Both the position numbers and the translations under genes were made by a program. The notes under the pieces are model-generated. The model saw only the letters and a program-made list of their open reading frames with translations. It was not told the origin of the DNA and made no database searches. Shown here in pieces: positions 1-64,000 of a stretch of DNA of 64,000 nucleotides. This stretch comes from a virus. Lineage: Duplodnaviria > Heunggongvirae > Uroviricota > Caudoviricetes. The stretch lies in IMG/VR virus record IMGVR_UViG_2861084961_000001, one strand, 5' to 3'. How positions within the stretch are numbered: position 1 is the stretch's first letter; each line of letters starts with the position of its first letter.

Positions 1-251
1 AGTTCAGGTTGGCGTTCTTCCAGCACCATCATCATAAGACGACTTGGCTCAATACCCAGCGCCAGCGCCAGCGGACGAACCTTATCGATAGGCAAAGGAA
101 TTTTGCCACTTTTAATTAAAGAAAGGTTGTTGGCATTTTTATAACCAATAAGTCTGGCTATTTGGGCCTGACTCATAGGTGAGGATTCAATCAGCCCTGC
201 GATAAAAGCAGCATAGCGACTTTCTATAAATTCAATCTTGTTGTCAGACAT
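1..251 (-). CDS. XRE-family helix-turn-helix transcriptional regulator, partial (runs off window start)
   Basis: Reverse-strand ORF starting at ATG 251-249 (MSDNKIEFIESRYAAFIAGLIESSPMSQAQIARLIGYKNANNLSLIKSGKIP...), HTH_XRE-like pattern; not in ORF track because it is truncated by the window edge. Confidence 0.5.
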   Translation of the reverse strand, partial: MSDNKIEFIESRYAAFIAGLIESSPMSQAQIARLIGYKNANNLSLIKSGKIPLPIDKVRPLALALGIEPSRLMMMVLEERQPE

Positions 252-502
252 TGTTACAACCTTTGCGCGTTTAATTCTCTCTGGTAAGTGCTTACCGATA
301 TTACATCAAAGGTTAGGGTTGTAAAGCTATTATCATTTTTTTCGGCAGGCACTTGTAAGACCGAGCAAAGGTCCATGCATGGAGAAAAACTAGCCCCAAA
401 TAGGTAAGAAAATTAACTTGCATCTGATATGGATGTATTCAGTATTGATACAAATTTTAGTAGTATTCCTTACCATAGTATAAGTTAGAATGGATTGATT
501 GA

Positions 503-715
503 ATGAAAACCACTATTTCCAGCCTAATCGCTCTTGAGATCGGACACGTACAGAAATTAGCTGATGAGTGTGTAGCTGACATCCTCACCGATCTACCGAA
601 TGAGCAGATTCAGGTTGGTGTGAATGACACAACTGGCTTTATATTCGAACTTAACAACAAACGCTTCACACTTCTCAATACCGGCTCCGGGTCTTTAGCC
701 ATCAGAATCTGTTAA
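503..715 (+). CDS. hypothetical small protein (70 aa)
   Basis: ORF track only; no recognisable motif. Confidence 0.3.
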   Translation: MKTTISSLIALEIGHVQKLADECVADILTDLPNEQIQVGVNDTTGFIFELNNKRFTLLNTGSGSLAIRIC

Positions 716-813
716 CCCCTCTTCTCCCTGCGCGAATGGCTTAGTTCCCTGTTCGCGCAGTGCTACATTAAACACACTAGTAAATAATTTGTTTTCATAA
801 CAAAGGATTAGCC

Positions 814-2921
814 ATGTCTAAAAAACGTTCCATCAAAGAGGTTCAGGACTTCCGTGACAGTGTAAAACGAGTAGTCGCTCTCCTTTCAGGTAAAAACATC
901 CCTGTTGCAGAACGAGGGGACGACGCTTATGTACGCTATAACGATGATGGAGAGCCAATTCTCGTAAACATCCCATCAATCCCGGATAACGCAACACCGG
1001 CATTGATGAATGCTGTGCGCGGATTTCTCGATCATGAGGTTGCTCACATTTTGTTTACCGATATTCGTGTGTCCAACAAAATGAGAGAAAAAGGACGCGT
1101 TCCTTCCTGGTCACTATGGAATGCCTTAGAAGACGTGTTCATCGAGCGAAAAATGGGGCAGGTCTTTAACGGAACGAGACGTAATCTGATGGCAACTCAG
1201 CGCCTTATAATCGAAAAAGTCTTTAAACCAAAGGCTTCAGAGGCTATTGATTATTGTGGCAAAGATCAGCGCGCGCTTTTTCTAAACTTCTTTCTCTGTC
1301 CGGTTGTAAGAGCCTGGGATGGCCAAGCACCGTTCGTAGATTTCATGGATGAATACTGGCCTGTCATTGAGAAACCAATTTCATTATTAAAAGAACATGG
1401 TATCGATGTGGCCGTGCGTAACATGTCTTGCACCGAGGATTGTGTAAAGGTGGCTGCGACCATAGCTAAGATCCTCAAAGACACTGAAAGTGAAAGCAAA
1501 GGTAAGGAGTCAGCTCCGGGAAAAACTTCCGATCCTTCAGATACTGACCAAACGGATGCCTCTGGAGAAAACAATGAAGACAACGAAGATCATGAGACAC
1601 CCTCAGCGTTAGATAATCACAAATCTATCGAATCAGAATCACACAGTAAGCACAAACATGATAATAACGACAGTGATGATTCAGATAATTCTGAATCATC
1701 AGAAACAATATTCGATGATACAGAAAATGATAAAGAGGTATCAGATTCTGATGCTTCTGATAACGCGGCGTCAGAATCATTAACCGCTGACCACGAAAAA
1801 AGAAAAACGACAGAAGACGGCTCTTCAGATATTCCAACTCCGTCAAAAATGAGTCTGGAAGAGGCTTTAGAGGAGCTGGATAGCATAGAAGATGAAGTCG
1901 GAGGCATGACAGAAGATGCTCTATCCGAAACGATTAAAAGCGAGTTAACAGAAAGCTCGAAAGCGAATACAGGCCATACAATCGCTCATACGACTTCATC
2001 GGCTCGATTGATCAGGCAGAAGCCCATATCAAACGGCTTATTAAAACATTCTCCGATATTGATTTAGGAGGATATCCAATCAGCCGCTATCGCATCGTTC
2101 CTGAAGGCAACCAGCTCTTCGACAAATATATTGAAAAGCATCTTTCGTCAGGTGTTTCGTCGACGCTGGCAAAAGACCTGGAGCGAGCAATAGCAAGCAG
2201 AAACAGAGTTCAGTTTATACCGGGCCAGCGTCGGGGGCGCATTCATGGTTCTAGTATCTACAGATTAGCAATGAATGATGATCGCGTGTTTCGTAAAAAA
2301 GAAGAATCTAAAGCCGTTAACGCCTGTGTTCAACAAGTGATTGATTTATCAGGTTCAATGAGTGGTATAACGATACAATTGGCTCTTGCAAGTGCATATA
2401 CCATCGCCGATGCCCTTGATCGAATAAATGTTCCCAACATTATCACCGGCTTCACTACATTTGGTAGTCATATGGCGGCAGGAGAACTTAAGGCTGTCAA
2501 GTATGAGTTCTCTCGCTTTGAATCTTTAATGCTACCTATCATCAAAAATTGGAATGAAAAGGCAAATTCTCGCGAAGTTCGCTCACGTATGGGGTGCGTA
2601 GGCTACACATTCCCACTTCTTAATAACGTGGATGGTGAAAGCATAGCCAGCCTTGCATCGTTATTTTCTGGTCGCATGGAGGACAAGAAGATCATGCTTG
2701 TTCTAAGCGATGGCGCGCCGTGGGCTGTTGGGAGAGGTTTTGACGCTCATTTGCGTTCGGTTGCGAAGCAAATTGAAACGCAGACTGACATTGATTTGAT
2801 GGCAATTGGCATCATGACTGACGCACCGGAGAGATTTTACGCAAACCATGCCCTGGTAACGAGCGTTGATAGTCTTGGTTCATCTGTAGTTACTGAACTA
2901 TCTCGTATCATTTTGAAGTGA
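814..2921 (+). CDS. CobT-like protein: N-terminal domain, D/E/S-rich acidic linker, C-terminal vWA domain (DLSGSMSG MIDAS motif); split by a frameshift near 1935
   Basis: ORFs 814..2067 and 2271..2921; the frame of 2271 is open back to about 1938 and reads as natural protein, junction at an A-run. Confidence 0.5.
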
Positions 2922-2938
2922 TTAGAACAGCCTTAATG

Positions 2939-2959
2939 ATAAGTAATCACTTACGTTAT
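2939..2959. promoter_or_regulatory. motif A palindrome (ATAAGTAA-N4-TTACGTTAT)
   Basis: Intergenic, upstream of 3017 gene. Confidence 0.4.
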
Positions 2960-3016
2960 TTGATGGTATATTTATATAAGAAGTTGAAAGCTCATTAGAA
3001 AACAAAGGAAAAACGC

Positions 3017-3289
3017 ATGACTACTACTGCACTGCAAAATGAAAAAAATCCTTCTGATTACCTTGTTTGCAAGTGGTGCGGAAAATCATTTCACTATTTT
3101 AAGTCCCATGTAGCCAATGGTAATTGCGAGGGCATTCCTGAGTCAGTAAAAGATGCCGATCCTGACACCGTACTGAAAATGTACACAACGCAGTTTCCAG
3201 ATGAGCCAACGCTATCGAAAAAGGCACTTGATGCAATTCAAGCTAAACGTGCCGAGCAAAAAGCGAAATGGCCAAATCATCTGGCGTGA
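3017..3289 (+). CDS. hypothetical Cys/His-containing small protein (90 aa), possibly an N-terminal extension of the downstream ATPase
   Basis: ORF track; CxxC...H...C pattern; preceded by AGGAAAAACGCATG start context. Confidence 0.3.
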   Translation: MTTTALQNEKNPSDYLVCKWCGKSFHYFKSHVANGNCEGIPESVKDADPDTVLKMYTTQFPDEPTLSKKALDAIQAKRAEQKAKWPNHLA

Positions 3290-4251
3290 CCAATAGCCCA
3301 GGCTATACAGGCACAGTTGAGTACAAGACAGATCTGGTCGCAGCTCACGAACTGCTAAATGTAACGGTGAAAGAACTCGGAACAAAACGTGGGACGCCGC
3401 TCATGGTTAGCGTCAACGTCAATACGCCGTTTCCAGAGTTCGTTCCAGAAGTGAAGAAGGGATACGTATATGGCGACTTCGAACTGATCAAAGACATTTT
3501 CATGATGCTTGAACTTGGCATACCAGGCTATTTGTGGGGTCATGCAGGAACAGGCAAATCTTCATTGCCTACACAACTATGTGCTTTGCTCAATCGTCCG
3601 TTAATCCGTGCCCAACATACAGCATCAATGGAAGAGGCTCATGTTACGGGACAAATTCTGGCGCGTGATGGCTCTACGTATTTCGAGCCTGGCTTGCTTG
3701 CGCTCGCAATGAAGCATGGCTGGGTTTACCTCGCGGATGAATACGACTTTGCGTTTCCACAGATTCTTGGCGTGTATCAGCCAGTGCTGGAAGGTGAAGC
3801 GTTGGTCATCAAAGAGGCGACTCCAGAATGGCGTCGCATTACTCCGCATGAACGGTTTGCTTTCATTGGCACTGGCAACACGAACGGATCTGGTGATGAA
3901 ACCGGCTTGTACCAGGGTACAAACATCCAGAACGCCGCTAACTTTTCGCGTTTTGGCATCGTTTCGAATGTGAAATACATGAGCAAAGAGGCAGAGATCA
4001 ACATGTTGATAAATGCCGGCATCGTGGATGAATACGCTGAAAAGATGGTTAAGTTTGCCGGTATCGTTCGCGATGGATACGAAGAACACCTGATCAGTCA
4101 GCCGATTGGCCCTCGTGAACTTTTGTTGTCGGCCAAGATTGGAATGATGCGAGGCGACTTTGTGACAGGTATTGAGCGTTCTTTCATTAACAAACTCCCT
4201 TCAGCTTCTGCGCAAGCGGCACGTGAAGTTGTTCAAAAAATATTTGGTTAA
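3268..4251 (+). CDS. MoxR/CobS-like AAA+ ATPase
   Basis: Walker A GHAGTGKSS, Walker B-like VYLADEYD, about 327 aa, adjacent to vWA partner. Confidence 0.65.
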   Translation: MAKSSGVTNSPGYTGTVEYKTDLVAAHELLNVTVKELGTKRGTPLMVSVNVNTPFPEFVPEVKKGYVYGDFELIKDIFMMLELGIPGYLWGHAGTGKSSLPTQLCALLNRPLIRAQHTASMEEAHVTGQILARDGSTYFEPGLLALAMKHGWVYLADEYDFAFPQILGVYQPVLEGEALVIKEATPEWRRITPHERFAFIGTGNTNGSGDETGLYQGTNIQNAANFSRFGIVSNVKYMSKEAEINMLINAGIVDEYAEKMVKFAGIVRDGYEEHLISQPIGPRELLLSAKIGMMRGDFVTGIERSFINKLPSASAQAAREVVQKIFG

Positions 4252-4430
4252 TCGTGCGTAAAGGATGTTTCGGCTCTCTTATCGCTGCTTCTGAAACTGG
4301 CAAGGCTTGTCTGGTGTGTCCAGACAAGCCCGATTGTCACCAATCAGCAAAAGAAGTTGCGATTTCGATGTATGGGAAGTTCGTAGGCTTCCCCAATGAC
4401 AAAATCAAAAAACCAGAAAGGTAAAAACAC

Positions 4431-7400
4431 ATGAAGGCTCTGATGGTTCGAACTGACTTCTCTCTTGGGGAGTCGGCTCTAAAAGCAGAAAACGCGGTGA
4501 AGATTGCCAGAGAAGCTGGCTACACCGCTGTAATTTCGGCAGATAGCATGAATATTGCGAGTGTTATTCCACTACAACGTGCCGCTGGTGACGACATGGC
4601 GGTTATTTGTGGTGTGAAACTAAACATTGTTGATGATCCCACATACGAGCACCGGGCTAAACTTGCTAAAGAGTCTATGGGATGTATGGAATCATTAGAG
4701 CGTGGGCGGAACTACTCCTTTACCGCTCTAATTAAAAATGAGCAGGGATATCGAGACATCTGCGAACTAATGACGGCGGCCAACACACGAGAACAGTTCT
4801 ACTTTGTACCGCGTCTCTCGCTCGAACAGTTGGTTTCTACATATGCCAAAGGCAACATCATCCTGCTAACTTCCGACATCGGTAGCGTGTTCCAACGCAA
4901 CGATTTTGCAAAAATCATAAGCTCACTGATTACAGCGGGTGGAAAAGACAACTTCTATAGTGTGGTTTATCCGCACCCTACCCATTCTACGACCAGATTA
5001 ACGTCCGGGCGATGAAAGTCGCCAGCGCACTGAAAATAGAGCCAGTAGCGTTCTATCCCGCTTATTACGAATCGATCGACGATGCAGACATTAAAGACAT
5101 TGCGCACATGGTTACGAACAACATCAAAATCGACCAGCCGCATCGTCTGCGTATCCCCACCAGCGAGATAACGCCGTCAATTGTCGCCGCCATCTCCTTG
5201 AGGCGCTGAAAGCCTTCTCCGTTCGCATGGATGTGCCGGTAACAGCTGCAATGGCCTCAACAACGCAGGATACCATTATCGATGCCTGCACATGGCGCTG
5301 GCATGAATTGCCACCAGCACTGCCAAAGATGGCAGACGACGAGCCTGCAACTCTGATGAAACTGGCCGTTGCTGGGCTGCGTAAACGTCTTACCACAAAA
5401 GAGTTTGGCTACACACCACCGGCTTCTGAGAACAGGGTTTATGTTGAGCGACTTAAGTACGAAATGGATACGCTGACTCGCCTGGGATTCTGTGGTTACT
5501 TCCTGATGGTGCGCGATCTGATGAATCATAGTCGTGAAACTGGCATTCCCGTTGGGCCTGGTCGTGGTTCCTCTGCTGGCTCTTTGGTGGCATGGTGCAT
5601 AGGCATAACCAACGTCGACCCAATCCGTCACGGTCTTCTGTTTGAACGTTTCATCAACCCTGAGCGTCTCGACTTGCCGGATGCGGATTTGGACTTCAGC
5701 CAGGCACGTCGCCATGAAGTGATCGAGTATCTGAATGAACGCTACGGCGAAGATTACGTTGCGGGTATTCCGAACTTCACATATCTGGGCGCAGCCTCTG
5801 CACTACGTGACACCGCTCGTATTTATGGTGTGGAGTCCGCAGATATGGCGGTATCAAAGAACTGAAGAACGTCGAGGATGATAGCCTTCCATTGGAAGAA
5901 CTGCGCGAACAACTGGCAAGTCTCGACAAATACGCAACAAAATATCCTGATGCATTCAATGCAGCCTGCAAGTTACAAAGCCTTATGCGTGGCTTTGGTA
6001 GACATGCGGCAGGGATGATCGTAGCAGGTGTTCCTCTGACAGAACGTACACCGGTTGAACGACGTGGTGACGCGCGTTGTATCGCATTTGACAAGCGTTA
6101 CTGCGAGGCTATGGGCCTAATTAAGCTGGACGTGCTTGGCCTGGCAACTCTCGATTTGCTCGATAGTGCAAAACGCTACATAAAAGAGAACACAGGTGAA
6201 GATATCAATCTTGATGCCATTTCTCTTGAAGATCGCAAGGTGCTGGATGGTTTTGCTGCTGGGTACACTCAAGGTGTTTTCCAGCTTGAATCAGGCCCAA
6301 TGCGCAAGCTGCTTAAAGATTTAGGTGGTGGAATTGAGCCAATGAGCTTTAAAACGGTCGTCGCTACGACTGCGCTCTTCCGGCCGGGGCCAATTCAGTC
6401 AGGCATGTTGGATGACTATGTTTCTGTAGCCAAAGGCTTTATGAAGCCGGAATCATTACACCCCGTTCTTGATGAACTTACCGCAGAAACAAATGGCGTG
6501 ATTCTCTATCAGGAACAGACGATGAACGCGACTCGATTGCTTGCTGGCTTCACAATGGCTGAAGCTGACGGTGTTCGTAAAGCGATCGGCAAAAAGGACA
6601 TGGAAAAATGAAGAGCATGGGCGAGAAGTTCATCGTTCAGGCTCAAGCTGGCTGGATAGACGTTGAGCTGGAAGATGGCACTACACAGCGCATTCACCGT
6701 GCGGAACATTTTAAATGCGAAGACGGAACTCTGAAAACTGTCGAAGAGGCACTTGAGTACGGCGCAAAACTACCTATAAACGCAGTACGCGTTACAGCGT
6801 CACATCCAGGGCTATCAGAGATGAAAGCGAAGGAGATCTGGACCGCATTCGAAAAAAATGGAGCCTACCAGTTCAACAAATCACACTCTGTTGCTTACTC
6901 CTTAATCAGTTATCAATCTATGTGGTTGAAAACTCATTATCCCGCAGAGTTTTCGCTGCTGCTCTCACTATTCTTGGCGAAGATAAACACCAGGGGCTGG
7001 TTAAAGATGCGCTGACCTATGGTATTCGCGTATTGCCACCAGACGTTAACGTGTCATCTAACCGAATCGAGATCCGCACGCTTGAAGATGGCAGCCAGGT
7101 GCTGTATGCGCCCTTCTCTGCTGTGAAGGGGTGTTCTGAGAATGGCTGCCAGGCCATCATGAGAGCGCGAGAAAGGGTTGGCGGCAAATTCGAGTCACTG
7201 GCGCAATTCGAAGAAGCTGTCGAGAAACGTGCCTGTAATAGTCGAGTGCGCGAATCACTGCAAAAAGTAGGTGCGTTTGCGTCCATAGAGCCAGGTAGTC
7301 TGCCAGCAACTGATCCAGAGCGTCTCCGCGACCAAGCAGAATTGATGGGAAACCTTGTCATAGATGCAGTTAAAGCCTCACGTCCGTTTGAGATGAACCC

Positions 7401-7506
7401 CAAACGTTCGGCTGAGATTAACGTGCTCATGACACGGATGGCGGCTGAAATGGGCTTAGGTGATGAACTAATCCGCCCAGCATTGGTATTAAGCCGAAAA
7501 TCATGA
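4431..7506 (+). CDS. dnaE: DNA polymerase III alpha (DnaE-like), fragmented into six ORF pieces by frameshifts
   Basis: PHP domain at N-terminus; motifs GIPVGPGRGSSAGSLVAWCIGIT, GHAAGMIV, KLDVLGL, GVFQLES, ALFRPGP, ILYQEQ, YQFNKSHSVAYSLISYQSMWLKTHYPAEF in successive ORFs 4431..5015, 5012..5209, 5227..5865, 5892..6611, 6608..7015, 6922..7506. Confidence 0.75.
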
Positions 7507-7943
7507 TCATTCTGGACAATGCGAACGGCAATGATGCTCGAACCGGTTACTTCATGGAGAACGGATACGACGATTTTAAGGCCAAGCTATTGACGGCTGG
7601 AGATTTACGCATGGGCGATCTCTATGTCACAGGCGTTTGCAAAAAGGTGAAAGACAAAGAAAAGGACTACACCAAAGACGAGATCGGCCAGTTCACCGAC
7701 TTTATGCGTGAAGAGATCAATCTGGTGCGTCCGACCTATGTGCTGACGTGTGGCAGCCGGGCAACGGCATTGTTTAACAACAAAAACAAGCCATCCGATT
7801 TGGTCGGCAGGAAGGAGTATCTTCCAGACCTTGACGTTACTGTCTTTTACGGGTTTAACCCCAACATTCTTTACTTCAGACCTGAAGAGGGAGAACGACT
7901 AGAAGCGATATTAGCCGACGTAGCAGAAACTATTAAGACGTGA
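7503..7943 (+). CDS. uracil-DNA glycosylase-fold (family 4-like) protein, possibly fused to DnaE in the true sequence
   Basis: Weak pattern match to UDG family 4 blocks (YVTGVCKK, LVRPTYVLTCGSRATALF, FYGFNPNILYFRP); no Fe-S cysteines. Confidence 0.35.
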   Translation: MIILDNANGNDARTGYFMENGYDDFKAKLLTAGDLRMGDLYVTGVCKKVKDKEKDYTKDEIGQFTDFMREEINLVRPTYVLTCGSRATALFNNKNKPSDLVGRKEYLPDLDVTVFYGFNPNILYFRPEEGERLEAILADVAETIKT

Positions 7944-8046
7944 TCCAATAAACATGGCCATAAAGGCCATGTTTTCCCTTATCCCCTCACATCCCCCTAT
8001 CTTCAAGCTCATTGCCTCATCATTACAATGATATAATCAATACAAA

Positions 8047-8502
8047 ATGATAAGTGATAAGGAAATGCGCATGATCGCCGATATTTACGAGAAAATAATG
8101 TCTGATCTCGAGTTTGACCGAGACAATCTGGAAGAAGTCTGGCGTAGACAACCCCGCCTGTTGATGGAATATGGCTCAAAACTCGCTCATGCAGAAAAAA
8201 GTGTCGCAGAGGCAAAACTTAACCTTGAAGCTGTTGAAGCAAAGCTATACGACACAGAGCGTAAGAACTTGAGTATGAACGGCATTAAGTTCAACGAGTC
8301 TGTACTGGACGCTAAGGTTAAAACAAACCCACAGTATCTGTCTAAACGGCAGAAGTTGGATGAAGCACGGCACATCGCAGACATATACAAACATGCTGTC
8401 GCCGCCTTTTCGCATCGCCGAGACATGATCGTTCAGGCGTCGAAGATGGCCATTGTTGAATTGGAGCGATTAGGCTCCGAACGCTTTATTACTCCCCGTT
8501 GA
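8047..8502 (+). CDS. hypothetical protein (151 aa), coiled-coil rich
   Basis: ORF track; no motif. Confidence 0.4.
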   Translation: MISDKEMRMIADIYEKIMSDLEFDRDNLEEVWRRQPRLLMEYGSKLAHAEKSVAEAKLNLEAVEAKLYDTERKNLSMNGIKFNESVLDAKVKTNPQYLSKRQKLDEARHIADIYKHAVAAFSHRRDMIVQASKMAIVELERLGSERFITPR

Positions 8503-8619
8503 TTTTTGATAGATAATAAGTAAGTACTGATCTATCATTGAGCAGCTCGAAAGAGCCACGAATGAACGAAAGCCCAACGCGCATAGCGCCATCGGCCAAA
8601 TCACAACAAGGAGAAACAC

Positions 8620-9648
8620 ATGTCTAAGACATTACTTGATTTGCTTAACAAAACTCGTGAAGACATTGCCGCCAAACGTGGTAACAACGTTGATCTGACT
8701 CGCTTAAAAGATGGCGTCAACTATATCCGTATCTTCCCGAATAAGGACGACCCAAACGGTAAGTTCTTCCAGACTTTCGGTATGCACTACGTTAAGTATC
8801 AGAACGAGGACGGTAAAGAAGCAACCAACGCTTATATTTGTGAGCAACATACTCACGGTCGCGCTTGTCAGCTATGCGAAATGGTGATGGAAGGTCGCGC
8901 TCGTCACAAGGGTAACAAAGCAATGGAAGAACGCATCGGTCAAATGCGTGCCACTCCTCGCTACCTGGTCAACGGCATTCTTTCAGCTCGTGAGGATTTC
9001 GCCGATGCAGAGAAATGCCAGTTAATCGAACTGCCTTCCACTGTATTCGATGATATCTGCAAAGCAATCACCGAAGACATCGCTGATGATATCGGTAATC
9101 CACTGAGCAAAGAGGAAGGCTACGCATTCCTGATTAAACGTACTGGCTCTGGTCGCGATACCAAATATGACGTCTCGCCTAAGCGTAAAGTCTACAAAGG
9201 CGATATCGAAGATAAATTCTGGAATACCCAGCATGATCTGATCGCATACGCAAATCAGGCTGATGAAACTCGTCTTCTCTCGACAGTTCGCACTATGGGC
9301 CGTCTGATTGGCATCGCAGCACCAACTGCCTCTGCATCTGCACCAGCAATTTCCTCTACCGCGAAAACATCGGCCGCGGCACTGCCTGGATTTGGCTCTG
9401 TCACTGGTCATACGGAGGGTGCGACTGCTGTAGCAACCGCTCACACCCCAGCATCTGAACCAACCAGTCTGGTTGATGAAGAAATCCTCCGAGCCGTTGA
9501 AACTGAATTTAAACCAGAGGCAAGTTCCGCTGCCGTTGCCGTATCAGTCAAAGAGTCTGAAGCAGTCGCAGCGACATCTGTAGCAGCCGCATCTGCGACG
9601 GAAGATGAAGGTCTGGATGATCTACTGAGAGAGCTTGACTCTCTGTAA
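8620..9648 (+). CDS. putative ssDNA-binding protein (Zn-binding Cys/His cluster, Ala-rich linker, acidic C-terminal tail)
   Basis: CEQHTHGRACQLCE cluster and terminal EDEGLDDLLRELDSL; AGGAGAAACACATG start context; position among replication genes. Confidence 0.35.
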   Translation: MSKTLLDLLNKTREDIAAKRGNNVDLTRLKDGVNYIRIFPNKDDPNGKFFQTFGMHYVKYQNEDGKEATNAYICEQHTHGRACQLCEMVMEGRARHKGNKAMEERIGQMRATPRYLVNGILSAREDFADAEKCQLIELPSTVFDDICKAITEDIADDIGNPLSKEEGYAFLIKRTGSGRDTKYDVSPKRKVYKGDIEDKFWNTQHDLIAYANQADETRLLSTVRTMGRLIGIAAPTASASAPAISSTAKTSAAALPGFGSVTGHTEGATAVATAHTPASEPTSLVDEEILRAVETEFKPEASSAAVAVSVKESEAVAATSVAAASATEDEGLDDLLRELDSL

Positions 9649-9666
9649 TCCCATTACGTGACCAGT

Positions 9667-9693
9667 AAGGCGTCTACGGACGCCTTACTTTTT
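9667..9693 (+). terminator. rho-independent terminator hairpin AAGGCGTC-TACG-GACGCCTT followed by T-run
   Basis: Perfect 8-bp stem plus ACTTTTT directly after the 8620..9648 stop. Confidence 0.55.
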
Positions 9694-9708
9694 GGAAGGA
9701 ATGTACCG

Positions 9709-10653
9709 GTGAATTATCTCTTCGTAGATGGCAATAGCCTGGGTTATTACCACCAACAATCTGACAAATTGCACAACGGCGAAATGGAAGTACAGGCTGC
9801 TTTCGGCTTTGTTAAGAACGTCCGTCGTTATGCCTCCATCCTCCATGCCCGACCTATGATTCTTTGGGATGGATTTAGTGACAAGCGTCGCGACTTTTAC
9901 CCGGACTACAAAGCAAATCGCGACGACGATCCTGATATGAAAAAGATGAAGGAAGGCTTTGCTATCCAGAAGCCATACATCCTCAAAATGATGACCGCGC
10001 TTGGAGTTACCCAACTCATTGCAAAAGATGCAGAAGCGGATGATCTGGCCGGGCTGCTGGTATCCCGCATGGCACCGCAGCCAACCGTTGAACACATCTA
10101 TCTGTTAACAGGCGATAGCGACTGGCTTCAGTTAGTTCGTGAAAACGTAAGCTGGGTAAGCCTGCGTGAAGACGCCAAAAACAAGCAGGTTAATTTTGAG
10201 CAATTTGCGAAGCTGACAGGATTCGCCACGCCTCGCGCATTTTTGGAAGCAAAAGCATTACAAGGCGATAACTCGGACAACATTAGCGGTGTTGGTGGCA
10301 TTGGTGCTGGCGGTGCGAAAGAGCTGCTGCATGAATGGGGAAGTGTCGCAACGATGGTACGCGGCATCAACGACGGCTCAATCGTGGTTAATAAAGGGCG
10401 TCATAAGACCGCCTTCAACAAACTAGCGAAGAATGCCTTCAACGAGAAAACAGGCTGTCGAATGCTCGAAGCGTTCAAGAGAAACATCACGCTAATGAAC
10501 CTGATTGAGACGAAGTTTCCGCCTACCGAAATCGAAACAATCAAAGGCAATCGTGACGTGAAAGCATTCGAGCAACTGTGCTACGAGCTGAATTTCCGTT
10601 CGTTCCTTGAAGACCTTGAAGTGTTTGTTCTTCCATTCGAAAGGTATTGCTAA
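9709..10653 (+). CDS. 5-prime to 3-prime exonuclease / flap endonuclease (PIN plus H3TH)
   Basis: LFVDGNSLGYY, DGFSDKRRDFYPDYKANR, LLTGDSDWLQL, GDNSDNISGVGGIG; start moved to in-frame GTG 9709 after the terminator with GGAAGGA RBS (track ORF 9658..10653). Confidence 0.65.
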   Translation: MNYLFVDGNSLGYYHQQSDKLHNGEMEVQAAFGFVKNVRRYASILHARPMILWDGFSDKRRDFYPDYKANRDDDPDMKKMKEGFAIQKPYILKMMTALGVTQLIAKDAEADDLAGLLVSRMAPQPTVEHIYLLTGDSDWLQLVRENVSWVSLREDAKNKQVNFEQFAKLTGFATPRAFLEAKALQGDNSDNISGVGGIGAGGAKELLHEWGSVATMVRGINDGSIVVNKGRHKTAFNKLAKNAFNEKTGCRMLEAFKRNITLMNLIETKFPPTEIETIKGNRDVKAFEQLCYELNFRSFLEDLEVFVLPFERYC

Positions 10654-10919
10654 TGCTTAAATCGATTATTAATGGCGCTACAACCACCCCTGCCCAACTG
10701 GCAAAAGAGATTGTCTTTTATCACGGTGAGTACGCTGTCATCGCACTGCCGTCAATTCTAGGCACTGCCGGAATGAAAGCGACAGATCGCGAGTTTGGAT
10801 TAGTCAGCGAGCAGGTCGTAAAAATCCTCGCTCGTGTATCCAGACTCCTTAACCACGATGCGATTGTATTCGACGAATCCGCCGCTTTAAAACGAATCAA
10901 CGAAACAAAAGGAGCCTGA
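10647..10919 (+). CDS. hypothetical protein (90 aa)
   Basis: ORF track. Confidence 0.35.
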   Translation: MLMLKSIINGATTTPAQLAKEIVFYHGEYAVIALPSILGTAGMKATDREFGLVSEQVVKILARVSRLLNHDAIVFDESAALKRINETKGA

Positions 10920-10921
10920 TC

Positions 10922-11995
10922 ATGGCAAAAGGAAAATCCGCACTGGCACTTGCTCTGAAAAAGAAAATCGGTAGCAACGACGAAATTCAGAAAGTAACTC
11001 ATTGGATTGACACAGGCTTTCCTCCGTTAAACAAAGCTATTTCCGGTCGTTACGATGGCGGTTTCCCATGTGGTCGTATCGTCGAAGTATTCGGGCCGCC
11101 AAGCGCGGGGAAAACTTTTTTGGCAACGGCAGCAATGATCTCCGCTCAGAAACAAGATGGCCTGGCGGTATTCCTCGATCATGAGAACAGTTTTGACGTT
11201 GGCCTGGCTGTCGCCAATGGTCTGAACGCAGATGAGGATGACGGCCAGTGGGTATACAAGCAGCCTGATACCTTCGAAGACTCTGTAGAGTTGATCGGCA
11301 CAATACTTAAATTGGTACGTGATGAAGAGCTTATCCCTGAATCAGCACCTATCTGTATCGTGGCTGACTCACTTGCGTCTATGGTTCCGAACTCCAAAGC
11401 CGAGAAGTTCGAAAAGATGGCTGAAGGCACTGCCAAAGACAAAGATCAGCTAAACATGAACGACAATACGGCGCTGGCTCGTGCAACGAGTGCGAACTTC
11501 CCCACTCTGGCTTTGTGGGCACGCAAATACAACGCCTGCATCATCTTCTTGAATCAGGTTCGCACAAAAATCGGTGTAATGTTTGGCGACCCTACTACGT
11601 CACCAGGCGGCGATTCACCGAAGTTTTACGCTTCTGTGCGCATCCGTCTCGGTGCATCGGTGATGAAGGATGGTAAAGAGAAGATCGGTCAGGACGTAGG
11701 CGCAGAGTGCATCAAAAACAAAGTTGCACCACCGTATGGCAAATGCACCTGGAAATTCTACTTCGATCCTACTCGTGGCCTCGACGTTATCGAGTCGCTC
11801 GTCGAGTACATGCTGGAAGAAGGATACCTGCCAAAGAACGCCAGCGGTCGAGTAGAAATTGGTGACAAGAAATACACCAAATCACAGATCGTCGAGATGT
11901 ATCGGGAGAAGCCACTAGCTGAAATCATTGCAGCTTTACAGGCAATCGACGACCGGAGAGCAAAAGATACCCCCACCGAGTCAGTAGAAGGGTAA
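10922..11995 (+). CDS. RecA-like recombinase
   Basis: Walker A GPPSAGKTFLA, 357 aa, RecA-like layout. Confidence 0.6.
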   Translation: MAKGKSALALALKKKIGSNDEIQKVTHWIDTGFPPLNKAISGRYDGGFPCGRIVEVFGPPSAGKTFLATAAMISAQKQDGLAVFLDHENSFDVGLAVANGLNADEDDGQWVYKQPDTFEDSVELIGTILKLVRDEELIPESAPICIVADSLASMVPNSKAEKFEKMAEGTAKDKDQLNMNDNTALARATSANFPTLALWARKYNACIIFLNQVRTKIGVMFGDPTTSPGGDSPKFYASVRIRLGASVMKDGKEKIGQDVGAECIKNKVAPPYGKCTWKFYFDPTRGLDVIESLVEYMLEEGYLPKNASGRVEIGDKKYTKSQIVEMYREKPLAEIIAALQAIDDRRAKDTPTESVEG

Positions 11996-11999
11996 ACAC

Positions 12000-12026
12000 A
12001 AGGCGTCCATAGGACGCCTTTTTTAT
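12000..12026 (+). terminator. rho-independent terminator AGGCGTCC-ATA-GGACGCCT plus T6
   Basis: Directly after the recombinase stop. Confidence 0.6.
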
Positions 12027-12039
12027 CTCTTGAAAATAT

Positions 12040-12055
12040 ATAAGTACTTACTTAT
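12040..12055. promoter_or_regulatory. motif A palindrome (ATAAGTA-CT-TACTTAT)
   Basis: Intergenic, upstream of 12088 gene. Confidence 0.4.
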
Positions 12056-12087
12056 TATTTTCGCATAACAACCACATAGGAAAACAC

Positions 12088-12288
12088 ATGATCAAAATCT
12101 ATCTATTGGCAGTAGCCACAGGCCTTTCTGTGGCTCTCATCTACGGATTACTGGTTCCGTCGCTGATTTCTGCAAAGAGTGATTTGGCCGTCATGCTTGG
12201 AGTTCTCGTTGGTTTTGGCACTCCTGTAATCGGTCTTATTGCTGGTCGTAAGTTTATTAACTCATTAATCAAAGCAAAGGGGAAATAA
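12088..12288 (+). CDS. small membrane protein (66 aa, two hydrophobic segments)
   Basis: ORF track; hydrophobic composition; AGGAAAACACATG start context. Confidence 0.4.
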   Translation: MIKIYLLAVATGLSVALIYGLLVPSLISAKSDLAVMLGVLVGFGTPVIGLIAGRKFINSLIKAKGK

Positions 12289-12291
12289 GTA

Positions 12292-13121
12292 ATGAAGAAA
12301 GGTTTACTTGCAGTTGCTCTGGCGGCTATTTGCACAATGGGTCTTACTGGCTGTGATCGCGTGGAGCCTGGATACGTTGGCATCAAAGTAAACAAATTAG
12401 GTGAAGACAAAGGGATTGGTGAAGTGGTTGGCGTTGGTCGCCAATGGACAGGTCTTAACACCGAACTTTACGTATTCCCGACCTTCAAACAAATGAAGAC
12501 CTACGACGAGCCGTTCACATTCCAGATGAGTGACGGTACTGCTATTGGTCATAAAATTGGCGTTGCGTATCTGGTTAATCGTGACAAGGTAACGACGGTG
12601 TTCCAGACCTATCGCAAAGGCGTAGACGATATCACCGAATCAGATCTGCGTCAGAAAATTGCCGACTCTCTAAACCGTTTGGCCAGCCGTATGACCACTG
12701 ACTCATTTATCGACGGTGGTAAGGCGCAATTGCTGGACAACGCACTGAAAGATATTCAGAAAGAGATGTCTCCGGTTGGTATTGAGGTACTGAGCCTATC
12801 ATGGGTTGGAAGCCTGATTACCCAAAAACCGTCATTGAATCTATCAACGCCAAAGTAACGGCTAACCAGCGTACTCTGCAACGTCAGCAGGAAGTCGAAC
12901 AACGTAAAGCTGAGGCGAATATGCTGCGTGAACAGGCTAATGGTGAAGCTGATGCTATTCGTGCTCGTGCGCAAGCAGAAGCAGACGCTATTCGTCTGCG
13001 CGGTGAAGCTCTGCGTCAAAACCCGAACGTTATGGAACTGGAAGCCATCAATAAATGGAATGGCCAGTTACCGCAGTACATGACTCAAGGGGCTAACACT
13101 CCTTTCATTACAGTGAAATAA
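12292..13121 (+). CDS. SPFH/band-7 domain lipoprotein (frameshift near 12810-12850)
   Basis: Lipoprotein signal MKKGLLAVALAAICTMGLTGC (lipobox LTGC); C-terminal Ala/Glu/Arg-rich coiled coil AEANMLREQANGEADAIRARAQAEADAIRLRGEA typical of SPFH proteins; ORFs 12292..12858 and 12801..13121. Confidence 0.5.
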
Positions 13122-13139
13122 CTCTCTTTAAGAAGATCA

Positions 13140-13163
13140 GGCGTCCAGTTGGACGCCGTTTTA
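13140..13163 (+). terminator. rho-independent terminator GGCGTCCA-GT-TGGACGCC plus T-run
   Basis: Perfect stem plus GTTTT. Confidence 0.55.
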
Positions 13164-13216
13164 TTCTCGTTATTATCACACACAAGAAAACAATTTGTTA
13201 AAAGGTTAAGTTAATT

Positions 13217-14041
13217 ATGCCCAACCACATTACAAACGAAATCCGAGTCATAGGTGGTACAAATAAACAACGCTTAGATTTCATACGTGCCATAACTAAC
13301 AAAAAAGGTCTAATTGACTTTAATACCATTTGCAGACGTCCGAAAAGTATAGAAATGGAAGAAAACAATCATATCAGGCGCATGGCCTCTGCAATGGCGG
13401 GCGAAACAGTTTACGACTACATGTTCGGTGAATTAAAGACTCCAGAACAGGTCGAATTAGCTATGCGTGAATCTGGAATGACACGCAAGGAAATTCGCAA
13501 AATCAAAGAGCAGGCTCTTATGCGGCTTGAGAATTATCGTCGCTATGGCTATTACTCATGGTTTGACTGGTCGCGAGCTAATTGGGGAACAAAATGGAAT
13601 GCCTACAACATCGAAATGCCCGTAAAACGTATCCCTACACGTATTAAGTACGGCCATAATTTCCGCCATACACACGTTCGAGCATATGCAAAACGAATCT
13701 ATAAAAAACGTCTTGCAAGACATGCCGCAACTGGTGGTGAGTTGGTGATTCGCTTTGAAACAGCCTGGTCTATGCCAAAACCAATTTATCAAGCGATGGC
13801 TAGAAAGTTCCCGCACCTTGAATTTGTAATACGTTATGCAGACGAAGACTTCGGCAATAACTGCGGATTCATTTTACTTCGCAACGGCAAATGGGAATAT
13901 GACTACATTGCACCGGCGAATAACGAACAATCGTCAGAAGAAAAAATCAAATGGCGCAAGTTCGCCTTTGAGTTATGTTGTCCTGGTATTACTCCACAAG
14001 AATACGGTCTAAATGAAGAATACGAATACGCCGGATATTAA
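13217..14041 (+). CDS. hypothetical protein (274 aa)
   Basis: ORF track; no assignable motif. Confidence 0.45.
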   Translation: MPNHITNEIRVIGGTNKQRLDFIRAITNKKGLIDFNTICRRPKSIEMEENNHIRRMASAMAGETVYDYMFGELKTPEQVELAMRESGMTRKEIRKIKEQALMRLENYRRYGYYSWFDWSRANWGTKWNAYNIEMPVKRIPTRIKYGHNFRHTHVRAYAKRIYKKRLARHAATGGELVIRFETAWSMPKPIYQAMARKFPHLEFVIRYADEDFGNNCGFILLRNGKWEYDYIAPANNEQSSEEKIKWRKFAFELCCPGITPQEYGLNEEYEYAGY

Positions 14042-14166
14042 AAAATTGTCATTTAGCTTTACGCATGAAGCATAGAGGTTAATAAGATGAAAAGAAAATT
14101 GAAGAACCAAAAACAACCCTTAATAAACATGGGGAAAAAATTCAAACACATCCAGCGTTCGGTCTT

Positions 14167-14826
14167 GTGAAAACAAGCCGTGTTAGCACAACTGGCATTC
14201 GCCTATTTGATTCAGAACTGGAACATAGAGACTATATTGAAATAGGCGTTTACGAGGCAGAGCTGTCCTTAGACAATGAACGAACCCGGCCACAAAGAAG
14301 TAGCAATAGACGGCCTTTAGTTGAAATTAGACTTAGCCAGGCACAATGGGCTGCTATGGTTAGCAGTTTTGGTGTGGGCGAAGGTGTGCCATGCACTATT
14401 TCATATAAAACCATTGGCGACTCAATTAGAGTTCATGATATTGCCGAGCAAAAAAGTATTCGGCAAAAATTCAACGATCAAATAAAGGCAGCTACGAATA
14501 GTGAGATTGATCGACTTAATCAGCAAGTTTCAGAGCTAGGTGAGCTTGTGAAAAAAGGAAGAGCTGGAAAACGTGACCTTGAAGAACTATATAGAAAACT
14601 TGCATCTGCTGTAGCTAACCTTCCTGAAAATCTGTGCTTTGCTACCGAATTAATGCAGGAGCAAATGGATGAAATTGTCTCATCTGGAAAGGCGGAGATT
14701 GAGGCGTATGTTGCAGGCACTGTTATGCGTAAAGGATTAGCAGCATTAGGTACAGAATCATGCATTAACGATGATCCTACAGTCTCTATCACCAAAATGG
14801 AAAGCGGTAAAGAATTACTGCCATAA
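14167..14826 (+). CDS. hypothetical protein; true start probably ATG 14087 with an A-run indel
   Basis: Frame is open from 14086; ATG 14087 sits one frame off next to an A-run. Confidence 0.4.
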   Translation: MKTSRVSTTGIRLFDSELEHRDYIEIGVYEAELSLDNERTRPQRSSNRRPLVEIRLSQAQWAAMVSSFGVGEGVPCTISYKTIGDSIRVHDIAEQKSIRQKFNDQIKAATNSEIDRLNQQVSELGELVKKGRAGKRDLEELYRKLASAVANLPENLCFATELMQEQMDEIVSSGKAEIEAYVAGTVMRKGLAALGTESCINDDPTVSITKMESGKELLP

Positions 14827-14893
14827 ATGTATCTGAGGTACTGACAATGCTTTTAATTCAACCTGGGTTCGGTTTAAAGATAAAAAAGGACAT

Positions 14894-15235
14894 ATGTTTG
14901 GTGAGAGAGATTCCAAACGAAAAATTCTGTCTATTCGATTGCCATTTATCACCATTCATTGGTTAAACAGAGAGTCAACCGATTATTGGTATAAATGTGC
15001 AAGAGCAGCATTTAACGACCCTGACTGGTTTATAGAAAACCACCACGCGGTTCGTCAGGCAAAAAGAAAGGCAAATACGACATATATGAAGGCATATCAG
15101 GATGCCTGGGAAGAACATCGTGGTCGATACCAAAAAAACATTGAAAAACTTGAATCTGAAAATATGGACCTAAGAAGAAAACTCGGTGAAGCACGGCGAG
15201 ATATTGAAGCATATAAACGTCTTGTATCGGAGTGA
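14894..15235 (+). CDS. hypothetical protein (113 aa)
   Basis: ORF track. Confidence 0.4.
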   Translation: MFGERDSKRKILSIRLPFITIHWLNRESTDYWYKCARAAFNDPDWFIENHHAVRQAKRKANTTYMKAYQDAWEEHRGRYQKNIEKLESENMDLRRKLGEARRDIEAYKRLVSE

Positions 15236-15397
15236 ATATGACTTTACATTGTTTTTCAAAGGGCATTGCTTTTCACTATACAGAAACAGAAATAATAATG
15301 GGGCATTCTACATATGTAGTAAATGTGGCAGAACAAAATATCTTCCAGATGTCAAATTTGAAGGTCCTTAAATGTTTGCATTAAATGGGCAATACAG

Positions 15398-15814
15398 ATG
15401 ATCGCAACAGACTTTTCTAAATTAAGTGATTTTGAAATTAACAGACGAGTATGTGAGGCTTTAGATATGGAGGAGTATTTCTTCATACCTGATGACGAAG
15501 CAGATTTCGATTCGGAGATCCCCACTGATGAAAGAGGTCCTGTTTGGCAAACGTCAAAAAGGGATATTAATGGCTTCCGTGCTTCAAACGGAAATTGCTT
15601 CAATCCTTGCAACAATCCGGCAGACGCAAAGCCTATTATCGTAGAGAATAGAATTGGCATCATTCCAGCGCCAGAAAATGGATTATGGAAGGCTGCGCAT
15701 AGAAAGGTTGGTAACGATAATACTCCATACCATATGACTCAAAATGTAAATCCACTCCGCGCCGCTATGATTGTCTTTCTGATGATGAAAGAAAGTGAGA
15801 GTTGTACCGATTAA
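15398..15814 (+). CDS. hypothetical protein (138 aa)
   Basis: ORF track. Confidence 0.4.
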   Translation: MIATDFSKLSDFEINRRVCEALDMEEYFFIPDDEADFDSEIPTDERGPVWQTSKRDINGFRASNGNCFNPCNNPADAKPIIVENRIGIIPAPENGLWKAAHRKVGNDNTPYHMTQNVNPLRAAMIVFLMMKESESCTD

Positions 15815-16112
15815 TGAATATATACGATTTTTTAAAAAACCTAACACATGTGTCAGAAAAGGGTATAGACCGTCAGTCATCGATTGCTGGTCGCTATCAG
15901 CAAATAATCTCAACAATGTATTCAAAATGCATTGGGAGTTTCTTTGTGAAGCGCGCGGCGTTCTCGACATGACAGTCAGAGAAGCAATTATCTGGATTCT
16001 TTGGTTTCCGGTAAGAACATTTATGACTCTGACGTACCCATTTACCTTCTGGATTTGGGGAACCGTCCTTTATTTCATATTAAAAGGAGAAGTAAAACAT
16101 GGCAGCAATTAA
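15795..16112 (+). CDS. hypothetical protein (105 aa)
   Basis: ORF track. Confidence 0.3.
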   Translation: MRVVPINEYIRFFKKPNTCVRKGYRPSVIDCWSLSANNLNNVFKMHWEFLCEARGVLDMTVREAIIWILWFPVRTFMTLTYPFTFWIWGTVLYFILKGEVKHGSN

Positions 16113-16524
16113 GAAACTCTACGATGCCGCAAACGCGGCTCTGAATGTTATTGATGATGAAGTATCAAAAGGCTTTCCTGAACCTGATTGGGCGCATCAG
16201 CTACGAAACGCTATCGCCGAAATGAAGCCACCAGCTCCGACCACCGACGAGACAGACTGGCAGCGATTTATCCGTATGTACGCTCAGGAAATAGGTCCAA
16301 CGCCAACGGCAGAGCAAGCAATGCTGCTGAAATACTTCAAAGAGGCGGGAGAGGATTTACCAATTGATGACTCAGCATATTGGTTCCACTGCGCATGGCG
16401 TAAATATGACGTGATATTCACACAAGGCATGGGGAGCAAAGATATGGTTGTGTGGCATCTACTCCATATAGACACAGCCGTTGACAGAGTTATTGAACAG
16501 TTTTTCCCTAAACAAGAAGATTGA
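16099..16524 (+). CDS. hypothetical protein (141 aa)
   Basis: ORF track. Confidence 0.4.
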   Translation: MAAIKKLYDAANAALNVIDDEVSKGFPEPDWAHQLRNAIAEMKPPAPTTDETDWQRFIRMYAQEIGPTPTAEQAMLLKYFKEAGEDLPIDDSAYWFHCAWRKYDVIFTQGMGSKDMVVWHLLHIDTAVDRVIEQFFPKQED

Positions 16525-16579
16525 TCGCCTATTCATAACTAACAAAATAAGTAAACACTAACCACAAAAGGAAAAACAC

Positions 16580-16855
16580 ATGAGAGTTTTAGTTCGAATC
16601 GTTACCAGCACTGTCTATGACGTGTTTCCGCTTTTTATGGTCAAAGCCGATGGCCTTAACGACGAAGAAACTGACGCACTGATCCAGCGTATTCTCGTTG
16701 AATATACAGGTCATGACGCTGATTCAGTGATGGTTGATGATGATGGTGTTTGTTGGCATAACGGCAACTGTTGGTACGTAGAAGAGACTCAACAAATCAG
16801 TGATGAAGATGCCGCACATCTTGAGCGTATTCTAAGCATCAGCACTTTTGAGTGA
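16580..16855 (+). CDS. hypothetical acidic protein (91 aa)
   Basis: ORF track; AAAGGAAAAACACATG start context. Confidence 0.4.
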   Translation: MRVLVRIVTSTVYDVFPLFMVKADGLNDEETDALIQRILVEYTGHDADSVMVDDDGVCWHNGNCWYVEETQQISDEDAAHLERILSISTFE

Positions 16856-17069
16856 GTTTACAGTAAAATTTATATAAGTTAGTATCTACCTATCATGAAG
16901 ATTTTATTGAATACTTGTTGCTCATCGTGTCAATAGCTTTTGTCATCGACTGCATTTTCACTGGTGTCATTCGTAAAGTCTTTTCCCCGGTGAACGACGT
17001 AGTCATAAACGCTTTGGCTATCGTGCTCGTATTTAATTCAGCATTTGATGTAATCAAAGAGGTGGCAGC

Positions 17070-17405
17070 ATGAAGGCCATCCCATTCGCGCTGTTGTTCC
17101 TTTCTTCGATCGTTGTGGCCGACACCACTGTTTATCAGTGTGAAATGTCTGTAGCCGACGTTAAGAATGGCGCTCTTACCGACGTCATAAAAGCACCATA
17201 TGGAGCGATGGTCGTAGACAGCGGCGACCAGTTCTATGTTGTGCGTGACGATCGAGTATTGTCATCCCCATATCTCACAAACCGTAATGGCAAATTAACC
17301 GGCGTCGGAGAAGACCACTTCGTATACAACAAATACAAGGGCTTCTATGGCGTTCACGCTTCTCAGCAAAGCTACCTTTTCGATGACTGCAAGGAGGTTG
17401 GATAA
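17070..17405 (+). CDS. secreted protein with N-terminal signal peptide (111 aa)
   Basis: MKAIPFALLFLSSIVVA signal-like N-terminus. Confidence 0.45.
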   Translation: MKAIPFALLFLSSIVVADTTVYQCEMSVADVKNGALTDVIKAPYGAMVVDSGDQFYVVRDDRVLSSPYLTNRNGKLTGVGEDHFVYNKYKGFYGVHASQQSYLFDDCKEVG

Positions 17406-17617
17406 TGGCATTAACACTAGCAGGTCTGGAAATCGAGAAAACAAGCGGATACTGGCGTGCTAAGGGTTTCAAGCAGCCTGGCGTTCTTGAGCGTCTGGAG
17501 CGTGAAGATGGGTATATCGTCCACCAGCGGCGTGAATGGCGCATGTACGATCCAGAAACAGGAAAACTGACTACAAAAGCCGGAACACTTTGGGGTCTGT
17601 TAAAGAAAATACACTAA
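17405..17617 (+). CDS. hypothetical protein (70 aa)
   Basis: ORF track; followed by hairpin GACTGCGG-CTCGTT-CCGCAGTC at 17627-17648. Confidence 0.35.
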   Translation: MALTLAGLEIEKTSGYWRAKGFKQPGVLERLEREDGYIVHQRREWRMYDPETGKLTTKAGTLWGLLKKIH

Positions 17618-17663
17618 ATGCAAACTGACTGCGGCTCGTTCCGCAGTCATATTTCATAGTCGT

Positions 17664-18195
17664 CACCGCTGACAGCATACACAATCAACTGCCGCTGATA
17701 GCATATCGAGAGTCTATCTCACCGCTCACAGCATACTTTACTCGATTTTTACCGCTGACAGCATACTTAAGGCATTGCATGAATAATGTGTACCGGTATG
17801 GGTATAACCAGAACAAAATTACCGCTGGCAGCATACGAAGGTCTGACATATGCCATTAATTACCGCTGATAGCATATCCAAACAAAATTCCTCAATAAAA
17901 CACCGCTGACAGCATACGTTCTATCAGGGAGCAGCAGGCAATAAATGCCTTTCACTACAAGTAATCAGCGCAATGGCAATAGAATGTTAGTGAGCGCAAA
18001 CCTATATGGAATGCACTCTTCGAGGTTAGTAACCACTGGGGAGGTATAAAAGAGCATTGAGTGGTGATAGATGATTTACCGCTCACGGCATACGTTCATC
18101 TCACTATACCGCTGGTAGCATATCTTTAACCGTTCACAGCATACTTTTCAGAAAAATAGCCGCTGATAGCATACATTTCACCGCTGACAGCATAT
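17664..18195. repeat. iteron array: 12 direct copies of CCGCTGACAGCATAC-like 15-16 bp repeats downstream of repA (incA-like copy-control locus)
   Basis: Copies near 17666, 17692, 17722, 17752, 17822, 17863, 17903, 18079, 18109, 18130, 18160, 18181, same orientation. Confidence 0.8.
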
Positions 18196-19288
18196 CAAAG
18201 CAGTTTGAGACTATTGGAAAGGATCTCAATCATCTTGATATTTTCAGGCGTCAAATTCTGTGAAAGTTCGGTTATCTTATTGATAATGTTCTGTTTGGCA
18301 TCAATTTCCCCGGCTTTCTCATCTGGTTTTTTGGGTTCGATGTCTTCAGGTTTTGGCGGTGCGACTTTGAGTTTTGGATTGCGGCTGTGAATCTGGATAT
18401 AGATCGACCGCCCTCGCTTAATCTCGCTGTATTCGAGATAACCCAAATCTTGGAGAGCTTTTAAGCCGTTACGTATAGTCTGATTCTGCGAGCTGACATT
18501 CCTGCTACTCAAATTGAGTCGCGCACGCAATCGAGCAAGCGATACCGGCGCAGGCTTGGTTGGAAGACTTTCGATGAAGGTGTACAGAGCCTGTGCTGTT
18601 TCTTTGCGTGGTAGCTTATTGATAACCTTTAACTGTAAAAGAACCTTATGGTCAAAGCGATATAGTTCGGCCAGCTTCGGTTCTGCATAGAACACCACCG
18701 TATCTTTCTGCTCGTTGTAGTCCACGCTATTGATGAGGTGCACCATCAGAAGCGAGATCTTGTTAGAGCCGTCGACATTCTTTTCTTCATACGTTCTCTG
18801 GAAAGACAGAGTGGTACGCATAATCTTCAAAAGACTGTTTGTAAGCCGGTCGCGGAGTGTTTTGCGGATCTGTGACGATGGATAGCCACAAAACTTCGCA
18901 AATTTCGTGATGCTTAACTCGACACGACCGTTAGGTTCGCCGTATTCTGCCAGCGAACGCACAACGCCCACCCACGTTTTGAAATCATGATCCATGTCGA
19001 GACGAGGACCGGTTATCTTGATATCGGAATAGCCTTCAGAACGGGCTACTTCGAGCTGAACAAGCTCCTTTGAAGCATCGATCTCATTTGGCTTGTTACG
19101 CTTGCTGTATTTTGTCCCTTGAGCGTTGGCACGAACAACCCCAGCCGCATCAACGCAATTGGTTGGACTGTATTGTTGCTATTAGGGACAAGTTCCCCTG
19201 TGTACAATTCAAGGGAACCTTCTTCAAAGTTGTCGAGATTATCTTCTACTTCTTTGTTATTTTTACCTTTTTTATTTTTTGTGGACAT
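18195..19288 (-). CDS. repA: RepA replication initiator (P1 RepA / RepFIB family), one frameshift near 19125-19140
   Basis: Blocks match recalled P1 RepA: NSNNTVQPIALMRLGLFVP, KITGPRLDMDHDFKTWVGV, LPRKETAQALYTFIESLP, HSRNPKLK; ORFs 18195..18995 and 19046..19408 in different frames. Confidence 0.8.
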
Positions 19289-19309
19289 GTGGACACCTTT
19301 GTCATTCAA

Positions 19310-19410
19310 CCGCTGACAGCATACTTGATTTGCCGCTGGCAGCATACCAAAAACAGTTGGCAGCATACGGCGAACCGTTGACAGACTATCAATTACCGCT
19401 GGCAGCATAC
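19310..19410. repeat. five iterons of the same family spaced about 21 bp upstream of repA (origin)
   Basis: Copies near 19310, 19334, 19354, 19374 (degenerate), 19396. Confidence 0.8.
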
Positions 19411-19450
19411 ATGAACATGGCTTCAGACCAGTCGTGGCGCGGCTTACAGC

Positions 19451-19523
19451 GATCGGGGATCTTATTTGATCTATACAAGGATCTATCTATGGATCTCTTT
19501 ATTAGGATCTATCCTGTGGATAT
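19451..19523. promoter_or_regulatory. origin-associated cluster of six GATC sites in short repeats plus DnaA-box-like TGTGGATAT
   Basis: GATC at about 19451, 19458, 19468, 19480, 19492, 19506; TGTGGATAT at about 19515-19523. Confidence 0.55.
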
Positions 19524-19608
19524 GTAATAATTAAAACAGGCATTTACTACCTTCGGCGCACCTGGTGGGTTATCGTTGCCTCGGCTAACAATCACAGAAA
19601 AATGACAT

Positions 19609-20253
19609 ATGGATCTAAAACGCACGCGCTGGGTTCGTCGTCTTGAAGACGGCTCCTACACTATCGAATCAAATTCCAACCTGAATAAGCAGAAGCTGCT
19701 TTGTGACATCTGCGGTATAGCGGCGAAGTGCCCGATCTACGAAACCAGAATTAAACTTGATAAGGCTGGTGTGAATTTTCATTTAAACAGTTGCATCAGG
19801 TACGTTCCATTGCTCGCATTTCGTAAACCGATCATCGGATTGGATGCCCCCTACTTCAACACACTCCGTTCAGGTGTGACGTGGCGAGATCGTTTATCAC
19901 CAGACAAGCTGATTTGCCTTGTATCCGCAGACACAGGGAAAATCATCCGTTTTGGGAAAGTAGACAAGGTTTACTCAGGTCCAGTAGACGAAATGTTGCG
20001 GAAACACAGCCGGTTTAATCATCTCTGTATGGGGGGTGAGAAAATCGAAAAGGTGGAAGAAGTGATCCGTAAATCCTACGGACACTTCCTGACCAAAGAT
20101 AGCCTGCTCACCGCAATCTACATCAGACATGTAAAACGTGAGTTCGACCTCGAATACCACAGTGAAGAAGAGCTTAACCTTGTTGACCCACGTCCAAAAG
20201 CTGGCGTCATAAGCATAAACGCAGCGCGTAAAAAGCCCACTGACGCGCTGTAA
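19609..20253 (+). CDS. hypothetical protein (214 aa)
   Basis: ORF track. Confidence 0.4.
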   Translation: MDLKRTRWVRRLEDGSYTIESNSNLNKQKLLCDICGIAAKCPIYETRIKLDKAGVNFHLNSCIRYVPLLAFRKPIIGLDAPYFNTLRSGVTWRDRLSPDKLICLVSADTGKIIRFGKVDKVYSGPVDEMLRKHSRFNHLCMGGEKIEKVEEVIRKSYGHFLTKDSLLTAIYIRHVKREFDLEYHSEEELNLVDPRPKAGVISINAARKKPTDAL

Positions 20254-20375
20254 CCCTCCAGATCGCATATTGGCGTAGATAGAATCTACGCCCCCTCAAA
20301 ATAGCTCTCATAGCGTTCTACAGTGATTCTGTCTTATTTTTAGTCATACAGACAAGCAAAGTTGCGCCACGATAA

Positions 20376-20395
20376 ATAGGTATATACTTACTTAT
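20376..20395. promoter_or_regulatory. motif A palindrome (ATAGGTA-N5-TTACTTAT)
   Basis: Intergenic, upstream of the SbcD-like gene. Confidence 0.4.
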
Positions 20396-20507
20396 AAATT
20401 TTGTATATTAAGACGCTCGTTTCATTCCTAACATACCGTTATGCATAGTTGTTTACCTTCTCATTGCTCTTAAAATTTGTATCAAAATAACCACAAAGGA
20501 AAAACAC

Positions 20508-21409
20508 ATGACTTTGCCATACGGCGTCATTTCTGACTGCCACTACCACAAATGGGATGCGTTCTCCACGACGAACGCTGAGGGGCTTAACTCCAGACTT
20601 GAAATACAGTTGGAAGCAACGAAAGAAGCAGCCATCGCCATGAAGAAGGCCGGTTGTAAGTACATGTTGGTTGCCGGTGATACATTTCACGTCCGAGGAA
20701 CTGTGTCCCCTTCTGTTTTGCATTACGTAACTGAAACGTACAAGTGGATTATCAACGAGCTTGATCTGACAGTAGTAATGCTGGCCGGTAATCACGATCT
20801 TGAAACCAACGATTCAGTATATAGCGCCAACGCAGCAGCATCGCTGAGTTCTATCGGCGTGGTAATCGTATGTGGCAAGCGCCCACACTCAATAAAAATT
20901 GGTGATGTCACTGTCCACCTGATTAGCTGGCGTAACAATCATGCGGAGCTTATCAGCGATCTGAAAGCATTACGTAAGAGCGTAGAAGGTGATAATCATG
21001 ACGTTGTTATCCATACATCCATTAACAAAGCCATTCCAACAATGCCTGACGTCGGTATCGATGCGCAGGAGTTAAAGGATATCGGCTTTCGTCTCGTGCT
21101 TAGTGGGCATTACCACAACCACAAAGAGGTCATTCCTGGAGTTATCAGTGTCGGTGCACTGACCATCAAAATTGGGGAGATGTTGGATCTCTGGCTGGTT
21201 ACATGATCGTAAACCCGGACGGCAGTTTCAGTCACTACGAAACCAGTGCGCCTAAATTCATTAACCTGGAAGATTATGTTGCCGATGATCAAATTCGCGG
21301 CAACTACGTGCGTTTCCGCGCCGTAATGAGAACGATGAAGAAGGCATTAAGTACCAGAACATCCTCAAAACAATGGGTGCAAAGGTGTTGTGTGCAACTT
21401 CATCCGTAA
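20508..21409 (+). CDS. SbcD/Mre11-like nuclease (calcineurin-like phosphoesterase), frameshift near 21195
   Basis: SDCHYH, AGDTFH, LAGNHD, SGHYHNH; CAAAGGAAAAACACATG start context. Confidence 0.65.
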
Positions 21410-21823
21410 GTCATCAATGATGGAAGGGACAGCAAGCACAACGGAAACCAGCAAAATCGATAGCCTGGGAGAGTCGGTATCTGCTTATTGCAAGATTGTC
21501 CACGATACTGACGGCGGATTTGATCTGAGCAAGTTGGATATTTTGTGTCAGGAAATCCTCACCGAAGCGGAGAGTTCGGAGGCTGTGTGAGGCAAAGTCG
21601 TTATGGGAGCTTTCGAGACTTTGCCATCACGATGAAAAGACTTGAACGAGGCCAGACGGTGATGTTTCACAAGCCCTACCCGCCACAAGGAAATCCCGTA
21701 GCGTTTTATCTTGGAAGGTTAACCAGAAAAGGCGTATTGAGGCGCAGATCCTTCCCGGCGCATACGGAGTTCAGATTGAAAGAAGGTCAAAAGCTAACAC
21801 ACGGTATCAAAGGTGTTATATGA
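21390..21823 (+). CDS. uncertain ORF fragments, possibly the C-terminal part of the SbcD-like protein
   Basis: ORFs 21390..21590 and 21545..21823 in alternating frames. Confidence 0.2.
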
Positions 21824-23733
21824 AGTTTTTAAAACTCCAGGTTGAGAATTTTATGGCTATCGCCAGCGCGGAGGTCGAGTTAGATCAGCGTGGTTTAGTG
21901 CTAATTCAGGGCATTAATAGTGATGATAGTTCCGCATCAAGTAATGGCTCTGGAAAGTCAACTCTAATGAATAGCCTGATGTGGTGTCTTTATGGCGAAA
22001 CAGCTCATGGTGTGAAGGGTGACGATGTGTTGTCTACCGACCATGAAAAGAACTGTCGTGTTGCAGTAACCATCGAGGATGAAGGCAAGAGATATGCGAT
22101 CATTCGTCACCGTAACACAAAGAGTTCAAAAATCGTCTTATCGTTCGTGGTGAAGATGGCGATATGACGAAAGGCAAAGATGCGCTGACGCAGGAGTTCG
22201 TCGAGCGTCTGATCGGTGCATCTAAAGAGGTTTTCATGGCTTCCATCTATGCGAGCCAAGAAGCTATGCCAGATCTACCTGGAATGTCCGACAAAAACCT
22301 CAAAACCATCGTAGAAGAAGCCGCTGGCGTTGACAGACTGACACGCGCCTACGCTATTGCTCGTGAACGAGCTAACGCAGCTGCCGCACGCATGGACGTG
22401 GTTAAAACCAAATTGGAGTCGACAATCTCGACCATTGAGGCAACACAGTCAGAAATTGAGTCCGCGAAAGCCTCCTCTGAATCATGGGAACAAGAGCGTT
22501 CTAAACGTTATGACGATGCCCTAGCTGGGCTGGCAAGTGCCGAAGTTGAGTTAACGGAAGTTGAACTTGAGATCCGCACTCTTCCCGAACAGATCCGTGA
22601 TACCGAGAAGGCAATCGAAAGTGAGCGCAAAAAGTTAGCCTCAAAAGAAGAACATGATGCCAAGTTGCTCAAAGTGCGTGGTGCGATAACTGATATTCGG
22701 GCAAGCATCAAAGCTACAGAAATAGTCAGGCTGATGCAATGAGCCGCGCGCGCAATTTTAAGACCAAAGCAGAAGAGGTTGGTACTAAAGTAGGATCACC
22801 ATGCCCTACTTGTGGCAAAGCCTACTGCGAAGAAGATCTATCAACGGTGAAGGAGAATTTCATTGAACAAGCACGTCAGGAAATTGGTCAGGCGAAGACA
22901 CTTGCAGAGGCAATGGCTAAACACAAAACGAATCTTGAGAAGGCGTTAAGCATTGAGTCTGCCCTTGTTAAAACGACACCTGATGTAACGGCTATCATTG
23001 CCCGGATTGAAGAGCTTACTAAACAACTTTCATCTTTGCGTCATCGTGAGAAGGAGGTTGTTGCTATTGAGTCTCTTGTGACTCGTGCTCGTACTGAGGT
23101 CGATCGTATATCAAAAGAGATTAATCCGTTTATTGCTCTTATCGCCAGACACGAAGATAACCTGGTATCCAGTAAGTCTACCTTCAAGTCCTTAAAAGAT
23201 GAGTTGAAGGCTATTCAGGAACAAACGTTGCTATTGGAAAAAGCTCGTCAGGTCTACTCTCCTGCCGGGGTGCGTTCTCATATTTTGACGTCTGTTACGC
23301 CTTTCCTGAATACACGCACTGCCGAGTATCTCAATACGTTGTCTGACGGGAATATTACTGCTGAGTGGTCGACGATGGATGTCACTAAAAAGGTGAGTAT
23401 CGCGACAAATTCAACATTAGTGTGCAGAAGAAAGGTTCAAGTAAGTCGTTCCAAACCCTCTCTGGTGGTGAGAAGCGGAAGGTTCGCATTGCGTGTTCTT
23501 TGGCATTGCAGGATCTGGTTAGTAACCGGGCGAGTAAAAACATCGATTTGTTTATCGGCGACGAAATTGACGATGCACTCGATACAGCCGGTCTTGAACG
23601 CCTCATGGGTATTCTGGAGTCCAAAGCTCGCGAGCGAGGTACTGTGCTGATTATCTCCCATAAAGAGATGAAGTCATGGTTCCGGGAAACTATTACGCTG
23701 GAAGTTAAAGAGGGGCGCAGCTATGTCGTTTAA
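21820..23733 (+). CDS. SbcC/Rad50-like ATPase, split in four ORF pieces
   Basis: N-terminal FLKLQVENFMAI...GINSDDSSASSNGSGKSTLMNSLMWCLYGE, coiled-coil middle, C-terminal FQTLSGGEKRKVRIACSLAL...LFIGDEIDDALD; ORFs 21820..22167, 22164..22742, 22739..23650, 23422..23733. Confidence 0.65.
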
Positions 23734-24465
23734 ATTAAGCCGCACGCAGTTTTTGCAGGTATTTGCAGTGATGCAGTCGATAAAACTGATCAATGGGCAT
23801 ACTTCCAATGGTGCGGCTCCACGTATTCTGTGGGGCAGCAACAATATTGACGGAGTACAATTCGCCGCGTTGCTTGGTCTAATATCCGAGACACCATTGA
23901 TGCAAAGTTTGAAATCACTACCACCTGGATGTATTGCGCCGATCCTGATTAATCCTTTTGTTGAGGGGGATATCTTCCCAACGTCGGGCCTGGGTTTATT
24001 GCATCCCATGAAACTGAAGATCTTAACATTAATAGCGAAGGGTTCTTTGGGGGAATGGGTGCGCATCACTGTATGGCTTTCACGAACCTTATTCGACTTG
24101 CCAATAAGCGGGTGGATAGTTTGGCATCTCCAGGTGATGCTTTTACTGATTTCCTTATCCAAAGGAGGGATAAAAAGTACAGTGCGGACAAACTACAGTT
24201 TATTGGTAAGTATGGAGAAATGGTAGAAATCGAACTTCAGCTCCCTCATGTTTTAGCAAACGATAGTGCAGACAGTCGGAGGCTGTTGGGCATCATGCGT
24301 CATTTCATAGCAAGTGGCGTTAAACATGCCGTAGATAAACGTGTCACGCAGGAAAATGAGTATTCAGACTTTGCAAACTATCCCCAACCAACGTTGCAAA
24401 CGGCAATAATAGCCAATTCGTTGGAGGCGAGATTATTGGAAAACCCTATATGGGGAACATGGTAA
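23723..24465 (+). CDS. hypothetical protein (ORFs 23723..24226 and 24055..24465, likely one gene)
   Basis: ORF track; overlapping frames. Confidence 0.3.
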
Positions 24466-24511
24466 GGAGACTATATGAGTAAAAAATCAGCGTAGTTGGT
24501 GTTGATCCTCA

Positions 24512-25041
24512 ATGAGTAACTTTGGGCTTGCTGTGGGCACTTTAGACCTTGAAACGGACGAACTTGAGATTCACGGCCTTACTCTTGTTGAGACTAAAGC
24601 GGGGAGTAACAAAAAGACAGTTCGTGTGAACAGCGACGATCTGCGCCGTGCCAGTGAAATATGGCGTGTTGCGAAGCCAATCATTGATAAGGCAAATATG
24701 GTTTTTTGTGAGCTACCGGTTGGGAGCCAAACTCTCGTTCGCAGACGTCTTACGGAATTTGTATCGGTGTACTTGCGTGTGTGGATAAGCCATTGATCCA
24801 GGTTACTCCAAACGAAATTAAGCATTTTGTCGGCAATAAACTTACTACATCGAAAGAAGAGATTATCCAGTGGGCTACGAAAAAACACCCTAAAGCACCG
24901 TGGCTGCGTCGTAAGCAATCTGGACAGGATGTTCTCGTGAACAAAAACGAACATTTGGCTGATGCGGTGGCTGCCATCCATACCGGTATGCAAACGGATC
25001 AGTTCCGCCAGGTGCGCGATGTTCTTAAGTCTCTCATTTGA
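24512..25041 (+). CDS. RuvC-like Holliday junction resolvase (frameshift near 24785)
   Basis: N-terminal LAVGTLDLETDE and C-terminal NEHLADAVAAIHTG resemble RuvC blocks; ORFs 24512..24796 and 24781..25041. Confidence 0.4.
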
Positions 25042-25049
25042 TTTCATTG

Positions 25050-25069
25050 ATAGGTAAGTGCTTATCTAT
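25050..25069. promoter_or_regulatory. motif A palindrome (ATAGGTAAG-TG-CTTATCTAT)
   Basis: Intergenic, upstream of nrdA. Confidence 0.4.
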
Positions 25070-25114
25070 TAACATGGGCCACTATATTTAGTGGCCCTCT
25101 TTATTTGGTGATAC

Positions 25115-27430
25115 ATGATAAGCATCGTAAAACGTAACGGCCAAACAGAGCCGTTATCCGAAGAAAAATACAACCGCGTCGTAATGTATGGCGTAGAAGG
25201 CATTCGTGGTGTAAGCGCATCCGCTGTAGCAATGGGAGCTGCGGCCAGCATTTTTGATGGGATTACCACCAGCCAGTTGCATGAGGCTTTGGTTAAATCT
25301 GCCGCTGATTTGATCTCACCAGATGCACCAAATTACTCACAGGTGGCTGCCCGCCTGAACATTTTTAAAATCCGCAAAGATGCCTTCGGTCGTTACGACT
25401 ATCCGAACTTCTACCAACACATTGTCAAGAACGTTAACAAGGGCGTTTATGACAAGGATTTGCTGACACATTATTCGTTTGAAGAGATCGAAGAACTCGG
25501 CAATTACATTAAGCCTAAACGTGACGATCTTTTTGGCTATGCAGCTACGGTGCAATTGCAAAGCAAATACCTCGTTCAAAACCGTGTTACTGGTGAGATT
25601 CATGAGGGGCCGCAACATATCTATATGCTGGTAGGCATGTGTCTGTTCCAGAATTGGGAAGACGACTGCGCTGGCAAAACACGTATGGAGATGGTCAAAG
25701 GTTTCTATGACGTTACAAGTACGTTCAAACTGTCTCTGCCCACACCAATCATGGCCGGCGTCCGTACTCCAACCCGTCAGTTCTCCAGTTGTGTGCTGAT
25801 TGAGTCTGGCGATAGTCTGAAAGGGATTAGCGCAGCTTCAGCCGCAATTATCGACTACGTTTCACGTCGTGCTGGAATTGGTATTGGTTTTGGCCGTATC
25901 CGTGCGCTGGGCAGTGAGATCCGCAATGGTGAAGCCACCCATACCGGAGTTATTCCATTCCTGAAGCATTTCCAGACGGCTGTTAAATCTTGCTCGCAAG
26001 GTGGTGTCCGTGGTGGCGCAGCAACAGCGTTTTACCCGATTTGGCATCTTGAAGTTGAAAGTCTGCTGGTGGTGAAAAATAACCGTGGTATCGATGAAAA
26101 CCGCGTTCGCCATCTTGATTACGGTGTCATGAGTAACCGTCTGATGTACCGTCGACTCGTCAGAAGCGAGAACATCACTCTGTTCAGCCCGCATGATGTG
26201 CCTGATATGTACGAAGCCTTCTTCACAGACCAGGATCTGTTTGAAAAGCTGTACCATAAATACGAAGCCGATGATTCAATTCGCAAGAAGTCAGTGCCTG
26301 CCATTGAGCTGTTCTCATCTCTGATGCAGGAACGAGCGTCCACGGGCCGAATTTATATTGCGAACGTCGATCATATTAACGAGCATGGCGCTTTCATTCC
26401 TGCTCTTGCACCTGTCCGCCAGTCAAACCTGTGTATGGAGATCACCCTACCCACCCGTCCACTGACATTTACCGACGACCCGAACGGTGAGATCGCGCTT
26501 TGCACTTTATCCGCTTTTAACCTCGGAGCCATCCGTTCACTGGAGTCTCTTAAAGAGGTGGCGTTCTATGCCGTCGCTGCACTGGATTCGTTACTGGATT
26601 ATCAAGACTATCCGATGGAGGCAGCCGAAGTGCCTGCCAAAGCTCGTCGTAGCCTGGGAATCGGTGTAACCAACTTTGCTTATTACCTGGCAAAGAATGG
26701 CGTTCGTTATTCTGATACCGCTGGCAATAAACTGGTGCATGAAACGTTCGAAGCTATCCAGTATTACCTTCTCGATGCCAGCTGCCAACTTGCTGAAGCT
26801 AAAGGTGAGTGTGACTGGTTTGAGCAGACCAAATACGCAATTGGTCAGTTGCCGATCGACCATTACCGTTCTTCATTAGACGAAAGTGGTGAAACCAACT
26901 TTGAGTTAAAGATGCCGTGGGAAGAACTGCGTGAACGTATTGCAAAATTCGGTCTTCGCAACTCCACACTGACGGCACAAATGCCATGCGAGACTTCCAG
27001 CCAGATCACTAATTCCACCAACGGCATCGAACCGCCTCGTGGACCGGTGTCGGTGAAATCTTCTAAGGACGGCATCGTTAAGATGGTCGTGCCTGAGTTT
27101 GAAAAACTGAAGGAACAGTATGAATACCTGTGGGATATGCCGGACAACCGCGGCTATCTGACAAAGGTGGCGATCATCCAGAAGTTCTTTGACCAGGCTA
27201 TTTCAGCCAATACCAACTATGACCCTTCTCGCTTTGAAGGCGATAAAGTCCCAATGATGACGCTACTGTCAGATTTGCTTCTCGCCTACAAGATGGGAGT
27301 TAAAACGCTTTACTACCACAACACCAGAGATGGGGCAGGAAAGCGTGATGACGACGAACCGCAGAATCCACTGACGCAAGCTGTAGCCGTCGAGCCAGAA
27401 GATGAGTGCGACGGAGCCTGCAAAATCTGA
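25115..27430 (+). CDS. nrdA: ribonucleoside-diphosphate reductase alpha subunit (class Ia)
   Basis: 771 aa intact ORF; N-terminal ATP-cone-like region, active-site region NLCMEITLP, C-terminal CxxC tail. Confidence 0.9.
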   Translation: MISIVKRNGQTEPLSEEKYNRVVMYGVEGIRGVSASAVAMGAAASIFDGITTSQLHEALVKSAADLISPDAPNYSQVAARLNIFKIRKDAFGRYDYPNFYQHIVKNVNKGVYDKDLLTHYSFEEIEELGNYIKPKRDDLFGYAATVQLQSKYLVQNRVTGEIHEGPQHIYMLVGMCLFQNWEDDCAGKTRMEMVKGFYDVTSTFKLSLPTPIMAGVRTPTRQFSSCVLIESGDSLKGISAASAAIIDYVSRRAGIGIGFGRIRALGSEIRNGEATHTGVIPFLKHFQTAVKSCSQGGVRGGAATAFYPIWHLEVESLLVVKNNRGIDENRVRHLDYGVMSNRLMYRRLVRSENITLFSPHDVPDMYEAFFTDQDLFEKLYHKYEADDSIRKKSVPAIELFSSLMQERASTGRIYIANVDHINEHGAFIPALAPVRQSNLCMEITLPTRPLTFTDDPNGEIALCTLSAFNLGAIRSLESLKEVAFYAVAALDSLLDYQDYPMEAAEVPAKARRSLGIGVTNFAYYLAKNGVRYSDTAGNKLVHETFEAIQYYLLDASCQLAEAKGECDWFEQTKYAIGQLPIDHYRSSLDESGETNFELKMPWEELRERIAKFGLRNSTLTAQMPCETSSQITNSTNGIEPPRGPVSVKSSKDGIVKMVVPEFEKLKEQYEYLWDMPDNRGYLTKVAIIQKFFDQAISANTNYDPSRFEGDKVPMMTLLSDLLLAYKMGVKTLYYHNTRDGAGKRDDDEPQNPLTQAVAVEPEDECDGACKI

Positions 27431-27474
27431 CATATGGTGGGGGGTATCCCACCTTCTCTTTGATTTGTAAGCCT

Positions 27475-27508
27475 TGTTTAAACAAATAAGATAACAACTT
27501 GTTTAAAC
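27475..27508. promoter_or_regulatory. motif B palindromes (TTGTTTAAACAA and AACAA-C-TTGTT)
   Basis: Upstream of nrdB. Confidence 0.4.
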
Positions 27509-27534
27509 ACATCAAAAAGCAAAAGGAAAAACAC

Positions 27535-28677
27535 ATGTCATATTCAACGTTCCGTTTGGGTGCTAATGATGCAACCAAAGAGCCTATGTTCCTCGGACAA
27601 TCTGTCAACGTGGCACGTTACGATCAGCAAAAATACCGTGATTTTGAAAAGTTGATTGAACGTCAATTGTCTTTCTTCTGGCGGCCGGAAGAAGTTGATA
27701 TTTCGAGCGATCGTATCGACTTCAACACGAAGCTGCGGGACCACGAACGTCACATTTTTCTGAGCAATCTCCGTTATCAAACGTTACTCGATTCAGTTCA
27801 GGGACGTAGCCCAAATGCAACGTTGCTGCCGCTTATCTCTATTCCTGAACTGGAAACGTGGGTTGAAACATGGTCTTTCTCTGAGACTATCCATAGCCGC
27901 AGCTACACCCACATTATTCGTGGCATGGTGGACGATCCGAGCATTGTTTTTGACGGTATTGTTACGGATGAAGAAATCATCAACCGAGCGATCAGTATCT
28001 CTGCTGAATATGACAGGCTTTATGGGATGACCTGCGAGCGCCAGTCGTTAGGTGAGAAGGAGTTTGAACGTCTGTACGTAAATGAATATGGCTGGGAGCC
28101 ATACCCTTTGCACCGTCAGCTTTTCCGCACGTTGGTGTCCATTAATGCGCTTGAGGCGATCCGTTTCTATGTAAGTTTTGCATGTACGTTTGCCTTTGGC
28201 GAACGGAAGTTGCTTGAGGGTAACACCAAAATTATGCGCTTTATTGCCCGTGATGAAGCTCTGCATTGCGAAGGAACTGAACGCATGATCCGCTTCATGC
28301 GTACCGGTCGCGAAGGTTTATTGTGGAAAGAGATTGCTGCTGATGAAGAAAATGTCATTTACGACACCATGAAATCAGTCGCCGAACAAGAAATGAACTG
28401 GGCAGACTATCTCTTCAAAGACGGTTCGATGATTGGTTTAAACGCGGATATTCTGAAGACCTATGTAAAATACCGCACCAATCTGGCTATGAATCGTCTT
28501 GGCCTGAAGGCTTTATTTCCAGAGGTTACCACCGATCCGCTGATCTGGATGAACAAGTGGTTGTTAACCGACACACTGCAAATTGCACCACAAGAGGCAG
28601 AGCAAAGCACATATCTGGTAGGTCAGATCGATTCTACCGTGGATAAGGCTTCTCTAAGCCAGTTTGCTGACCTGTAA
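27535..28677 (+). CDS. nrdB: ribonucleoside-diphosphate reductase beta subunit
   Basis: 380 aa; di-iron/tyrosyl-radical R2 pattern; start at ATG 27535 behind AAAAGGAAAAACACATG (track ORF starts at upstream TTG 27499). Confidence 0.85.
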
Positions 28678-28754
28678 ACCGATACAAAGCATTATGTGGC
28701 CTGGCAACGCTGGGCCACAATGGATCACAAGAATTAAGAAGGAACAAAACTAGC

Positions 28755-29624
28755 ATGAACTTTACCAAACTGACTGACCACCTGAAACTTGCCACCGATC
28801 GACTCATTGGATTTAAACCAGAACCATATGAGTTGCATGAAGGTCATGGTGTAGCTACTGAAAGTATTTACAAGATGGTCGATCAGTTTCATGAACTCTT
28901 CCAGCATCCGAGACGCGTTATGCCGACACCAGAGCTGCTTCGTCTCCGTGCAAGCCTGATTCATGAAGAAGCTGTAGTGGAAGGTATTCCAGCCGCAATG
29001 AATGGGGATATTGAGCAACTGCTGGATGCAATGGCCGACTTTTTATACGTTGGTGTTGGTACGATGGTCGCCATCAAAGGTGGTATTTCTACCGGCATGA
29101 CCTATTACACGCAGGAACAGAGCATTGATCGCTTTATGCAGACAATTTTTGTGCCTGGTAACACTGTTTTCGATGATATGGCAATGCCATTTCAGGAAGC
29201 TCGTGAGGCGTCATGTATGCTCGAAGAGCTGGCAGATAAACTTGAGAACAAGACTGTTAAGGATTCTGAGCTGATTCAGGAACTGCGCCGTGTCATGAAC
29301 AAAATCTATGTGGCGTGCATGATGACCTATCGACTGGCTGATTTCCTCGGTATCAATGTCGTCGAGCTGGTTGGCGAAATTCATCGGTCCAACATGACAA
29401 AATTATGGCCTGCAGATGCCGAAGAGCGTCGCCATGCTGTGGCCAACTGCAAATACGACTCTTCTGACCTGGGATTTCGCCATGCTGATGGCACCGATAA
29501 GATGATCGGTTTTCGAATTTCCGATGGAAAAATTCTGAAGTCTCCAACCTATAGTGATGTCGATTTATCCTCCTTTGTTGAGCAAGCTAAAGCCTCAGCA
29601 ATGTACGGAATGATCAAAAAATAA
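28755..29624 (+). CDS. putative MazG-like nucleoside triphosphate pyrophosphohydrolase (two-lobed)
   Basis: Weak: two helical blocks with acidic clusters (LIHEEAVVEGIPAAMNGDIEQLLDAMADFLYV and LVGEIHRSNMTKL); position in nucleotide-metabolism cluster. Confidence 0.3.
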   Translation: MNFTKLTDHLKLATDRLIGFKPEPYELHEGHGVATESIYKMVDQFHELFQHPRRVMPTPELLRLRASLIHEEAVVEGIPAAMNGDIEQLLDAMADFLYVGVGTMVAIKGGISTGMTYYTQEQSIDRFMQTIFVPGNTVFDDMAMPFQEAREASCMLEELADKLENKTVKDSELIQELRRVMNKIYVACMMTYRLADFLGINVVELVGEIHRSNMTKLWPADAEERRHAVANCKYDSSDLGFRHADGTDKMIGFRISDGKILKSPTYSDVDLSSFVEQAKASAMYGMIKK

Positions 29625-29764
29625 TTGTAGGTAGTTATCTATCTATGTATATTGTGTCGGCGCGTTAAATTTCTGAAACAACTATCCGTTTTTGGTGGCC
29701 TATGGCCACCATTTTTTTATCTATCTGGTCTTGTTCTCTCAATAAATGTAAACTCACACGATGA

Positions 29765-29780
29765 ATAAGTAATTACTTAT
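29765..29780. promoter_or_regulatory. motif A palindrome (ATAAGTAATTACTTAT, perfect 16-mer)
   Basis: Intergenic, upstream of thyA. Confidence 0.45.
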
Positions 29781-29850
29781 CTCTGTGAGGTTTTTGTGTC
29801 ACTCCTTTTGAATCGTGAGCATACGAACGGTCAGGTAACAAACGCATCGT

Positions 29851-30898
29851 ATGCAAAAGTTATTGAGACGGTGCTTAAAGCGGCGTGCAGGCTGATGATC
29901 GCACAGGCACTGGTACTTTAAGCACCTGCTACGTTCCCTCTTACTACATGCTTACTGGTGGGACTGTGCCGCTTATTTCTGGAAAGGCGGTAAATCTTAA
30001 GCCACTACTTGTCGAACTTGAGTGGTATCTGAAAGGCACGGGTAACATCCAATTTCTCAAGGATAACGGCGTGAAGATTTGGGACGCATGGGCCGATGAG
30101 AATGGTGATTTGGGGCCGGTTTACGGCAAGCAGTGGCGTCGCTGGGAAGATACCCGCATCGTGAGCCATAGTGAGTATCTGAGCAAGATCGATACGTTCC
30201 GTGAACGCGGGTACAAAGTCGAGGGATACCTGGGTATCAGTGAAGATCGCGTAGTGCTGTCCCGTGAAATCGATCAGCTACAGCGTATTGTCGATACACT
30301 GCGCACGAACCCTACCGATCGTCGCATCATGCTTAACGCATGGAACGTAGGCGAGCTTGAGGATATGAAACTGCCACCTTGCCACTTTGTCTTCTCTTTG
30401 TGGAGTCGTGAGCTTGATTTTGAAACCCGTTTAACGATGGCAACTGACATTGGTCTTCAACACAGTCGCCTCGGTTACGAGTCTATCTATACCAAGATGC
30501 TATACGATCTGGAGATGGTCGGCAGTGTTACTGAAACTGAACTGGATGAACTTGGAATCCCCAAACGCATCCTCAACTCCTGCCTCGTACAGCGTAGCGT
30601 AGACACTTTTGTTGGTATGCCATTCAATATTGCTGGTTATGGCATTCTCACTCATTTTCTCGCGAAGATTACGGGTCACATGGCCGGTGCCTTTGTGCAT
30701 TTTGGCTTTGACGTGCATTTGTACAACAACCACATGGAAGGTGTGTGTGAGCTAATGAAACGACAGGCTCCAGAGCATTCAGATCCGGTCGTTATTTTCC
30801 CTCATGAATGGTCAGAGTTGGATGATTTCAAATGGGACGAGGTTCTAATTCTTGGCTATGCCCCTCTACCGTGGATCAAGGTTCCAGTGGCGGTGTGA
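29851..30898 (+). CDS. thyA: thymidylate synthase (frameshift in first about 12 codons)
   Basis: DRTGTGTLS, DENGDLGPVYGKQWRRW, PPCHFVFSLW, QRSVDTFVGMPFNIAGYGILTH; ATG 29851 reads 14 codons then stops, GTG-started ORF 29885..30898 carries the rest. Confidence 0.85.
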
Positions 30899-30899
30899 T

Positions 30900-31313
30900 A
30901 TGGCAAGAGGTATGTATGTCTTATGCGAAATTGAAGGTGTGCTGGCAAATACCAGCCATCGTAAATCTGTATCTGACGCGGATGCAGGCCAGCTCATTGC
31001 CGGTGATGAACTCATTTTCCCCACCAGCCGTATGTTGCGTGGTTTTGCTCGCTCAGGGGCTGAAGTGGTGCTTATCAGTAGCCGCTCTGAAACTCTTGAA
31101 GCGCCCACTAAACGATGGCTGAAAGATTTTGGTGTTGATTACGACTGGCTTCATCTCGTACCGAATGGCATCAGTTATGAGAAGCATATTAAGCGCACAT
31201 TAGCGGAGCATAAAGGCGATCTGCTTATCGCTGCGCTGGTGCACGATCCTCGACTCCGTGCCGCTTTAGCTGACTCTCATCATAGACCGGTCATCTATGA
31301 GGTGGGCAAATGA
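30900..31313 (+). CDS. hypothetical protein, possibly HAD-like hydrolase fold
   Basis: ORF track 30852..31313; internal ATG 30900 directly after thyA stop; weak HAD-like blocks. Confidence 0.3.
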   Translation: MARGMYVLCEIEGVLANTSHRKSVSDADAGQLIAGDELIFPTSRMLRGFARSGAEVVLISSRSETLEAPTKRWLKDFGVDYDWLHLVPNGISYEKHIKRTLAEHKGDLLIAALVHDPRLRAALADSHHRPVIYEVGK

Positions 31314-31785
31314 AGATGATAGCTGCTGTTGGCCGTAACTATGAGATCGGCATAGCGAACGAACTGCCCTGGCGTTGTTCTACCGATCTGAAGCTATTTA
31401 AGAGACTCACCAAAAACGCCACTGTCGTTATGGGCGTAAAACGATGGAAAGTCTCAAACGTCCTCTTCCAGAGCGTCATAACCTCGTTTTGACGCGCTCT
31501 CATGGCTTTGTACCAAATGGATTCTACCCTGCTGGTGTGGATGATGTGTTGCGATTACCAGAGCCTGTGTGGGTGATTGGCGGGGAACAAATTTACTCGC
31601 TATTCATGCCGCATGTTGAAGAGATTTGGCTCTCCCACATCGGCGTTGATGTACCAAACGCTGATGCATTCTTCCCGGCAAGCATGATGCGTAACTTAGG
31701 CTTTGTGCCTGTTGAAACAGCTTATACCCAACGAGCCAGCGAGGAAGAGCCTGGCTTTTCGCAGATCGTATACAGAAGGTCGTAA
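31310..31785 (+). CDS. folA: dihydrofolate reductase (frameshift near 31440)
   Basis: MIAAVGRNYEIGIANELPWR, VVMG, LPERHNLVLTRS, WVIGGEQIY across ORFs 31310..31492 and 31444..31785. Confidence 0.75.
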
Positions 31786-32428
31786 TGGATTACCGGATTG
31801 GGATCACTGGTGCTCAGGGCAGTGGGAAAACAACCCTGGCTAAATATATCGACAAACATTACGGAATCCCTTACGTGGATGCTGGTGTCGGAAGTTTGAT
31901 GAGCCGCCTCGGTGTTCGAGTAGGTGAGTCTATGCCTCTATATGAGCGGCTTCAGATTCAAATGGAAATAGCAAAGCATATAGAGCTACTTACGCGTGGT
32001 GTTGAAGGCTTTGTTATCGATCGCACACCTGCTGATGTTATGGCCTACACGTTGGATTTGGTCGGTCATACCAATGAAGATCGGTGTATTGAGTTAGCCC
32101 TCGATATCGAAAAGTTTTGCCACAAAACTGCTATTTCAAACTTTAACGCCATTGCTGGCCTACGCCCGGAGTCGCTCTCACAGAGCGAGATTACTTGCGA
32201 TCACAACGAGCATCATTAGACCGTCTGTATGTTGCTCGTATTGATGCGTTGATGTGCGGGGAACTGACAAAAATTCACCTGCATCCGCAAAGGGGAGATC
32301 TGCAAACCTTCGTCGTTTCCAACCGATATCGCACGGTTGAAGCAAGAGCCAGATCAGTGATGAGAATGCTAGATAACGCTGTAGAAAAGATAGAAAACCG
32401 GTTCTGTGGCCGAGTGACCGTTCATTAG
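31785..32428 (+). CDS. P-loop nucleotide kinase (dNMP kinase-like), frameshift near 32200
   Basis: Walker A GITGAQGSGKTTLAKYI; ORFs 31785..32219 and 32195..32428. Confidence 0.45.
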
Positions 32429-32489
32429 AAATTGTTCGCCTCTTCTACATTGCGACAATAAAACTCTCAAAATGGGTTAAGGATAAAAA

Positions 32490-32909
32490 ATGTTTAGTGA
32501 AATGTTGCTTGAAGATGAACTGGATCGGAAAACAACAGAGGCTTTGATTCGTGTAGCGGACGAACATTCCCGGTCGCTTATGACCGATCGAGAGGCTCGT
32601 CTGGCTATTCGAGCCATATTCGAAACTGCGCAGGGGCTTGTTGGCGCACAAGTAGGTGAAGCCATTAACATCGCCATGTCTCAGTTCAGTGAAGGCAGTA
32701 AAAAGCCTCTGTTTCCTATGCATTTGATGCTGGCTGGTGGCACGGTGCTTTATATCTCTGTTTGTCTGGATAGCAACCAAATCAACATTCTCAACACAGC
32801 ATCAGGTAAGTGGAAAGATCCGATTGTCTGTGAAACCAGTGAAGAAACTTTGAAAAAAGCGGCTCAATTTGTACGTAGCGCACTACTTAAGGGCGCTAAG
32901 AAGTTGTAA
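32490..32909 (+). CDS. hypothetical protein (139 aa)
   Basis: ORF track. Confidence 0.4.
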   Translation: MFSEMLLEDELDRKTTEALIRVADEHSRSLMTDREARLAIRAIFETAQGLVGAQVGEAINIAMSQFSEGSKKPLFPMHLMLAGGTVLYISVCLDSNQINILNTASGKWKDPIVCETSEETLKKAAQFVRSALLKGAKKL

Positions 32910-32918
32910 GGAGTTCTG

Positions 32919-33475
32919 ATGACAACGATTGTTGCAGGCATCGATATCGAGTCTACGGGACTGGATTTCCTTGCTGGTCATAAAATTATTGAAATCGCAA
33001 TTACCCGCTATGAACTGGAGACACAGAGACATATTGATAGTCTGGAGATGCGTTTTAACCCTCGCAGAAACATAGATCCGAAAGCTCAAGCCGTTCATGG
33101 CATTTCATTGGAACAGCTCGCAGCTGAACCTTTGTTGTCAAATCATGCCAGCGAAATTGGCGCTTATATGGGGGCATGTAGTGCGTGGATTGCTCATAAC
33201 GGCGAAGCGTTTGATATACCATTTATTCGACACGAGTTTTCAGGGTATGGAGTAAGACTGCCAGACGTTCCTGTTATAGATACTATGTTATCGGGATTGT
33301 GGCCACAGAAGACGGTAAACGTCCCCGCCTTGAAGAGTTGGCCTTCTCTCTTGGCTTTATATACGATCATGCCAAAGCACATAGTGCCTTATATGACACA
33401 AACTTAATGATGCAATGCTTCTTTAAGGCACGTAATAAGTACGGATTTTTTAAATTACCCTCTGAAATTGTGTAA
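32919..33475 (+). CDS. DnaQ-like 3-prime to 5-prime exonuclease (DEDDh), frameshift near 33300
   Basis: Exo I GIDIESTGLD, Exo II HNGEAFDIPFI; Exo III HSALYD appears in the alternative frame after 33310. Confidence 0.65.
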
Positions 33476-33635
33476 AGCAAAAGCCTACTTTAAAGAGAGT
33501 TTAAAGTAGGCTTTCTTTTAAAGAACAGTCGCCTTTCAATCATTTCCTGCCTGTATTTAATACTTTTCCGCCTGATAGGTTTAGTCAAAATATAGCCATC
33601 GAAACGCAAATGTAACCAAACAGAAGGAGACTTAC

Positions 33636-34058
33636 ATGAGTTCGGTTGAAAATGTAATGACAAATGATGATCTGGACGAACTGACAGCTATGTTGCAATC
33701 ACTTGATGAACCGGTAAAAAAAGCTGCACAGGTTGAGAATACTGATGATATTGACGATCTGCTTCTAGGCCTCGATGCTGGCGTAGCCATGAGTTCTGAT
33801 GATGTTGCCGAAGAACTGTTCAATGAAGAAAAAGCAGGTGATTTTAGCTCCGCTTTAAATGAGTTGGAGTTAGCGCATGAGCCTATAAACGTAATTAACG
33901 CTGAAAGTGGTGAAGCTGCCGAAAATGAGCCAGAACAGTTGGGGATCATTGAGGTTGAAGAGTGTGTTGAGGTTAATGATGAATTAAAAGTTCAACAGTC
34001 AAATGATAGCAATACAAATAAAAAGCTCGTGCTGCAAGAGGTCCTCGTTTTACTTTAA
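33636..34058 (+). CDS. highly acidic protein (140 aa)
   Basis: Very high D/E content, strong RBS GAAGGAGA. Confidence 0.4.
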   Translation: MSSVENVMTNDDLDELTAMLQSLDEPVKKAAQVENTDDIDDLLLGLDAGVAMSSDDVAEELFNEEKAGDFSSALNELELAHEPINVINAESGEAAENEPEQLGIIEVEECVEVNDELKVQQSNDSNTNKKLVLQEVLVLL

Positions 34059-34216
34059 GTGATAAAGATGATTCGTTTTTCAATAAAGCAGGCTTAGAAA
34101 AAGATATTTTCTTAGACGCTTATGAAAACGCGCCTGTCAAAGCGAAGGATAAGATATTAAACCTTCTTAATTGGTTTAGCGGAGGTCCAGATATTAGTGT
34201 TTACACGGTAATTTCC

Positions 34217-34444
34217 ATGAGACACCTTCTCACAGAAAAGAAGGCTACAAGTAATAGTATTAAGATTGCTTTAATGAGCAATCCAGAAAAACCGTATCCG
34301 CTTAACACTGCGTCAACTCAGGCTGGGCAAATGATGGCTGTATTTCCAGCTACAGGAATTGCCGTTAGAGACGGTGGAAATCTAACATTGAACGAAGAAT
34401 CACCGATCGTTAAGAAGTTTGTCGCGGAGTACACTATTGGATGA
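34217..34444 (+). CDS. hypothetical protein (75 aa)
   Basis: ORF track. Confidence 0.35.
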   Translation: MRHLLTEKKATSNSIKIALMSNPEKPYPLNTASTQAGQMMAVFPATGIAVRDGGNLTLNEESPIVKKFVAEYTIG

Positions 34445-34518
34445 CGTTCCCCTACTGAAAATAAAGCCCATAGAGAGCTTTATAGTGCTGGGTAAGCTAA
34501 CCCATACCCAGCACCACA

Positions 34519-34566
34519 AAAACGCGCCAGAGAGCTTCTTGTTCGCATTTCTGGCGCGTTTTATTT
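34519..34566 (+). terminator. terminator hairpin AAACGCGCCAGA ... TCTGGCGCGTTT
   Basis: 12-bp inverted repeat with T-rich tail. Confidence 0.5.
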
Positions 34567-34597
34567 GATTGCCATACATAAAATCAAATGCAAAAAT

Positions 34598-34617
34598 AGG
34601 TAATCACTTACCTATTG
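34598..34617. promoter_or_regulatory. motif A palindrome (ATAGGTAA-TCAC-TTACCTAT, perfect arms)
   Basis: Immediately upstream of the Dam-like methyltransferase start. Confidence 0.45.
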
Positions 34618-34626
34618 AGAAAGAAG

Positions 34627-35220
34627 ATGATTGCAGCCGAAAAAATCAAACAGCGAAAGCGCGACAACTCTCTTCGTGACCTCTGGAGAACACCTGATTG
34701 GCTGTTTTCTGCCATTCAACGTTATCTTGGGGTGACATTTGATGTTGACGTTGCCTGCAACAAGGACAATGCAAAGCTGCCTAATTTCATAGGCGTTGAG
34801 CGTGATGCTTTGAAATCTGAATGGGGACAGCCAGGTACAATTGCCTTCCTCAATCCACCCTACTCCAAAATCTCCCCCTGGATTGATGCTGCTATACGTG
34901 AGCAGGCTCGCGGAGTTACAACAGTGATGCTAATTCCTCAATCCCTCGATACAAAGTGGTATGAGCGTGCAACAGAGTATGCGAATGAGACGATTATTCT
35001 GTCTGGTGGCCGCGTAGCGTTTGTCGAGCCTGACGTCAATTTGGGTCAGGTAGAAGTAAACATCAACCCCGGTGGCAGTATGCTCGTTGTTTTTCGAGGA
35101 TTCTGTCAGGACGCTGGGCACTCTATAAGCAAGATCCCTTTGGACGTAATGAAAAGTCTGGGAGGGTATGATCCTGCGAATGTGGTCAGGAAAAAAAGAC
35201 CATCAAAGAAGGCTGCTTAG
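34627..35220 (+). CDS. DNA methyltransferase, NPPY motif (likely N6-adenine, phage Dam-like)
   Basis: FLNPPYSKISPW; start ATG 34627 (track begins at an alternative start 34615). Confidence 0.55.
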   Translation: MIAAEKIKQRKRDNSLRDLWRTPDWLFSAIQRYLGVTFDVDVACNKDNAKLPNFIGVERDALKSEWGQPGTIAFLNPPYSKISPWIDAAIREQARGVTTVMLIPQSLDTKWYERATEYANETIILSGGRVAFVEPDVNLGQVEVNINPGGSMLVVFRGFCQDAGHSISKIPLDVMKSLGGYDPANVVRKKRPSKKAA

Positions 35221-35405
35221 TTTGTTCTGGCGAGTGTAATTAACCTGCTTCTGTATATAAATAACTACATATTAATTATTAATATACGGAAGCAGGCTGT
35301 TTTGTATCAGAGACTCCCAGACCTGAACACCACTACAGAATCCACTAGAACCCCTTCTCAGACGCTTTAAAATCGATTTTATGAACCACTTTAAGGAAAA
35401 CTAAC

Positions 35406-35636
35406 ATGTCATACCCGACCAATGTTGTTGCGCTCGTAGAGAGCGATTTTCTGGCTAAGGCTCGTGAAATGATGAAAGATCGCGAGCAGGCTTTCAACTT
35501 GTACGAATGGGCAATTAAGTGCTTGCATCTTGGGGAGCATCGCGAACTTGTTGAACAGCTTTTAGGTGAGTTGATCAACGAGGTGTTTGCCTTGAATGTT
35601 CAACTACATGGTCGAGAAAATAACCAATCGAAATGA
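35406..35636 (+). CDS. hypothetical protein (76 aa)
   Basis: ORF track. Confidence 0.35.
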   Translation: MSYPTNVVALVESDFLAKAREMMKDREQAFNLYEWAIKCLHLGEHRELVEQLLGELINEVFALNVQLHGRENNQSK

Positions 35637-36217
35637 TAGATAAGTACAAACTATTCATAAGATGGATTGTAAGTGCTAAGATCTGATAGTTTCCAGTCGT
35701 AGACTGGAGACTCGACCTGATGGGTGGGGGTAAGCGTCACTGGCGTCAGGTTTAAAAAAGCTCACTACCAGCGTAGAACCGGTGCCGTTTAGGTGTCGGG
35801 GAAGGGGGAACCAAAGTGAGCGGAGACAAGGGTCACTTTATGATTGTCGAGTCTGGGATGTTTCGAGAGGTTGAATCCAGTACTCCCCTTCATAAAGTGT
35901 GGGAAGATCTCGGTTCTGGGGTGCTGTCATCCATAACTTCCCAAGTCTAAGCTGGCAGTAGACTTAGACCATAGCTTTTCAGGTTATGAAACGACCAGGT
36001 TGGTGAGGAATTTTATACTCACCTCCCTGGGAGAGTATTACCTGAAAAGACAACCTCTCACTTCGTTCGAGGTGAACTTCACTCACTTCGTTCGTTCAGT
36101 TCAGGTTTATAAAAACCTGTACTGGGAAGTAATTTGTTTATTTTAATAATTATTACACGCACGCGTGTGCGCACGCGCGAGGAAAAAATCGGCGCGGCGC
36201 TTGATTCAGGAGTTTAT

Positions 36218-36808
36218 ATGACGTCGAAGACACCAGCCCGGTCGCAAGCAAAAACTCGCAAAAAAGACAAAAACAAAAATTCTCCCCGCACCAATCCCAC
36301 AACGCCTGTCGTAGAGTTCAATCCCCAGCTTAAAACCGTGAAAATCTTCAGTGATGGCTCTTGCCTTAAAAATCCGGGTGGCCCGGGCGGTTACGGTATA
36401 GTTCTCCAGTATCGTGGTGAGGAACGCGAGTTCTCAGATGGTTTTCATAGCACCACCAATAACCGCATGGAGATGATGGGGGCACTTATCGGGCTGGAGC
36501 GTTTGAAATATCCATGCAACGTTATTTTGCACTCTGATAGCCAGTATCTGAAAAACGGCATGACACAGTGGATGAAATGGTGGAAACGCAATGGATGGAT
36601 GACTTCTGACAAAAAACCGGTAAAGAATGTTGATCTGTGGAAGCGTCTGGATGAGGCCGCAAGTCGACATAATGTTCGCTGGAAGTGGGTTAAAGGTCAC
36701 GCCGGGCATCGTGAAAATGAAATATGTGATCGACTCGCGAAGATCGCAGCTTTTTCCGCAGCAGATATGCCTCACAAGAAAGATATTGGTTTTGTTTATA
36801 ACAAGTAG
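36218..36808 (+). CDS. rnhA: ribonuclease HI with about 45-aa basic N-terminal extension
   Basis: [91 protein letters not shown]; ATG 36218 inside track ORF 36134..36808. Confidence 0.85.
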
Positions 36809-36827
36809 TAAGTAAGTGTTTACCTAT
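36808..36827. promoter_or_regulatory. motif A palindrome (GTAAGTAA-GTGT-TTACCTAT)
   Basis: Intergenic, after rnhA. Confidence 0.4.
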
Positions 36828-36956
36828 CATTTTAAATCATGTATCTTATCGGCGTCAGGATGACAATGTGTCGGTAAGACACAGTTCCAGGATGGAACGA
36901 GAAAGGCGGCTGGCAATCGCCAGCCGCAACTCTTTCTGACACTGGATGGAGTCCAC

Positions 36957-37464
36957 ATGGCACGTCAAACCTATTTCACTTCTGCAACTAAACGTCCTCG
37001 TTCTTTACGTCAAATTTTGGCCGAATTATTTAGCGGTCGTGTTATGTCACGTCTTGATGAACTAGAGACTACCGTTCGGTTGCTGAATGAACGTTTAGAT
37101 AATCAAGCGTCAGTTGTTGCGAACGTGGGGGCGATTGTTGCCTCTGGTTCTTCACGCGAAGCGAAAAGTACACGGCCTTTAGTGAAGGAGAAAAACAACA
37201 AGGACAGTTCGAATGGAAAATTTTCAAAGAAAGAGGCTGAAACCAATGGCCTACGTTCTCATTATAGTTTCACTGGCGACGGTAGCCGTTCCAGCCGGCC
37301 AGAGCCTTTTGATGCCGGATTCATCCATCACCACACCTTCGTCGACGACAATTACCACCACTCCAGTGGAGCGTCCTGTCACTCTGGATGGGATGGCGGT
37401 GGATGCGATACCTCAAGTTCATCCAGTTACTCAGGATCATGCTGTGACTAAGGCGGTTGTATGA
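36957..37464 (+). CDS. hypothetical protein(s) with C-terminal transmembrane segment; frames 36957.. and 37213.. probably one gene
   Basis: ORF track; hydrophobic AYVLIIVSLATVAVPAG in second frame. Confidence 0.3.
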
Positions 37465-37649
37465 ACTGGTTTTCAAATCACTTTGGAAAAATTTGGCTGG
37501 CAATTCTTGCCCTCATGGCCGCCGGTTGGGTATCGAACATTATAAAACTTGTTTGCTCTGGCGATCTCCAGTTTCAGGCTGGCATGACCTTGGCTCGTGT
37601 AGTTGGGATTTTTGTTTTTCCAGTTGGTTCGGTACTTGGTTATTTCTGA
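37461..37649 (+). CDS. small two-helix membrane protein (62 aa)
   Basis: ORF track; hydrophobic segments. Confidence 0.4.
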   Translation: MNWFSNHFGKIWLAILALMAAGWVSNIIKLVCSGDLQFQAGMTLARVVGIFVFPVGSVLGYF

Positions 37650-37704
37650 CGGCTGTTAGTGCATATGCATTGACCATCTCTGCGTAAGCAATTTATGTAA
37701 TTAG

Positions 37705-37719
37705 AAAACAACTTGTTTT
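37705..37719. promoter_or_regulatory. motif B palindrome (AAAACAA-C-TTGTTTT)
   Basis: Upstream of TerB-like gene. Confidence 0.45.
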
Positions 37720-37742
37720 GACAAATAATAAAAGGAAAACAC

Positions 37743-38167
37743 ATGTTAGGTTTCTTCAAAAAGAAAACTCGTAAAGCTGTTATCGAAGTCAAAAAATGGA
37801 GAACCGTGATGCGGTTGAGGCCACCGTGTGGGGCGCGTACATGATCTCCTATGCCGACGGCACATGTGACGCAAAAGAAATTGCCATTCTTGAGAAGACA
37901 ATTGCAGCTCTGCCTGCGTTTTCTCCGTTTGCTGGTGAAATTGCCCAAATGAGCGCCAATATCCGTGCTCGTTACGAAGCGTCCCCTCGTTCTGCTAATG
38001 CACAGGCTATTCGTGAGCTGTCTGATATTGCGGGTACTCCAGAGGCGGTCGATGTTCTGTGTCTGTGCCTTGATATTGCCGATCAGGACGGCATTGGTGA
38101 ACAAGAAGAGCAGGCACTGAAAAAGATCGCCCAGGCGCTTCAGTTGTCACTGGATGCTTATCTCTAA
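37743..38167 (+). CDS. TerB-like domain protein (frameshift at an A6 run near 37790)
   Basis: TerB-like helices with acidic motifs (DGTCDAKEIAILEKTIAAL, LCLCLDIADQDGIGEQEEQALKKIAQAL); ATG 37743 behind AAAAGGAAAACACATG is out of frame with ORF 37796..38167. Confidence 0.45.
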
Positions 38168-38328
38168 TGCTTGAGAGATTCCGGCTTGTGATCGTCATTG
38201 CTCTTCTGGTGATGGCGGTGTTGGTGGATTTACGGGAAAGATGATGTCTGTCATTTCTGATGGCGTCCTCATTGGTTTGGCGATCTACTTCGCTTATCCG
38301 TTAGTTCGTAAAGCAAAGTGTTAATGAC

Positions 38329-38352
38329 AAGGGCCAAATGGCCCTTGTGTTT
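38329..38352 (+). terminator. rho-independent terminator GGGCCA-AA-TGGCCC plus T-rich tail
   Basis: Hairpin after two small hydrophobic ORFs. Confidence 0.5.
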
Positions 38353-38431
38353 CGTTGACCGAAATAGAGAGTTTGCACCTTTACGTTTAGCTTGCTCCCC
38401 TTTTATGCCACATCACAATAAAGCCAATAAG

Positions 38432-38445
38432 AAAACAACTTGTTT
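38432..38445. promoter_or_regulatory. motif B palindrome (AAAACAA-C-TTGTTT)
   Basis: Upstream of 38464 gene. Confidence 0.45.
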
Positions 38446-38463
38446 AAGCATTAGGAAAAACAC

Positions 38464-39030
38464 ATGTGCAAGAAATGCAAAGCGATAGCTGATGAACAAA
38501 ACGCCTTATTCGAAGAAATGGATGCTAATGAACTGGTCAAAATGTTAGCCATTCTTCGAGGAATAGAAGACGTTTCCATATTTGAGAGAGTGGTTACAGC
38601 ACTTAATTTTGAGTCCACCTTTGAAGAGCCAACTCAGGTTGTAGCTTTAGCACATCATTTCGGTGTTCATTATCTTGCTGAAAAAGAGAGAGCTGATAAG
38701 TTGCAAGCGACTTTGGATATGGTGAGCGAGACTCAAGGAACTCATGACGGTAACAAAAGTGAGACGATTATTGCCAGCAAAGATCGTGAAATTGCCGGGC
38801 TTAAATCCTCTCTAACGATGTTGATGTCTGCAATTAACCTTATGTCTTCTAAAGCAGGTTATAAAATGCCATCACTAAACAGCGACGATCCGATGGCCGT
38901 TCGCCAGCTTTTAGGTGCAATGGCCGACCAGCTCGACGACACAAAGAGTCGCCTTGAAGACATGATGCGGGAGCTCACGCATCGCCATGACTTGAATAAG
39001 CAGCCACACAAAACGCAATACGCACTCTAA
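38464..39030 (+). CDS. hypothetical protein (188 aa)
   Basis: ORF track; AGGAAAAACACATG context. Confidence 0.45.
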   Translation: MCKKCKAIADEQNALFEEMDANELVKMLAILRGIEDVSIFERVVTALNFESTFEEPTQVVALAHHFGVHYLAEKERADKLQATLDMVSETQGTHDGNKSETIIASKDREIAGLKSSLTMLMSAINLMSSKAGYKMPSLNSDDPMAVRQLLGAMADQLDDTKSRLEDMMRELTHRHDLNKQPHKTQYAL

Positions 39031-39047
39031 TACTGCACCAGTCGACA

Positions 39048-39069
39048 GGGGGCGAAAGCCCCCATTTTT
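39048..39069 (+). terminator. rho-independent terminator GGGGGC-GAAA-GCCCCC plus T5
   Basis: Perfect stem plus ATTTTT. Confidence 0.6.
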
Positions 39070-39127
39070 ACGCCTTAAATCTGCTGTAACGCCTATGAAT
39101 GCAGCTTTTATGCCTTTTCAAGTTTGC

Positions 39128-39173
39128 GATAATTACACCAATAAGAAAACAAATTATTTAATGGTGTAATTAT
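39128..39173. promoter_or_regulatory. 12-bp perfect inverted repeat ATAATTACACCA / TGGTGTAATTAT enclosing a degenerate motif B; right arm overlaps the methyltransferase start codon
   Basis: Arms at about 39129-39140 and 39162-39173; ATG at 39172. Confidence 0.4.
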
Positions 39174-40857
39174 GAATACAGCCCTTTCCATCATCGACGA
39201 TGCCAGCTCAAACACGGCTATCGACTATCGTCAGGAAATGAATGTCATCCACGAAATCGTGGACGAGTGCGAGAAAGAGATCGCCTTCATGTATCAGGTA
39301 CACGACTTCGTTTATGGCGACGAACGCCACAACATGATTAATCGCCTGCTGAGACTAAACCATCGACCAGATGAAGATCGCTCGCGTTTAAATCGAGGTT
39401 GGTTGGATAAAGTTGATCTGGAATGGGTGAAACAGAATATTTGGGCCGAGTACTGGAGGAAGGTCACGGACATGACTAACGTTTTGCTGATCATGCCAGC
39501 TTCCCGTCGAGATGAGTGGCGCGAGCAGTTTATAGAGGGCAAACAGGAAGTCATCAAAACTGACAGAACCGGCTACCAGATGAAGGTTAAAGAGTTCGTT
39601 GGTGTACCGGAGTTCAAAGCAGAAACGGTCATACCCACGATGCTTAATTTGCTGAATGACAGGCACAAATATCTCTCTGAGCGCGTGTATGGCTTGTTTA
39701 AGGCGCTGAGTCCTGCGCACAAGACAAATAAGACAAACGGTTTCAGCGAGCGTCTGATAATCGCTGACTGCATTTCTGATTTCTGGCGGGACAGCGTTAG
39801 CGTGAACTATCGCAAAGAGGACTACATCGACGATCTGCGTGTCTTGCTTCATTTCTTCGCGCACAAAGAATTTATTACCATCAACCGCACTGCTGAGGTG
39901 CTATCAGCTGCGTATCGGGCAAACGACTGCCAGACCGGTGACTGGATGAACGTCGATGGAAATCTGATGCGCGTGAAGATGTTCAAGAACGGCAACGTTC
40001 ACTTTGAAATACATCCTGACGTGGCCTGGAAGTTGAATGAGGTGCTGGCTTACAGTATGCCTGCTGCAATCCCCGCGCCATGCCGAACTGCGCCAAAAAC
40101 ACGGGCACCAAAGCAGTTCGGTTTAATCCAGAAGACGATCTCCGTGCCGGTTCGCACTGCGCTTCGTGACGGGCGATTGAGCAAAGACAAAGGCGTATGG
40201 TACTTCTCTGATTCAGCTCTCCAGAAGTCGCAGGTGGAAGAGCTTGAGCGCACACTGAGCTTCATTGGCGGCGTGCAGGAGAAAAAGCACTGGCAGTTCC
40301 CGTATGACATCGGCCATACGCTAAATACGATTGTGGCTACCGGTTTAATACCGGATACAAAATCACACCAGTTCTACCCTACCCCACGCTTGATTGCTGA
40401 GTACGTTGCCAGAGCCACTGAATTGAAGCCTGGTGAGAAGCTGCTTGAGCCTCACGCCGGACGTGGGGATCTTCTGGCCTATATTAACGCCGATCTGGAA
40501 GATGTTACCTGCATAGAAATCGCACCTCTCTTCGCTGATATCCTGCGTGGAAAAGGGTATACGAACACGATTTGCTGCGACTTCATAAAGTGGTCTGAGG
40601 ACAACGCAGGTTATCAGTTCGACAAAATCGTTATGAACCCGCCGTACTCGCTTGGTCGTCATAGGGAGCACACGATGGCTGCGCTGGGGCATCTGAAAGT
40701 CGGCGGGCGTCTTGTAGCAGTATTGCCGGGCACTGCGCCAATACTGGACTGGATGACGATGGATAATTACGTTTATGCCAGAGGGAAGTCGTTTACCAAC
40801 GAGTTTGAAGACACAGGGATCACAGTCAGCGTATACGTTTTCAAACGCGTTAAATGA
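39172..40857 (+). CDS. DNA methyltransferase with about 400-aa N-terminal domain of unknown function and C-terminal NPPY-type catalytic domain
   Basis: LEPHAGRGDLL (SAM-binding-like) and DKIVMNPPYSLG; 561 aa intact. Confidence 0.6.
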   Translation: MNTALSIIDDASSNTAIDYRQEMNVIHEIVDECEKEIAFMYQVHDFVYGDERHNMINRLLRLNHRPDEDRSRLNRGWLDKVDLEWVKQNIWAEYWRKVTDMTNVLLIMPASRRDEWREQFIEGKQEVIKTDRTGYQMKVKEFVGVPEFKAETVIPTMLNLLNDRHKYLSERVYGLFKALSPAHKTNKTNGFSERLIIADCISDFWRDSVSVNYRKEDYIDDLRVLLHFFAHKEFITINRTAEVLSAAYRANDCQTGDWMNVDGNLMRVKMFKNGNVHFEIHPDVAWKLNEVLAYSMPAAIPAPCRTAPKTRAPKQFGLIQKTISVPVRTALRDGRLSKDKGVWYFSDSALQKSQVEELERTLSFIGGVQEKKHWQFPYDIGHTLNTIVATGLIPDTKSHQFYPTPRLIAEYVARATELKPGEKLLEPHAGRGDLLAYINADLEDVTCIEIAPLFADILRGKGYTNTICCDFIKWSEDNAGYQFDKIVMNPPYSLGRHREHTMAALGHLKVGGRLVAVLPGTAPILDWMTMDNYVYARGKSFTNEFEDTGITVSVYVFKRVK

Positions 40858-40876
40858 TAGGTAAATACTTACTTAA
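40857..40876. promoter_or_regulatory. motif A palindrome (ATAGGTAA-ATAC-TTACTTAA)
   Basis: Intergenic, upstream of 40919 gene. Confidence 0.4.
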
Positions 40877-40918
40877 TTTATGTAAGAATGTAGTAACTAA
40901 ACGATAAGAGAAAAACAC

Positions 40919-41623
40919 ATGAGCAACCTCCAGTTAGAGCATTTTAACGTCACAGGCCATTCCGATTTTCCTTTCAAGTTTACATTGAAAGGTTATGCGG
41001 AGGATGCGGTAGGCCAGATCATTATTGATAAAGGTATCGTTAAGTTTGAGGGGAATTTTGATGAATCCGCGAAAACATTCATAGACTTCGTTGCCAAACG
41101 TTGGAGCGAGCAATGGAAAGACCTGGAAAAGCGCGCCAATGAGTTTGATCGGTTCATGGATGCAATGGATACAGCAAAAGAGGCTCTGGCTGCCGGGACT
41201 CCGTTAGATCTGGAGTCACTTTTCAACGGCACAATGGCCTCTGCGATGTTCGCCACCATGTTCGCGGGTGAGTTCGTCCGCAGCGGTGCCAAAAACTACC
41301 TTGAGCTGGATTACAACGTCCCTGAAATTGGCGATTTCGTCGTTACCATCCAACGAAAAGAAGGTAAGACGCCAGGTGAACGCGTCGCAGAACTTGAGGC
41401 CGTTGTGGAGCAGCGTAACGGCGAGTGCGTTCGTTTGATCAACGAACGTAATGCTCTTCGTGAAGAAAAAATATGCACAGGTAGCAATACACGTAATGCA
41501 GCGGATATCTACTTCCAGTTAGTTGAGGAATGCCAGATTCCACCAGGTGGCTCTCTTGTCGATTACGTCAGACATTTAATGGCGGAAGTTAACTCCAGCC
41601 ATAAAGATGGTGAGGTGCGCTGA
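40919..41623 (+). CDS. hypothetical protein (234 aa)
   Basis: ORF track; GAGAAAAACACATG context. Confidence 0.45.
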   Translation: MSNLQLEHFNVTGHSDFPFKFTLKGYAEDAVGQIIIDKGIVKFEGNFDESAKTFIDFVAKRWSEQWKDLEKRANEFDRFMDAMDTAKEALAAGTPLDLESLFNGTMASAMFATMFAGEFVRSGAKNYLELDYNVPEIGDFVVTIQRKEGKTPGERVAELEAVVEQRNGECVRLINERNALREEKICTGSNTRNAADIYFQLVEECQIPPGGSLVDYVRHLMAEVNSSHKDGEVR

Positions 41624-42003
41624 TGTTTGGCATTGATGCACAGCGTATAGCAGCTTTTGCAAAAAGCCCTCTTGATAATCCCTTGTCTCGTAGTGAGCAA
41701 ATGGAGCTGGCAAGGCTTTTTCTTCACATTCAAAAACAGGCAGACGTTTTCAATAACATGCCTGATCAACCTATTCTGGATGGTCACATCCAGATGGTCA
41801 TTAACAGTCATGAGAAAGGCTGGGCTGCAATCGTCCCCTGCACAATTACATACAAGTTGGCGAAAGAGGTTCAAGAGTTTCGAAAAGCCAGTGTCGAATC
41901 GGAGTCTACCAAAGCCGCAATAAACACTCTTATTCGCATGGGGTTCACATGGGACGGTGGAGTTTACTGGCAAGCACCTCAACCCATTTTATCCGGCAAT
42001 TAG
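41623..42003 (+). CDS. hypothetical protein (126 aa)
   Basis: ORF track; start overlaps previous stop. Confidence 0.4.
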   Translation: MFGIDAQRIAAFAKSPLDNPLSRSEQMELARLFLHIQKQADVFNNMPDQPILDGHIQMVINSHEKGWAAIVPCTITYKLAKEVQEFRKASVESESTKAAINTLIRMGFTWDGGVYWQAPQPILSGN

Positions 42004-42062
42004 GCGCTACAAATCCTTCTGCATGAATAAATAAAGGCCATAACTTATGGCCTTAAATAAAT

Positions 42063-42113
42063 TGTTTTCTACCTTTTCTTATTTGTGAAAATAACCACAA
42101 CTAGAAAACAACG
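42063..42113. promoter_or_regulatory. motif B half-sites as inverted repeat TTGTTTTCT ... AGAAAACAA
   Basis: Upstream of the HD-hydrolase gene. Confidence 0.35.
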
Positions 42114-42122
42114 GAGTTAAGA

Positions 42123-42764
42123 ATGTCTAGTATTTCCGAAGCTCATATGTTCGCCGCTGGCGCTCATGGTGGCGTTGGTCAGAAAAGAAAATATACCGGC
42201 GAAGACTACATCAACCACCCGGTTGCTGTACGAGAGATTGTTGCATTGCATGACGGAACCGTGGATATGCAAATCGCGGCGCTTCTGCATGATGTGGTCG
42301 AAGACACCCATGTAACCATAGAGATGGTTCGTGATCACTTCGGTGAGCGCGTAGCTGAAATGGTTCAGGCTCTGACCAACATTGCAAGGCCAGAAGACGG
42401 CAATCGAATACAGCGTTTCATCATCAATGTCCGGGAGCTGGAGCAAAATCTCGACATGCAGACGCGCATGATCAAGCTGGCTGACCTGCTCGACAATACC
42501 TCTTCTATCGTGAGTCGCGATCCTGAGTTTTCAGCTATCTACCTTGCAGAGAAAGAGCTGATGCTGGACGTACTTTTTAACGGGAAGGAGATTGGTGCCA
42601 ACGCTGATGTTGTCGAGTACATGGAGAGGATAGGTATAGAACACCCGTTGCTATTAAGCGCAATGGCGAAAGTCACTGAAGGTATTGCGCTTCTGAAACC
42701 GGAACACATCAAACGTTATGAAAAACACAAATCGCTGATCTGGAGCGCGTGGGAGGCTGCATGA
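42123..42764 (+). CDS. HD-domain phosphohydrolase resembling the RelA/SpoT (p)ppGpp hydrolase domain
   Basis: AHGGVGQKRKYTGEDYINHPVAVREIVAL...AALLHDVVEDT matches the SpoT-type HD signature; 213 aa, no synthetase domain. Confidence 0.55.
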   Translation: MSSISEAHMFAAGAHGGVGQKRKYTGEDYINHPVAVREIVALHDGTVDMQIAALLHDVVEDTHVTIEMVRDHFGERVAEMVQALTNIARPEDGNRIQRFIINVRELEQNLDMQTRMIKLADLLDNTSSIVSRDPEFSAIYLAEKELMLDVLFNGKEIGANADVVEYMERIGIEHPLLLSAMAKVTEGIALLKPEHIKRYEKHKSLIWSAWEAA

Positions 42765-42907
42765 AGGTAGAAAAAATAGATGTTCTTTCCTTTGTGCTGA
42801 CGGATCTGGAACGTCTCGATCCGGTTCGAGTGATGATTGAAAACTACGAACCTGGTAAGGGAAGAATCACCATCACCTGCTACGGAAAAGCGTGGACTGC
42901 GGCTTAG
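42761..42907 (+). CDS. small ORF (48 aa) coupled to HD gene by ATGA overlap
   Basis: Read from sequence; below track length cutoff. Confidence 0.25.
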   Translation: MKVEKIDVLSFVLTDLERLDPVRVMIENYEPGKGRITITCYGKAWTAA

Positions 42908-42913
42908 TTTGCT

Positions 42914-43303
42914 ATGGGCGGTGATGATGTGCAGACGTTCATCAAGCGAGTTAGCAACGACTATCTAATCGACAATTTCGACCCTCAACTGCTAAGCACG
43001 GTCGACGATGACAACGATGCAAATCTGCTTTTCGTGAAGTCAGAAATCATAAAGTTACGAAGAGAGAGAGAAATCGACGCCGTACTAGCTCGTGAAATGT
43101 GGGACGAGGCGGAAAACGCCGATGACGTAAAAGAAAGCTGCTGTTGTTTCGGCGTCGGTAACAAACTGTTGAATCTCTTTGGTGATGATCCGTGGTATGC
43201 CGACTGGCCAACTGTACCAAACCCGAAATACCAGTATCTGGAACGCATTGTGAACGCGGTACGTGAAGGGCTGAAAGAGTTAGACAAGTTAGAGGCATCG
43301 TAA
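42914..43303 (+). CDS. hypothetical protein (129 aa)
   Basis: ORF track. Confidence 0.4.
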   Translation: MGGDDVQTFIKRVSNDYLIDNFDPQLLSTVDDDNDANLLFVKSEIIKLRREREIDAVLAREMWDEAENADDVKESCCCFGVGNKLLNLFGDDPWYADWPTVPNPKYQYLERIVNAVREGLKELDKLEAS

Positions 43304-43758
43304 TGAGAGAGAAAATCAAGAACCCGGTCGTCGTATTGTATAAACGGGAAACCAGCGATTCTTATGCGGTATCCATCACTGATGGAAGCCAGAACATGCA
43401 CGATGGTCTGCTAATGGCCGCCGTATCTCCTGATGATTCGGACTACCCTTTCGCCACTTTCGCTATGGTTGGTTACTACATGGCTGCCGAAATTGAGAAG
43501 TTGCGGGCGCAGAGAGACGCATTAGCGGCGGAGAATGCAGCCCTGAAAGAATCTGAGCGAGCATTCGATGCGATGTGTGCCGAGGAACACGGAGATAATT
43601 GGGTTAGCGAATTAACGGAGACTCCAGCCACCGATGCTTTTCTGGCTGAAGTACGTGCGCAGGGCGTGGAGATGTTTGCGGAGTGTGCATACACACTTGA
43701 ACATCATGATCACGCAGTAGCTTTTGCCGCCGAGCTACGTAAAGGAGATAGACAGTGA
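43303..43758 (+). CDS. hypothetical protein (151 aa)
   Basis: ORF track. Confidence 0.4.
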   Translation: MREKIKNPVVVLYKRETSDSYAVSITDGSQNMHDGLLMAAVSPDDSDYPFATFAMVGYYMAAEIEKLRAQRDALAAENAALKESERAFDAMCAEEHGDNWVSELTETPATDAFLAEVRAQGVEMFAECAYTLEHHDHAVAFAAELRKGDRQ

Positions 43759-44228
43759 GTGAGATTAACTACCTGGCGTTACGTGAGCGTTATTCACCAA
43801 AACCAGCGCCTAGATGCTCTGTTTGTGGCGAGGAAATGTCAATACAGCGCATATCTGGAGCACATGTCGTTTATGCCTGCTCCGGTGAGGGTGATGACGG
43901 ATATTTTAAGATAGGACGTACTTTTGCAGACGAACATTATGAAAAATCACGCGTAACAGTAGTTGATGATAGTGATCCCGATGTGATTGCACTGCTGGAA
44001 GAACTGGATAAAAGACGACATTACATCGGACGTCTTGAGCAGGAGAACGTAGAGATGGCCCTAACGCTTGAGAAGCTGCGTGTTGAGATGAAGGCAGCCA
44101 AATCAAAACTCAACGAGCAGCGTGAGTATTACGAAGGTGTTATCTCGGATGGAAGCAAGCGCATAGCCGCTCTTCTTTGCAAGGACAATCTTGTCAGCAC
44201 CACGAACATTGAAGGTGAAAGAAGATGA
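43755..44228 (+). CDS. hypothetical protein (157 aa) with N-terminal CxxC...C cluster and coiled coil
   Basis: ORF track. Confidence 0.4.
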
Positions 44229-44548
44229 CCACATCGCATTCTGCTATTACCCAGGAAAAAGCCTTCAACATACTCGAACGACTAGAGACGCTCGCTACGG
44301 AGGAGGAGATATCCCTGGAGAAACTGGTTGAGTTCAGCCGTGTGATATTGCGTCGCAAGAACGATATGGAGCGGCTGACATCTGGCGCTCCATCCTTATC
44401 AGCCAGGCGAACACTTTGTTGCAGCTTCTGCAACAAATCCCAGTACGCCGTCAAAAAGTTAATTGCTGGGGACGCCGTTTTCATCTGCGACGAGTGTGTG
44501 GATGTGTGCAACAGAATTATCCGGGGAGAGAAAGAGGGATCAGCATGA
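44225..44548 (+). CDS. small protein with ClpX-type zinc-binding domain at C-terminus
   Basis: [35 protein letters not shown] matches the ClpX N-terminal C4 zinc-finger pattern. Confidence 0.5.
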
Positions 44549-45096
44549 AATTTTCCAAATTTTCTGAGTCGGTGAATCGTATTTTGTCCAACAACCACAG
44601 CCATCGTCGCGATATGGATGTAACGATCGTTGTTCATTCGCCTGGTCGCATCGGTTCAACACCATCAGTTGAGGTTCAGTCAATTCAGGCGGGTTTTGAT
44701 TGGGATGCCGGGCAAGTGATGATTTTTCCAGCACAGCCACTGACCACGCTAACACCGGAGCAGGTTGCTGATATTACTGAAAGTGTGCACAAAGGCCAGT
44801 CATGGCACGCGTATCAGGAATACAAGAAGCATAAAGAGCAGTTGGAAAAATTGTCGATGGAGTTGGAAGCCGCTAAACAGAGGGAAAAAGATCTGTTTAT
44901 GGAAAATGTTCGACTTAAGTCAGGTATAGCCGGTCTGATACACCTCGGTATTCGATATGCGGATGTCGAGGTCATGAAAATAGCTGGAGATGCCCAGCTT
45001 TCTACTCCCTGTACTGACAGCATCATAAACAGTATTGCATCAGGCGTTTTCACCAAAGAGGGTCAGCATGATGAGAACAGTAGAAGTTCGCGCTGA
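44545..45096 (+). CDS. hypothetical protein (183 aa)
   Basis: Internal ATG 44545 overlapping upstream stop inside track ORF 44416..45096. Confidence 0.4.
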
Positions 45097-45256
45097 AGAT
45101 GTAACCCCAGGCGATGTGGTCATAACATCTAAAGGCAAACGATGTGCGGTTAAATCTTTCTGGATGAACGGTGAAAAAGTGACTCTGTTCGGTACGGATG
45201 GTTCCGAAACTGATTATGACTACGACGAATTGCTTGTTGTTGAGAGAGCTACCTAA
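45068..45256 (+). CDS. hypothetical small protein
   Basis: Track ORF 45035..45256, RBS-supported internal start. Confidence 0.3.
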   Translation: MMRTVEVRAEDVTPGDVVITSKGKRCAVKSFWMNGEKVTLFGTDGSETDYDYDELLVVERAT

Positions 45257-45792
45257 TGACCACCTTTACCAAAGAACAGTTAATCTCCCATGCACGCGAA
45301 AGCGTTAGTTATCTGGAAGACTTGAAAGGACGTGTTAGTAAAGAAGGAGCGGACTGCAAAGTTGTTCATGAGATGGTTGAACGAGATCTAAAACTGGCTC
45401 GAATTGCGCTGACCTCACTGGAGGCAGAGCCAGTGGCGTGGCAGGTAACACTCACAAAAAACGATCAGGAATCAGTCTCTATTATTTACCGTGACTGTGC
45501 AGAGAAAGATACATGGGTTCGGATATATGAGTCACTCGGTTCTGTCGCACATGTTGCCCCGCTTTACATGGCGCAGCCAGAACCGTCGAAGGAGGAGAAA
45601 GGACGTTCAGTCATCCAGGGTAAAGCCGATAATTCACCATTGCCGCGCTACCAGGTTATCGAATTAACAATGCTGGTTAAACAATTGGTCAGCCAACTGA
45701 AAAAAGCAAAACCTGATTGCAAATTACCGGATAGGGCGATGGATTATCTTTTGCGGAACGGACTGCTAAGTGTGGAGGATGCCTTACGATGA
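45256..45792 (+). CDS. hypothetical protein (178 aa)
   Basis: ORF track. Confidence 0.4.
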   Translation: MTTFTKEQLISHARESVSYLEDLKGRVSKEGADCKVVHEMVERDLKLARIALTSLEAEPVAWQVTLTKNDQESVSIIYRDCAEKDTWVRIYESLGSVAHVAPLYMAQPEPSKEEKGRSVIQGKADNSPLPRYQVIELTMLVKQLVSQLKKAKPDCKLPDRAMDYLLRNGLLSVEDALR

Positions 45793-46067
45793 TTGAAATG
45801 ACAAAAGAAGAACTAACACAGGCAACAAAGGATTACGGAAAAATGCACATCGCACATCGTATGGCGAATGTGTTACTGGCCTTGTCTGAACAAAAGCCAT
45901 CTGCGTTTGTAATGAAAGATGATTTGGCCGATCCGGCAATTGTTTCGACTCCGGCATATTTAGATATTGAGGATGCGGAACAAAAAACGATTGGGATATT
46001 GTCGCGCTTTATGCCGATCCCTTTCCTGTCATCGGCGACACTACTGCTCTTGTGGACGATATTTTAA
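45789..46067 (+). CDS. hypothetical protein (92 aa)
   Basis: ORF track. Confidence 0.35.
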   Translation: MIEMTKEELTQATKDYGKMHIAHRMANVLLALSEQKPSAFVMKDDLADPAIVSTPAYLDIEDAEQKTIGILSRFMPIPFLSSATLLLLWTIF

Positions 46068-46375
46068 ACATTCTCGCGCTTCTTGAGGCTGGCGATTGGT
46101 CAGAACATTGCACTAAAACGGAGTTAGGCGGTCGGCTTGAAAGAGAGATTACACAACTTATTGGTGATGCCCAAAATGATTTGTCACCTGAGCATCTCCC
46201 CTGCGATGTAGTCCTTGTGCCAGGGATGAGGATACACGAAGGCGTCAGAACGAAAACATTATTAACCGCATTACAGAGAAGAGCCGAACTAAGCTCGCGG
46301 ATAAAGTTGATGCCATCCAAAATATTTGATGTCGTCAAATTTACGCCATCGCAACATACTGAGAGAGATAAATGA
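46052..46375 (+). CDS. hypothetical protein (107 aa)
   Basis: ORF track. Confidence 0.35.
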   Translation: MDDILNILALLEAGDWSEHCTKTELGGRLEREITQLIGDAQNDLSPEHLPCDVVLVPGMRIHEGVRTKTLLTALQRRAELSSRIKLMPSKIFDVVKFTPSQHTERDK

Positions 46376-46998
46376 GCACGGTAGCGAAAGATCTCACAGA
46401 AGATATTCTCAATGAAATTATTGTTGGTGCAAATACCTCGCTTGAGCAACTTCTTGCGTTAGCACTGAGAGCCGAACGTCGAGACAGAAATCGTTTTTAT
46501 GAGCGATTACCTGGGAAACGACCAGATAGATCAGATGAAGAAGGTTGCGATATAGACTACATGGAGCCTTCAGAGATTTATCAACTTGGTAAAGATGACG
46601 GCTGGAACGCTTATCACGATGCTGTGATGAAGTTGGATGAAAAAGTTAAACCTCTTTCTCGAACGGTAGATCACGGTTTCCGCGATAACTGCGAATGCTC
46701 TAGTTGCCAGACCACGGCCCGTATTTGTTCCGAATTGACAGATAAATCCAGCCTAATCTACGAAGTTAATGTAGGCGGTAATACATGGGTCGAATGCACA
46801 AGAGCTGCATACGTAAGAGCAAAAGACAAGGGTGAATTAACCAGAGTTGTTGCCCATCACCCAAATAATGAGCTTAAAGATCACCAAATTCGAGAACTGG
46901 TGAACGAGTTGAGGGATATTGCGGTTCAGTACCACGGAACGCAGCAATTGCGGGAGAAGATTGCCAGAGCAGTGAACAACTCAGTCCGTAAAAAATAA
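46372..46998 (+). CDS. hypothetical protein (208 aa)
   Basis: ORF track; followed by hairpin AGGCCCCAT...ATGGGGCCT at 47006-47030. Confidence 0.45.
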   Translation: MSTVAKDLTEDILNEIIVGANTSLEQLLALALRAERRDRNRFYERLPGKRPDRSDEEGCDIDYMEPSEIYQLGKDDGWNAYHDAVMKLDEKVKPLSRTVDHGFRDNCECSSCQTTARICSELTDKSSLIYEVNVGGNTWVECTRAAYVRAKDKGELTRVVAHHPNNELKDHQIRELVNELRDIAVQYHGTQQLREKIARAVNNSVRKK

Positions 46999-47440
46999 GC
47001 AATAGTACGATAAAGAGGCCCCATGCTCTTGATGGGGCCTGTAGCAACTAGCGTTATGGACGCTGGTTTACGTACTCAATGATCGCTTTGATAATCGCGA
47101 ACATCGGCGGCACGATTTTGAACAGTAAGTTAACCATAACAGGCCTCACTTAGTTTTATCGCGCCTAGCTGCAAATACCTTTGGGCTTGCCTTTGCAGTT
47201 GCAATATCTGTAGTCGCCAGATACTTACGGCACGATTTCGAGTTAAGGTAAGGTTTTAGAGTCACCAAAAACCTGGACTTAAATCTTCTTTGAGAACAAC
47301 GATGTTTAGTAAATGGTCATTATTACCTGGTATGACCACTCAACGTTTCTTGATGAATCCAGTACATTCGGTTAATCTTAATTCAGTCGCCAGATACTTA
47401 TGGCTCAGGAACAGAGCCGCAAACTCTGTTTCCTTTTAAA

Positions 47441-47469
47441 AAGCCCAGCCTAGTCAACTGGGCTTTTTA
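47441..47469 (+). terminator. rho-independent terminator AAGCCCAG-loop-CTGGGCTT plus T5, preceded by a second hairpin at about 47408-47433
   Basis: Stem-loops with T-run inside a 760-bp non-coding stretch. Confidence 0.5.
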
Positions 47470-47763
47470 ATGTCTATTTTTAACCCAATGAACCTTCAAT
47501 ACCGCAACATCAGTGTCTTGCGAATTAAGATAGTGTGTATAGGTTATACATGCAAGTGCATAACTCTGTGGATAACTCAGGAAGGAAAAAGTAGCTTCCG
47601 CGCAATTTAGGCCAGACAAGGCTTTCGCAAAAATCAACGGAGAGAAAAAAATTTGTTAAAAATAACGTTTGTTGGAATTGTATATATTTATGCCTTTCAA
47701 TAGTTAGCATCTTATTAACATCTTTTTTAAGAGATAGAGTTCAAAAATATATAGCTTCAACAT

Positions 47764-47783
47764 ATACTGTATGCATATACAGT
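47764..47783. promoter_or_regulatory. LexA (SOS) box TACTGTATGCATATACAGTA
   Basis: Perfect CTGT-N8-ACAG palindrome about 17 bp upstream of the umuD-like start. Confidence 0.7.
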
Positions 47784-47800
47784 ATTAAGAGGCGAGTATT

Positions 47801-48190
47801 ATGGGCTTCCCTTCTCCTGCGGCGGATTATGCTGAGAGCCGTATTTCTCTTGATCAGCAGATAATTAGACATCCTTCAGCGACCTACTTCTTGAGGGCAG
47901 CTGATAGCCATCATCGTGAGGGAATATTGCAGGGTGCATTGCTGGTGGTCGATTCCTCACTCACTCCTGTTGATGGATCTCTTCTTGTATGTGCTCTGGA
48001 TGGGGAATATCGCGTAAAAAGATACCGGAAGTATCCACGTCAGCATCTGGAGGATTTAAGAACTGGTAAGAAGGAAGCATTGCCAAAGGATGATGATGGA
48101 TGCACGGGCAGCAATGCCGTGTTTGGTGTGATCACTCACATTATCAACGACGCAAGAAGTGGCGAGTTTGATGATTGTCCTGTGATGTAG
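47801..48190 (+). CDS. umuD: UmuD-prime-like protein (S24 peptidase fold, begins at the position matching the UmuD cleavage product)
   Basis: MGFPSPAADYAESRISLDQQIIRHPSATYFLRA...DGEYRVKRY matches the recalled UmuD core from residue 25 onward. Confidence 0.65.
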   Translation: MGFPSPAADYAESRISLDQQIIRHPSATYFLRAADSHHREGILQGALLVVDSSLTPVDGSLLVCALDGEYRVKRYRKYPRQHLEDLRTGKKEALPKDDDGCTGSNAVFGVITHIINDARSGEFDDCPVM

Positions 48191-48201
48191 GAGAACTGTT
48201 T

Positions 48202-48222
48202 AGGTGGTGCATTGCACCACCT
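48202..48222. terminator. perfect palindromic hairpin AGGTGGTGCA-T-TGCACCACCT between convergent umuD-like and mrp
   Basis: 10-bp perfect stem; T-run on plus strand. Confidence 0.45.
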
Positions 48223-48227
48223 TTTTA

Positions 48228-49328
48228 TCACACTGCGCGGAATGCGATTTCGCCAGGTATTACTTCACCTTGCCAATACATTTGGGCAGCAACGCGATCT
48301 GCGAGGTCACGATAAATAGCCGTAAATTCGCTATCTGGACGACTAATAACGGTTGGTGTTCCGTTATCCAGATCCTCACGAAGAGAGATATGAAGTGGCA
48401 TTTGGCCTAACAACTGCGTGTTGTATTTCTCGGCCAGTTTCTGTGCGCCACCGGTGCCAAAAATTGGCTCGTGATGACCGCAGTTACTGCAAATATGCAC
48501 ACTCATGTTTTCGACGATACCTAGTACCGGCACTTCGACTTTTTCGAACATCACAATGCCTTTCTTCGCATCGATCAGCGCGATGTCTTGCGGCGTAGTT
48601 ACCACAACCGCACCAGTTACAGGAATGTTCTGCGCCAGCGTCAATTGAATATCACCAGTGCCCGGCGGCATATCGAGAACGAGATAGTCCAGATCAGGCC
48701 ACAGTGTTTCCTGCAACATCTGCATCAGCGCCTTGCTGGCCATCGGTCCACGCCACACCATTGCATTGTCGTCGGTGACCAGATAACCAATAGAGTTGGT
48801 TGCCAGGCCATGAGACATGATAGGTGCCATGTGAGTACCGTCCGGTGAGGTTGGACGTTGGTTTTCCGCACCCAGCATGGTTGGAATTGATGGACCGTAG
48901 ATATCGGCATCCAAAATACCAACTTTCGCACCTTCAGCAGCCAACGCCAGTGCCAAGTTTACTGCTGTGGACGATTTGCCTACACCGCCCTTGCCTGAGC
49001 TGACGGCGATGATGTTCTTAACGCCATTAATGCCTGGTTGGTTTTTGACGCGCTTAAGCGTGGCAATGTTGTACGACAGCTTCCAGTCGATAGCCTTTGC
49101 GCCAGTGATACGGAGCAGATCACCACTACATTGCTCTTTCAGGTCTTCAAAAGGCTTATTCCACACGAAAGGCATGATTAGTTCGACATGCAGTGTGTCA
49201 TCCATCAACGCAACATGGTGTAACGCTTTAAGCGTAGTCAGGTTGTGCTTCAGGGTTGGGTGCTGAAAATTAGCCAGCGTACCGGCTACCATTGCTCTCA
49301 GGGCATCCGGCGATTTGGACTCGCTCAT
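48228..49328 (-). CDS. mrp: Mrp/ApbC Fe-S cluster carrier ATPase, intact, host-type
   Basis: 366 aa; deviant Walker A SSGKGGVGKSSTAVNLA, CxxC motif; near-identical to recalled E. coli Mrp. Confidence 0.9.
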   Translation of the reverse strand: MSESKSPDALRAMVAGTLANFQHPTLKHNLTTLKALHHVALMDDTLHVELIMPFVWNKPFEDLKEQCSGDLLRITGAKAIDWKLSYNIATLKRVKNQPGINGVKNIIAVSSGKGGVGKSSTAVNLALALAAEGAKVGILDADIYGPSIPTMLGAENQRPTSPDGTHMAPIMSHGLATNSIGYLVTDDNAMVWRGPMASKALMQMLQETLWPDLDYLVLDMPPGTGDIQLTLAQNIPVTGAVVVTTPQDIALIDAKKGIVMFEKVEVPVLGIVENMSVHICSNCGHHEPIFGTGGAQKLAEKYNTQLLGQMPLHISLREDLDNGTPTVISRPDSEFTAIYRDLADRVAAQMYWQGEVIPGEIAFRAV

Positions 49329-49485
49329 CCCGTCTCCTTTATTTTAATTTGCGCAATTGTCGCCTTGTAGTGTACTCCAGCTACGACATTTAATCATTTA
49401 TGAGAAATGCTGTTATCACATGGCAGACATAAGGCCATTTTGTTACTATCAAGCCCCTTTTCACTACAAAGAAGTAATGCCTACT

Positions 49486-51519
49486 ATGACCCAAGTCGCG
49501 AAGAAAATTCTGGTGACGTGCGCGCTGCCGTACGCTAACGGCTCAATCCACCTCGGCCATATGCTGGAGCACATCCAGGCTGATGTCTGGGTTCGTTACC
49601 AGCGAATGCGCGGCCACGAGGTTAATTTCATCTGTGCCGACGATGCCCACGGTACGCCGATCATGCTGAAAGCACAGCAGCTTGGTATCACACCGGAACA
49701 GATGATTGGCGAAATGAGCCAGGAACACCAGACTGATTTCGCAGGCTTTAACATCAGCTATGACAACTATCACTCGACGCACAGCGAAGAGAACCGCCAG
49801 CTGTCTGAGCTTATCTATACTCGCCTGAAAGAGAACGGTTTTATTAAAAACCGCACTATCTCTCAGTTGTACGACCCGGAAAAAGGCATGTTCCTGCCGG
49901 ATCGTTTTGTGAAAGGCACCTGTCCGAAATGTAAAGCGCCAGATCAATACGGCGATAACTGTGAAGTTTGCGGCGCGACCTACAGCCCGACTGAACTGAT
50001 TGAGCCGAAATCGGTAGTTTCTGGCGCTACGCCGGTAATGCGTGATTCTGAACACTTCTTCTTTGATCTGCCCTCTTTCAGCGAAATGTTGCAGGCATGG
50101 ACCCGCAGCGGTGCGTTGCAGGAGCAGGTGGCAAACAAAATGCAGGAGTGGTTTGAATCTGGTCTGCAACAGTGGGATATCTCCCGCGACGCACCTTACT
50201 TCGGTTTTGAAATTCCGAACGCGCCGGGTAAATATTTCTACGTCTGGCTGGACGCACCGATTGGCTACATGGGTTCCTTCAAGAATCTGTGCGACAAGCG
50301 CGGCGACACTACCAGCTTCGATGAATACTGGAAGAAAGACTCCACCGCCGAGCTGTACCACTTCATCGGTAAAGATATCGTTTACTTCCACAGCCTGTTC
50401 TGGCCTGCCATGCTGGAAGGCAGCAACTTCCGCAAGCCGACCAACCTGTTTGTTCACGGCTATGTGACGGTGAACGGCGCGAAGATGTCCAAGTCTCGCG
50501 GCACCTTTATTAAAGCCAGCACCTGGTTGAATCATTTTGACGCTGACAGCCTGCGTTACTACTACACCGCCAAACTGTCTTCGCGCATTGATGATATCGA
50601 TCTCAACCTGGAAGATTTCGTTCAGCGCGTGAATGCCGATATCGTGAACAAAGTGGTTAACCTGGCCTCCCGTAATGCGGGCTTTATCAACAAACGTTTT
50701 GACGGCGTGCTGGCAAGCGAACTGGCTGACCCGCAACTGTACAAAACCTTTACTGATGCCGCTGAAGTGATTGGCGAAGCATGGGAAAGCCGCGAATTTG
50801 GTAAAGCTATCCGTGAAATCATGGCATTGGCTGACCTGGCTAACCGCTATGTCGATGAACAGGCTCCGTGGGTGGTGGCGAAGCAGGAAGGACGCGATGC
50901 CGATCTGCAGGCGATTTGCTCTATGGGCATTAACCTGTTCCGCGTGCTGATGACTTACCTGAAACCGGTACTGCCGAAACTGACAGAACGTGCGGAAGCA
51001 TTCCTCAATACGGAACTGACCTGGGATGGCATCCAGCAACCGCTGCTGGGCCATAAAGTGAATCCGTTCAAAGCACTGTATAACCGTATCGACATGAAAC
51101 AGGTGGAAGCATTGGTGGAAGCGTCTAAAGAAGAAGTGAAAGCTACTGCCGCGCCAGTTACTGGCCCGCTGGCAGACGACCCGATTCAGGAAACCATCAC
51201 CTTTGACGACTTTGCCAAAGTTGACCTGCGCGTGGCGCTGATCGAAAACGCAGAGTTTGTTGAAGGTTCTGACAAACTGCTGCGCCTGACGCTGGATCTC
51301 GGCGGTGAAAAACGTAATGTCTTCTCAGGCATCCGTTCCGCTTATCCAGACCCACAGGCACTGATTGGCCGTCACACCATTATGGTGGCTAACCTGGCTC
51401 CGCGTAAAATGCGTTTCGGTATCTCCGAAGGCATGGTGATGGCTGCTGGCCCCGGCGGGAAAGACATCTTCCTGTTAAGCCCGGATGCTGGTGCTAAACC
51501 TGGCCACCAGGTTAAGTAA
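49486..51519 (+). CDS. metG: methionyl-tRNA synthetase, intact, host-type
   Basis: [29 protein letters not shown] (HIGH-type), KMSKS, C-terminal tRNA-binding domain; start at ATG 49486 inside track ORF 49357..51519. Confidence 0.95.
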
Positions 51520-51540
51520 TTAAGCAACCATTCTTCACAA

Positions 51541-51566
51541 TGCCCGGCAATACGCTGGGCATTTTC
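51541..51566 (+). terminator. rho-independent terminator after metG
   Basis: TGCCCGGC-AATAC-GCTGGGCA plus TTTT. Confidence 0.6.
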
Positions 51567-51602
51567 ATATAGACACAATCCCTTCTGACTTTAACAAACC
51601 CT

Positions 51603-51668
51603 AAAACAATTTGTTTTCTGCCTTTTGTTGATTGAGATAATAAGCCACATAAGAAAACAAATTGTTTC
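51603..51668. promoter_or_regulatory. two motif B palindromes (AAAACAA-T-TTGTTTT and GAAAACAAATTGTTTC)
   Basis: Immediately right of the metG terminator, upstream of 51681 gene. Confidence 0.45.
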
Positions 51669-51680
51669 GGAGTGGTTGAA

Positions 51681-51980
51681 ATGTTGAACATTACCCAAGC
51701 CTACCAGGTGGCATTGATCAGTTCATCTCATACATCAGAGGAAGATGCTCGCCGATTCATGATCGCAAGCAATGAGCTGGATTGGGTTTCGCAAATTGAC
51801 GGCGGTTGTATTGTCCACGCCGGGTTACAGGATGATGTCTGGAAAGACGACTTGCGTCGATATGGTATATCCGAAGGCGCGATTGCTAACATTCAGAAAG
51901 TACTTGATGTAGGCTTTGACTCTGTACATTTTGATTGTGGTGCGCCGGTCGTTGAAGGGCTTGAGTGCTGGAACTGGTAA
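51681..51980 (+). CDS. hypothetical protein (99 aa)
   Basis: ATG 51681 within track ORF 51672..51980; motif-B sites upstream. Confidence 0.4.
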   Translation: MLNITQAYQVALISSSHTSEEDARRFMIASNELDWVSQIDGGCIVHAGLQDDVWKDDLRRYGISEGAIANIQKVLDVGFDSVHFDCGAPVVEGLECWNW

Positions 51981-52025
51981 CAGATATTAAAGCATTGGTA
52001 GTTTGTTTTTAGGATTATCAAAGAA

Positions 52026-52759
52026 ATGAAAAAGTTGAAAAGTTTAGAAATCCCTGGGACTGGTTATAAATTCTTTATGGACAACGCGGAGTGTGCGCCT
52101 AACGCGTTGGAAAAAATACAAAGTCTTATCAACAGCCTTACTGAAGAAGCGAAAGAACTGAAGAGCGAGGCGACAAAGGACAATACAGCTAAAATCCAAT
52201 GCTTAAATCTCGTCTCTTATTGTTTATATCAAGTATCCAAAACACTGATTAAAGGCAATATCTATTACGACGATGAAGACACCTCGACACCTGAAGAAAA
52301 GATAGCGATGAAGAACTCTATGAAGATATCTCTACTAGTGCGGGTCACGCTGCCTTCGATGCTATGGGTAAATCGTCAGGCATCAGATCATTTGTTGAAC
52401 AGAACAATTCGACAATAATGATTGAGTACTGTGAACAAACAAGCTCCAAGGCCATACATGTTCTTCACGATGTTGCTGCAGGGGTTCGTTGTGAGGCTGA
52501 AGCGGTAAGAAAAGATGTATTTGGTGCAGACAGTAATACCGTGAAAGCGTTTATCAACAGTGCTCTGCTAAATTCTTACTCAAACCTTATAGTCAATGCG
52601 GCACTATGCGCAAATTCAGGTGAAGAACACATTGTCATAACCGAAACCAAACATGAGCATCAACAGTCACCAACCATAGAAGAGGTAACTGCATTGGCTA
52701 TCAAACAGGCGAGTGAAATTAGTGATGAAATTCTCTCTCTGCTAAACAAAACTAGGTAA
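52026..52759 (+). CDS. hypothetical protein (ORFs 52026..52418 and 52364..52759, probably one gene)
   Basis: ORF track; overlapping frames. Confidence 0.35.
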
Positions 52760-52869
52760 AACATTGATAATGGCGGTCACAATTTGATTCTTTTCTATAA
52801 GAATCCGTTGATCGCCACTACTCCCCTTCCATACCTGCAATCACATCCTTAAATATCAATAGGTTGTAG

Positions 52870-53660
52870 TTGTTTATACAAACAAGAAAACAACTGAATA
52901 ACAGATCAACGAAACGTCAACGCTTTCACCCGATTTGGTCTAAAAAATTGACGTTTTCACACATCACTTCTTATACCCGCAATCCTACGCAGCAGACAGC
53001 GCCACAGCGTCCAATTTTCACCACAGACGACCCAACACACCACCAACAAAAACACACGCTCAAAATCGCTCTCGTTGCGTTACATAACCATATAAACAAC
53101 TTATTTTCAGGCATAACAAAACAACTAAATAACACATACGCAATTCCCAAAAACAACCAACCTCTTTATTGCAGGCTACCGAAAAGACCCACCTCTTCTT
53201 CCCAGGCTACCGGACAACCAACCTAACTTTCACAGGCAATCCGAAAACATTCATGCGCGCGATACCCACGACACGCCATTCCCCAAACAGCGAAGAAACA
53301 CCTGAACCACCGAAACCCCAACGAAGCCTGTAACCGCAAGGATTCTCTCAATCCCAAAAGACACGAAACATAACAATCACGGGAAACGCCATTACCCAAT
53401 ACACGAATAACTACAAAAGCCTTTCACACACTCCAGACAAACAACTCAAACACAATAACGAAAGGAATCGCCCACCTGCCATTACTCCATACACGGAGAA
53501 GAACAAGCACCAAAACGACGAGAACATCCCACAGAAGAACCACCGCAAAACTAACGAAACCATTTACACCGACAGAGAGAACAACACACCCAATTCACCA
53601 ACAGAATTAGTCGCCGTATAGAACGTTCTGGAAGGAGTGAGCATTAACGTCCATAGAGAG
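52870..53660. repeat. strand-asymmetric CA-rich non-coding region containing CAGGCTACCG-type direct repeats
   Basis: Plus strand almost free of G or T runs for about 800 bp; only ORF there is low-complexity; repeats near 53170, 53200, 53235. Confidence 0.45.
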
Positions 53661-53779
53661 GTTGAGACAGATAAAACACGAAGAAAACACAACATGTATA
53701 GCGAAGAAGCCAGGTATGTATAAGTGGGGAGGGAAGGAGGGGTGTCGCCTCCTTTTTCGTATTTATTCAACTCCTGATT

Positions 53780-53960
53780 TTATCCCCCGTAACACCCCTA
53801 CGGTCAGCCTTCGGTCCATACAGGGAAAGGCTGCATCCCGCTACAGAAACGGCTGGGTTGCCTTTGGGGAACGGCTGGAGGTTTTCAGGGAAACGGTCGA
53901 GTTGCCTTTGTGGATTTCGGGAAAAGGCTCGATGCCGGTTCAGGAACGGCGGCGTACCGG
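53780..53960. repeat. array of about six GGGAAACGGCT-like direct repeats spaced 22-30 bp
   Basis: CAGGGAAAGGCTG, CAGAAACGGCTGG, GGGAACGGCTGG, GGGAAACGGTCG, GGGAAAAGGCTCG, CAGGAACGGCGG. Confidence 0.45.
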
Positions 53961-54286
53961 TATAGCGAGAGGGAGAGTTGCGGCTACCCACCTGTAATGT
54001 GCGGGAAGAAGAGAGGCGCTCACGTGCAGGCGGACTTGCTTACCGCTGGATTCCCTCTGAATGCCCAGCTACAGCGTAATTGTGCCAGACAGCCAACGGG
54101 TCACGATCGATTTCAGTAGGTTTTCGGGGAGAGGATTATTCTGTCCACCAGCCACCTTCGGCCACTAAATCAGAATAATGTAAAAAGTGTACTCGGTACT
54201 GAACCTGAAAACTCACTGCCAAAACCACATTCACCGGAATAAAATCCTTTTTCGCCTGTGCGTTATTGCGATAATAACACCAACAA

Positions 54287-54301
54287 GAAAACATGTTGTT
54301 T
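54287..54301. promoter_or_regulatory. motif B palindrome (GAAAACATGTTGTTT)
   Basis: Upstream of 54314 gene. Confidence 0.4.
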
Positions 54302-54313
54302 AAGGATTGCTTT

Positions 54314-54643
54314 ATGTTTGCACATATCGACATCAACCAAATTAAGAAATTGACTCAAAAAGAGTTTGACCAGTTCTATGAGCTGGAAGGTTGGTCTTCC
54401 ACTCTGATTAATTCAAGATGGGTGCTGGAGCTGATGACTCGTGATGACGCACCTGCTTTGATGATTAGCGACCTGGGTGAAGATGCTGACTTTATGGATA
54501 TGAGCGAATTTTGTGTGGACACATACAACCGCAGCCAGAAGTACTACTTCACATGCGATAGCGAGAATGACGTGATTTCTAAGGTCTATCTTCACCTCGT
54601 CCAGCATTGGGACGTTCAGGAGTTTCTTGAGGTATTCGCGTAA
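54314..54643 (+). CDS. hypothetical protein (109 aa)
   Basis: ATG 54314 inside track ORF 54293..54643; motif-B site upstream. Confidence 0.4.
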   Translation: MFAHIDINQIKKLTQKEFDQFYELEGWSSTLINSRWVLELMTRDDAPALMISDLGEDADFMDMSEFCVDTYNRSQKYYFTCDSENDVISKVYLHLVQHWDVQEFLEVFA

Positions 54644-54769
54644 ACCAATCAAAGCCAGCATTGCTGGCTTAATTTCTCTATAGCCGCAGGGAGGAACCTG
54701 CATATCGCTCATGCACCTGATCAATATGCTTTGTAGCCGTTTTCTTACTGGTATTATTTACGCCATTGA

Positions 54770-54783
54770 GAAAACAAGTTGTT
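54770..54783. promoter_or_regulatory. motif B palindrome (AAAACAA-G-TTGTTT)
   Basis: Upstream of 54796 gene. Confidence 0.45.
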
Positions 54784-54795
54784 TACGGAGTTGTG

Positions 54796-55107
54796 ATGAA
54801 AAAATCATTGGTTCTTGGTCTGGACAAAGACCAGAAGAGAAAAGAGAAGCCTGCACTGGTTGCTCAATTAACTTTGCTGGACATCGTTGCCAATGGAACC
54901 TCTATTCGTCTGTTCCGTGAAACAGCGGTGTCTTTCGATAAAAACACCTTTACTCGTTATGTAATGAATGTTCGTCGCCAGCGTGGAAAAGGCTGGGTGG
55001 CATTTCAAAGAATGTGGCCGGAACATCAGCTCGAACTGGCTTTGATGGAAGTTAACCGCGTGGCCCAGCAAGAAATTCAGAGAGCATCAGTGATGGCAAT
55101 AGCCTGA
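54796..55107 (+). CDS. hypothetical basic protein (103 aa)
   Basis: ATG 54796 inside track ORF 54766..55107; motif-B site upstream. Confidence 0.4.
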   Translation: MKKSLVLGLDKDQKRKEKPALVAQLTLLDIVANGTSIRLFRETAVSFDKNTFTRYVMNVRRQRGKGWVAFQRMWPEHQLELALMEVNRVAQQEIQRASVMAIA

Positions 55108-55140
55108 TAATGTGCAAGTGGTAATTAGTCGACAGTACGA

Positions 55141-55171
55141 CAGCCCCGCCATCCTTACGGGGCTTTTTTGT
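55141..55171 (+). terminator. rho-independent terminator CAGCCCCG-loop-GGGGCT plus T6
   Basis: Stem plus TTTTTT. Confidence 0.6.
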
Positions 55172-55233
55172 ATTGTAAGTACATACCTACGACTATAAAA
55201 TAGAAAAATAACCAATACACTACGGAGAGTGAA

Positions 55234-55629
55234 ATGACCGTTAAACGCGAAAAACTGACAGTTGATGTTTACTATGCCTCTGAAACTGCCGAAGGTAAGA
55301 ATGTGGCAAAAATCACCGTTGTTACGTACAACACCGAAACTGGTGCCGAAGTCCAGGCCAGTACGATCGTGCGTAAAGGTGATGCCTCCGGCGGCGAGTA
55401 CGCGACTCAATACCAGTCCATTCTCGATGCAACTGACCCACTGCTGCTGAAAATCGAGAACTACTTCCGCCAGGTTGATGAAGAGGTGTTTGAAACCATG
55501 ATGAGTATGGTTAATTCCGTATTCACCTCCAGCCTGAACACTAGCACCACCTGGATTGGCCAGTACGGTCTGCGCATTACCTCCGGCATTCCTGCTGACA
55601 CCTTAATCCCTGAAAGCGTATTCGCTTAA
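55234..55629 (+). CDS. hypothetical protein (131 aa)
   Basis: ORF track; RBS GGAGAG. Confidence 0.45.
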   Translation: MTVKREKLTVDVYYASETAEGKNVAKITVVTYNTETGAEVQASTIVRKGDASGGEYATQYQSILDATDPLLLKIENYFRQVDEEVFETMMSMVNSVFTSSLNTSTTWIGQYGLRITSGIPADTLIPESVFA

Positions 55630-55638
55630 TCCTCTTTA

Positions 55639-55664
55639 AATGGCGCGTAAACCGCGCCATTTTC
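55639..55664 (+). terminator. rho-independent terminator AATGGCGCG-TAAAC-CGCGCCATT plus TTC
   Basis: Perfect 9-bp stem. Confidence 0.55.
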
Positions 55665-55673
55665 TTATGCCCG

Positions 55674-55690
55674 ATAACAATTTGTTTTCT
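55674..55690. promoter_or_regulatory. motif B palindrome (AACAA-T-TTGTT)
   Basis: Upstream of 55747 gene. Confidence 0.4.
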
Positions 55691-55746
55691 GCCTTATCTG
55701 ATTTGTGAAAATGATTTCACTGAAGCAACTTAATAAGGAAACCATC

Positions 55747-56121
55747 ATGGGACTTGATATCTATATCGAGACGCAGCCTAAAAACGATCTGAATAACGAG
55801 GCATCCAGAAAGCGGGTTGCTTACTTCCGTAAGTTCAATGCGCTCGTTGGGTGGATGGAGCGCAACGTAGGTGAAGTCGAAAATTGTGAGCTTTTAGAAT
55901 TAACGATGAATGACATTTGTTTTCTGAAGGCTCATTTGATGCACATAAATGAAAGTAATTGCGAAGAGTACTTGCCTACCCGGGAAGGTTTTTTCTTCGG
56001 CAGTCAGGAGTACGATGAAGGTTACTGGCATGACGTGGATAAGCTGAAAAAACTTGTGGAAGACCTGATCATGAACCACGACTTTCACAATAACAGACTG
56101 ACCTTCTGCGCCTGGTGGTAA
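55747..56121 (+). CDS. hypothetical protein (124 aa)
   Basis: ATG 55747 inside track ORF 55705..56121. Confidence 0.4.
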   Translation: MGLDIYIETQPKNDLNNEASRKRVAYFRKFNALVGWMERNVGEVENCELLELTMNDICFLKAHLMHINESNCEEYLPTREGFFFGSQEYDEGYWHDVDKLKKLVEDLIMNHDFHNNRLTFCAWW

Positions 56122-56124
56122 ATA

Positions 56125-56268
56125 TGGGCGATTTCAAGAAACGCCTGAAGGAAAGAGCCGAGATGGTCAGAAAGCGAAACGCCTATTCTGTCATCAGATA
56201 CGCAAGGCAGTTTAGTCGCAACAACAAATCAGTTGAGGAAAAGATCCTTAGCGTAATCGGGCGATAAT
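56125..56268 (+). CDS. small basic ORF (47 aa)
   Basis: Read from sequence; followed by hairpin AAGACCACC-AGCAT-TGGTGGTCTT at 56273-56296. Confidence 0.25.
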
Positions 56269-56436
56269 TATTAAGACCACCAGCATTGGTGGTCTTAAAT
56301 GACCATCCTGTTTCCCGCAGGCTAAAAACACCAACCTCTTACCTCCAGGCAACCGACAAACCCACCTGTTCCCGTCAGGCTACCGCAACTTTCCACTTTG
56401 ACGCCTTATTCGTACAACGATAATTAACGCCAACAA

Positions 56437-56451
56437 GAAAACAATTTGTTA
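56437..56451. promoter_or_regulatory. motif B palindrome (GAAAACAATTTGTTA)
   Basis: Upstream of 56472 gene. Confidence 0.4.
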
Positions 56452-56471
56452 TTTACGATAAGGAATTAATC

Positions 56472-56954
56472 ATGAATTTTATCGCTACTGTAAACGCACC
56501 CGCACATGGCAATATCGCTGTAACGTTCTCTGACATTGAAAAACGAGTACTTGGTGCCTGGCGTCACAATGAGACGGTAGAACTGTCAGCACAAGAAAAA
56601 TGCATTATTGCACGCGACATCATTGGCAATCGTCGTTACTCGCGGGTATTTGAGAAAGCGTATGTGGTAAATTCTGGATTCGGAACGTTCGTCTTTCCGG
56701 TGCGCTCCGGGCGATTCTGCCAGTCCAAGCTGATTGAGTTCGCTACGCAGATTTCTGTCTGGATTAAAACTCAATCGTCGTTCAAATTTTCCGACGATGA
56801 AGCAGTATCGCAGGGGATGCGGATCGCCAACAATGCAATTAAATGCAAAAACATTACGTATACCGCTGGCGTTGATACATGGAAACTGTTTTGCGCTAAC
56901 TTTATGCTGAATGTATACGCAAGCAACCGCATCCACATCCTTGATGGCGTGTAA
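56472..56954 (+). CDS. hypothetical protein (160 aa)
   Basis: ORF track; motif-B site upstream; followed by hairpin AGGGCC-AGAAAC-GGCCCT. Confidence 0.45.
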   Translation: MNFIATVNAPAHGNIAVTFSDIEKRVLGAWRHNETVELSAQEKCIIARDIIGNRRYSRVFEKAYVVNSGFGTFVFPVRSGRFCQSKLIEFATQISVWIKTQSSFKFSDDEAVSQGMRIANNAIKCKNITYTAGVDTWKLFCANFMLNVYASNRIHILDGV

Positions 56955-57570
56955 CTGAGAAGAGGGCCAGAAACGGCCCTTTCTCTATAGCCACCAGCTG
57001 CCGCAGGGAAATTTTCAGAAACGGCGAGGAACGTATTCATGAGCCGACGGGAAACGGCCAGGATTTTTTTCGGGAAACGGCTGTATTCGCCTTTATGTAG
57101 AAAAACATCGGGAAGCTGGTGGAATCCAACCAGCGGTTGTCGGACAGGTGAGCGGGGAAAATTATAATGACTTTCGTCGCCTGAGACATCCAGATTTCTT
57201 TCGTAGCATAATCACATACGTGATTAAGTGGTGTGATTATGTGAAAAATCACGCGCACATAATACGCGATCGGACACAGAACAAAACAAAATGCCGATCC
57301 GCACCGACAAATACACGCTGATCACATAGCAAGACTAAAAGCCAATGATTAACCATACTCTATAGCGCAATATAACGCGCTTTAAGCGCGTTAATGTGTT
57401 AAGTAATGGGTATGTACTGGCGAGGATATAAAAGCGCGACTATGGCGTTATTTTGGCGCTTATTTTTATGTTGTTGGAGTGAGTTAAAGACAATAAATAA
57501 CGCGCCAATGATGGCGCGTTATGGTGGGAGTATTGGAAACGAAAAAAGCGCCCATAGTGGGCGCTCGATT

Positions 57571-57798
57571 TTATTTATGTAAACTGATTTCAAATCCCAT
57601 TTCTACGAACGCTTTTAACATTAAAAATATATCAGCGTCGTTCACGTCTGCTTTTTTTCGCTCCTGGTCGCTCAATAAGTCAATTTTGCGCGTCGTTTCA
57701 TCTATAAGCTCAACAGATCCAGCGTAACCAGCGATCCCAGCAATATCATTAACACAATATTCATTGTGGACGTTAACGCCAGCGATAAGAACAAACAT
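57571..57798 (-). CDS. hypothetical protein (75 aa)
   Basis: ORF track; followed on minus strand by hairpin AGCGCCCA-TAG-TGGGCGCT and T-run. Confidence 0.35.
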   Translation of the reverse strand: MFVLIAGVNVHNEYCVNDIAGIAGYAGSVELIDETTRKIDLLSDQERKKADVNDADIFLMLKAFVEMGFEISLHK

Positions 57799-57819
57799 GA
57801 TTAAGCTCCTTAAAAAAAA

Positions 57820-58023
57820 TTAAATAGAATTTTGAAGTTTTCCGATTAATGCGCTTAAGCGTAAGTATTCACGTTTGCGCTTGCAATCTCGCTTGCTGTT
57901 AAGCAAATCAGAAAACGTAAAATTTAATTGGTCGCGTTGCGCGATCAAATCATCGATTAATTCCAGTTTGTAAGCGCGATACTTTGCGCGATATTCCGCG
58001 CGGATCTTGTCATAGCTGACCAT
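57820..58023 (-). CDS. hypothetical protein (67 aa)
   Basis: ORF track; strong AAGGAG RBS. Confidence 0.35.
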   Translation of the reverse strand: MVSYDKIRAEYRAKYRAYKLELIDDLIAQRDQLNFTFSDLLNSKRDCKRKREYLRLSALIGKLQNSI

Positions 58024-58070
58024 TTTAAAGCTCCTTTAAAGCGCCCATAGTGGGCGCTTGATTCCATTAA

Positions 58071-58720
58071 TTACGCTTTGAAAGCATCAGCTAGATAATT
58101 GTAGAAATCATTCTTGATAAAGCGATATTGCTGCGTACCAGCTTTGGCGCTTCCCATTCCTTTGACTTTCTCAACAAGTCCAAGACGTTCGCAAAGATTG
58201 ATCAACTGGTTGGCTTGAGTATAGCCAGCGTCCAATTTAATTTCGCACGCTTTTTTAGCTTCATTCATCAAATCGAAAACAGCGCCATTAGTGAACGTGT
58301 CGATCTCGTCGTTAATCATATCGATTAAAGCGAATACACGAGATCCAGACATATCAGCGACGGAATAAACACATTTACCAGCTTTAATGGATTTAACCAG
58401 ATAAACCAGTTTTCCAGTGAATAACTATTAGTCATAGCATCACGGAAAAATACTTCTGGCGCTTGTTTGCTTGCTTTAATCGCATAGTAGAAAACAGAGC
58501 ATAATTTTTCGTCTTCTACAGCGTTTACAACGTTGTTGATGAAGTAAGCAAGTTTAGTGGTCGCAGCTTGCATATTTGCTTTGTCTGCTTTAGTGTGCGT
58601 ACCATTTTTATAATGTTCGTTATATGTTTGAGTTGCCAGATCTGCTTTTTCGCGCAGCTCGTCGGATACAATAGATGCAGCTTCAATGATGGACTTTTTA
58701 GAAATGATAATGTTAGCCAT
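58071..58720 (-). CDS. hypothetical protein (ORFs 58325..58720 and 58071..58352, probably one gene)
   Basis: ORF track; overlapping frames. Confidence 0.35.
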
Positions 58721-59001
58721 GATAATTTTTCCTTATGTAAATTTAAAATTTATTGTCGTTAGCGTCTTCGCTTTCGACGAGTTCAATTATCGATATGCGA
58801 AAAAAGATTGCAAGTATTTTTTTTAAATTTTTTGCAGGGATGAAAGTCCTAGAAATAAAAGCGAGATCGTCGAAGGTGTTCCCTAAATAAATAATCGATT
58901 CCGGCTTTCGACCTTATATATTTAGGTTGTTTGATTTATAGATATAAAGAAGTGATGTGAAAAATAATAACCGGACTTAGCCGGTTATTAACCTTATAGA
59001 T

Positions 59002-59310
59002 TTATTGAACAGACTCTACAGCCTTACGATTGGTGTCAAATAGCGCATCAACGAACTGTGCCGATGACTCGCTAGATTCGCAATCCAACATTGCCCGTTC
59101 TTCATTTGCCACTTTCTTACACAGTTCCACATTCTCACCTATCGCTTTTCCTGCTTTTACGGCTGCCGAAAATTGATACATGCAAACTGATACATTCTGA
59201 GATGTTGAGCACACGTCATTCATCAGCGACTGAATGACAGGCTTATAGTCCATTGCATTTGCTGCAACTGAGCAAAGTAAAAAAAATGGTGGTAACAATA
59301 TCGATTTCAT
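59002..59310 (-). CDS. secreted Cys-containing small protein with signal peptide
   Basis: MKSILLPPFFLLCSVAANA signal-like N-terminus. Confidence 0.4.
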   Translation of the reverse strand: MKSILLPPFFLLCSVAANAMDYKPVIQSLMNDVCSTSQNVSVCMYQFSAAVKAGKAIGENVELCKKVANEERAMLDCESSESSAQFVDALFDTNRKAVESVQ

Positions 59311-59353
59311 AACTCAAAAAGGCAAAATTCGCTCAACCCAATCGAACAAATAA

Positions 59354-59836
59354 CTATTTTTCTACCGTTCTCGACACGTAGTGTAACCTGACAAGCATCT
59401 GCGCCTGCTGACACCCCTCAATTTCACGGCCATCCGCCATGTACACTCTTATAGATTTGTTTGCTTTATAGGCTTGGTTGCAAATAGCAAAAAAATCGCG
59501 GCGTGATGGCCGATTATCGACATAATCAGGATGAACTGTTAATCGACCTTTGAAATCGTGAGCGATACTGTCAACCACACCTGATTCAATTGTACTAATG
59601 CGTTCAAGTGGGAGCCTTATACGATTTTCTTTGTCAAAAGGGGCTGGGCAAAGGTCAACTTTGTTACGAGATGGCATGAGGCCATAAACGTACATGCAAA
59701 ACGCCTGGCCATCTTCCAGAGTGGCCCTTACAGGAATTTGTTCTCTGCGCCAGAACATCAGTAGTTTTTCAACGTTAGTGTAATCTCGCGGCCAGAGTTC
59801 AGCTTGGATACCGTAGGTAATATCTTTGGTTGTCAT
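59354..59836 (-). CDS. hypothetical protein (160 aa)
   Basis: Internal ATG 59836 directly after the upstream stop inside track ORF 59354..59914. Confidence 0.4.
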   Translation of the reverse strand: MTTKDITYGIQAELWPRDYTNVEKLLMFWRREQIPVRATLEDGQAFCMYVYGLMPSRNKVDLCPAPFDKENRIRLPLERISTIESGVVDSIAHDFKGRLTVHPDYVDNRPSRRDFFAICNQAYKANKSIRVYMADGREIEGCQQAQMLVRLHYVSRTVEK

Positions 59837-59840
59837 GTCA

Positions 59841-60305
59841 TCACAGAGTTGTTGGCAGAATGTCGATGTCGCCAGAATTGCTGGTGAACACCCTGAACGC
59901 TTTTGTGTCTCCATTCTTCAGAGTCGTTTCTCGCTCTTGACGAGCGGGGTTTAGAGCACATAAACCTGCACCTTCAAGAGATGCACCCACAATTAATTCT
60001 CCGGCATTTAAATGGAAAGTCGCTTTTTCGCCTGTAGCCAGTTTTGCGACAGTTTCGCCGTTGATGAAAATGGAAGCATCACATCCAGCTCCTACAAAAC
60101 CTGTGTCTCTCATTACCACCAACGTAGCTGGCGCTGCGCTTTGATACTTGAACACTTTGGCCTGCGGTGCTGGTTTGGCGTCATGGATTGATATTGGGCG
60201 TGATTGGCACGCGGTAAGCATCAACACTGGTAACGTTAGTAGAGGGAGAAGCGAGTATTTCATGATAGTTTTAGAACAGAAAGTGAACAGTATGGGAGAC
60301 TTCAT
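59841..60305 (-). CDS. lipoprotein (lipobox LTAC), Gly/Ala-rich beta-type
   Basis: MKYSLLPLLTLPVLMLTAC signal with lipobox; RBS AGGGAGA before ATG 60305. Confidence 0.5.
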   Translation of the reverse strand: MKSPILFTFCSKTIMKYSLLPLLTLPVLMLTACQSRPISIHDAKPAPQAKVFKYQSAAPATLVVMRDTGFVGAGCDASIFINGETVAKLATGEKATFHLNAGELIVGASLEGAGLCALNPARQERETTLKNGDTKAFRVFTSNSGDIDILPTTL

Positions 60306-60331
60306 CTTTGTCTCCCTAATTGATAGCGTGA

Positions 60332-60610
60332 TTATTTTAATCTGCTTAATAGCGTTTCGAGATCTTCCTTTGTCATATTAGAGTTCTCATAGATACGCAT
60401 GATTTTCTCACGAGTCTTAGCGGAAGCCCCGACAGAAGATATAACCTTGTCAAAGTCGGCCATTGTCAATTGTTCCAGAATGGTATTTATGACTTCAGCC
60501 TTAGACATTTTGATATTTTTTTCTTTTAGTTTCACTTGAAACTTTCCAAGTTTGTCATTGGCCTTATCAGACAATGCTACCTGACAGTAAGTTGTTTTCT
60601 TTTCACTCAT
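60332..60610 (-). CDS. hypothetical protein (92 aa)
   Basis: ORF track. Confidence 0.4.
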   Translation of the reverse strand: MSEKKTTYCQVALSDKANDKLGKFQVKLKEKNIKMSKAEVINTILEQLTMADFDKVISSVGASAKTREKIMRIYENSNMTKEDLETLLSRLK

Positions 60611-60612
60611 AA

Positions 60613-62172
60613 CTAATCTCGTTTCAGAACCCCAAAATCGAATGCTCCATCAATAGGCAATACACCTTCTGCAAAGCCAGGTGTGGTGTCGATGATGTGT
60701 TTTCGCTCATAAGAGTGAGACAACAGGTATTTGTTGCTAATGTCAATGAAATCAGTGATAAAACACACGTTTGCCTGATTTTTTTTGGCTCGTAAGCCAC
60801 GACCGACACGCTGTCTCATTTCAACTTCTGCTTTCCCACCACCAGCAAGAATGACCGCACCAACGCTTGGCACATCAACACCAACATCCAGAATAGTCGA
60901 GCCTATTAAAACATCTATTTCACCAGACGCTAAACTGTTCAGCTTTGCTTGCCTTGTCGTCTGGTTAGATTCCCCATAGATGAAATCAACTCTAAGACCT
61001 GACTCCTTCATCATCTCCATCAGGATTTGCCCGTGGCGTTTAAGACGAACCAGAGTCATGCAGTTGAGTGAATGTTGCTTATAAAGCAATGCCTCGCGCA
61101 CTATGGCCTCGTTACGTCCCAAATTATACACGATCCCCAACTGATAAGCCTTTTGGTAGGCGGTGCTCATACCAACTCTAAAATTGAGGTGTTTGTTGGC
61201 AAGTTCGGCCTTGATTCTGGCCTCGTCTGGTTTGTAGGCAACTTTATGATAAAGGAAGTACGGCTTTGCCAGAATGCCTCGATCAATCAGGTACTTTTCT
61301 GTGACTTTAATTTCAATTCGCCCGGCCACCGCCATCAGGCGCATGTTGGCTTCCGTCGAATCCTTCATGAACGGCGTGGCTGTAAGCGCCAGACGATAGT
61401 CTGCGTTCACACATAATCTGGCGATGTCATAGAAATTTGAGCCTGAAGACTCATGCGCCTCTTCCAGAATAAGAAGAGAGACACTTGAAAGGAAGCGTTT
61501 CACCAACTCCCGACGTTTGAGGTGGTAGCTCTTCTTATCTGGAGTTGCATCGCGTGGTGGTTCTTCAAGGAAACTTGCCAGAGTTTGAACTGTAGCGACG
61601 TTGATATGTCGTGATACCTGGAACTCACCCGAGCCAATTACTCCAACCTTTTGGTCTTTTAACCACGGTTCGCCATTTTCGGCGCGGTAGTCGATGGATC
61701 TCTGGAAGTTTTCGGCCATCTGAAACATCAGAACAGAGCGGGTTGTTAAAAATAATGTCATTCGACCGATACGTGCAGCTGCTTTGCAGGCAACATTAGA
61801 TTTCCCGCCACCAGTAGCGATCTGCGCAATCATCATTCCCTCGCGAACTAGCGTTTCCACAGTCTGATCCTGATACGCATAATCAGGATTGTATGGGAAT
61901 GGGTTAACCGCCGGATTTGGCTTTCCAAGCGCCGGGGCTTTGTCTTTGCGGATATGAACACATTTGATGCCCGCCTTGTTCAAGTTCGCCGCTACAGGCT
62001 TGGCAAAGCCAGCAGGGAACGAGTTTTTACTCCAGTTGAACATTGTGCTTGTGCCCTTCCAGTCGCCAGTCTCGACTTCGTAGCTCAACATCTGTTGCAC
62101 CAGTTGCTTTACCTTGTCATCTGCGCCAGAAATAAGCGCATTAACTGCGTTAGATACAATCCGAACAGTCAT
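60613..62172 (-). CDS. superfamily-2 DNA/RNA helicase
   Basis: Motif I ATGGGKS, motif II LEEAH, motif III TATP, motif VI QRVGRGLR; 519 aa intact. Confidence 0.7.
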   Translation of the reverse strand: MTVRIVSNAVNALISGADDKVKQLVQQMLSYEVETGDWKGTSTMFNWSKNSFPAGFAKPVAANLNKAGIKCVHIRKDKAPALGKPNPAVNPFPYNPDYAYQDQTVETLVREGMMIAQIATGGGKSNVACKAAARIGRMTLFLTTRSVLMFQMAENFQRSIDYRAENGEPWLKDQKVGVIGSGEFQVSRHINVATVQTLASFLEEPPRDATPDKKSYHLKRRELVKRFLSSVSLLILEEAHESSGSNFYDIARLCVNADYRLALTATPFMKDSTEANMRLMAVAGRIEIKVTEKYLIDRGILAKPYFLYHKVAYKPDEARIKAELANKHLNFRVGMSTAYQKAYQLGIVYNLGRNEAIVREALLYKQHSLNCMTLVRLKRHGQILMEMMKESGLRVDFIYGESNQTTRQAKLNSLASGEIDVLIGSTILDVGVDVPSVGAVILAGGGKAEVEMRQRVGRGLRAKKNQANVCFITDFIDISNKYLLSHSYERKHIIDTTPGFAEGVLPIDGAFDFGVLKRD

Positions 62173-62217
62173 AAACCTCTTTCCTTAGTGCCTTTTGTAT
62201 GTTATTTGGCTATTATA

Positions 62218-62237
62218 ATAAGTAAGTGATTACTTAG
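62218..62237. promoter_or_regulatory. motif A palindrome (ATAAGTAA-GTGA-TTACTTAG) in the divergent helicase / ParB-like promoter region
   Basis: Between 62172 (minus-strand start) and 62255 (plus-strand start). Confidence 0.4.
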
Positions 62238-62254
62238 TGGATTGTAGCAATAAA

Positions 62255-62935
62255 ATGGATGTAAAAATCACGATTTTGCAGGTTGATGTTGCCAACCTTC
62301 GCCCGAATACCTGGAACACCAATTCGGTTGGTGCGCAGAATTTTGAAAAACTGAAAGGTTCTATCGAAAAATTGGGCTTTTTTAAGCCAATTTTGGCTCG
62401 TGAACTTGAAGATGGATTTTTTGAAATCCTCGGCGGCGAACATCGCTGGCGTGCCGCTATTGAGCAAGGAATTTCAATGGTTCCAGTGCTTTCTGTGGGC
62501 AAAATTAGCGATGTCGTAGCTAAACAGATGTCACTGGTGGACAACGAGCGATACGGTGAAGACGACCAAATCGCATTGCAACGCTTCATTGAAGAAATTC
62601 AGTCAGAACTTGACTATCAACTGTCTGAAATCGCCCCGTATGACGACGAAATCTCGATGGTTTTAGCAAAAGAGGCGGCAATCGACCTTGAAGCACTGGA
62701 GGCGTTGTCTCGTGGTAGTGATGAGCCTGTCGATACCGACAAACGAGAGAAAACCGAACGTGTGGGGGCGGAACATCAGACCATGCGCTTCAAAGTAACT
62801 TTCGATGCGTCAGATCGTGTTGCAGAAACCATAAAAAACATCATCAAAGAGCAGGCTATTAACACCGGTAATGAAATGGAGAACGCTGGTGAGGCTCTGG
62901 TGTGGCTGGTCGACTACTACAAGGAGCGTATGTAA
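62255..62935 (+). CDS. ParB/Srx-fold nuclease-domain protein
   Basis: LRPNTWNTN...GFFKPILARELEDGFFEILGGEHRWRAAIEQGISMVPV; ATG 62255 within track ORF 62237..62935. Confidence 0.55.
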   Translation: MDVKITILQVDVANLRPNTWNTNSVGAQNFEKLKGSIEKLGFFKPILARELEDGFFEILGGEHRWRAAIEQGISMVPVLSVGKISDVVAKQMSLVDNERYGEDDQIALQRFIEEIQSELDYQLSEIAPYDDEISMVLAKEAAIDLEALEALSRGSDEPVDTDKREKTERVGAEHQTMRFKVTFDASDRVAETIKNIIKEQAINTGNEMENAGEALVWLVDYYKERM

Positions 62936-63602
62936 TGACCAAAAAGTTTGAAATCGTATATCGCGACCCGGCAGATCTTATTCCCTATGAGATGAATGCC
63001 AAAAAGCATGATGAACAGCAGATCCGAGATCTGGCCGCAGCCATTAAAAGCGCGGATTTGACCAGCCAATTACGGTCGATAAGAACGACGTAATTATTAC
63101 TGGCCACGGCCGCCGTGAGGCTGCAATTTTTGCTGGACTTGAGCGCGTACCGGTTATTGTTCGCGATGATCTCAGTGATGACGAGGTTCGTGCGAAGCGC
63201 CTTGAAGATAACCGACTTGCCAGCATTGATTACGATGCAATTAAGCTACAGAAAGAACTTGAGTCGCTTGTTCTGGACGATATCGAGGTTTTCGGCTTTG
63301 AAGAGCGGGAGTTGAATGTTCTCGTTGGCAGCATGACAGAAGAAATGGACACCGACTCGCTAGTTATCGATCTGGGCGAAGAAACTAAACGACAGAAGGA
63401 TGAACACACCGAGATCAGTCGTGAAGTTGCAGCGGAAGAAGTACGTGTTGTCGACGTATTGGGCTTTAAAACGCTCCCTGCTGGCTCTGCCATTGTTGTT
63501 GGTGATTTGCTTGCCCACATGGAAGAAATGACGGGAGAAAGCGGGGTAGACGCATTTGTGGCATATGCGGAGAAGATCTCTTCCGGGGAGATGGCTGCAT
63601 GA
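62935..63602 (+). CDS. second ParB-like domain protein (frameshift near 63050)
   Basis: IVYRDPADLIPYEMNAKKHDEQQIRDLAAAIKSA then, in the other frame, FDQPITVDKNDVIITGHGRREAAIFAGLERVPVIV. Confidence 0.5.
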
Positions 63603-64000
63603 GCAAATACATCATCAACGTATCGTTTCAGACACGCGTAAATAAAACCACGCGCACGTTGGAAATCGCTGAGTCGTTCGGGCTTGGCCTGGACGAAAAA
63701 GAGTGGACGCTTTACGACAATCTGGAGCTGGAAGTGAAGCAGGCGATGTGGTGTACATCACCGGCCAATCCGGTTCAGGTAAATCCGTTGTGTTGCGCGA
63801 GTTGCAACGCCAGATGAAGGATGAAGGGCTTTCTGTAGCTTCTATTGATGACTTTACCTTCGATAATGAGGTTAACGTCATTGACCAACTGGGCAAAACT
63901 ACCAGTGATGCGCTTGGGTTGTTATCTATGGCAGGTCTGAACGATGCATATCTGTTTGTTCGCAAGCCTTCTGAAATGTCAGACGGTCAGAAATATCGTC
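63599..64000 (+). CDS. P-loop ATPase (ABC-like), partial at window end, frameshift near 63745
   Basis: Walker A GQSGSGKS and SDGQKYR in the frame following ORF 63599..63817. Confidence 0.4.

Follow-up and report, generated by a model that had tools for sequence, protein, structure and literature searches.

A P1-type tciA-tciB cassette in an Escherichia coli phage-plasmid sequence, with a tciB most likely split by a base-calling or assembly error and a probable poly-A allele of tciA

TerB systems, the tci genes of P1 and the locus under study

TerB systems have been linked to resistance against tellurite, pore-forming colicins and phages, and in ter operons TerB has TerC as its partner. The TerB protein of the terZABCDEF operon (Pfam PF05099; Klebsiella structure 2JXU) belongs to the same domain family as TciA, the product of the first of a small group of phage genes. 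In phages P1 and P7, tciA and tciB are joined by a third small gene, tciC, and in P1 the tci genes lie between tRNA genes and downstream of the C1-controlled ban promoter. P1 tciA, tciB and tciC are transcribed during P1vir infection (bioRxiv 2025.12.28.696737), and CRISPRi has indicated that they are non-essential and dispensable for plaque formation (PMC10695390). The names "tellurite/colicin resistance/inhibition of cell division" are based on homology only (PMC11652158, PMC3728262), and DUF3927, the family to which TciB belongs, was used solely as a label in the literature that we searched.

We analyzed a window of 64,000 nucleotides from the Caudoviricetes record IMGVR_UViG_2861084961_000001. 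A sequence-only reading had described its region 37743-38325 as a gene for a TerB-like protein followed by two overlapping ORFs of 25-27 codons, each encoding a single hydrophobic helix, and by a terminator. Judged by its sequence matches, the window is an E. coli phage-plasmid of the SSU5/pSLy3 type, and the region is one copy of the P1-type phage tciA-tciB cassette. The nearest relatives of the region are Escherichia phage-plasmids or phages of ~108-110 kb (CMS-2020a, 99.2 % identity; Cyrano, 98.1 %; PhiR41_1), and SSU5-type elements from Klebsiella match it at 79 %. A further E. coli relative of ~110 kb, pG749_2, is the best plasmid match. The matching records comprise 415 plasmids and 210 complete-genome E. 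coli entries, nearly all of the latter being plasmids as well. In both searches (plasmid and E. coli), all of the 40 matches listed span 663 nt for our 661-nt query. Over these 661 nt pG749_2 is 99.7 % identical to the window, two extra bases in pG749_2 being the sole difference.

The cassette at this locus is already known, and both of its genes are annotated in hundreds of plasmid and phage records. The relatives annotate the first gene (426 nt) as a "P1 TciA-like," "tellurite/colicin resistance" or "TerB family" protein and the second (159 nt) as a "P1 TciB-like" or "DUF3927 family" protein; RNase H, hypothetical proteins, a DUF4942 protein and a methyltransferase are encoded nearby. The "tellurite/colicin resistance" and "DUF3927" pair of SSU5/pSLy3-type elements is the same locus, from which the window differs only by two frameshifts. 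As in P1, tciA is followed by a tciB that starts at the tciA stop codon, and both elements are phage-plasmids. Once repaired, TciB from the window is 38 % identical to P1 TciB, both proteins matching DUF3927 and phrog_1470. Unlike P1, the window has no tciC, so that tciB is followed by the terminator; its cassette appears to have its own promoter/operator; and both tciA and tciB are frameshifted. The ter operons differ in that the partner of TerB is the multi-pass TerC, whereas the putative partner of TciA is the two-helix TciB of 52 amino acids. The remaining genes of such operons (terZ, A, C, D, E and F) were not found near the locus, and we thus rejected membership in a ter operon.

A normal cassette of this kind would consist of a promoter with a palindromic operator, tciA, a tciB gene whose start overlaps the tciA stop, and a terminator. 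Its tciA gene is expected to encode a cytoplasmic TerB-domain protein of 141 amino acids with a basic N-terminal segment, and tciB a DUF3927 membrane protein of 52 amino acids. With high confidence, we interpret the region as a copy of this cassette in which tciB is most likely split by faulty base calling or assembly, and in which the altered poly-A run of tciA is a genuine allele of the lineage.

Reading frames of tciA and tciB

The tciA gene starts with an ATG at position 37743 on the plus strand, 5 nt downstream of a Shine-Dalgarno sequence (AAGGAA, 37732-37737, plus strand) that we read from the sequence and that is conserved in relatives. Its first 18 codons (MLGFFKKKTRKAVIEVKK, 37743-37796, plus strand) correspond to positions 1-18 of the 141-amino acid protein of the relatives. 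In the window, the frame of this ATG runs to a stop at 37844, forming an ORF of only 33 codons. Alignment with three relatives places a -1 nt frameshift in a run of six adenines (A6) at 37791-37796 on the plus strand, which is A7 in the intact relatives. The rest of tciA, from Met-19 to the stop and including the entire TerB domain, is found at 37796-38167 (plus strand) as a 123-codon ORF in a frame other than that of the ATG at 37743. The window therefore does not contain the intact single frame of ~141 codons, as the frame shifts after codon 18 of tciA. The TerB frame would thus lose its first 18 codons.

The sequence-only reading had proposed a domain profile search as a check on its TerB assignment, and the assignment is borne out by this search. 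The window ORF 37796-38164 matches the Pfam TerB family PF05099 with 27.5 bits, above the gathering cut-off of 24.4. When the missing A is restored, the resulting 141-amino acid TciA scores 31.5 bits against the same cut-off, matches phrog_632 end to end (positions 1-143 of 143, E = 4.8e-63) and is 79 % identical to P1 TciA across all 141 residues. In addition, a profile of six TciA sequences matches the TerB structure 2JXU_A with an E-value of 1.6e-5, TciA residues 15-135 aligning with TerB residues 21-144. A TerB domain is thus present, but the gene described as TerB-like is not one ORF in the window, since tciA is interrupted by the A6 run.

Downstream, the ATG of tciB overlaps the tciA stop codon (TAATG, 38165-38169). 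The two short ORFs are found with exactly the translations that had been quoted, the first (25 amino acids) at 38167-38244 and the second (27 amino acids) at 38241-38324, both on the plus strand and overlapping by 4 nt (ATGA). Homology indicates, however, that these micro-ORFs are not separate genes but together make up one tciB gene, the first representing its N-terminal half and the second its C-terminal half. A run of three thymines (T3) at 38228-38230 on the plus strand, which is T4 in all relatives, marks a -1 nt deletion that splits tciB inside its Asp-21-Phe-22 motif, the most conserved one of the family. Codons 1-21 of the first micro-ORF are genuine TciB sequence with the first predicted transmembrane helix, and its tail (LRER, followed by the stop) is out of frame. 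The second micro-ORF represents codons 26-52 of the intact gene and contains residues of a predicted periplasmic loop, the second predicted transmembrane helix and a basic tail. Restoring one T joins the two into a protein of 52 amino acids, MLERFRLVIVIALLVMAVLVDFTGKMMSVISDGVLIGLAIYFAYPLVRKAKC. This repaired TciB matches Pfam DUF3927 (PF13064) over positions 3-49 of 53 with 46.6 bits (cut-off 25) and the "TciB-like" family phrog_1470 over positions 1-51 of 54 with an E-value of 1.4e-21. On its own, the second micro-ORF matches DUF3927 positions 25-49 of 53 with 26.3 bits, and the first one yielded no family match in the profile search.

We next turn to the relatives, where tciB is a single ORF of 50-59 amino acids in all 108 related loci (33 distinct sequences). 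Arg-6, Asp-21-Phe-22, Ser-28, Asp-32-Gly-33 and Pro-45 are conserved, the Asp-21-Phe-22 pair in at least 90 % of the distinct sequences. DUF3927 genes are characterized by a single ORF of 50-59 codons whose product has two hydrophobic segments, a feature that is missing from the window and appears once the T is restored. An exact look-up in a collection of 15 billion proteins located the intact 52-amino acid TciB on at least 1000 contigs, and the exact 25- and 27-amino acid peptides are absent from this collection. Chance alone readily yields ORFs of 25-27 codons, the 6 kb around the site being overlapped by 104 ORFs of 20 amino acids or more, and it is thus only homology that gives the two micro-ORFs meaning. 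The micro-ORFs that had drawn attention stem from one missing base, and the finding as such is an ordinary one.

Origin of the two frameshifts

We compared the window with pG749_2, to which it is 97-99 % identical, and found 37 isolated 1-nt deletions and four isolated 1-nt insertions in the window, mostly in homopolymers. These indels fall into 19 coding sequences, including dnaE (the DNA polymerase III α subunit, six times), repB (the replication initiator), thyA (thymidylate synthase) and dfrA (dihydrofolate reductase). Two much closer sequences, L107 (99.93 % identity across 20,372 nt) and L114 (99.95 % across 11,244 nt), are near-identical and apparently independent assemblies; both have A6 in tciA and T4 in tciB. 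L107 differs from the window by seven indels, each of them a single homopolymer base lost from the window, at 29876, 31431, 32167, 33300, 34019, 38228 (the T-run of tciB) and 45992, and the affected genes are intact in L107. Overall, the window under-calls about one homopolymer base per 3 kb. The T3 string was found in none of the IMG/VR contigs and in none of the GTDB-representative contigs, while the T4 control string was recovered in 24 fetched loci. On these comparisons, the change from T4 to T3 in tciB is private to the window sequence. As it is private and fits the systematic under-calling of homopolymers, we attribute it most probably to faulty base calling or assembly, as one of about 40 such errors in the window. 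Other short or split ORFs reported from this window need to be checked against relatives first.

We had also considered sequencing errors as the source of both frameshifts, an explanation that we dropped because A6 is common to otherwise clean independent assemblies, including the two nearest relatives, and only T3 is private. The exact 34-nt A6 string of the window occurs in none of the IMG/VR contigs (the intact A7 control string was found in 20 fetched loci). In an exact-protein index, however, the 123-amino acid product starting at Met-19 is present on 23-36 contigs, compared with at least 1000 for the intact 141-amino acid TciA. We surveyed the DNA of ten contigs encoding this shorter product, which were found by searching for broken alleles. 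In all of them the first 18 codons of tciA are altered: A7 is shortened to A6 in five (L107, L114, L108, L109 and L111) and extended to A8 in one (L112), an upstream tract is reduced from A5 to A4 in two (L106 and L110), an AAA codon has become a TAA nonsense codon in L105, and L113 is rearranged. L108, L109 and L111 carry A6 on diverged backbones, and in several of the contigs the tciA lesion is the sole indel in 3.4 kb. In a neighbor-joining tree of the surrounding 2.8 kb, broken alleles are polyphyletic and interspersed with intact ones, which argues that they arose repeatedly. The 5' poly-A tracts of tciA are thus a natural mutational hotspot. Because A6 is shared by near-identical assemblies and recurs independently, the A7 to A6 change in the window is probably a real, N-terminally truncated allele of the plasmid lineage.

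A real A6 allele raises the possibility that the split of tciB is itself a recent mutation, tciB decaying as a true pseudogene after the inactivation of tciA. Relaxed selection on tciB could follow from a tciA lesion that is common to independent assemblies, and homopolymer slippage does occur in this cassette in nature. Yet T4 is intact in L107 and L114, which have the same A6 allele. Over the same 20 kb, the window has six other homopolymer deletions of its own, which would break thyA, dfrA and, among other genes, those for an AAA ATPase and an exonuclease; with six more in dnaE and one in repB elsewhere in the window, this pattern is not credible for a maintained replicon. The direction of the indels is also lopsided, deletions far outnumbering insertions. 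We thus regard a true tciB pseudogene as unlikely. That both breaks lie in homopolymers, and that A-runs can support low-level slippage, might alternatively point to a regulatory design in which programmed ribosomal frameshifting or transcriptional slippage at A6 and T3 restores full-length TciA and TciB. Programmed sites are, however, conserved in their shifted form, whereas here the in-frame A7/T4 form is the one present on at least 1000 contigs. Lesions of tciA of all kinds are confined to the 23-36 contigs mentioned above and T3 to none in the two collections scanned, and a run of three thymines is far too short for efficient slippage, with no stimulatory structure noted. With a two-frame layout that is not conserved and an in-frame version that is the norm, we rejected a programmed-frameshift gene, for which we see hardly any chance.

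The suggestion that the micro-ORFs encode separate single-helix proteins of 25 and 27 amino acids, toxin-like or regulatory and placed beside a TerB protein, likewise fares poorly against these data. Both ORFs have ATG starts, their ATGA overlap could permit termination-reinitiation, and a GGG is located 4 nt before the second ATG. None of the relatives examined shows the 25 + 27 layout, however; the two nearest ones carry the T that the window lacks, the look-up in the protein collection recovered neither peptide, and the first micro-ORF combines the lack of a family match of its own with four out-of-frame residues at its end. A consensus scan of both strands, which is weak evidence, revealed no promoter-like site inside 37800-38330 that could serve the micro-ORFs separately, and neither a stand-alone promoter nor an antisense RNA was detected at tciB in this way. 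The toxins of type I toxin-antitoxin systems resemble the micro-ORFs in being small hydrophobic membrane peptides. In contrast to such toxins, TciB is a conserved two-helix protein of 52 amino acids that is always paired with a TerB gene, the stop codon of which its own start codon overlaps. We thus rejected a type I toxin-like class, the layout being unconserved in relatives and the peptides missing from the collection, and consider independent micro-proteins very improbable. The assignment of the two ORFs to one tciB gene, split by a probable error, is retained below.

Regulation, spread and possible working of the pair

A terminator had been placed behind the micro-ORFs, and we indeed find a strong, G+C-rich hairpin there, just past the stop codon and trailed by a run rich in T. 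This intrinsic terminator (38327-38358, plus strand) closes the tciA-tciB unit; its hairpin at 38327-38348 has a 9-bp stem with six G-C pairs and a 4-nt loop, followed by the tail GTTTCGTT. The hairpin has a ΔG of -22 kcal/mol and a z-score of -5.68, none of 200 shuffled sequences folds as well, and it is conserved in relatives. At the other end of the unit, a perfect 15-bp palindrome, AAAACAAcTTGTTTT, resembling an operator, is located at 37705-37719, 24 nt upstream of the tciA ATG. The motif, which may also be written AAAACAAnTTGTTTT, has ~15 sites in the window: with up to two mismatches, 29 strand matches are found where 4.25 are expected, and none of 100 shuffles reaches 29. None of the sites falls inside a gene; they precede start codons by 10-35 nt, usually behind a conserved sequence, gCCtTTT ... 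TGnGATAAT ... CCAAtAAG, that resembles an extended -10 element. A separate copy at 38432-38446 belongs to the following gene, at 38464. E. coli and Klebsiella relatives of this backbone preserve the sites, with the one upstream of tciA in the same place, and the palindrome is absent from the P1 and lambdoid loci that carry tciAB. A σ70 scan upstream of tciA returned one weak promoter match. We infer that tciAB is here a self-contained unit of promoter/operator, two genes and terminator, the details of the promoter being conjectural. The cassette is presumably wired into a regulon of the host phage-plasmid that would be governed by a dimeric repressor.

The two genes travel together. In 79 of 80 IMG/VR loci with a DUF3927 gene, tciA is immediately upstream of it, the exception being cut by a contig end. 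The stop codon of tciA shares 1 or 4 nt with the start codon of tciB (TAATG or ATGA; TAATG in the window) in 105 of 108 related loci. Lambdoid phages have the pair between the Q antiterminator and the lysis genes, and it is also carried by virulent Schitoviridae (FSL SP-076) and by Pseudomonas phage phiK7B1. In the Erwinia jumbo phage ChrisDB, a small TciB-like ORF that stays below the DUF3927 threshold occupies the same position, as does an unannotated ORF of 73 amino acids with a hydrophobic N-terminus in Pseudomonas phage AF. In a Vibrio phage, a TerC-family membrane protein adjoins the TerB homologue. TciA and TciB thus form a very widespread pair, with N4-like phages among its carriers besides temperate phages and phage-plasmids, that is experimentally uncharacterized and represents a reasonable, if not urgent, target for functional work.

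What the pair may do can be considered only by homology and from its gene context. The overlap of the stop and start codons suggests that translation of tciA and tciB would be coupled. Besides its two hydrophobic segments, TciB has an N-terminus of net positive charge, a basic tail at the C-terminus (RKAKC) and a loop of acidic character (DFTGKMMSVISD), and this distribution of hydrophobicity and charge suggests a hairpin in the inner membrane with both termini inside. TciA has no hydrophobic segment and is thus predicted to be cytoplasmic; it might be held at the membrane by its conserved basic N-terminus (MLGFFKKKTRKAV...) and by TciB. TciB would then be a putative membrane partner of TciA, as TerC is for TerB in ter operons. 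Given the resistance phenotypes to which TerB systems have been linked, the pair may influence the state of the envelope while the cell is infected or induced. Its occurrence in strictly virulent phages and in lytic or late transcription units of P1 and lambdoid phages suggests that it most likely works at this stage rather than as a lysogenic-conversion trait. Neither TciA nor TciB has a match in PADLOC or NCBIfam, and with no match in PADLOC we rejected membership in a known anti-phage defence system.

The A5 and A7 tracts of tciA could be imagined to slip and so to switch on or off a membrane-associated TerB/DUF3927 module that temperate and virulent phages use in lytic growth. If so, the module might, for example, stabilize the envelope of the infected cell or counter a membrane-targeting defence or colicin-type attack. 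We think such a switch improbable, since the broken alleles were searched for and account for just a few per cent of the copies; they are explained equally well by ascertainment bias and by a dispensable gene decaying in the ordinary way.

In the pSLy3 group, the tciA/tciB pair has been listed among the conserved genes that flank a site of antibiotic-resistance genes (PMC9600943). In one of the contigs that we surveyed, L105, a transposase and a β-lactamase gene are inserted directly 3' of tciB.

Single-base deletions in the window and lesions in tciA

When the window was compared with its relatives over its whole length, we found a systematic loss of single bases from homopolymer runs. Relative to pG749_2, the best plasmid match, there are 37 isolated deletions and four insertions, and all seven indels that separate the window from the near-identical contig L107 are one-base homopolymer deletions. 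One-base deletions frameshift at least 19 genes of the window that are intact in relatives. Such deletions are found, for example, at positions 1963, 3263, 4413 and 21164-24732, six times in dnaE (4984-7479), once in repB (19116), and further at 29876, 31431, 32167, 33300, 34019, 38228 (in the DUF3927 gene tciB), 45992, 57106 and 58414. Because this loss is systematic and disrupts genes intact in relatives, further short or split ORFs of the window are also suspect.

Codons 1-18 of the TerB-family gene tciA contain two poly-A tracts (37758-37762 and 37791-37796), and natural assemblies with a broken tciA (loci L105-L114) carry independent lesions in both of them. A contraction from A7 to A6 arose at least four times in this set, alongside A7 to A8 and A5 to A4 changes, an AAA to TAA nonsense codon and one rearrangement. 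The broken alleles are polyphyletic in a local tree, and every lesion spares the TerB ORF starting at Met19. The tracts may be a hotspot of mutation or may function as an on/off switch, in an allele set still subject to ascertainment bias.

Surroundings and variants of the tciA-tciB cassette

Closely upstream of the cassette lies a conserved 62-amino acid ORF (37461-37649, plus strand), which matches the phage protein family phrog_6006 (E 2e-25). By eye, it contains two hydrophobic stretches, and its product is probably a second small membrane protein near tciA-tciB. One relative (L105 10745-13138; GCA_021914345.1, JAETJB010000001.1) carries an insertion of two genes, for a DDE transposase and a beta-lactamase, directly 3' of tciB and ahead of the backbone gene that follows. 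The location agrees with a published description of pSLy3-type phage-plasmids, in which the site where resistance genes insert is flanked by the DUF3927 and tellurite-resistance genes (PMC9600943).

In several prophage-like IMG/VR contigs (L043-L050, L073), the ORF directly 5' of an intact tciB encodes only the C-terminal half of TciA, covering TciA profile positions 73-141. These half-length ORFs correspond to a separate family, phrog_9865, which matches TciA residues 68-141. They could represent a TciA variant that is truncated or uses a different start. In unrelated phages, tRNA genes adjoin the tciA-tciB pair (P1, P7, JLK-2012, Erwinia ChrisDB and Pseudomonas phiK7B1; L006, L092, L007, L089 and L090, respectively), and in Vibrio MS02 (L093) a TerC-family membrane protein gene adjoins the TerB homologue.

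A repeated palindrome and chromosomal-type genes on the backbone

The 15-bp palindrome AAAACAAnTTGTTTT occurs in about 15 copies in the window (29 strand matches versus 4.25 expected), centered at 788, 13194, 27498, 37712, 38439, 39153, 42061, 51610, 51661, 53100, 54295, 54778, 55681 and 56445, with a weak site at 47651. All sites are intergenic, with a start codon 10-35 nt downstream, and are usually preceded by a conserved gCCtTTT...TGnGATAAT...CCAAtAAG element resembling an extended -10 promoter; one such promoter-like element is flanked by two copies (51610/51661). The sites are kept in SSU5-type relatives from Escherichia coli and Klebsiella. Together, they look like the operators of a regulon on the phage-plasmid.

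The backbone also carries copies of two normally chromosomal genes, apbC/mrp and the methionyl-tRNA synthetase gene metG. They are adjacent and divergent, at about 48227-49327 and 49485-51518, positions transferred from the pG749_2 annotation (L004 12796-16087), and are also found in relatives L106, L109 and L110.

What the first reader, a model, noticed from the sequence alone, without database searches (positions are those of the whole stretch)
39128..40857. Large methyltransferase with unknown N-terminal domain and start codon inside a 12-bp inverted repeat
The 561-aa protein has an NPPY catalytic domain only in its last about 170 residues; the first about 400 residues have no recognisable motif. 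Its ATG lies within the right arm of a perfect 12-bp inverted repeat that encloses a motif-B-like site, so the start could be sequestered or the site could be an operator. A second, smaller NPPY methyltransferase lies at 34627-35220.
Basis: partly seen in the sequence, partly recalled or inferred. Interest (0 to 1): 0.45.

Follow-up and report, generated by a model that had tools for sequence, protein, structure and literature searches.

The report
Orphan phage-plasmid adenine methyltransferase with hairpin
The gene encodes a stand-alone adenine methyltransferase of an SSU5-like phage-plasmid, probably acting on DNA; its large front part is a conserved domain of unknown fold, and the inverted repeat at its start is real and most likely blocks translation only on transcripts that read in from upstream.

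Summary
ORF 39172-40857 (561 aa) has an intact adenine-methyltransferase domain in residues about 395-561. A perfect 12-bp inverted repeat (39129-39140 / 39162-39173) overlaps the ATG. A Dam-family methyltransferase lies at 34627-35220.

The left arm of the repeat is the -10 element plus the start of a promoter-operator cassette that recurs about ten times in the window. "Motif B" is that cassette's palindrome, AAACAAnTTGTTT. The right arm is the Shine-Dalgarno sequence plus ATG. Only this cassette folds (z = -5.0). E. coli lineages keep a perfect repeat through two compensatory changes, whereas SSU5 and Klebsiella relatives lack it. Transcripts from the gene's own promoter would miss the left arm. 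The best model is therefore IS10-like fold-back inhibition of read-through transcripts. This is a moderately interesting new variant of a known kind.

The parts
39048..39070 (+). Intrinsic terminator (GGGGGCGAAAGCCCCC followed by a T-run) ending the upstream 188-aa gene
   Evidence: Terminator scan; sequence. It is conserved in SSU5-type relatives and absent in Cyrano-type relatives.
39112..39133 (+). Core of the gene's own promoter: GCCTTTT element plus extended -10 (TG at 39125-39126, GATAAT at 39128-39133). Predicted transcription start is about 39140.
   Evidence: TGnGATAAT and GCCTTTT are conserved in about 30 diverged relatives and recur in about ten cassettes in the window. The start site is inferred from spacing and was not measured.
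39129..39140 (+). Left arm of the inverted repeat (ATAATTACACCA), made of the -10 ATAAT plus the conserved cassette sequence ACACCA
   Evidence: the cassette consensus is.
39147..39159 (.). Degenerate copy (AAACAAATTATTT) of the cassette palindrome AAACAAnTTGTTT ('motif B'), a presumed operator at about +8 to +20
   Evidence: 14 sites against 0.5 expected. At least 11 lie within 40 nt upstream of a start codon. It is perfect in most relatives of this gene.
39162..39173 (+). Right arm of the inverted repeat (TGGTGTAATTAT), made of the weak Shine-Dalgarno GGTG (39163-39166), a spacer, and the AT of the start codon
   Evidence: Klebsiella-clade relatives have GAGGAG at the same place and no repeat.
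39172..40857 (+). CDS of the 561-aa orphan methyltransferase (PHROG 6263; annotated 'DUF4942 domain-containing protein')
39436..40056 (+). DUF4942 region (residues ~89-295) with invariant polar residues (H183, T185, N186, D221, R223, D262, H277, E279 and others)
   Evidence: Pfam; conservation over 139 family representatives; no PDB fold match.
40354..40854 (+). Gamma-type N6-adenine methyltransferase catalytic domain (FYPTP 40372-40386, motif I 40444-40470, NPPY 40636-40647)
40858..40875 (.). Second type of palindrome (TAGGTAAATACTTACTTA, 'TAGGTAA-N4-TTACCTA' family) directly after the stop codon
   Evidence: 6 sites against 0.11 expected; context.
34627..35220 (+). Small Dam-family N6-adenine methyltransferase (197 aa)
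   Evidence: Pfam PF05869; TIGR01712; annotated 'Adenine methyltransferase' in phage Cyrano.

Best explanation
The gene encodes an orphan (no restriction partner) S-adenosylmethionine-dependent N6-adenine DNA methyltransferase of an SSU5/Cyrano-type phage-plasmid. It has two units. Residues ~320-561 are a small alpha/beta subdomain plus a gamma-order catalytic Rossmann domain that ends without a C-terminal target-recognition domain. Residues 1-~305 are a helical region plus DUF4942, a module of unknown fold that always accompanies this catalytic unit. I infer that the N-terminal module supplies DNA binding or target recognition for one fixed motif, as in Dam or CcrM. I also infer that the enzyme pre-emptively methylates the element's DNA against host restriction, alongside the Dam-type enzyme 4 kb upstream. 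The gene is driven by one copy of a promoter-operator cassette (GCCTTTT, extended -10 TGnGATAAT, then the palindrome AAACAAnTTGTTT at about +8 to +20) that heads about ten accessory genes. It therefore belongs to an element-wide regulon, probably repressor-controlled. The 12-bp repeat (16 bp in sister lineages) pairs the -10 and start-site region with the Shine-Dalgarno sequence and AUG. Transcripts from the gene's own promoter start inside or after the left arm and stay open. Transcripts reading in from upstream contain both arms and fold into a hairpin that hides the ribosome-binding site. This is the 'fold-back inhibition' logic known from IS10 (own knowledge), and it keeps a potentially harmful foreign methyltransferase under the sole control of its own promoter. 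Shown here: sequence features, folds, distribution and co-variation. Inferred: DNA substrate, role of the N-terminal module, transcription start site, hairpin function.
For: Orphan status: 39 distant phage loci share no conserved neighbour. The flanking genes have no nuclease, helix-turn-helix or defence hits.
N-terminal module coupled to the enzyme: a profile of residues 1-392 finds 1288 clusters. Nearly all of the top 150 are 500-590 aa with the module at positions 1-390, and the full-length members listed carry an (N/D/S)PP(Y/F/W) motif. The DUF4942 core has 34 columns >=90% conserved against 25 in the catalytic domain. In one phage the two units are adjacent separate genes of 277 aa and 229 aa.
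Cassette.
Hairpin: -13.7 kcal/mol with z = -5.0, whereas nine other cassettes give z between -1.4 and +1.5. RNA starting at 39140 has no such structure. There are three perfect variants differing by compensatory changes at two positions (A:T to G:C, T:A to A:T), and two variants with C-to-T changes that keep U.G pairs in the sense RNA. In the E. coli-type subclade 92% of cells are paired and the covariation score is reached by 1 of 500 shuffles. The lineage with no terminator upstream has the longest repeat, 16 bp perfect at -19.1 kcal/mol.
Confidence: 0.5

Rival explanations
1. The inverted repeat is a DNA operator: a dimeric or tetrameric protein binds the two arms and shuts the promoter. 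The protein could be the methyltransferase itself acting through its N-terminus, as in M.SsoII-type autoregulation (own knowledge), or another element-encoded regulator.
For: The arms overlap the -10 element and the start codon. Their centres are 32-33 bp apart, about three helical turns. In Cyrano-type relatives the shared palindrome is destroyed while the repeat is extended to 16 bp, as if one control had replaced the other.
Against: Perfect arms of 12-16 bp are much longer than usual protein half-sites. The two single-arm variants are C-to-T changes that keep U.G pairs in the sense RNA but would be mismatches for a symmetric protein site. No helix-turn-helix was found in the protein or its neighbours. 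The repeat is absent in most of the family.
Confidence: 0.15
2. The repeat has no function. Two independently constrained elements (the -10 ATAAT plus ACACCA of the cassette, and GGTG...ATTATG of the ribosome site) happen to be complementary. Quasipalindrome template-switch mutation then homogenised the arms, creating apparent compensatory changes in one step.
For: The left arm is generic cassette sequence. ATAAT and ATTAT(G) are complementary by their nature. Family-wide covariation is not significant. Template-switch correction of imperfect palindromes is well documented in E. coli (PMC7202029).
Against: Only this one of ten cassettes folds. Perfection is kept in three sequence variants and extended to 16 bp. 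A perfect 12-bp repeat is rare in this window's composition (0.15 expected).
Confidence: 0.2
3. The enzyme methylates RNA (rRNA or tRNA) or a protein, not DNA.
Against: Sequence identity is higher to DNA enzymes (CamA 27%, M.TaqI 25%). The FYPTP motif before motif I is typical of HsdM and TaqI-type DNA enzymes (own knowledge). DNA-methyltransferase profiles of PADLOC and PHROGs hit it. It sits in a phage accessory region with a Dam enzyme, and in some plasmids the locus is occupied by a Type I restriction-modification system.
Confidence: 0.1
4. The DUF4942 module is not a recognition domain. It has its own activity, enzymatic or inhibitory against a host defence, and is merely fused to a methyltransferase as in polyvalent phage proteins.
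For: It has many invariant polar residues, including an H-x-E-x-H-P-D stretch on one strand, and a new fold. DUF4942 is also annotated in E. coli and Shigella islands next to RadC and toxin-antitoxin genes (PMC6980539). The catalytic unit alone recurs inside giant multi-domain phage proteins (phrog_9133, 15406, 11358).
Against: The two units are strictly coupled in more than a thousand clusters and lie side by side when split. The catalytic unit has no recognition domain of its own.
Confidence: 0.15

Closest known systems
Gamma-class N6-adenine DNA methyltransferases (M.TaqI, M.BseCI, CamA)
   Different: Those enzymes carry the target-recognition domain after the catalytic domain. Here the protein ends 69 residues after NPPY, and a 390-residue module of unknown fold sits in front. 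No Pfam methyltransferase model reaches threshold.
Type I HsdM + HsdS (methylase plus separate specificity subunit)
   Different: No HsdS-like fold or sequence was found, and there is no HsdR. The partner module is highly conserved, not hypervariable.
Phage and plasmid orphan methyltransferases (T4/T1/P1 Dam-type; the Dam-family gene at 34627-35220)
   Same: A stand-alone adenine methyltransferase in the accessory or early region of a temperate element, with no nuclease partner. The presumed role is evasion of host restriction (own knowledge for the role).
   Different: It belongs to an unrelated family (DUF4942/PHROG 6263, not PF05869), is three times larger, and its target motif is unknown.
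IS10/Tn10 fold-back inhibition of transposase translation (own knowledge: Davis, Simons and Kleckner 1985)
   Same: An inverted repeat has its 5' arm upstream of or overlapping the native start site and its 3' arm covering the ribosome-binding site. Only transcripts from outside promoters can fold and are then not translated.
   Different: The mechanism is not demonstrated here. The gene is a methyltransferase, not a transposase, and the 5' arm is part of a shared promoter cassette.
Dispersed-operator regulons and mobile promoter cassettes of phages (P1 C1 operators, own knowledge; T4-type PeSL cassettes, PMC2839356 and PMC4122927)
   Same: A short conserved promoter-plus-palindrome unit is repeated in front of many accessory genes. 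Homology between related genomes breaks at the cassette: Cyrano-type similarity resumes at window 39107.
   Different: The sequence is unrelated, the binding protein is unknown, and the palindrome lies downstream of the -10 element and is not a terminator stem-loop.

Membership tests
Pfam DUF4942 (PF13708) | Score above the curated gathering threshold | tested here: met
   74 bits against a cutoff of 25, residues 140-295. A weaker extension reaches residue 89.
PHROG 6263 ('DNA methyltransferase') | Full-length profile match | tested here: met
   E 1.6e-298, residues 1-561 against profile positions 1-548 of 548.
Gamma-class N6-adenine DNA methyltransferase | Linear order of motif X, motif I, then motif IV (N/D)PP(Y/F) | tested here: met
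   FYPTP 401-405, LEPHAGRGD 425-433, NPPY 489-492. These residues are invariant in the family alignment.
Gamma-class N6-adenine DNA methyltransferase | Class I Rossmann methyltransferase fold | tested here: met
Gamma-class N6-adenine DNA methyltransferase | Target-recognition domain C-terminal to the catalytic domain | tested here: not met
   The protein ends 69 residues after NPPY, and those residues complete the Rossmann fold.
Gamma-class N6-adenine DNA methyltransferase | Sequence-specific m6A formation on DNA | not testable with these tools
   This needs methylome sequencing or an enzyme assay.
Type II or Type I restriction-modification system | Cognate endonuclease or HsdR/HsdS gene next to the methylase | tested here: not met
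   The neighbours are unknown-function, Ead/Ea22-like and HD phosphohydrolase genes. No neighbour is conserved in 39 phage loci.
Methylase with its own transcriptional control (C-protein-controlled or self-regulating, M.SsoII-type) | A helix-turn-helix regulator gene nearby, or a helix-turn-helix domain in the methylase | tested here: not met
Fold-back (read-through-specific) translational inhibition | The 3' arm covers the Shine-Dalgarno sequence and AUG, and the 5' arm is absent from the native transcript | tested here: inconclusive
   The arm positions fit. The native start site is only predicted from a conserved extended -10 element. Folding with and without the left arm gives -13.7 against -5.3 kcal/mol.
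Fold-back (read-through-specific) translational inhibition | Pairing maintained by compensatory change | tested here: met
   In the E. coli-type subclade there are two pairs with double changes and three U.G or G.U single changes; 1 of 500 shuffles reaches the score. The test is not significant over the wider clade.
Phage Dam family (PF05869 / TIGR01712), small gene at 34627-35220 | Score above the curated thresholds | tested here: met
   PF05869 scores 131.9 bits against 28.1. TIGR01712 scores 113.9 against 97.05.

The most novel reading that the evidence does not exclude
DUF4942 is a new-fold DNA-recognition (or second catalytic) module. Together with a recognition-less catalytic unit, it would define a previously undescribed architectural class of fixed-specificity orphan m6A methyltransferases, separable into two subunits like HsdS and HsdM and spread through more than a thousand phage and plasmid lineages. 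E. coli phage-plasmids would additionally have evolved an IS10-like hairpin that ties translation of this enzyme to its own promoter.
Probability: 0.25. Interest if true: 0.55.

Novelty: new variant of a known kind. Interest (0 to 1): 0.35.

Why it matters
SSU5-type phage-plasmids carrying this gene are present in 242 of 5426 complete E. coli genomes. They are known carriers of resistance genes (PMC9600943). Genome annotation calls the protein only a "DUF4942 domain-containing protein", so a likely anti-restriction function is hidden in thousands of records.

If the N-terminal module proves to be the recognition part, DUF4942 would gain a function. A new way of building an adenine methyltransferase would also be defined.

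The promoter-operator cassette and the read-through-blocking hairpin give testable handles on how these elements time their accessory genes. None of this overturns current ideas. It extends known themes: orphan phage methylases, dispersed operators and ribosome-site sequestration.

Tried and rejected
2. Restriction partner or controller protein. None was found in the neighbours or in 39 distant loci.
3. A second homologue search with a DUF4942-core profile returned mostly fragments and said little about architectures. It did lead to the split-gene case.
4. Literature. DUF4942 appears only in passing in 4 papers. Nothing was found on this enzyme in SSU5 or pHCM2, on the palindrome sequence, or, in the held library, on IS10 fold-back inhibition. 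That comparison therefore rests on my own knowledge.
5. Intrinsic terminator role for the hairpin: rejected, because no U-run follows it.
6. RNA hairpin role for the AAACAAnTTGTTT palindrome: rejected, because a one-base loop is impossible, so it must be a DNA site.
7. NtrC, sigma-54, IHF, LexA or Fur sites in the arms or the palindrome: considered from memory and rejected on spacing or sequence.
8. Identity of the palindrome-binding protein: ten cassette-driven genes gave no helix-turn-helix or other informative hits.

Full report
**What the window is.** The region 38400-41700 is 96-97% identical to Escherichia phages Cyrano, CMS-2020a and PhiR41_1. It is about 88% identical to Salmonella phage SSU5 and Klebsiella relatives. 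The window is therefore an SSU5-type phage-plasmid. In those records the gene is annotated "DUF4942 domain-containing protein", "DNA methyltransferase" or "hypothetical protein". It occurs in 242 of 5426 complete E. coli genomes, always on plasmids and typically of about 106-113 kb.

**Checking the observation.** The ORF runs 39172-40857, starts with ATG and encodes 561 aa.
- FYPTP (residues 401-405), LEPHAGRGD (425-433) and NPPY (489-492) lie in the last 167 residues.
- The repeat is ATAATTACACCA (39129-39140) paired with TGGTGTAATTAT (39162-39173). It is perfect over 12 bp and 15/16 when extended. The right arm covers the first two bases of the ATG.
- Perfect repeats of this size with loops of 3-60 nt are expected 0.15 times in shuffled windows. 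Seven occur, and most of the others look like terminators.
- The small gene at 34627-35220 is a Dam-family enzyme (PF05869, TIGR01712).

All parts of the observation are confirmed. The one correction is that residues about 89-295 match Pfam DUF4942.

**The protein.**
- An AlphaFold2 model built on 32 homologues is confident (pLDDT 83, pTM 0.72).
- The SAM-binding and catalytic residues are invariant in the family, so the enzyme is probably active.
- Profiles of DNA methyltransferases hit this domain (PADLOC mad2 and MTase_II, several PHROGs). No Pfam methyltransferase model reaches threshold, which explains the uninformative public annotation.
- The chain ends 69 residues after NPPY, so there is no C-terminal recognition domain.

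**The N-terminal module is a fixed partner of the catalytic unit.**
- A profile of residues 1-392 scored against 1.84 billion representatives finds 1288 clusters, 338 of them below 1e-30. Nearly all of the best 150 are 500-590 aa with the module at the front. The full-length members listed carry an NPPY-type motif.
- Over 139 representatives, the DUF4942 core has more columns conserved at >=90% (34) than the catalytic domain (25). These include many polar residues: T156, R164, H183, T185, N186, R194, D221, R223, D262, H277, E279, N289 and R305.
- In one phage contig the two units are adjacent separate genes. One is a 277-aa DUF4942 protein. The other is a 229-aa protein that begins with the small alpha/beta subdomain and carries HQFYPTP, LEPSAGHG and NPPF.
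- The catalytic unit alone (residues 328-560) also matches segments of very large multi-domain phage proteins.
- Neighbouring genes differ in almost every one of 39 distant phage loci.

I conclude that this is an orphan two-module methyltransferase. High conservation of the front module argues against a hypervariable specificity domain. It argues for either recognition of one fixed target, as in Dam or CcrM, or another conserved activity.

**The surroundings of the start codon.** Upstream sequences of about 35 relatives show three conserved features:
- a GCCTTTT element;
- an extended -10 element, TGnGATAAT (window 39125-39133);
- the palindrome AAACAAnTTGTTT between the -10 element and the ribosome site.

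The palindrome has 14 copies with at most one mismatch in the window, against 0.5 expected. At least 11 lie within 40 nt upstream of a start codon. About ten share the whole arrangement: GCCTTTT, about 8 nt, TGnGATAAT, (A/T)A-CRCCAA-YAAGA, palindrome, ribosome site, ATG. Some have a second palindrome upstream of the promoter (42055, 51604, 55675).

This is a repeated promoter-operator cassette. The window's copy at the methyltransferase gene is degenerate (AAACAAATTATTT). A one-base loop rules out an RNA hairpin for this palindrome, so it is a DNA site for an unidentified dimeric protein. The genes it heads have no known function. By analogy with the dispersed C1 operators of P1 (own knowledge), I take it to be the element's repressor site, but this is inference.

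**What the 12-bp repeat is made of.** The left arm is the ATAAT of the -10 element plus the generic cassette sequence (T/A)ACACCA. The right arm is the weak Shine-Dalgarno GGTG, a spacer and AT(G). In the Klebsiella clade the Shine-Dalgarno is GAGGAG and no repeat exists. Salmonella and SSU5 types have 8-10 of 12 complementary positions. Across 19 variants the helix shows no significant covariation. The repeat is therefore not a family trait.

**Evidence that the repeat is nevertheless selected in E. coli lineages.**
- Among ten cassettes in the window, only this one folds: -13.7 kcal/mol, z = -5.0, 0 of 200 shuffles. The other nine give z from -1.4 to +1.5.
- Three variants are perfect and differ by double, compensating changes at two positions. 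These are ATAATTACACCA/TGGTGTAATTAT (window), ATAATTGCACCA/TGGTGCAATTAT (Cyrano type) and ATAATAGCACCA/TGGTGCTATTAT (plasmid NZ_OW849379). The last two are perfect over 16 bp, at -19.1 and -19.5 kcal/mol.
- Two further variants carry C-to-T changes in the left arm, giving U.G pairs in the sense RNA.
- On eight E. coli-type sequences, 92% of cells pair and 1 of 500 shuffles reaches the covariation score. This subset was chosen after seeing the data, and the test ignores relatedness, so I treat it as moderate support.

**Mechanism.** With the -10 element at 39128-39133, the start site should be near 39140, the last base of the left arm. RNA from that point has no hairpin and an open ribosome site (-5.3 kcal/mol, z = +0.6). 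RNA that includes the left arm hides both GGUG and AUG.

This is the layout of IS10 fold-back inhibition (own knowledge). The native transcript is translatable, and transcripts entering from outside are not.

Consistent with this, the Cyrano type has two extra genes inserted upstream, and no predicted terminator lies between the upstream cassette and the methyltransferase. That type has the longest perfect repeat and has lost the palindrome. The window type keeps a terminator at 39048-39070 and has the shorter repeat.

A plausible reason for such insulation is that untimely expression of a foreign adenine methylase can be harmful in hosts with methylation-dependent restriction such as Mrr (own knowledge).

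Two rivals remain open. One is a protein operator. The other is a functionless quasipalindrome perfected by template switching (PMC7202029).

**Comparison with what is known.** The catalytic unit is an ordinary gamma-order adenine methyltransferase domain. The protein fails the gamma-class feature of a C-terminal recognition domain. It is not part of a restriction-modification system. Functionally it resembles other orphan phage methylases, including the Dam enzyme in the same window. The separable partner module recalls HsdS with HsdM, but it is unrelated in fold and is conserved, not variable. The cassette recalls dispersed phage operators and the PeSL cassettes of T4-type phages (PMC2839356, PMC4122927). 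Homology between the window and Cyrano-type genomes breaks exactly at the cassette, at window 39107.

**Verdict.** The protein is a member of an already catalogued but uncharacterised family. The hairpin is a lineage-specific addition with decent but not decisive comparative support. This is a new variant of known kinds, of moderate interest (0.35).

Noticed in passing
window 782, 13188, 27492, 37706, 38433, 39147, 42055, 51604, 51655, 53094, 54289, 54772, 55675, 56439: The palindrome AAACAAnTTGTTT occurs 14 times (0.5 expected). Most copies are part of a repeated promoter cassette (GCCTTTT, extended -10 TGnGATAAT, CRCCAAYAAGA, palindrome, ribosome site) placed in front of accessory genes of unknown function. 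The binding protein is unknown.
   Followed up: partly
window 20377, 25051, 34597, 36809, 40858, 62219: A second palindrome family, TAGGTAA-N4-TTACCTA, has 6 sites against 0.11 expected. One lies just upstream of the Dam start (34596-34615) and one directly after the large methyltransferase's stop codon. In SSU5 the arms upstream of Dam are conserved while the loop differs. Site 62219 carries a compensating G:C to A:T change.
   Followed up: partly
window 51604-51667: Two perfect copies of the AAACAAnTTGTTT palindrome flank one promoter (16-nt arms, 32 nt apart) in front of a 102-aa DUF5983 protein. This is the strongest operator arrangement in the window.
   Followed up: partly
window 39072, 39091, 39112: Three direct repeats of (A/T)(C/T)GCCT(N) lie about 20 bp apart upstream of the methyltransferase promoter. 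The GCCT element sits near -28 in all cassettes and could be an activator box.
   Followed up: no
L086 (NZ_OW849379.1) 3066-6520: In some E. coli phage-plasmids the methyltransferase gene is cut off after about 150 codons and a Type I restriction-modification system (hsdR) sits there on the opposite strand. The locus is a swap point for defence and counter-defence genes. The promoter and perfect 16-bp repeat are retained.
   Followed up: partly
L001 (phage Cyrano) 6689-7587: Cyrano-type genomes have two extra genes inserted between the 188-aa gene and the methyltransferase. Similarity to the window resumes at the promoter cassette (window 39107).
   Followed up: partly
window 52026-52759: Two overlapping ORFs (130 and 131 aa) match the first and second halves of one PHROG family (phrog_20845, 244 positions). 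This is a frameshifted gene or a programmed frameshift.
   Followed up: no
L090 4001-5571: A metagenomic phage contig encodes the DUF4942 module (277 aa) and the methyltransferase unit (229 aa) as two adjacent genes.
   Followed up: yes
window 47801-48190: A 129-aa HumD-family protein (P1 humD-like UmuD' homologue) lies next to a ParA/MinD-like gene on the opposite strand.
   Followed up: no

Follow-up and report, generated by a model that had tools for sequence, protein, structure and literature searches.

A probable variable accessory gene array with lambdoid ea-type cassettes in an SSU5-type phage-plasmid

What is the function of the unbroken run of plus-strand open reading frames (ORFs) at positions 40919–46998 of a 64,000-nucleotide stretch of viral DNA (hereafter, the window)? 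The original prediction saw here about twelve consecutive genes with mostly unknown products and read them as a host-takeover or anti-defence module. Both the count and the coordinates were right: the 14 ORFs represent 12 true genes, as two ORF pairs are fragments of single genes (we number the genes g1 to g13, with g11/12 as one gene; all are on the plus strand). All products except the out-of-frame tail of g11 match PHROG families at E ≤ 1e-23, and the ORFs carry gene annotation in near-identical RefSeq plasmids, so they are genes and not chance ORFs.

Judged by its sequence matches, the window is assigned to an SSU5/pHCM2-type phage-plasmid of Escherichia coli. Its best matches are circular E. 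coli plasmids of around 108–110 kb (96–98% identity), and phage SSU5 matches at 86%; the plasmid-borne genes apbC and metG also lie 3′ of the array in the matching E. coli plasmids. The explanation that we consider likely for the interval as a whole is that it constitutes a variable early accessory gene array of this type of phage-plasmid.

Organization of the array

Ten of the 11 junctions between the genes overlap, six by 4 nt (five ATGA and one GTGA), three by 1 nt (TGATG or TAATG) and one by 26–29 nt. The gapless ATGA or TGATG coupling that had been described therefore largely holds, but the junction types are more varied and one 119-bp spacer (42004–42122, plus strand), the only gap in the array, separates g2 from g3. 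The spacer contains a stem-loop with a 9-bp stem (AAGGCCATAACTTATGGCCTT, 42034–42054; minimum free energy (MFE) −24.3 kcal/mol, z −3.3) that is identical in 12 related loci with differing genes downstream. No T-run follows it on the plus strand, and the terminator scanner found it terminator-like on the minus strand only; the hairpin could divide the array into two units.

Directly upstream of the array, as originally noted, is a methyltransferase gene (39172–40857, plus strand), which encodes a 561-amino-acid protein with DUF4942 and DNA methyltransferase domains (Pfam DUF4942, E = 1.7e-20; phrog_6263 ‘DNA methyltransferase’, E = 1.6e-298; PADLOC MTase_II/mad2 matches at amino acids 394–523). 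It occurs in all 49 related loci, forming a conserved left anchor, and is probably the first gene of the transcription unit of the array; a strong terminator lies 5′ of it (39048–39068). At the other end, a GC-rich hairpin (AGGCCCCAT...ATGGGGCCT, 47016–47040; MFE −20.4 kcal/mol, z −2.05) begins 18 nt past the g13 stop codon and is the probable end of the unit, with no T-run after it on the plus strand. A scan of positions 38000–48300 returned five promoter-like sites, compared with 14.4 expected from shuffled sequences, and none on the plus strand within the array. The twelve small co-directional genes are translationally coupled and probably share one transcript; we infer a promoter for it 5′ of the methyltransferase gene and an end at the hairpin past g13.

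Beyond the hairpin, a gene for the UmuD′-like protein HumD (47801–48190, plus strand; 217.7 bits with the NCBIfam equivalog model NF051876 for HumD, cutoff 120) is preceded by a LexA (SOS) box (CTGTATGCATATACAG, 47767–47782). HumD, which is found together with apbC in 22 of the 49 loci, is by these matches the conserved right anchor and a putative SOS-regulated unit of its own.

Gene turnover and disrupted genes

We compared gene content across the 49 related elements or loci. Between the end of the methyltransferase gene and HumD lie 1.2 to 7.8 kb, depending on the locus, and individual array genes occur in between 0 and 44 of the loci; the interval is a gene-turnover hotspot with cassette-like exchange. 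The window is itself a recombinant, in which g1–g2 and g8–g13 are 97–99% identical to the DG341-1 plasmid and g3–g7 are about 98% identical to pEC881_2. We read the array not as a purpose-built module or one machine but as a mosaic, a string of cassettes that were swapped independently of one another; the window carries two of them in inactivated form.

The two inactivated genes are g4 and g11/12. When intact, g4 (42761–43303), which is joined to g3 by an ATGA overlap, encodes 180 amino acids of the Phage_phiTE_072 family (PF26211 in its homologues), but it is read here as two ORFs (42761–42907 and 42914–43303). Alignment to pEC881_2 and SSU5 reveals a TGG-to-TAG change that creates an in-frame stop codon at 42905–42907 (W49*). 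The g11/12 gene (45789–46375; phrog_19524), a single 195-amino-acid gene in the closest relative, is likewise split into two ORFs (45789–46067 and 46052–46375) by the loss of 1 nt from a run of G residues around position 45993, a deletion which we placed by alignment to the DG341-1 plasmid (L086 7034–7621) and which could be a sequencing error. We checked both lesions in 86 loci and found neither the TAG allele nor the deletion allele in any; the intact g4 allele occurs in 10 loci. Inactivation of both genes in the window implies that they are dispensable.

Of the array genes, g1 (40919–41623; 234 amino acids; 44 of 49 loci) is the most conserved. It matches phrog_8364 (E = 2e-146), and its N-terminal 100 amino acids also match phrog_3451. 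Its family is restricted to SSU5-like elements of about 100–115 kb and has no Pfam entry, and its AlphaFold2 (AF2) model is unusable (pLDDT 49.5). The short g9 (61–62 amino acids; 45071–45256, or starting at 45068; phrog_15283, E = 4e-42) overlaps the end of g8 by 26–29 nt (29 nt in the DG341-1 plasmid annotation) and is 85–87% identical to homologues in pEC881_2 and phage Cyrano. A mosaic of nin- and ea-type modules makes up g10 (45256–45792; 178 amino acids; partial matches to phrog_660, phrog_60, phrog_5117 and phrog_924), for which a full-length copy is present in none of the 49 loci and an identical copy in nine E. coli plasmids of about 108–116 kb. The final gene, g13 (46372–46998; 208 amino acids; phrog_21749, E = 1e-146), occurs in 19 of the 49 loci and shares its C-terminal 40 amino acids with five further PHROGs; searches of Pfam, NCBIfam, PADLOC and PDB returned no match.

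Is the array decaying selfish cargo, made up of lambdoid gene remnants that hitch-hike along and have lost most or all of their function? In addition to the two disrupted genes, g6 seems to be truncated at its C terminus, g10 and g13 each match several PHROGs in part, like a patchwork, and the interval (from the methyltransferase to HumD or apbC) shrinks to 1.2–1.5 kb in some relatives. However, ten genes are intact with their start–stop coupling preserved, alleles are 95–99% conserved in many plasmids, both lesions are private to the window among the 86 loci, and the SSU5 orthologue of one product, PaSpo, is active. We consider this explanation improbable.

A putative counter-defence hydrolase

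The clearest functional prediction concerns g3 (42123–42764), which encodes a 213-amino-acid small alarmone hydrolase (SAH), an HD-domain RelA/SpoT homologue (Pfam HD_4, E = 1.2e-18). It is 87% identical over all 213 amino acids to SSU5_099 (PaSpo); its relatives in the PDB are MESH1, Rel/SpoT hydrolase domains and SAHs, and the expected metal-binding and catalytic residues (H32, H56-D57, E60-D61 and D121) are present. In E. coli, g3 was found in 44 of 5,426 genomes, in every case on a plasmid. SSU5 PaSpo neutralizes all toxSAS toxins tested (PMC7229694) and strips the tRNA modification that these toxins install (bioRxiv 10.1101/2024.07.05.602228), and the toxSAS CapRel is an anti-phage system of Salmonella and E. 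coli prophages (PMC9712102). Orthology to PaSpo therefore supports g3 as a putative counter-defence gene. Its product would undo toxSAS abortive-infection toxins such as CapRel by hydrolysing toxic alarmones and by taking the 3′ pyrophosphate off tRNA, and reversal of toxin action would enable the element to become established and multiply in hosts with toxSAS systems. The published tests of PaSpo are toxin co-expression experiments; we came across no study in which an infecting phage or phage-plasmid was shown to escape CapRel through PaSpo.

Does the array as a whole then constitute a dedicated anti-defence island, most of the 12 products of which inhibit host immunity early in infection, alongside a protective methyltransferase? 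PaSpo is a genuine toxSAS neutralizer, the array is directly 3′ of an orphan methyltransferase and its gene content turns over rapidly, as an arms race predicts. Seven related loci also encode, at the 3′ end of the array, a Toprim protein that is 42% identical to proteins of T5-like phages and resembles the anti-retron protein Rad by published description (size, Toprim domain and distribution in T5-like phages); in a survey, 16% of the SSU5-group elements from Escherichia carried Rad. Moreover, family and PADLOC searches placed none of the products in defence, structural or housekeeping families, the latter two of which would have contradicted the original prediction. Yet the counter-defence evidence concerns one gene of 12, and three or four of the others are of the Ead/Ea22 or Ea type, which are common among lambdoid phages and, in the cases investigated, act on developmental choice and not on immunity (PMC7093339). 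The same cassettes also occur in exo-xis and nin regions beside recombination and regulatory genes; Phage_phiTE_072, for example, is located within exo-xis in Klebsiella prophages and within nin in a Pectobacterium prophage. When SSU5-group elements were screened for anti-defence genes in a published study, Rad alone was reported, so that by current catalogues the array contains no recognized anti-defence system. We therefore regard the island as unlikely, while retaining from the host-takeover or anti-defence proposal the PaSpo orthologue, the hotspot and the Rad-like protein of the related loci.

The converse arrangement, in which the genes shield the lysogen from other phages or plasmids (through superinfection exclusion or abortive infection), has in its favour that cargo in the interval is variable and that defence systems are often found on phage-plasmids. 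Against it, PADLOC returned no significant match for the 12 products (the sole match, of g4b to a type II restriction endonuclease at E = 0.008, we take to be noise), domain searches of the array products detected no nuclease, ATPase, TIR, Sir2 or toxin–antitoxin domains, and the one characterized gene acts against a defence. We consider such a role very improbable.

Ea-type proteins and a ClpX-type zinc-binding domain

In contrast to the claim that only the HD and ClpX products are recognizable, families or relatives can be assigned to five more: g6 belongs to Ead_Ea22, g4 to PF26211, and g2, g5 and g8 have EaA-, EaE- and Ea22-like relatives, respectively. The first of these along the array, g2 (41623–42003; 126 amino acids; phrog_10451), overlaps g1 through TGATG and occurs in 33 of 49 loci; it shares 66% identity with SSU5_097 (‘putative Eaa protein’) and, over 34 amino acids, 59% with the N terminus of P22 EaA. 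The EaE-like g5 (43303–43758; 151 amino acids; phrog_492, phrog_614 and phrog_368; 26 of 49 loci) has 47% identity to P22 EaE and 60% to the ‘Eae-like protein’ of phage Cyrano. The 157-amino-acid product of g6 (43755–44228) combines an N-terminal CxxC region with a coiled coil (Pfam Ead_Ea22, E = 1.9e-30; score 106.7 bits, cutoff 27), but is 67% identical to amino acids 36–99 of lambda Ea22 only, the coiled coil, and lacks the Ea22 C-terminal domain, which was also not matched in a PDB search; the pEC881_2 copy is annotated as ‘missing C-terminus’. Finally, g8 (44545–45096; 183 amino acids; phrog_6026 and phrog_368, the latter match shared with g6) encodes an Ea22-like coiled-coil protein that is 55% identical to the Cyrano ‘Ea22-like protein’. 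By homology, g5, g6 and g8 are thus putative EaE- and Ead/Ea22-type coiled-coil proteins, whereas no function is assignable to g1, g2, g9, g10 or g13; the expectation of mostly unknown products survives to the extent that seven of the 12 genes lack a known function. The only studied relative, lambda Ea22, acts on the choice between lysis and lysogeny and not on immunity (PMC7093339, PMC10834534), a decision that it biases through a host partner.

The remaining recognizable product, g7 (44225–44548; 107 amino acids), consists of an N-terminal helical hairpin and a ClpX-type C4 zinc-binding domain (ZBD; Pfam zf-C4_ClpX, E = 1.2e-15) without an AAA+ module. All four cysteines are conserved relative to PDB entries 2ds5 and 1ovx (E = 7e-15), the ZBD is about 70% identical to that of host ClpX, and the AF2 model (pLDDT 76) has helices at residues 10–26 and 31–52 followed by the ZBD, with ClpX ZBD structures as the best Foldseek matches (71–73% identity). 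The hairpin is rare: it occurs in 7 of 1.84 billion cluster representatives. Five of these have a C-terminal ZBD or ZBD-like region, and two, of 55 and 77 amino acids, have none. Full-length g8 accompanies g7 in all nine g7-carrying loci among the 49 compared. The ClpX N-domain docks UmuD′, lambda O, MuA, FtsZ, SspB and the unfolded MqsA antitoxin (PMC8808172). From domain identity, we infer that g7 is a candidate decoy of this domain, which would compete or heterodimerize with the host ClpX N-domain and draw adaptor- or N-domain-dependent substrates off ClpXP, such as UmuD′/HumD-like proteins, replication initiators or antitoxins; a free ZBD could equally be an adaptor or bind another partner.

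An alternative is a developmental switch like lambda exo-xis, in which the products would mainly tune lytic growth against plasmid-state lysogeny, together with host physiology, and not counter immunity; PaSpo would then degrade (p)ppGpp in general and dampen the stringent response. The Ea22 coiled coil of g6 and the Ea-type relatives of g2, g5 and g8 fit such a switch, as do the RSH hydrolases related to g3, which degrade (p)ppGpp, and g7, which could stabilize ClpXP-sensitive regulators. Published work describes Ea22 as pro-lysogenic and other exo-xis genes as pro-lytic (PMC7093339; PMC10834534). Nevertheless, the Ea22 domain that g6 lacks is the one thought to contact the host partner, and experiments tie PaSpo to toxSAS neutralization. 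A switch remains a tentative proposal, and is compatible with the variable accessory array that we favour.

Relation to lambdoid accessory regions

The family assignments indicate that the lambdoid ea/exo-xis/nin pool supplied the array genes (those for proteins like EaA, EaE and Ead/Ea22, and Phage_phiTE_072), with P22 EaA, EaE and EaD and lambda Ea22 among the relatives. The source of the cassettes would be a gene pool common to lambdoid prophages and P1/D6 phage-plasmids; phage-plasmid D6 also has an Ead/Ea22 and ZBD cassette. We propose that the SSU5-type array is the counterpart of the exo-xis region of lambda and the ‘ea’ region of P22.

A recombinant array in a phage-plasmid hotspot

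The window belongs to an SSU5/pHCM2-type phage-plasmid. Its closest matches are circular E. coli plasmids of ~108–110 kb, at 96–98% identity, and its phage matches are CMS-2020a, PhiR41_1, Cyrano and SSU5. The gene order RNase H, TerB, DUF4942 methyltransferase, array of small genes (g1–g13), HumD, apbC and metG is the same in the related element pEC881_2, the DG341-1 plasmid and phage Cyrano, and SSU5 keeps it up to and including the array; this near-identity and synteny with SSU5-group elements identify the window as SSU5-type. A chromosomal island beside mrp/metG (apbC–metG, 48228–51519) was considered and excluded, since ~108-kb circular plasmids and Cyrano carry these genes after the array as well. 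From this conserved order we conclude that apbC and metG are element-borne, so that lysogens would hold a second, element-encoded MetRS. The interval contains full-length apbC (minus strand) and metG (methionyl-tRNA synthetase), as it does in pEC881_2, the DG341-1 plasmid and Cyrano. Phage-plasmids of the SSU5 group are common in multidrug-resistant lineages of Shigella sonnei, S. Typhi and E. coli (10.1101/2025.09.12.675607). The region had been sequenced before: hundreds of plasmids carry near-identical copies, labelled as hypothetical proteins.

Open reading frames (ORFs) run without interruption on the plus strand across 40919–46998, and two pairs of them are gene fragments. The g4 ORFs at 42761–42907 and 42914–43303 share a frame with a TAG between them; codon 49 (42905–42907) is TAG here and TGG (Trp49) in pEC881_2 and SSU5. 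The g11/12 ORFs at 45789–46067 and 46052–46375 form one 195-aa gene in the closest plasmid, and one G is missing from a GGGG run near 45993 in the window, a homopolymer deletion that could be a sequencing error. Neither lesion is present in the 86 related loci fetched, 10 of which carry the intact TGG allele of g4. This leaves 12 genes in the array, of which ten are intact. All lie on the same strand and overlap at 10 of 11 junctions: by ATGA at g3/g4, g6/g7, g7/g8, g10/g11 and g12/g13, by TGATG at g1/g2, by TAATG at g4/g5 and g9/g10, by GTGA at g5/g6 and by 26–29 nt at g8/g9. The original prediction had described a coupled run of about 12 genes, which is essentially right, with no intergenic space, which does not hold at g2/g3, where a gap of 119 nt (42004–42122) separates the genes. 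BLASTP at E ≤ 0.01 detected no paralogy within the array; g5, g6 and g8 are linked to one another through common PHROG profiles only.

Gene content between the methyltransferase and HumD turns over rapidly among relatives. With the conserved methyltransferase as bait, we fetched ~70 related loci and scored the window proteins across them by tblastn; 49 loci were informative. The methyltransferase was found in 49/49, g1 in 44 and g2 in 33. Occurrence was lower for g3 (19 of the 49), g4 (23–25), g5 (26), g6 (11), g7 (9), g8 (11), g9 (14) and g13 (19), and no locus (0/49) had a full-length g10. Among related loci, the end of the methyltransferase lies 1.2–7.8 kb from HumD. The array in the window is itself recombinant: g1–g2 and g8–g13 match the DG341-1 plasmid at 97–99% identity (g3, g4, g6 and g7 are missing from that plasmid), and g3–g7 are ~98% identical to pEC881_2. 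Pieces of the array occur in 2,176 of 5,426 E. coli genomes, chiefly in chromosomal prophages, and at least 80% of it is covered in just 3 of 2,339 matching E. coli records. The interval between the methyltransferase and HumD is a defined place in which to seek further host-interference genes.

Transcription signals and flanking sequences

A strong intrinsic terminator (39048–39068) is followed by a conserved leader before the methyltransferase. Within 39048–39172, the terminator, GGGGGCGAAAGCCCCC, and its T-run lie upstream of this leader. An inverted repeat of 10 bp (AATTACACCA / TGGTGTAATT) overlaps the ribosome-binding site and start codon of the methyltransferase. The corresponding repeat in the DG341-1 plasmid (AATTGCACCA / TGGTGCAATT) shows compensatory change, and the element may exert translational or operator control.

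A promoter scan found no plus-strand sigma-70-like sites inside the array, and a GC-rich hairpin lies 3′ of g13 (47016–47040). The simplest reading is one transcription unit that extends from the methyltransferase through g13. The spacer between g2 and g3 contains a stable 9-bp stem-loop with no T-run (42034–42054), which is conserved in 12 related loci whether the HD hydrolase gene or an EaE-like gene comes next. This suggests a mark of a cassette boundary, or a site of RNA processing or attenuation; the hairpin may attenuate the transcription unit. A search of Rfam at E ≤ 0.1 across 36000–49000 returned no known RNA elements.

Downstream, a LexA box (CTGTATGCATATACAG, 47767–47782; CTGT-N8-ACAG pattern) is situated 19 nt upstream of HumD, which is UmuD′-like, so HumD is probably SOS-induced independently of the array. 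The array–HumD spacer also holds a terminator-like hairpin (47447–47464) and, on the minus strand, a 27-aa hydrophobic ORF (MVNLLFKIVPPMFAIIKAIIEYVNQRP, 47054–47137) with no Rfam match, which could be a small membrane peptide, a type I toxin or nothing.

Lambdoid relatives of the array genes

Protein comparisons relate several array products to early accessory proteins of lambdoid phages. The N terminus of g2 resembles P22 EaA, g5 resembles P22 EaE, g6 resembles both lambda Ea22 and P22 EaD, and g8 resembles an ‘Ea22-like’ protein of Cyrano. The g6 product matches the family model PF13935 (Ead/Ea22) at 106.7 bits against a cutoff of 27 and over model positions 1–138 of 139. Its alignment with lambda Ea22 covers aa 36–99 only, a coiled coil, and g6 stops 17 aa later; the C-terminal domain of the lambda Ea22 type is absent, with no PDB match to it, and the pEC881_2 copy is annotated ‘missing C-terminus’. 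That domain has been proposed as the host-contact module, and lambda Ea22 is pro-lysogenic and tetrameric (PMC7093339; PMC10834534). The pro-lysogenic phenotype is recorded for the lambda and phi24B proteins only (PMC7093339). An Ead/Ea22 gene paired with one for a ClpX-type zinc-binding domain (ZBD) protein, as in g6 and g7, is also present in the phage-plasmid D6, in a similar array.

The repaired g4 sequence had 216 matches at E ≤ 0.001, and all 120 of the matches listed carry PF26211 (Phage_phiTE_072), the family having been assigned from precomputed annotations of homologues. The window copy is thus a homologue of this family with an interrupted reading frame. In Klebsiella prophages, phiTE_072 genes lie between RecT/YqaJ/MT-A70 and traR-like/xis/int, which is the exo–xis region, and in a Pectobacterium prophage the gene is in the nin region. 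We considered an obligate pairing of g4 with the HD gene g3, as the two co-occur in SSU5-like loci, but rejected it because phiTE_072 genes in these prophage regions have no HD gene. An alignment of PHROG 3451 (287 aa) covers about the first 100 aa of g1 (40919–41220) and then all of g4 (42761–43303), which indicates that the two parts are fused in one protein in other phages.

For g1, g2, g9, g10, g11/12 and g13, matches were limited to PHROGs of unknown function, and Pfam, NCBIfam, PADLOC and PDB contained no relatives. A Pfam match of g1 to DrmE_N was dismissed (16.6 bits, cutoff 27), and an AF2 model of g1 built from a 30-sequence alignment was too poor for use (pLDDT 49.5). PDB sequence searches with g5, g6, g8, g10, g11/12 and g13 returned a single match, of a coiled coil to BRE1, which is not meaningful.

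A PaSpo orthologue

The gene g3 (42123–42764, plus strand) encodes a 213-aa protein with an RSH-type HD_4 domain (67.7 bits, cutoff 27.2) and an NCBIfam spoT_relA N-terminal match. In the PDB it is related to MESH1, to the hydrolase domains of Rel/SpoT and to small alarmone hydrolases. The residues of the RSH hydrolase motifs are present as H32, H56–D57, E60–D61 and D121; we take them to correspond to the MESH1 ligands. The protein is single-domain, without a synthetase domain, and is 87% identical over all 213 aa to SSU5_099 (PaSpo), which has the same length; the 28 differing residues are mainly in the C-terminal third. The two genes are syntenic, and g3 shares with SSU5 PaSpo the HD_4 domain, its position and an overlapping phiTE_072 gene downstream.

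Hydrolysis of alarmones and of tRNA 3′-pyrophosphate, and neutralization of toxSAS toxins, have been shown for the SSU5 protein only (PMC7229694; 10.1101/2024.07.05.602228). PaSpo neutralized five of five toxSAS toxins tested (PMC7229694, Table 1), acts by stripping from tRNA the modification added by the toxin (10.1101/2024.07.05.602228) and routinely serves to keep CapRel and FaRel2 from being toxic when they are expressed (PMC9712102). Orthology to PaSpo therefore gives solid support to g3 as one predicted counter-defence gene in the array, and the literature on PaSpo yielded no infection experiment demonstrating phage protection. CapRel(SJ46) is an anti-phage abortive-infection system of a Salmonella temperate phage, and an identical sequence occurs in E. 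coli prophages (PMC9712102), which places the target defence within the host range of the element. Among 5,426 complete E. coli genomes, g3 was found in 44, on plasmids only, with no chromosomal location. The gene provides a concrete, testable reason why some SSU5-group elements may establish in CapRel-carrying hosts.

A candidate decoy of the ClpX N-domain

The 107-aa product of g7 (44225–44548) consists of a helical hairpin and a C-terminal ClpX-type ZBD (zf-C4_ClpX, 57.5 bits, cutoff 27). Residues 62–102 are ~68–71% identical to the ZBD of host ClpX (~68% to residues 10–50 of E. coli ClpX), and all four zinc-ligand cysteines are retained and are invariant in the family alignment. An AF2 model (pLDDT 76) contains helices at 10–26 and 31–52, a linker and the ZBD, and the best Foldseek matches are the ClpX ZBD structures 2DS5, 2DS6, 2DS8 and 1OVX (71–73% identity). 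An NCBIfam search with the 107-aa protein found no AAA+ module, pore loops or ClpP-docking IGF loop; the ClpX equivalogs align over model positions 4–48 only, at 39–42 bits against a cutoff of ~360. Lacking the AAA+ module, g7 is not a ClpX but a ZBD-bearing protein and, unlike in ClpX, its ZBD is C-terminal, behind a 60-aa helical hairpin.

The hairpin is rare. An exhaustive search of 1.84 billion cluster representatives with the N-terminal 60 residues recovered seven, five with a ZBD or ZBD-like C-terminal part and two (55 and 77 aa) without; in one, the ZBD is nearer still to that of host ClpX. Full-length relatives are essentially confined to Escherichia and Salmonella. The gene was located at 109 places in 108 E. 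coli genomes, and plasmids in the size range of SSU5 or P1/D6 account for 103 of these places. Many homologues, including the phage D6 copy, are named ‘carboxylate–amine ligase’, a name without sequence support.

The N-domain of ClpX docks UmuD′, lambda O, MuA, FtsZ, the adaptor SspB and the unfolded antitoxin MqsA (PMC8808172). Taking these ligands together with the 68–73% identity to the host ZBD, we hypothesize that g7 is a candidate decoy of the ClpX N-domain. The protein would heterodimerize with host ClpX N-domains or titrate their ligands, and either action would block proteolysis by ClpXP that depends on adaptors or on the N-domain; we regard this as a tentative and rather unlikely outcome. 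The proteins stabilized might be ClpXP-sensitive products of the element itself, such as replication proteins or the neighbouring UmuD′-like HumD, whose gene lies 0.8 kb downstream and which is a conceivable beneficiary, or alternatively antitoxins whose degradation sets off abortive infection. If the decoy hypothesis is true, docking-site mimicry would be a previously undescribed route by which a mobile element disarms a host AAA+ protease, and the array would be two-pronged against toxin-based immunity, with PaSpo reversing toxin action and g7 preventing toxin release. We consider g7 the most tractable host-interference candidate in the hotspot, and the one lead that deserves experiment.

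The anti-defence reading of the array

The array had been predicted to be a host-takeover or anti-defence module. What stands is a hotspot that lies beside a methyltransferase and carries host-interaction cargo, with one orthologue of a validated toxin neutralizer (PaSpo); a mosaic of early accessory cassettes of lambdoid type describes the array better than a dedicated module does. The PaSpo orthologue is the one gene of the 12 with counter-defence support, which comes from experiments on PaSpo; for the array genes other than g3, searches of Pfam, NCBIfam, PHROG, PADLOC and PDB gave no match to characterized proteins of this kind. Defence-system cargo was also rejected, PADLOC being empty for all 12 products except for a noise match at E = 0.008.

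A further candidate occurs at the same site in relatives. Directly after the g13 homologue, seven loci including pEC881_2 encode a Toprim protein of 174 aa (12122–12646 in L001, the pEC881_2 locus; same site in L014, L027, L028, L032, L049 and L051). Proteins of T5-like phages share 42% identity with it, and 487 phage records match. The anti-retron protein Rad of T5-family phages is also a Toprim protein, of ~189 aa (10.1101/2023.03.15.532788), and a survey of the SSU5 group listed Rad, in 16% of the Escherichia elements, as the sole anti-defence system (10.1101/2025.09.12.675607). Likened by description, the Toprim protein is probably Rad. The window lacks this gene and has at the site an unrelated, gene-poor spacer of 800 bp (46999–47800) with no homology to the Toprim or small-ORF segment of pEC881_2.

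Comparison with known systems

Known anti-defence clusters (P1 Dar/Ddr, the T5 ‘ADI’ with Rad, and plasmid leading-region islands) resemble the array in being early and variable and in lying by a methyltransferase. The array likewise holds at least one counter-defence gene, and its relatives carry the Rad-like Toprim gene. It differs from these clusters in that counter-defence evidence covers 1 of its 12 genes, whereas most of the others belong to Ea-type families, of which the studied relative, lambda Ea22, is linked to developmental control.

For g7, the nearest functional parallels are T4 PinA and T7 Gp4.5, small early phage proteins that interfere with the host ATP-dependent protease Lon; Gp4.5 prevents antitoxin degradation and abortive infection. 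These proteins share no sequence relationship with g7, and the likeness is a functional analogy to its proposed role. Unlike them, g7 would act by mimicking the substrate-docking domain of the protease itself.

The lambda exo–xis and P22 ‘ea’ regions share with the array a run of small, overlapping, co-directional, early and non-essential genes, direct homologues (the Ea22/EaD coiled coil, EaE and the N terminus of EaA) and mosaic evolution, one cassette at a time; exo–xis regions of prophages also house Phage_phiTE_072. The setting and cargo differ: the lambda and P22 regions lie between exo/erf and xis/int, whereas the array lies on a ~108-kb phage-plasmid between a DUF4942 methyltransferase and HumD/apbC/metG, and it carries an alarmone hydrolase and a ClpX-ZBD protein that are both absent from lambda and P22.

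Follow-up and report, generated by a model that had tools for sequence, protein, structure and literature searches.

A viral DNA stretch of 64,000 nucleotides (hereafter the window) carries a gene that the first-pass annotation had read as encoding a small alarmone hydrolase (SAH), a stand-alone protein with the SpoT/RelA hydrolase signature that could blunt the host stringent response or alarmone-based defence. Is the protein such an enzyme, is it new, and what would it do for the mobile element that encodes it?

A single-domain hydrolase with a complete catalytic set

The ORF listing of the window contains exactly the reading frame called in the first pass, which begins with ATG and encodes 213 aa (Table 1). 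Our Pfam search identifies the HD_4 domain (PF13328) in residues 8-135 with a score of 67.7 bits against a cut-off of 27.2, well beyond chance (E 1.2e-18); the generic HD profile gives a second hit with a lower score. Neither a synthetase domain nor a TGS or ACT domain accompanies these two, in agreement with the first-pass description of a protein devoid of synthetase and regulatory domains. The NCBIfam model TIGR00691 (spoT_relA) matches only across its positions 1-123 of 687 (E 3e-24), and every hit of a PDB sequence search with the SAH is SpoT, Rel, MESH1 or a small alarmone hydrolase.

We aligned the SAH residue by residue with SSU5_099 of Salmonella phage SSU5, the N-terminal 210 aa of E. 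coli SpoT (MG1655) and a segment of MESH1. The motif on which the first pass had relied is present as H15-x2-V-G-Q-K-R22-K23-x2-G26-x2-Y29-x2-H32-P33 followed by A52-A-L-L-H56-D57-V-V-E60-D61-T62. Columns that are invariant among the four sequences comprise H15, Q20, R22, G26, Y29, H32 and P33, the two stretches A52-A53-L54-L55-H56-D57 and E60-D61-T62, and further downstream K118-L119-A120-D121 and N125. SpoT has a Ser at the position of K23, and its residues H72/D73 align with H56/D57 of the SAH. In an alignment of 74 homologues, R22, Y29, H32, H56, E60, D61, K118, D121 and N125 are invariant, while K23 and D57 are at least 90% conserved. These eleven residues (R22, K23, Y29, H32, H56, D57, E60, D61, K118, D121 and N125) make up the catalytic set of the SAH, and none of the catalytic His and Asp residues is missing: the metal-binding H...HD...D tetrad is complete (H32, H56, D57 and D121), and the Glu-Asp dyad E60/D61 as well as the substrate-contacting R22/K23, Y29 and N125 are all present. 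We take the roles of these residues, with H/HD/D as metal ligands, the Glu-Asp dyad, and Arg, Tyr and Asn as substrate contacts, to be those of RelSeq, SpoT and MESH1.

An AlphaFold2 model built on the 74-sequence alignment is all-helical, with a mean pLDDT of 96.8 and a pTM of 0.92. When this model was compared with the PDB using Foldseek, all 41 matches with E at or below 0.001 were hydrolases of the RelA/SpoT-homologue (RSH) superfamily, with a top probability of 1.00. They include human and fly MESH1, T. thermophilus Rel, SpoT, the P. aeruginosa SAH, C. glutamicum RelH, a Leptospira SAH and Bacteroides Aph1. The assignment to the small alarmone hydrolases is thus borne out by profile search, residue-level alignment and fold. 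All structural matches are at most 28% identical to the SAH, except for a 129-column partial alignment to Aph1 at 32%; with that exception no fold match in the PDB exceeds 28%, and therefore the PaSpo subfamily, to which we assign the protein below, has no solved structure.

Human and Drosophila MESH1 (3NR1, 5VXA and 3NQW) are the best structural and near-best sequence matches, sharing the metal ligands and the ED dyad at about 26-37% identity. The P. aeruginosa SAH (6YVC), C. glutamicum RelH (7QOD) and Bacteroides Aph1 (7SMG) have the same fold (target-normalised TM-score 0.64-0.77) at 20-24% identity; these are chromosomal housekeeping or immunity genes, whereas the window SAH is phage-plasmid cargo. 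The long RSH enzymes (E. coli and A. baumannii SpoT; T. thermophilus, S. equisimilis and B. subtilis Rel) have the HD_4 domain and catalytic residues of the SAH but carry in addition the synthetase, TGS and ACT domains that control their hydrolase. The substrates of these bacterial stand-alone SAHs are (p)ppGpp, (p)ppApp or both, and some of the enzymes serve self-protection against (p)ppApp toxins.

Relative to homologues of about 175 aa, the SAHs of the phage-plasmid clade have an insertion of about 20 aa and a C-terminal tail, which in our model form three confident extra helices (residues 161-170, 175-189 and 193-212). These helices are missing in the shorter relatives and in the solved SAHs, and also in MESH1 (about 179 aa).

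Orthology to PaSpo-SSU5

The SAH is 87% identical to SSU5_099 (YP_006906731.1) over 213 of 213 aa without gaps. The two loci are also syntenic, with a DUF4942 methyltransferase gene upstream and a coupled phiTE_072-like gene downstream in both. SSU5_099 is annotated as a 'metal-dependent phosphohydrolase' and, in GenBank, as a 'putative guanosine polyphosphate pyrophosphohydrolase/synthetase'. A tblastn search of the phage collection with the SAH finds exactly one locus in SSU5, so SSU5_099 must be the gene that Jimmy et al. refer to as the SSU5 SAH and assign to PaSpo. Following the subfamily naming of Atkinson 2011 and the classification of Jimmy 2020, the full-length identity and synteny with this PaSpo representative place the window SAH in PaSpo, a membership assigned by orthology only.

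The SSU5 SAH, described as stand-alone, neutralises all five toxSAS against which it was tested, namely CapRel, PhRel2, FaRel2, PhRel and FaRel (Jimmy et al. 2020, PMC7229694). The SAH of PVP-SE1 and ATfaRel of C. marina likewise neutralise all five validated toxSAS, and MESH1 also neutralises toxSAS (PMC7229694). The same study proposed that incoming phages bypass alarmone-mediated defence by means of encoded hydrolases (PMC7229694), so that the counter-defence idea of the first-pass annotation had already been put forward. PaSpo-SSU5 has been co-expressed for the production of CapRel-SJ46 (PMC9712102) and also to produce PhRel2. In a 2024 study of FaRel2, PaSpo-SSU5 detoxifies the toxin, for which leaky expression suffices, and acts by removal of the tRNA modification (PMC11245113). 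[quoted passage not shown] The term 'alarmone hydrolase' therefore understates the likely substrate range.

ATfaRel resembles the window SAH in being a single-domain RSH hydrolase, one that neutralises all tested toxSAS in vivo and repairs pyrophosphorylated tRNA in vitro. It differs in belonging to another SAH subfamily and in residing in a three-gene toxin-antitoxin locus with its own toxin, whereas the window SAH has no synthetase partner.

The first-pass observation is therefore correct, but the protein is already known as the orthologue of a tested and routinely used enzyme. Near-identical alleles are found in RefSeq as 'HD domain-containing protein', from which the window allele differs by one residue. 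Relative to PaSpo-SSU5 it carries 28 substitutions, none of them in the catalytic motifs and 19 of them within residues 149-208. Both genes reside on SSU5-like phage-plasmids, PaSpo-SSU5 in Salmonella and the window SAH in E. coli. The neutralisation data belong to the PaSpo-SSU5 allele. In the literature that we searched we found no in-vitro enzymology of PaSpo-SSU5, whose activity is documented by in-vivo neutralisation in over-expressing cells, and no demonstration that deleting the gene from SSU5 or another phage-plasmid affects sensitivity to defence. On phage-encoded SAHs in counter-defence or host manipulation in their native context, the same search gave co-expression uses and hypotheses only.

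Local organisation of the SAH gene

The first-pass annotation had placed the gene in a tightly coupled operon of unknown genes (Table 1). Coupling holds on the 3' side, where the SAH stop overlaps the next start in an ATGA at 42761-42764 and further overlaps of 1-4 nt follow at 43303 (TAATG), 43755 (GTGA), 44225 (ATGA) and 44545. It does not extend upstream, where a 120-nt gap containing a hairpin separates the SAH from the preceding gene pair. A simple scan scores the hairpin as a terminator on the minus strand only, and transcripts may be delimited or processed at this site. Because of this gap and hairpin, the coupled string probably starts with the SAH. Our sigma-70 promoter scan gave no convincing promoter 5' of the SAH, and neither a tRNA nor any Rfam family was detected in the window.

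Table 1. Features of the SAH locus and of other parts of the window discussed in the text.
Feature	Position in window	Strand	Basis or remark
SAH CDS (PaSpo subfamily, RSH HD_4 domain)	42123..42764	+	ORF, Pfam, alignments, model, dN/dS
GGAG Shine-Dalgarno of SAH	42113..42116	+	6 nt 5' of ATG, read from sequence
Clade-specific extra helices (SAH residues ~157-213)	42591-42761	+	alignment and model
Hairpin, perfect 9-bp palindrome AAGGCCATA-ACT-TATGGCCTT	42034..42054	.	sequence and terminator scan
TerB-like protein	37796-38167		just upstream of SAH
DUF4942 + DNA methyltransferase	39172-40857	+	upstream of SAH; Pfam, PHROG, PADLOC
phrog_8364 protein, 234 aa	40919-41623	+	upstream of SAH; PHROG
phrog_10451 protein	41623-42003	+	upstream of SAH, overlaps the 234-aa protein gene; PHROG
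'phiTE_072 family' / phrog_3451 protein, 180 aa	42761..43303	+	coupled via ATGA to SAH; ORFs, PHROG
In-frame TAG in the 'phiTE_072 family' gene	42905-42907		TGG (Trp49) in pEC881_2 and SSU5
phrog_492 protein	43303-43758	+	coupled, overlapping; PHROG
Ead/Ea22-like protein	43755-44228	+	coupled, overlapping; Pfam, PHROG
Stand-alone ClpX C4 zinc-finger protein, 107 aa	44225-44548	+	PF06689, E 1e-15
Accessory block, SAH to S24 peptidase gene (~6 kb)	42123-48228		deleted in pGMI17-003_2
Region of metG	48228-51519		tRNA-synt_1g E 5e-166, tRNA_bind domain
cobT	814-2921		broken into 2 ORFs
dnaE	4434-7952		broken into at least 6 ORFs
~790-bp stretch missing from pEC881_2 at this place	15280-16070		
ORF with phage P22 NinX domain	15398-15814		E 4e-17
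SbcC-like ATPase	~21000-23650		split into 3

The description of the surrounding genes as unknown does not stand for the Ead/Ea22-like protein, the ClpX zinc-finger protein and the DUF4942-methyltransferase, all of which are recognised by Pfam. The zinc-finger protein, within the coupled string of the SAH, is essentially the C4 zinc finger of ClpX without the AAA+ body; it could be a decoy or a modulator of substrate or adaptor recognition by ClpXP. The upstream methyltransferase is a 561-aa fusion of DUF4942 and an N6-adenine methyltransferase (phrog_6263) that PADLOC matches to its mad2 and type II MTase models. The gene for a TerB-like protein likewise lies just upstream of the SAH. An orphan methyltransferase of this kind would fit a region with anti-restriction or accessory functions.

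Reliability of the sequence

Relative to plasmid pEC881_2, the window contains about 50 indels, nearly all of them single-base deletions in homopolymer runs (A4-7, C4-5, G3-6 and T4-5). These deletions span positions 1-38300 and 45060-53900 (examples are at 1960, 3258, 4981, 5155, 5856, 6604, 6950, 7479, 22114 and 22720), and none lies within 38229-45060. They break dnaE, cobT and the SbcC-like ATPase gene into pieces and truncate other genes. We considered decay of the element as the cause of this fragmentation and rejected it, as the pattern of one-base homopolymer deletions indicates uncorrected long-read or homopolymer sequencing error, or error in assembly, rather than pseudogenisation. 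Pseudogene calls in the window are therefore suspect, and the reading frame of the SAH, which lies in the interval free of homopolymer indels, is reliable. In the gene next to the SAH, the TAG codon divides the 180-aa reading frame into ORFs of 48 and 129 aa; it could be a genuine nonsense mutation or a miscalled base, the latter perhaps with the same origin as the homopolymer deletions.

An accessory gene of SSU5-like phage-plasmids under purifying selection

The 6 kb around the SAH match non-mobilisable E. coli plasmids of about 110 kb at 95-98% identity over 81-91% of the query, and Salmonella phage SSU5 at 87%. Outside these 6 kb, the window is collinear with pEC881_2 and plasmids like it, and in a sibling record phage tail genes adjoin the same arm. 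These comparisons identify the window as part of an SSU5/pHCM2-like phage-plasmid of E. coli of about 110 kb, in keeping with the mobile-element setting suggested in the first pass. The window covers the replication, nucleotide-metabolism and accessory arm of this element, with genes for a cobT-like protein, dnaE, a 5'-3' exonuclease, a RecA-like protein, RepB, SbcCD-like proteins, nrdAB, thyA, DHFR, RNase H, a TerB-like protein and the DUF4942-methyltransferase, the SAH block, and genes for an S24 peptidase, apbC, metG, a DEAD-box helicase and ParB.

Two further parts of the arm are worth recording. A full-length methionyl-tRNA synthetase gene, metG, is divergently placed beside apbC (Fe-S carrier), about 5 kb from the SAH, a probable tRNA 3'-end repair enzyme. 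The stretch encoding a NinX domain is an example of mosaic cargo in SSU5-like elements.

We then determined how widely the gene occurs. Counting at least 80% coverage as presence, 36 of 5,426 complete E. coli genomes have the SAH gene, always on a plasmid and never on the chromosome. The adjacent DUF4942-methyltransferase gene is found in 187 complete E. coli genomes, and roughly one-fifth of the related E. coli elements therefore carry the SAH. Near-full-length homologues are encoded by 185 plasmids in PLSDB: 40 at identities of at least 95%, with Escherichia among the matches listed, 100 at 80-90% (Salmonella pHCM2-like, Enterobacter and Citrobacter) and 28 at 60-80%. A Klebsiella clade lies near 52%. 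The gene is accessory and dispensable. Its dN/dS of 0.19 against SSU5 and 0.07 against pEC881_2 is the signature of purifying selection, with the substitutions concentrated in residues 149-208.

Loss of the gene is frequent. It is missing from several of the SSU5-like E. coli phages represented in the phage collection, and several E. coli sibling plasmids retain only its first 43 nt. In pGMI17-003_2 (5001-5180) the SAH is cut at codon 15, where a piece of IS1 transposase comes next and apbC adjoins it; the whole accessory block of about 6 kb, from the SAH to the S24 peptidase gene, has thus been deleted. Among homologues, P0010 (annotated 'AAA family ATPase') and P0012-14 (no Pfam match) were considered as new architectures and rejected, being deletion or fusion chimeras that lack the catalytic N-terminal half. 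P0012-14 join the N-terminus of the 234-aa protein encoded upstream to the C-terminal two-thirds of the SAH. The two halves of phrog_3451 (287 positions) match the N-terminus (aa 11-102) of that 234-aa protein and the whole 180-aa protein encoded downstream; accordingly, the genes flanking the SAH appear to exist as one fused gene in other phages. Given these fusions and the phrog_3451 shared by the flanking proteins, the SAH block lies in a recombination and deletion hot spot.

Proposed activity and alternative roles

We infer the substrates of the window allele and its role in native phage-plasmid biology from the known family and the tested orthologue. The SAH is a single-domain HD-family protein of the RSH superfamily and would act as an Mn2+-dependent 3'-pyrophosphohydrolase. 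H32, H56, D57 and D121 would hold the metal ion and E60 and D61 would activate a water molecule for removal of the 3'-diphosphate, which the enzyme would strip from (p)ppGpp and (p)ppApp. Judging from the toxins that its orthologue neutralises, the pyrophosphorylated 3'-CCA end of tRNA would be cleaved as well, and the phage-plasmid-specific helices (about residues 157-212) might tune substrate choice towards this pyrophosphorylated tRNA. Since the SAH is without the synthetase, TGS and ACT regulatory domains of long RSH enzymes, it is expected to be constitutively active. It would cancel the output of toxSAS systems that serve abortive infection or superinfection exclusion, CapRel, PhRel and FaRel among them, and may protect from injected (p)ppApp-synthetase toxins too; a lowered host (p)ppGpp level would be a side or second benefit.

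The gene very probably encodes a PaSpo-type SAH, carried as cargo in the early/accessory region of the phage-plasmid, whose likeliest role is protection of the element and its carrier cell from toxic RSH synthetases. Two observations weigh against this reading: the gene is present in only about one-fifth of the methyltransferase-bearing E. coli elements, with remnants in some lineages, and the differences from the tested PaSpo-SSU5 fall mostly in the C-terminal third. In its native setting, we tentatively propose that it may serve as an anti-defence and host-protection gene during establishment or lytic growth in enterobacteria with CapRel- or FaRel-type toxSAS, and it might also shield the carrier from injected (p)ppApp-synthetase toxins, with the extra helices perhaps tuning its substrates. 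Some of these toxSAS sit on rival temperate elements, as in the case of the SJ46 phage, which encodes CapRel-SJ46.

Alternatively, the main role could be manipulation of the host stringent response, in which the SAH would lower (p)ppGpp during lytic growth or plasmid maintenance and thereby keep host transcription, translation and replication of the element's DNA running. The family of the enzyme is indeed one of (p)ppGpp hydrolases, its SpoT/MESH1 catalytic set is complete, and it shares an arm of the element with the replication and nucleotide-supply genes dnaE, nrdAB, thyA and DHFR. Among large lytic phages, which have to reprogramme their hosts, distant stand-alone SAHs occur commonly (for example in phiKZ-like and Erwinia jumbo phages), and such a role has been proposed by the authors of other phage genomes (PMC12846349). 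The published phenotypes of the orthologue, however, are neutralisation of toxSAS, mostly of tRNA-modifying toxins without an alarmone product. We consider this role somewhat unlikely to be the main one, and the two functions are not mutually exclusive.

A metabolic role on another 3'- or 2'-phosphorylated nucleotide, NADPH as for MESH1 or PAPS, is brought to mind by the crystal structures of MESH1, among the best structural matches, with NADPH and PAPS (5vxa and 9chy) and by the documented promiscuity of SAHs (PMC9765508). Rescue by the orthologue from toxins that make (pp)pApp or pyrophosphorylated tRNA nevertheless requires activity on 3'-pyrophosphate esters, which makes such a physiological substrate improbable.

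Could the SAH instead be the type IV antitoxin of an adjacent toxSAS toxin, in a FaRel/ATfaRel-like addiction or defence module of its own? SAHs of the PbcSpo subfamily do serve as toxSAS antitoxins (PMC7229694), and the window SAH is translationally coupled to neighbours of unassigned function. Pfam finds no RelA_SpoT synthetase domain in any neighbour, however, PADLOC finds no toxSAS model among them, and the SSU5 orthologue stands alone. A phmmer search with full-length SpoT, run with filters off against all 747 six-frame fragments of the 64-kb window, returned the SAH only, though a very divergent synthetase could escape such a single-sequence search. Membership of a toxSAS toxin-antitoxin locus is largely refuted by these searches, and we regard it as very improbable.

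Finally, the many frameshifted genes of the window, the nonsense codon in the very next gene and the truncated or chimeric SAH remnants of related plasmids could suggest a decaying or non-functional ORF, but for the window allele this is refuted, and hardly credible, given that the frameshifts are homopolymer undercalls absent around the gene and that its full-length ORF, one residue off the RefSeq alleles, retains all catalytic residues and a low dN/dS.

Implications for SSU5-like phage-plasmids

Phage-encoded alarmone hydrolases are the proposed viral answer to abortive infection based on RSH enzymes such as CapRel, PhRel and FaRel. The enzyme described here is the version that an E. coli phage-plasmid carries of the best-used example, PaSpo-SSU5, and it introduces no new principle. 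The gene is found widely among SSU5-like elements, namely those of E. coli, Salmonella, Klebsiella, Enterobacter and Citrobacter; it is accessory, often lost and under purifying selection. This combination of spread, frequent loss and selection makes SSU5-like phage-plasmids a natural in-vivo test system for counter-defence, in which naturally occurring SAH-positive and SAH-negative variants are well suited to testing the native role of the enzyme.
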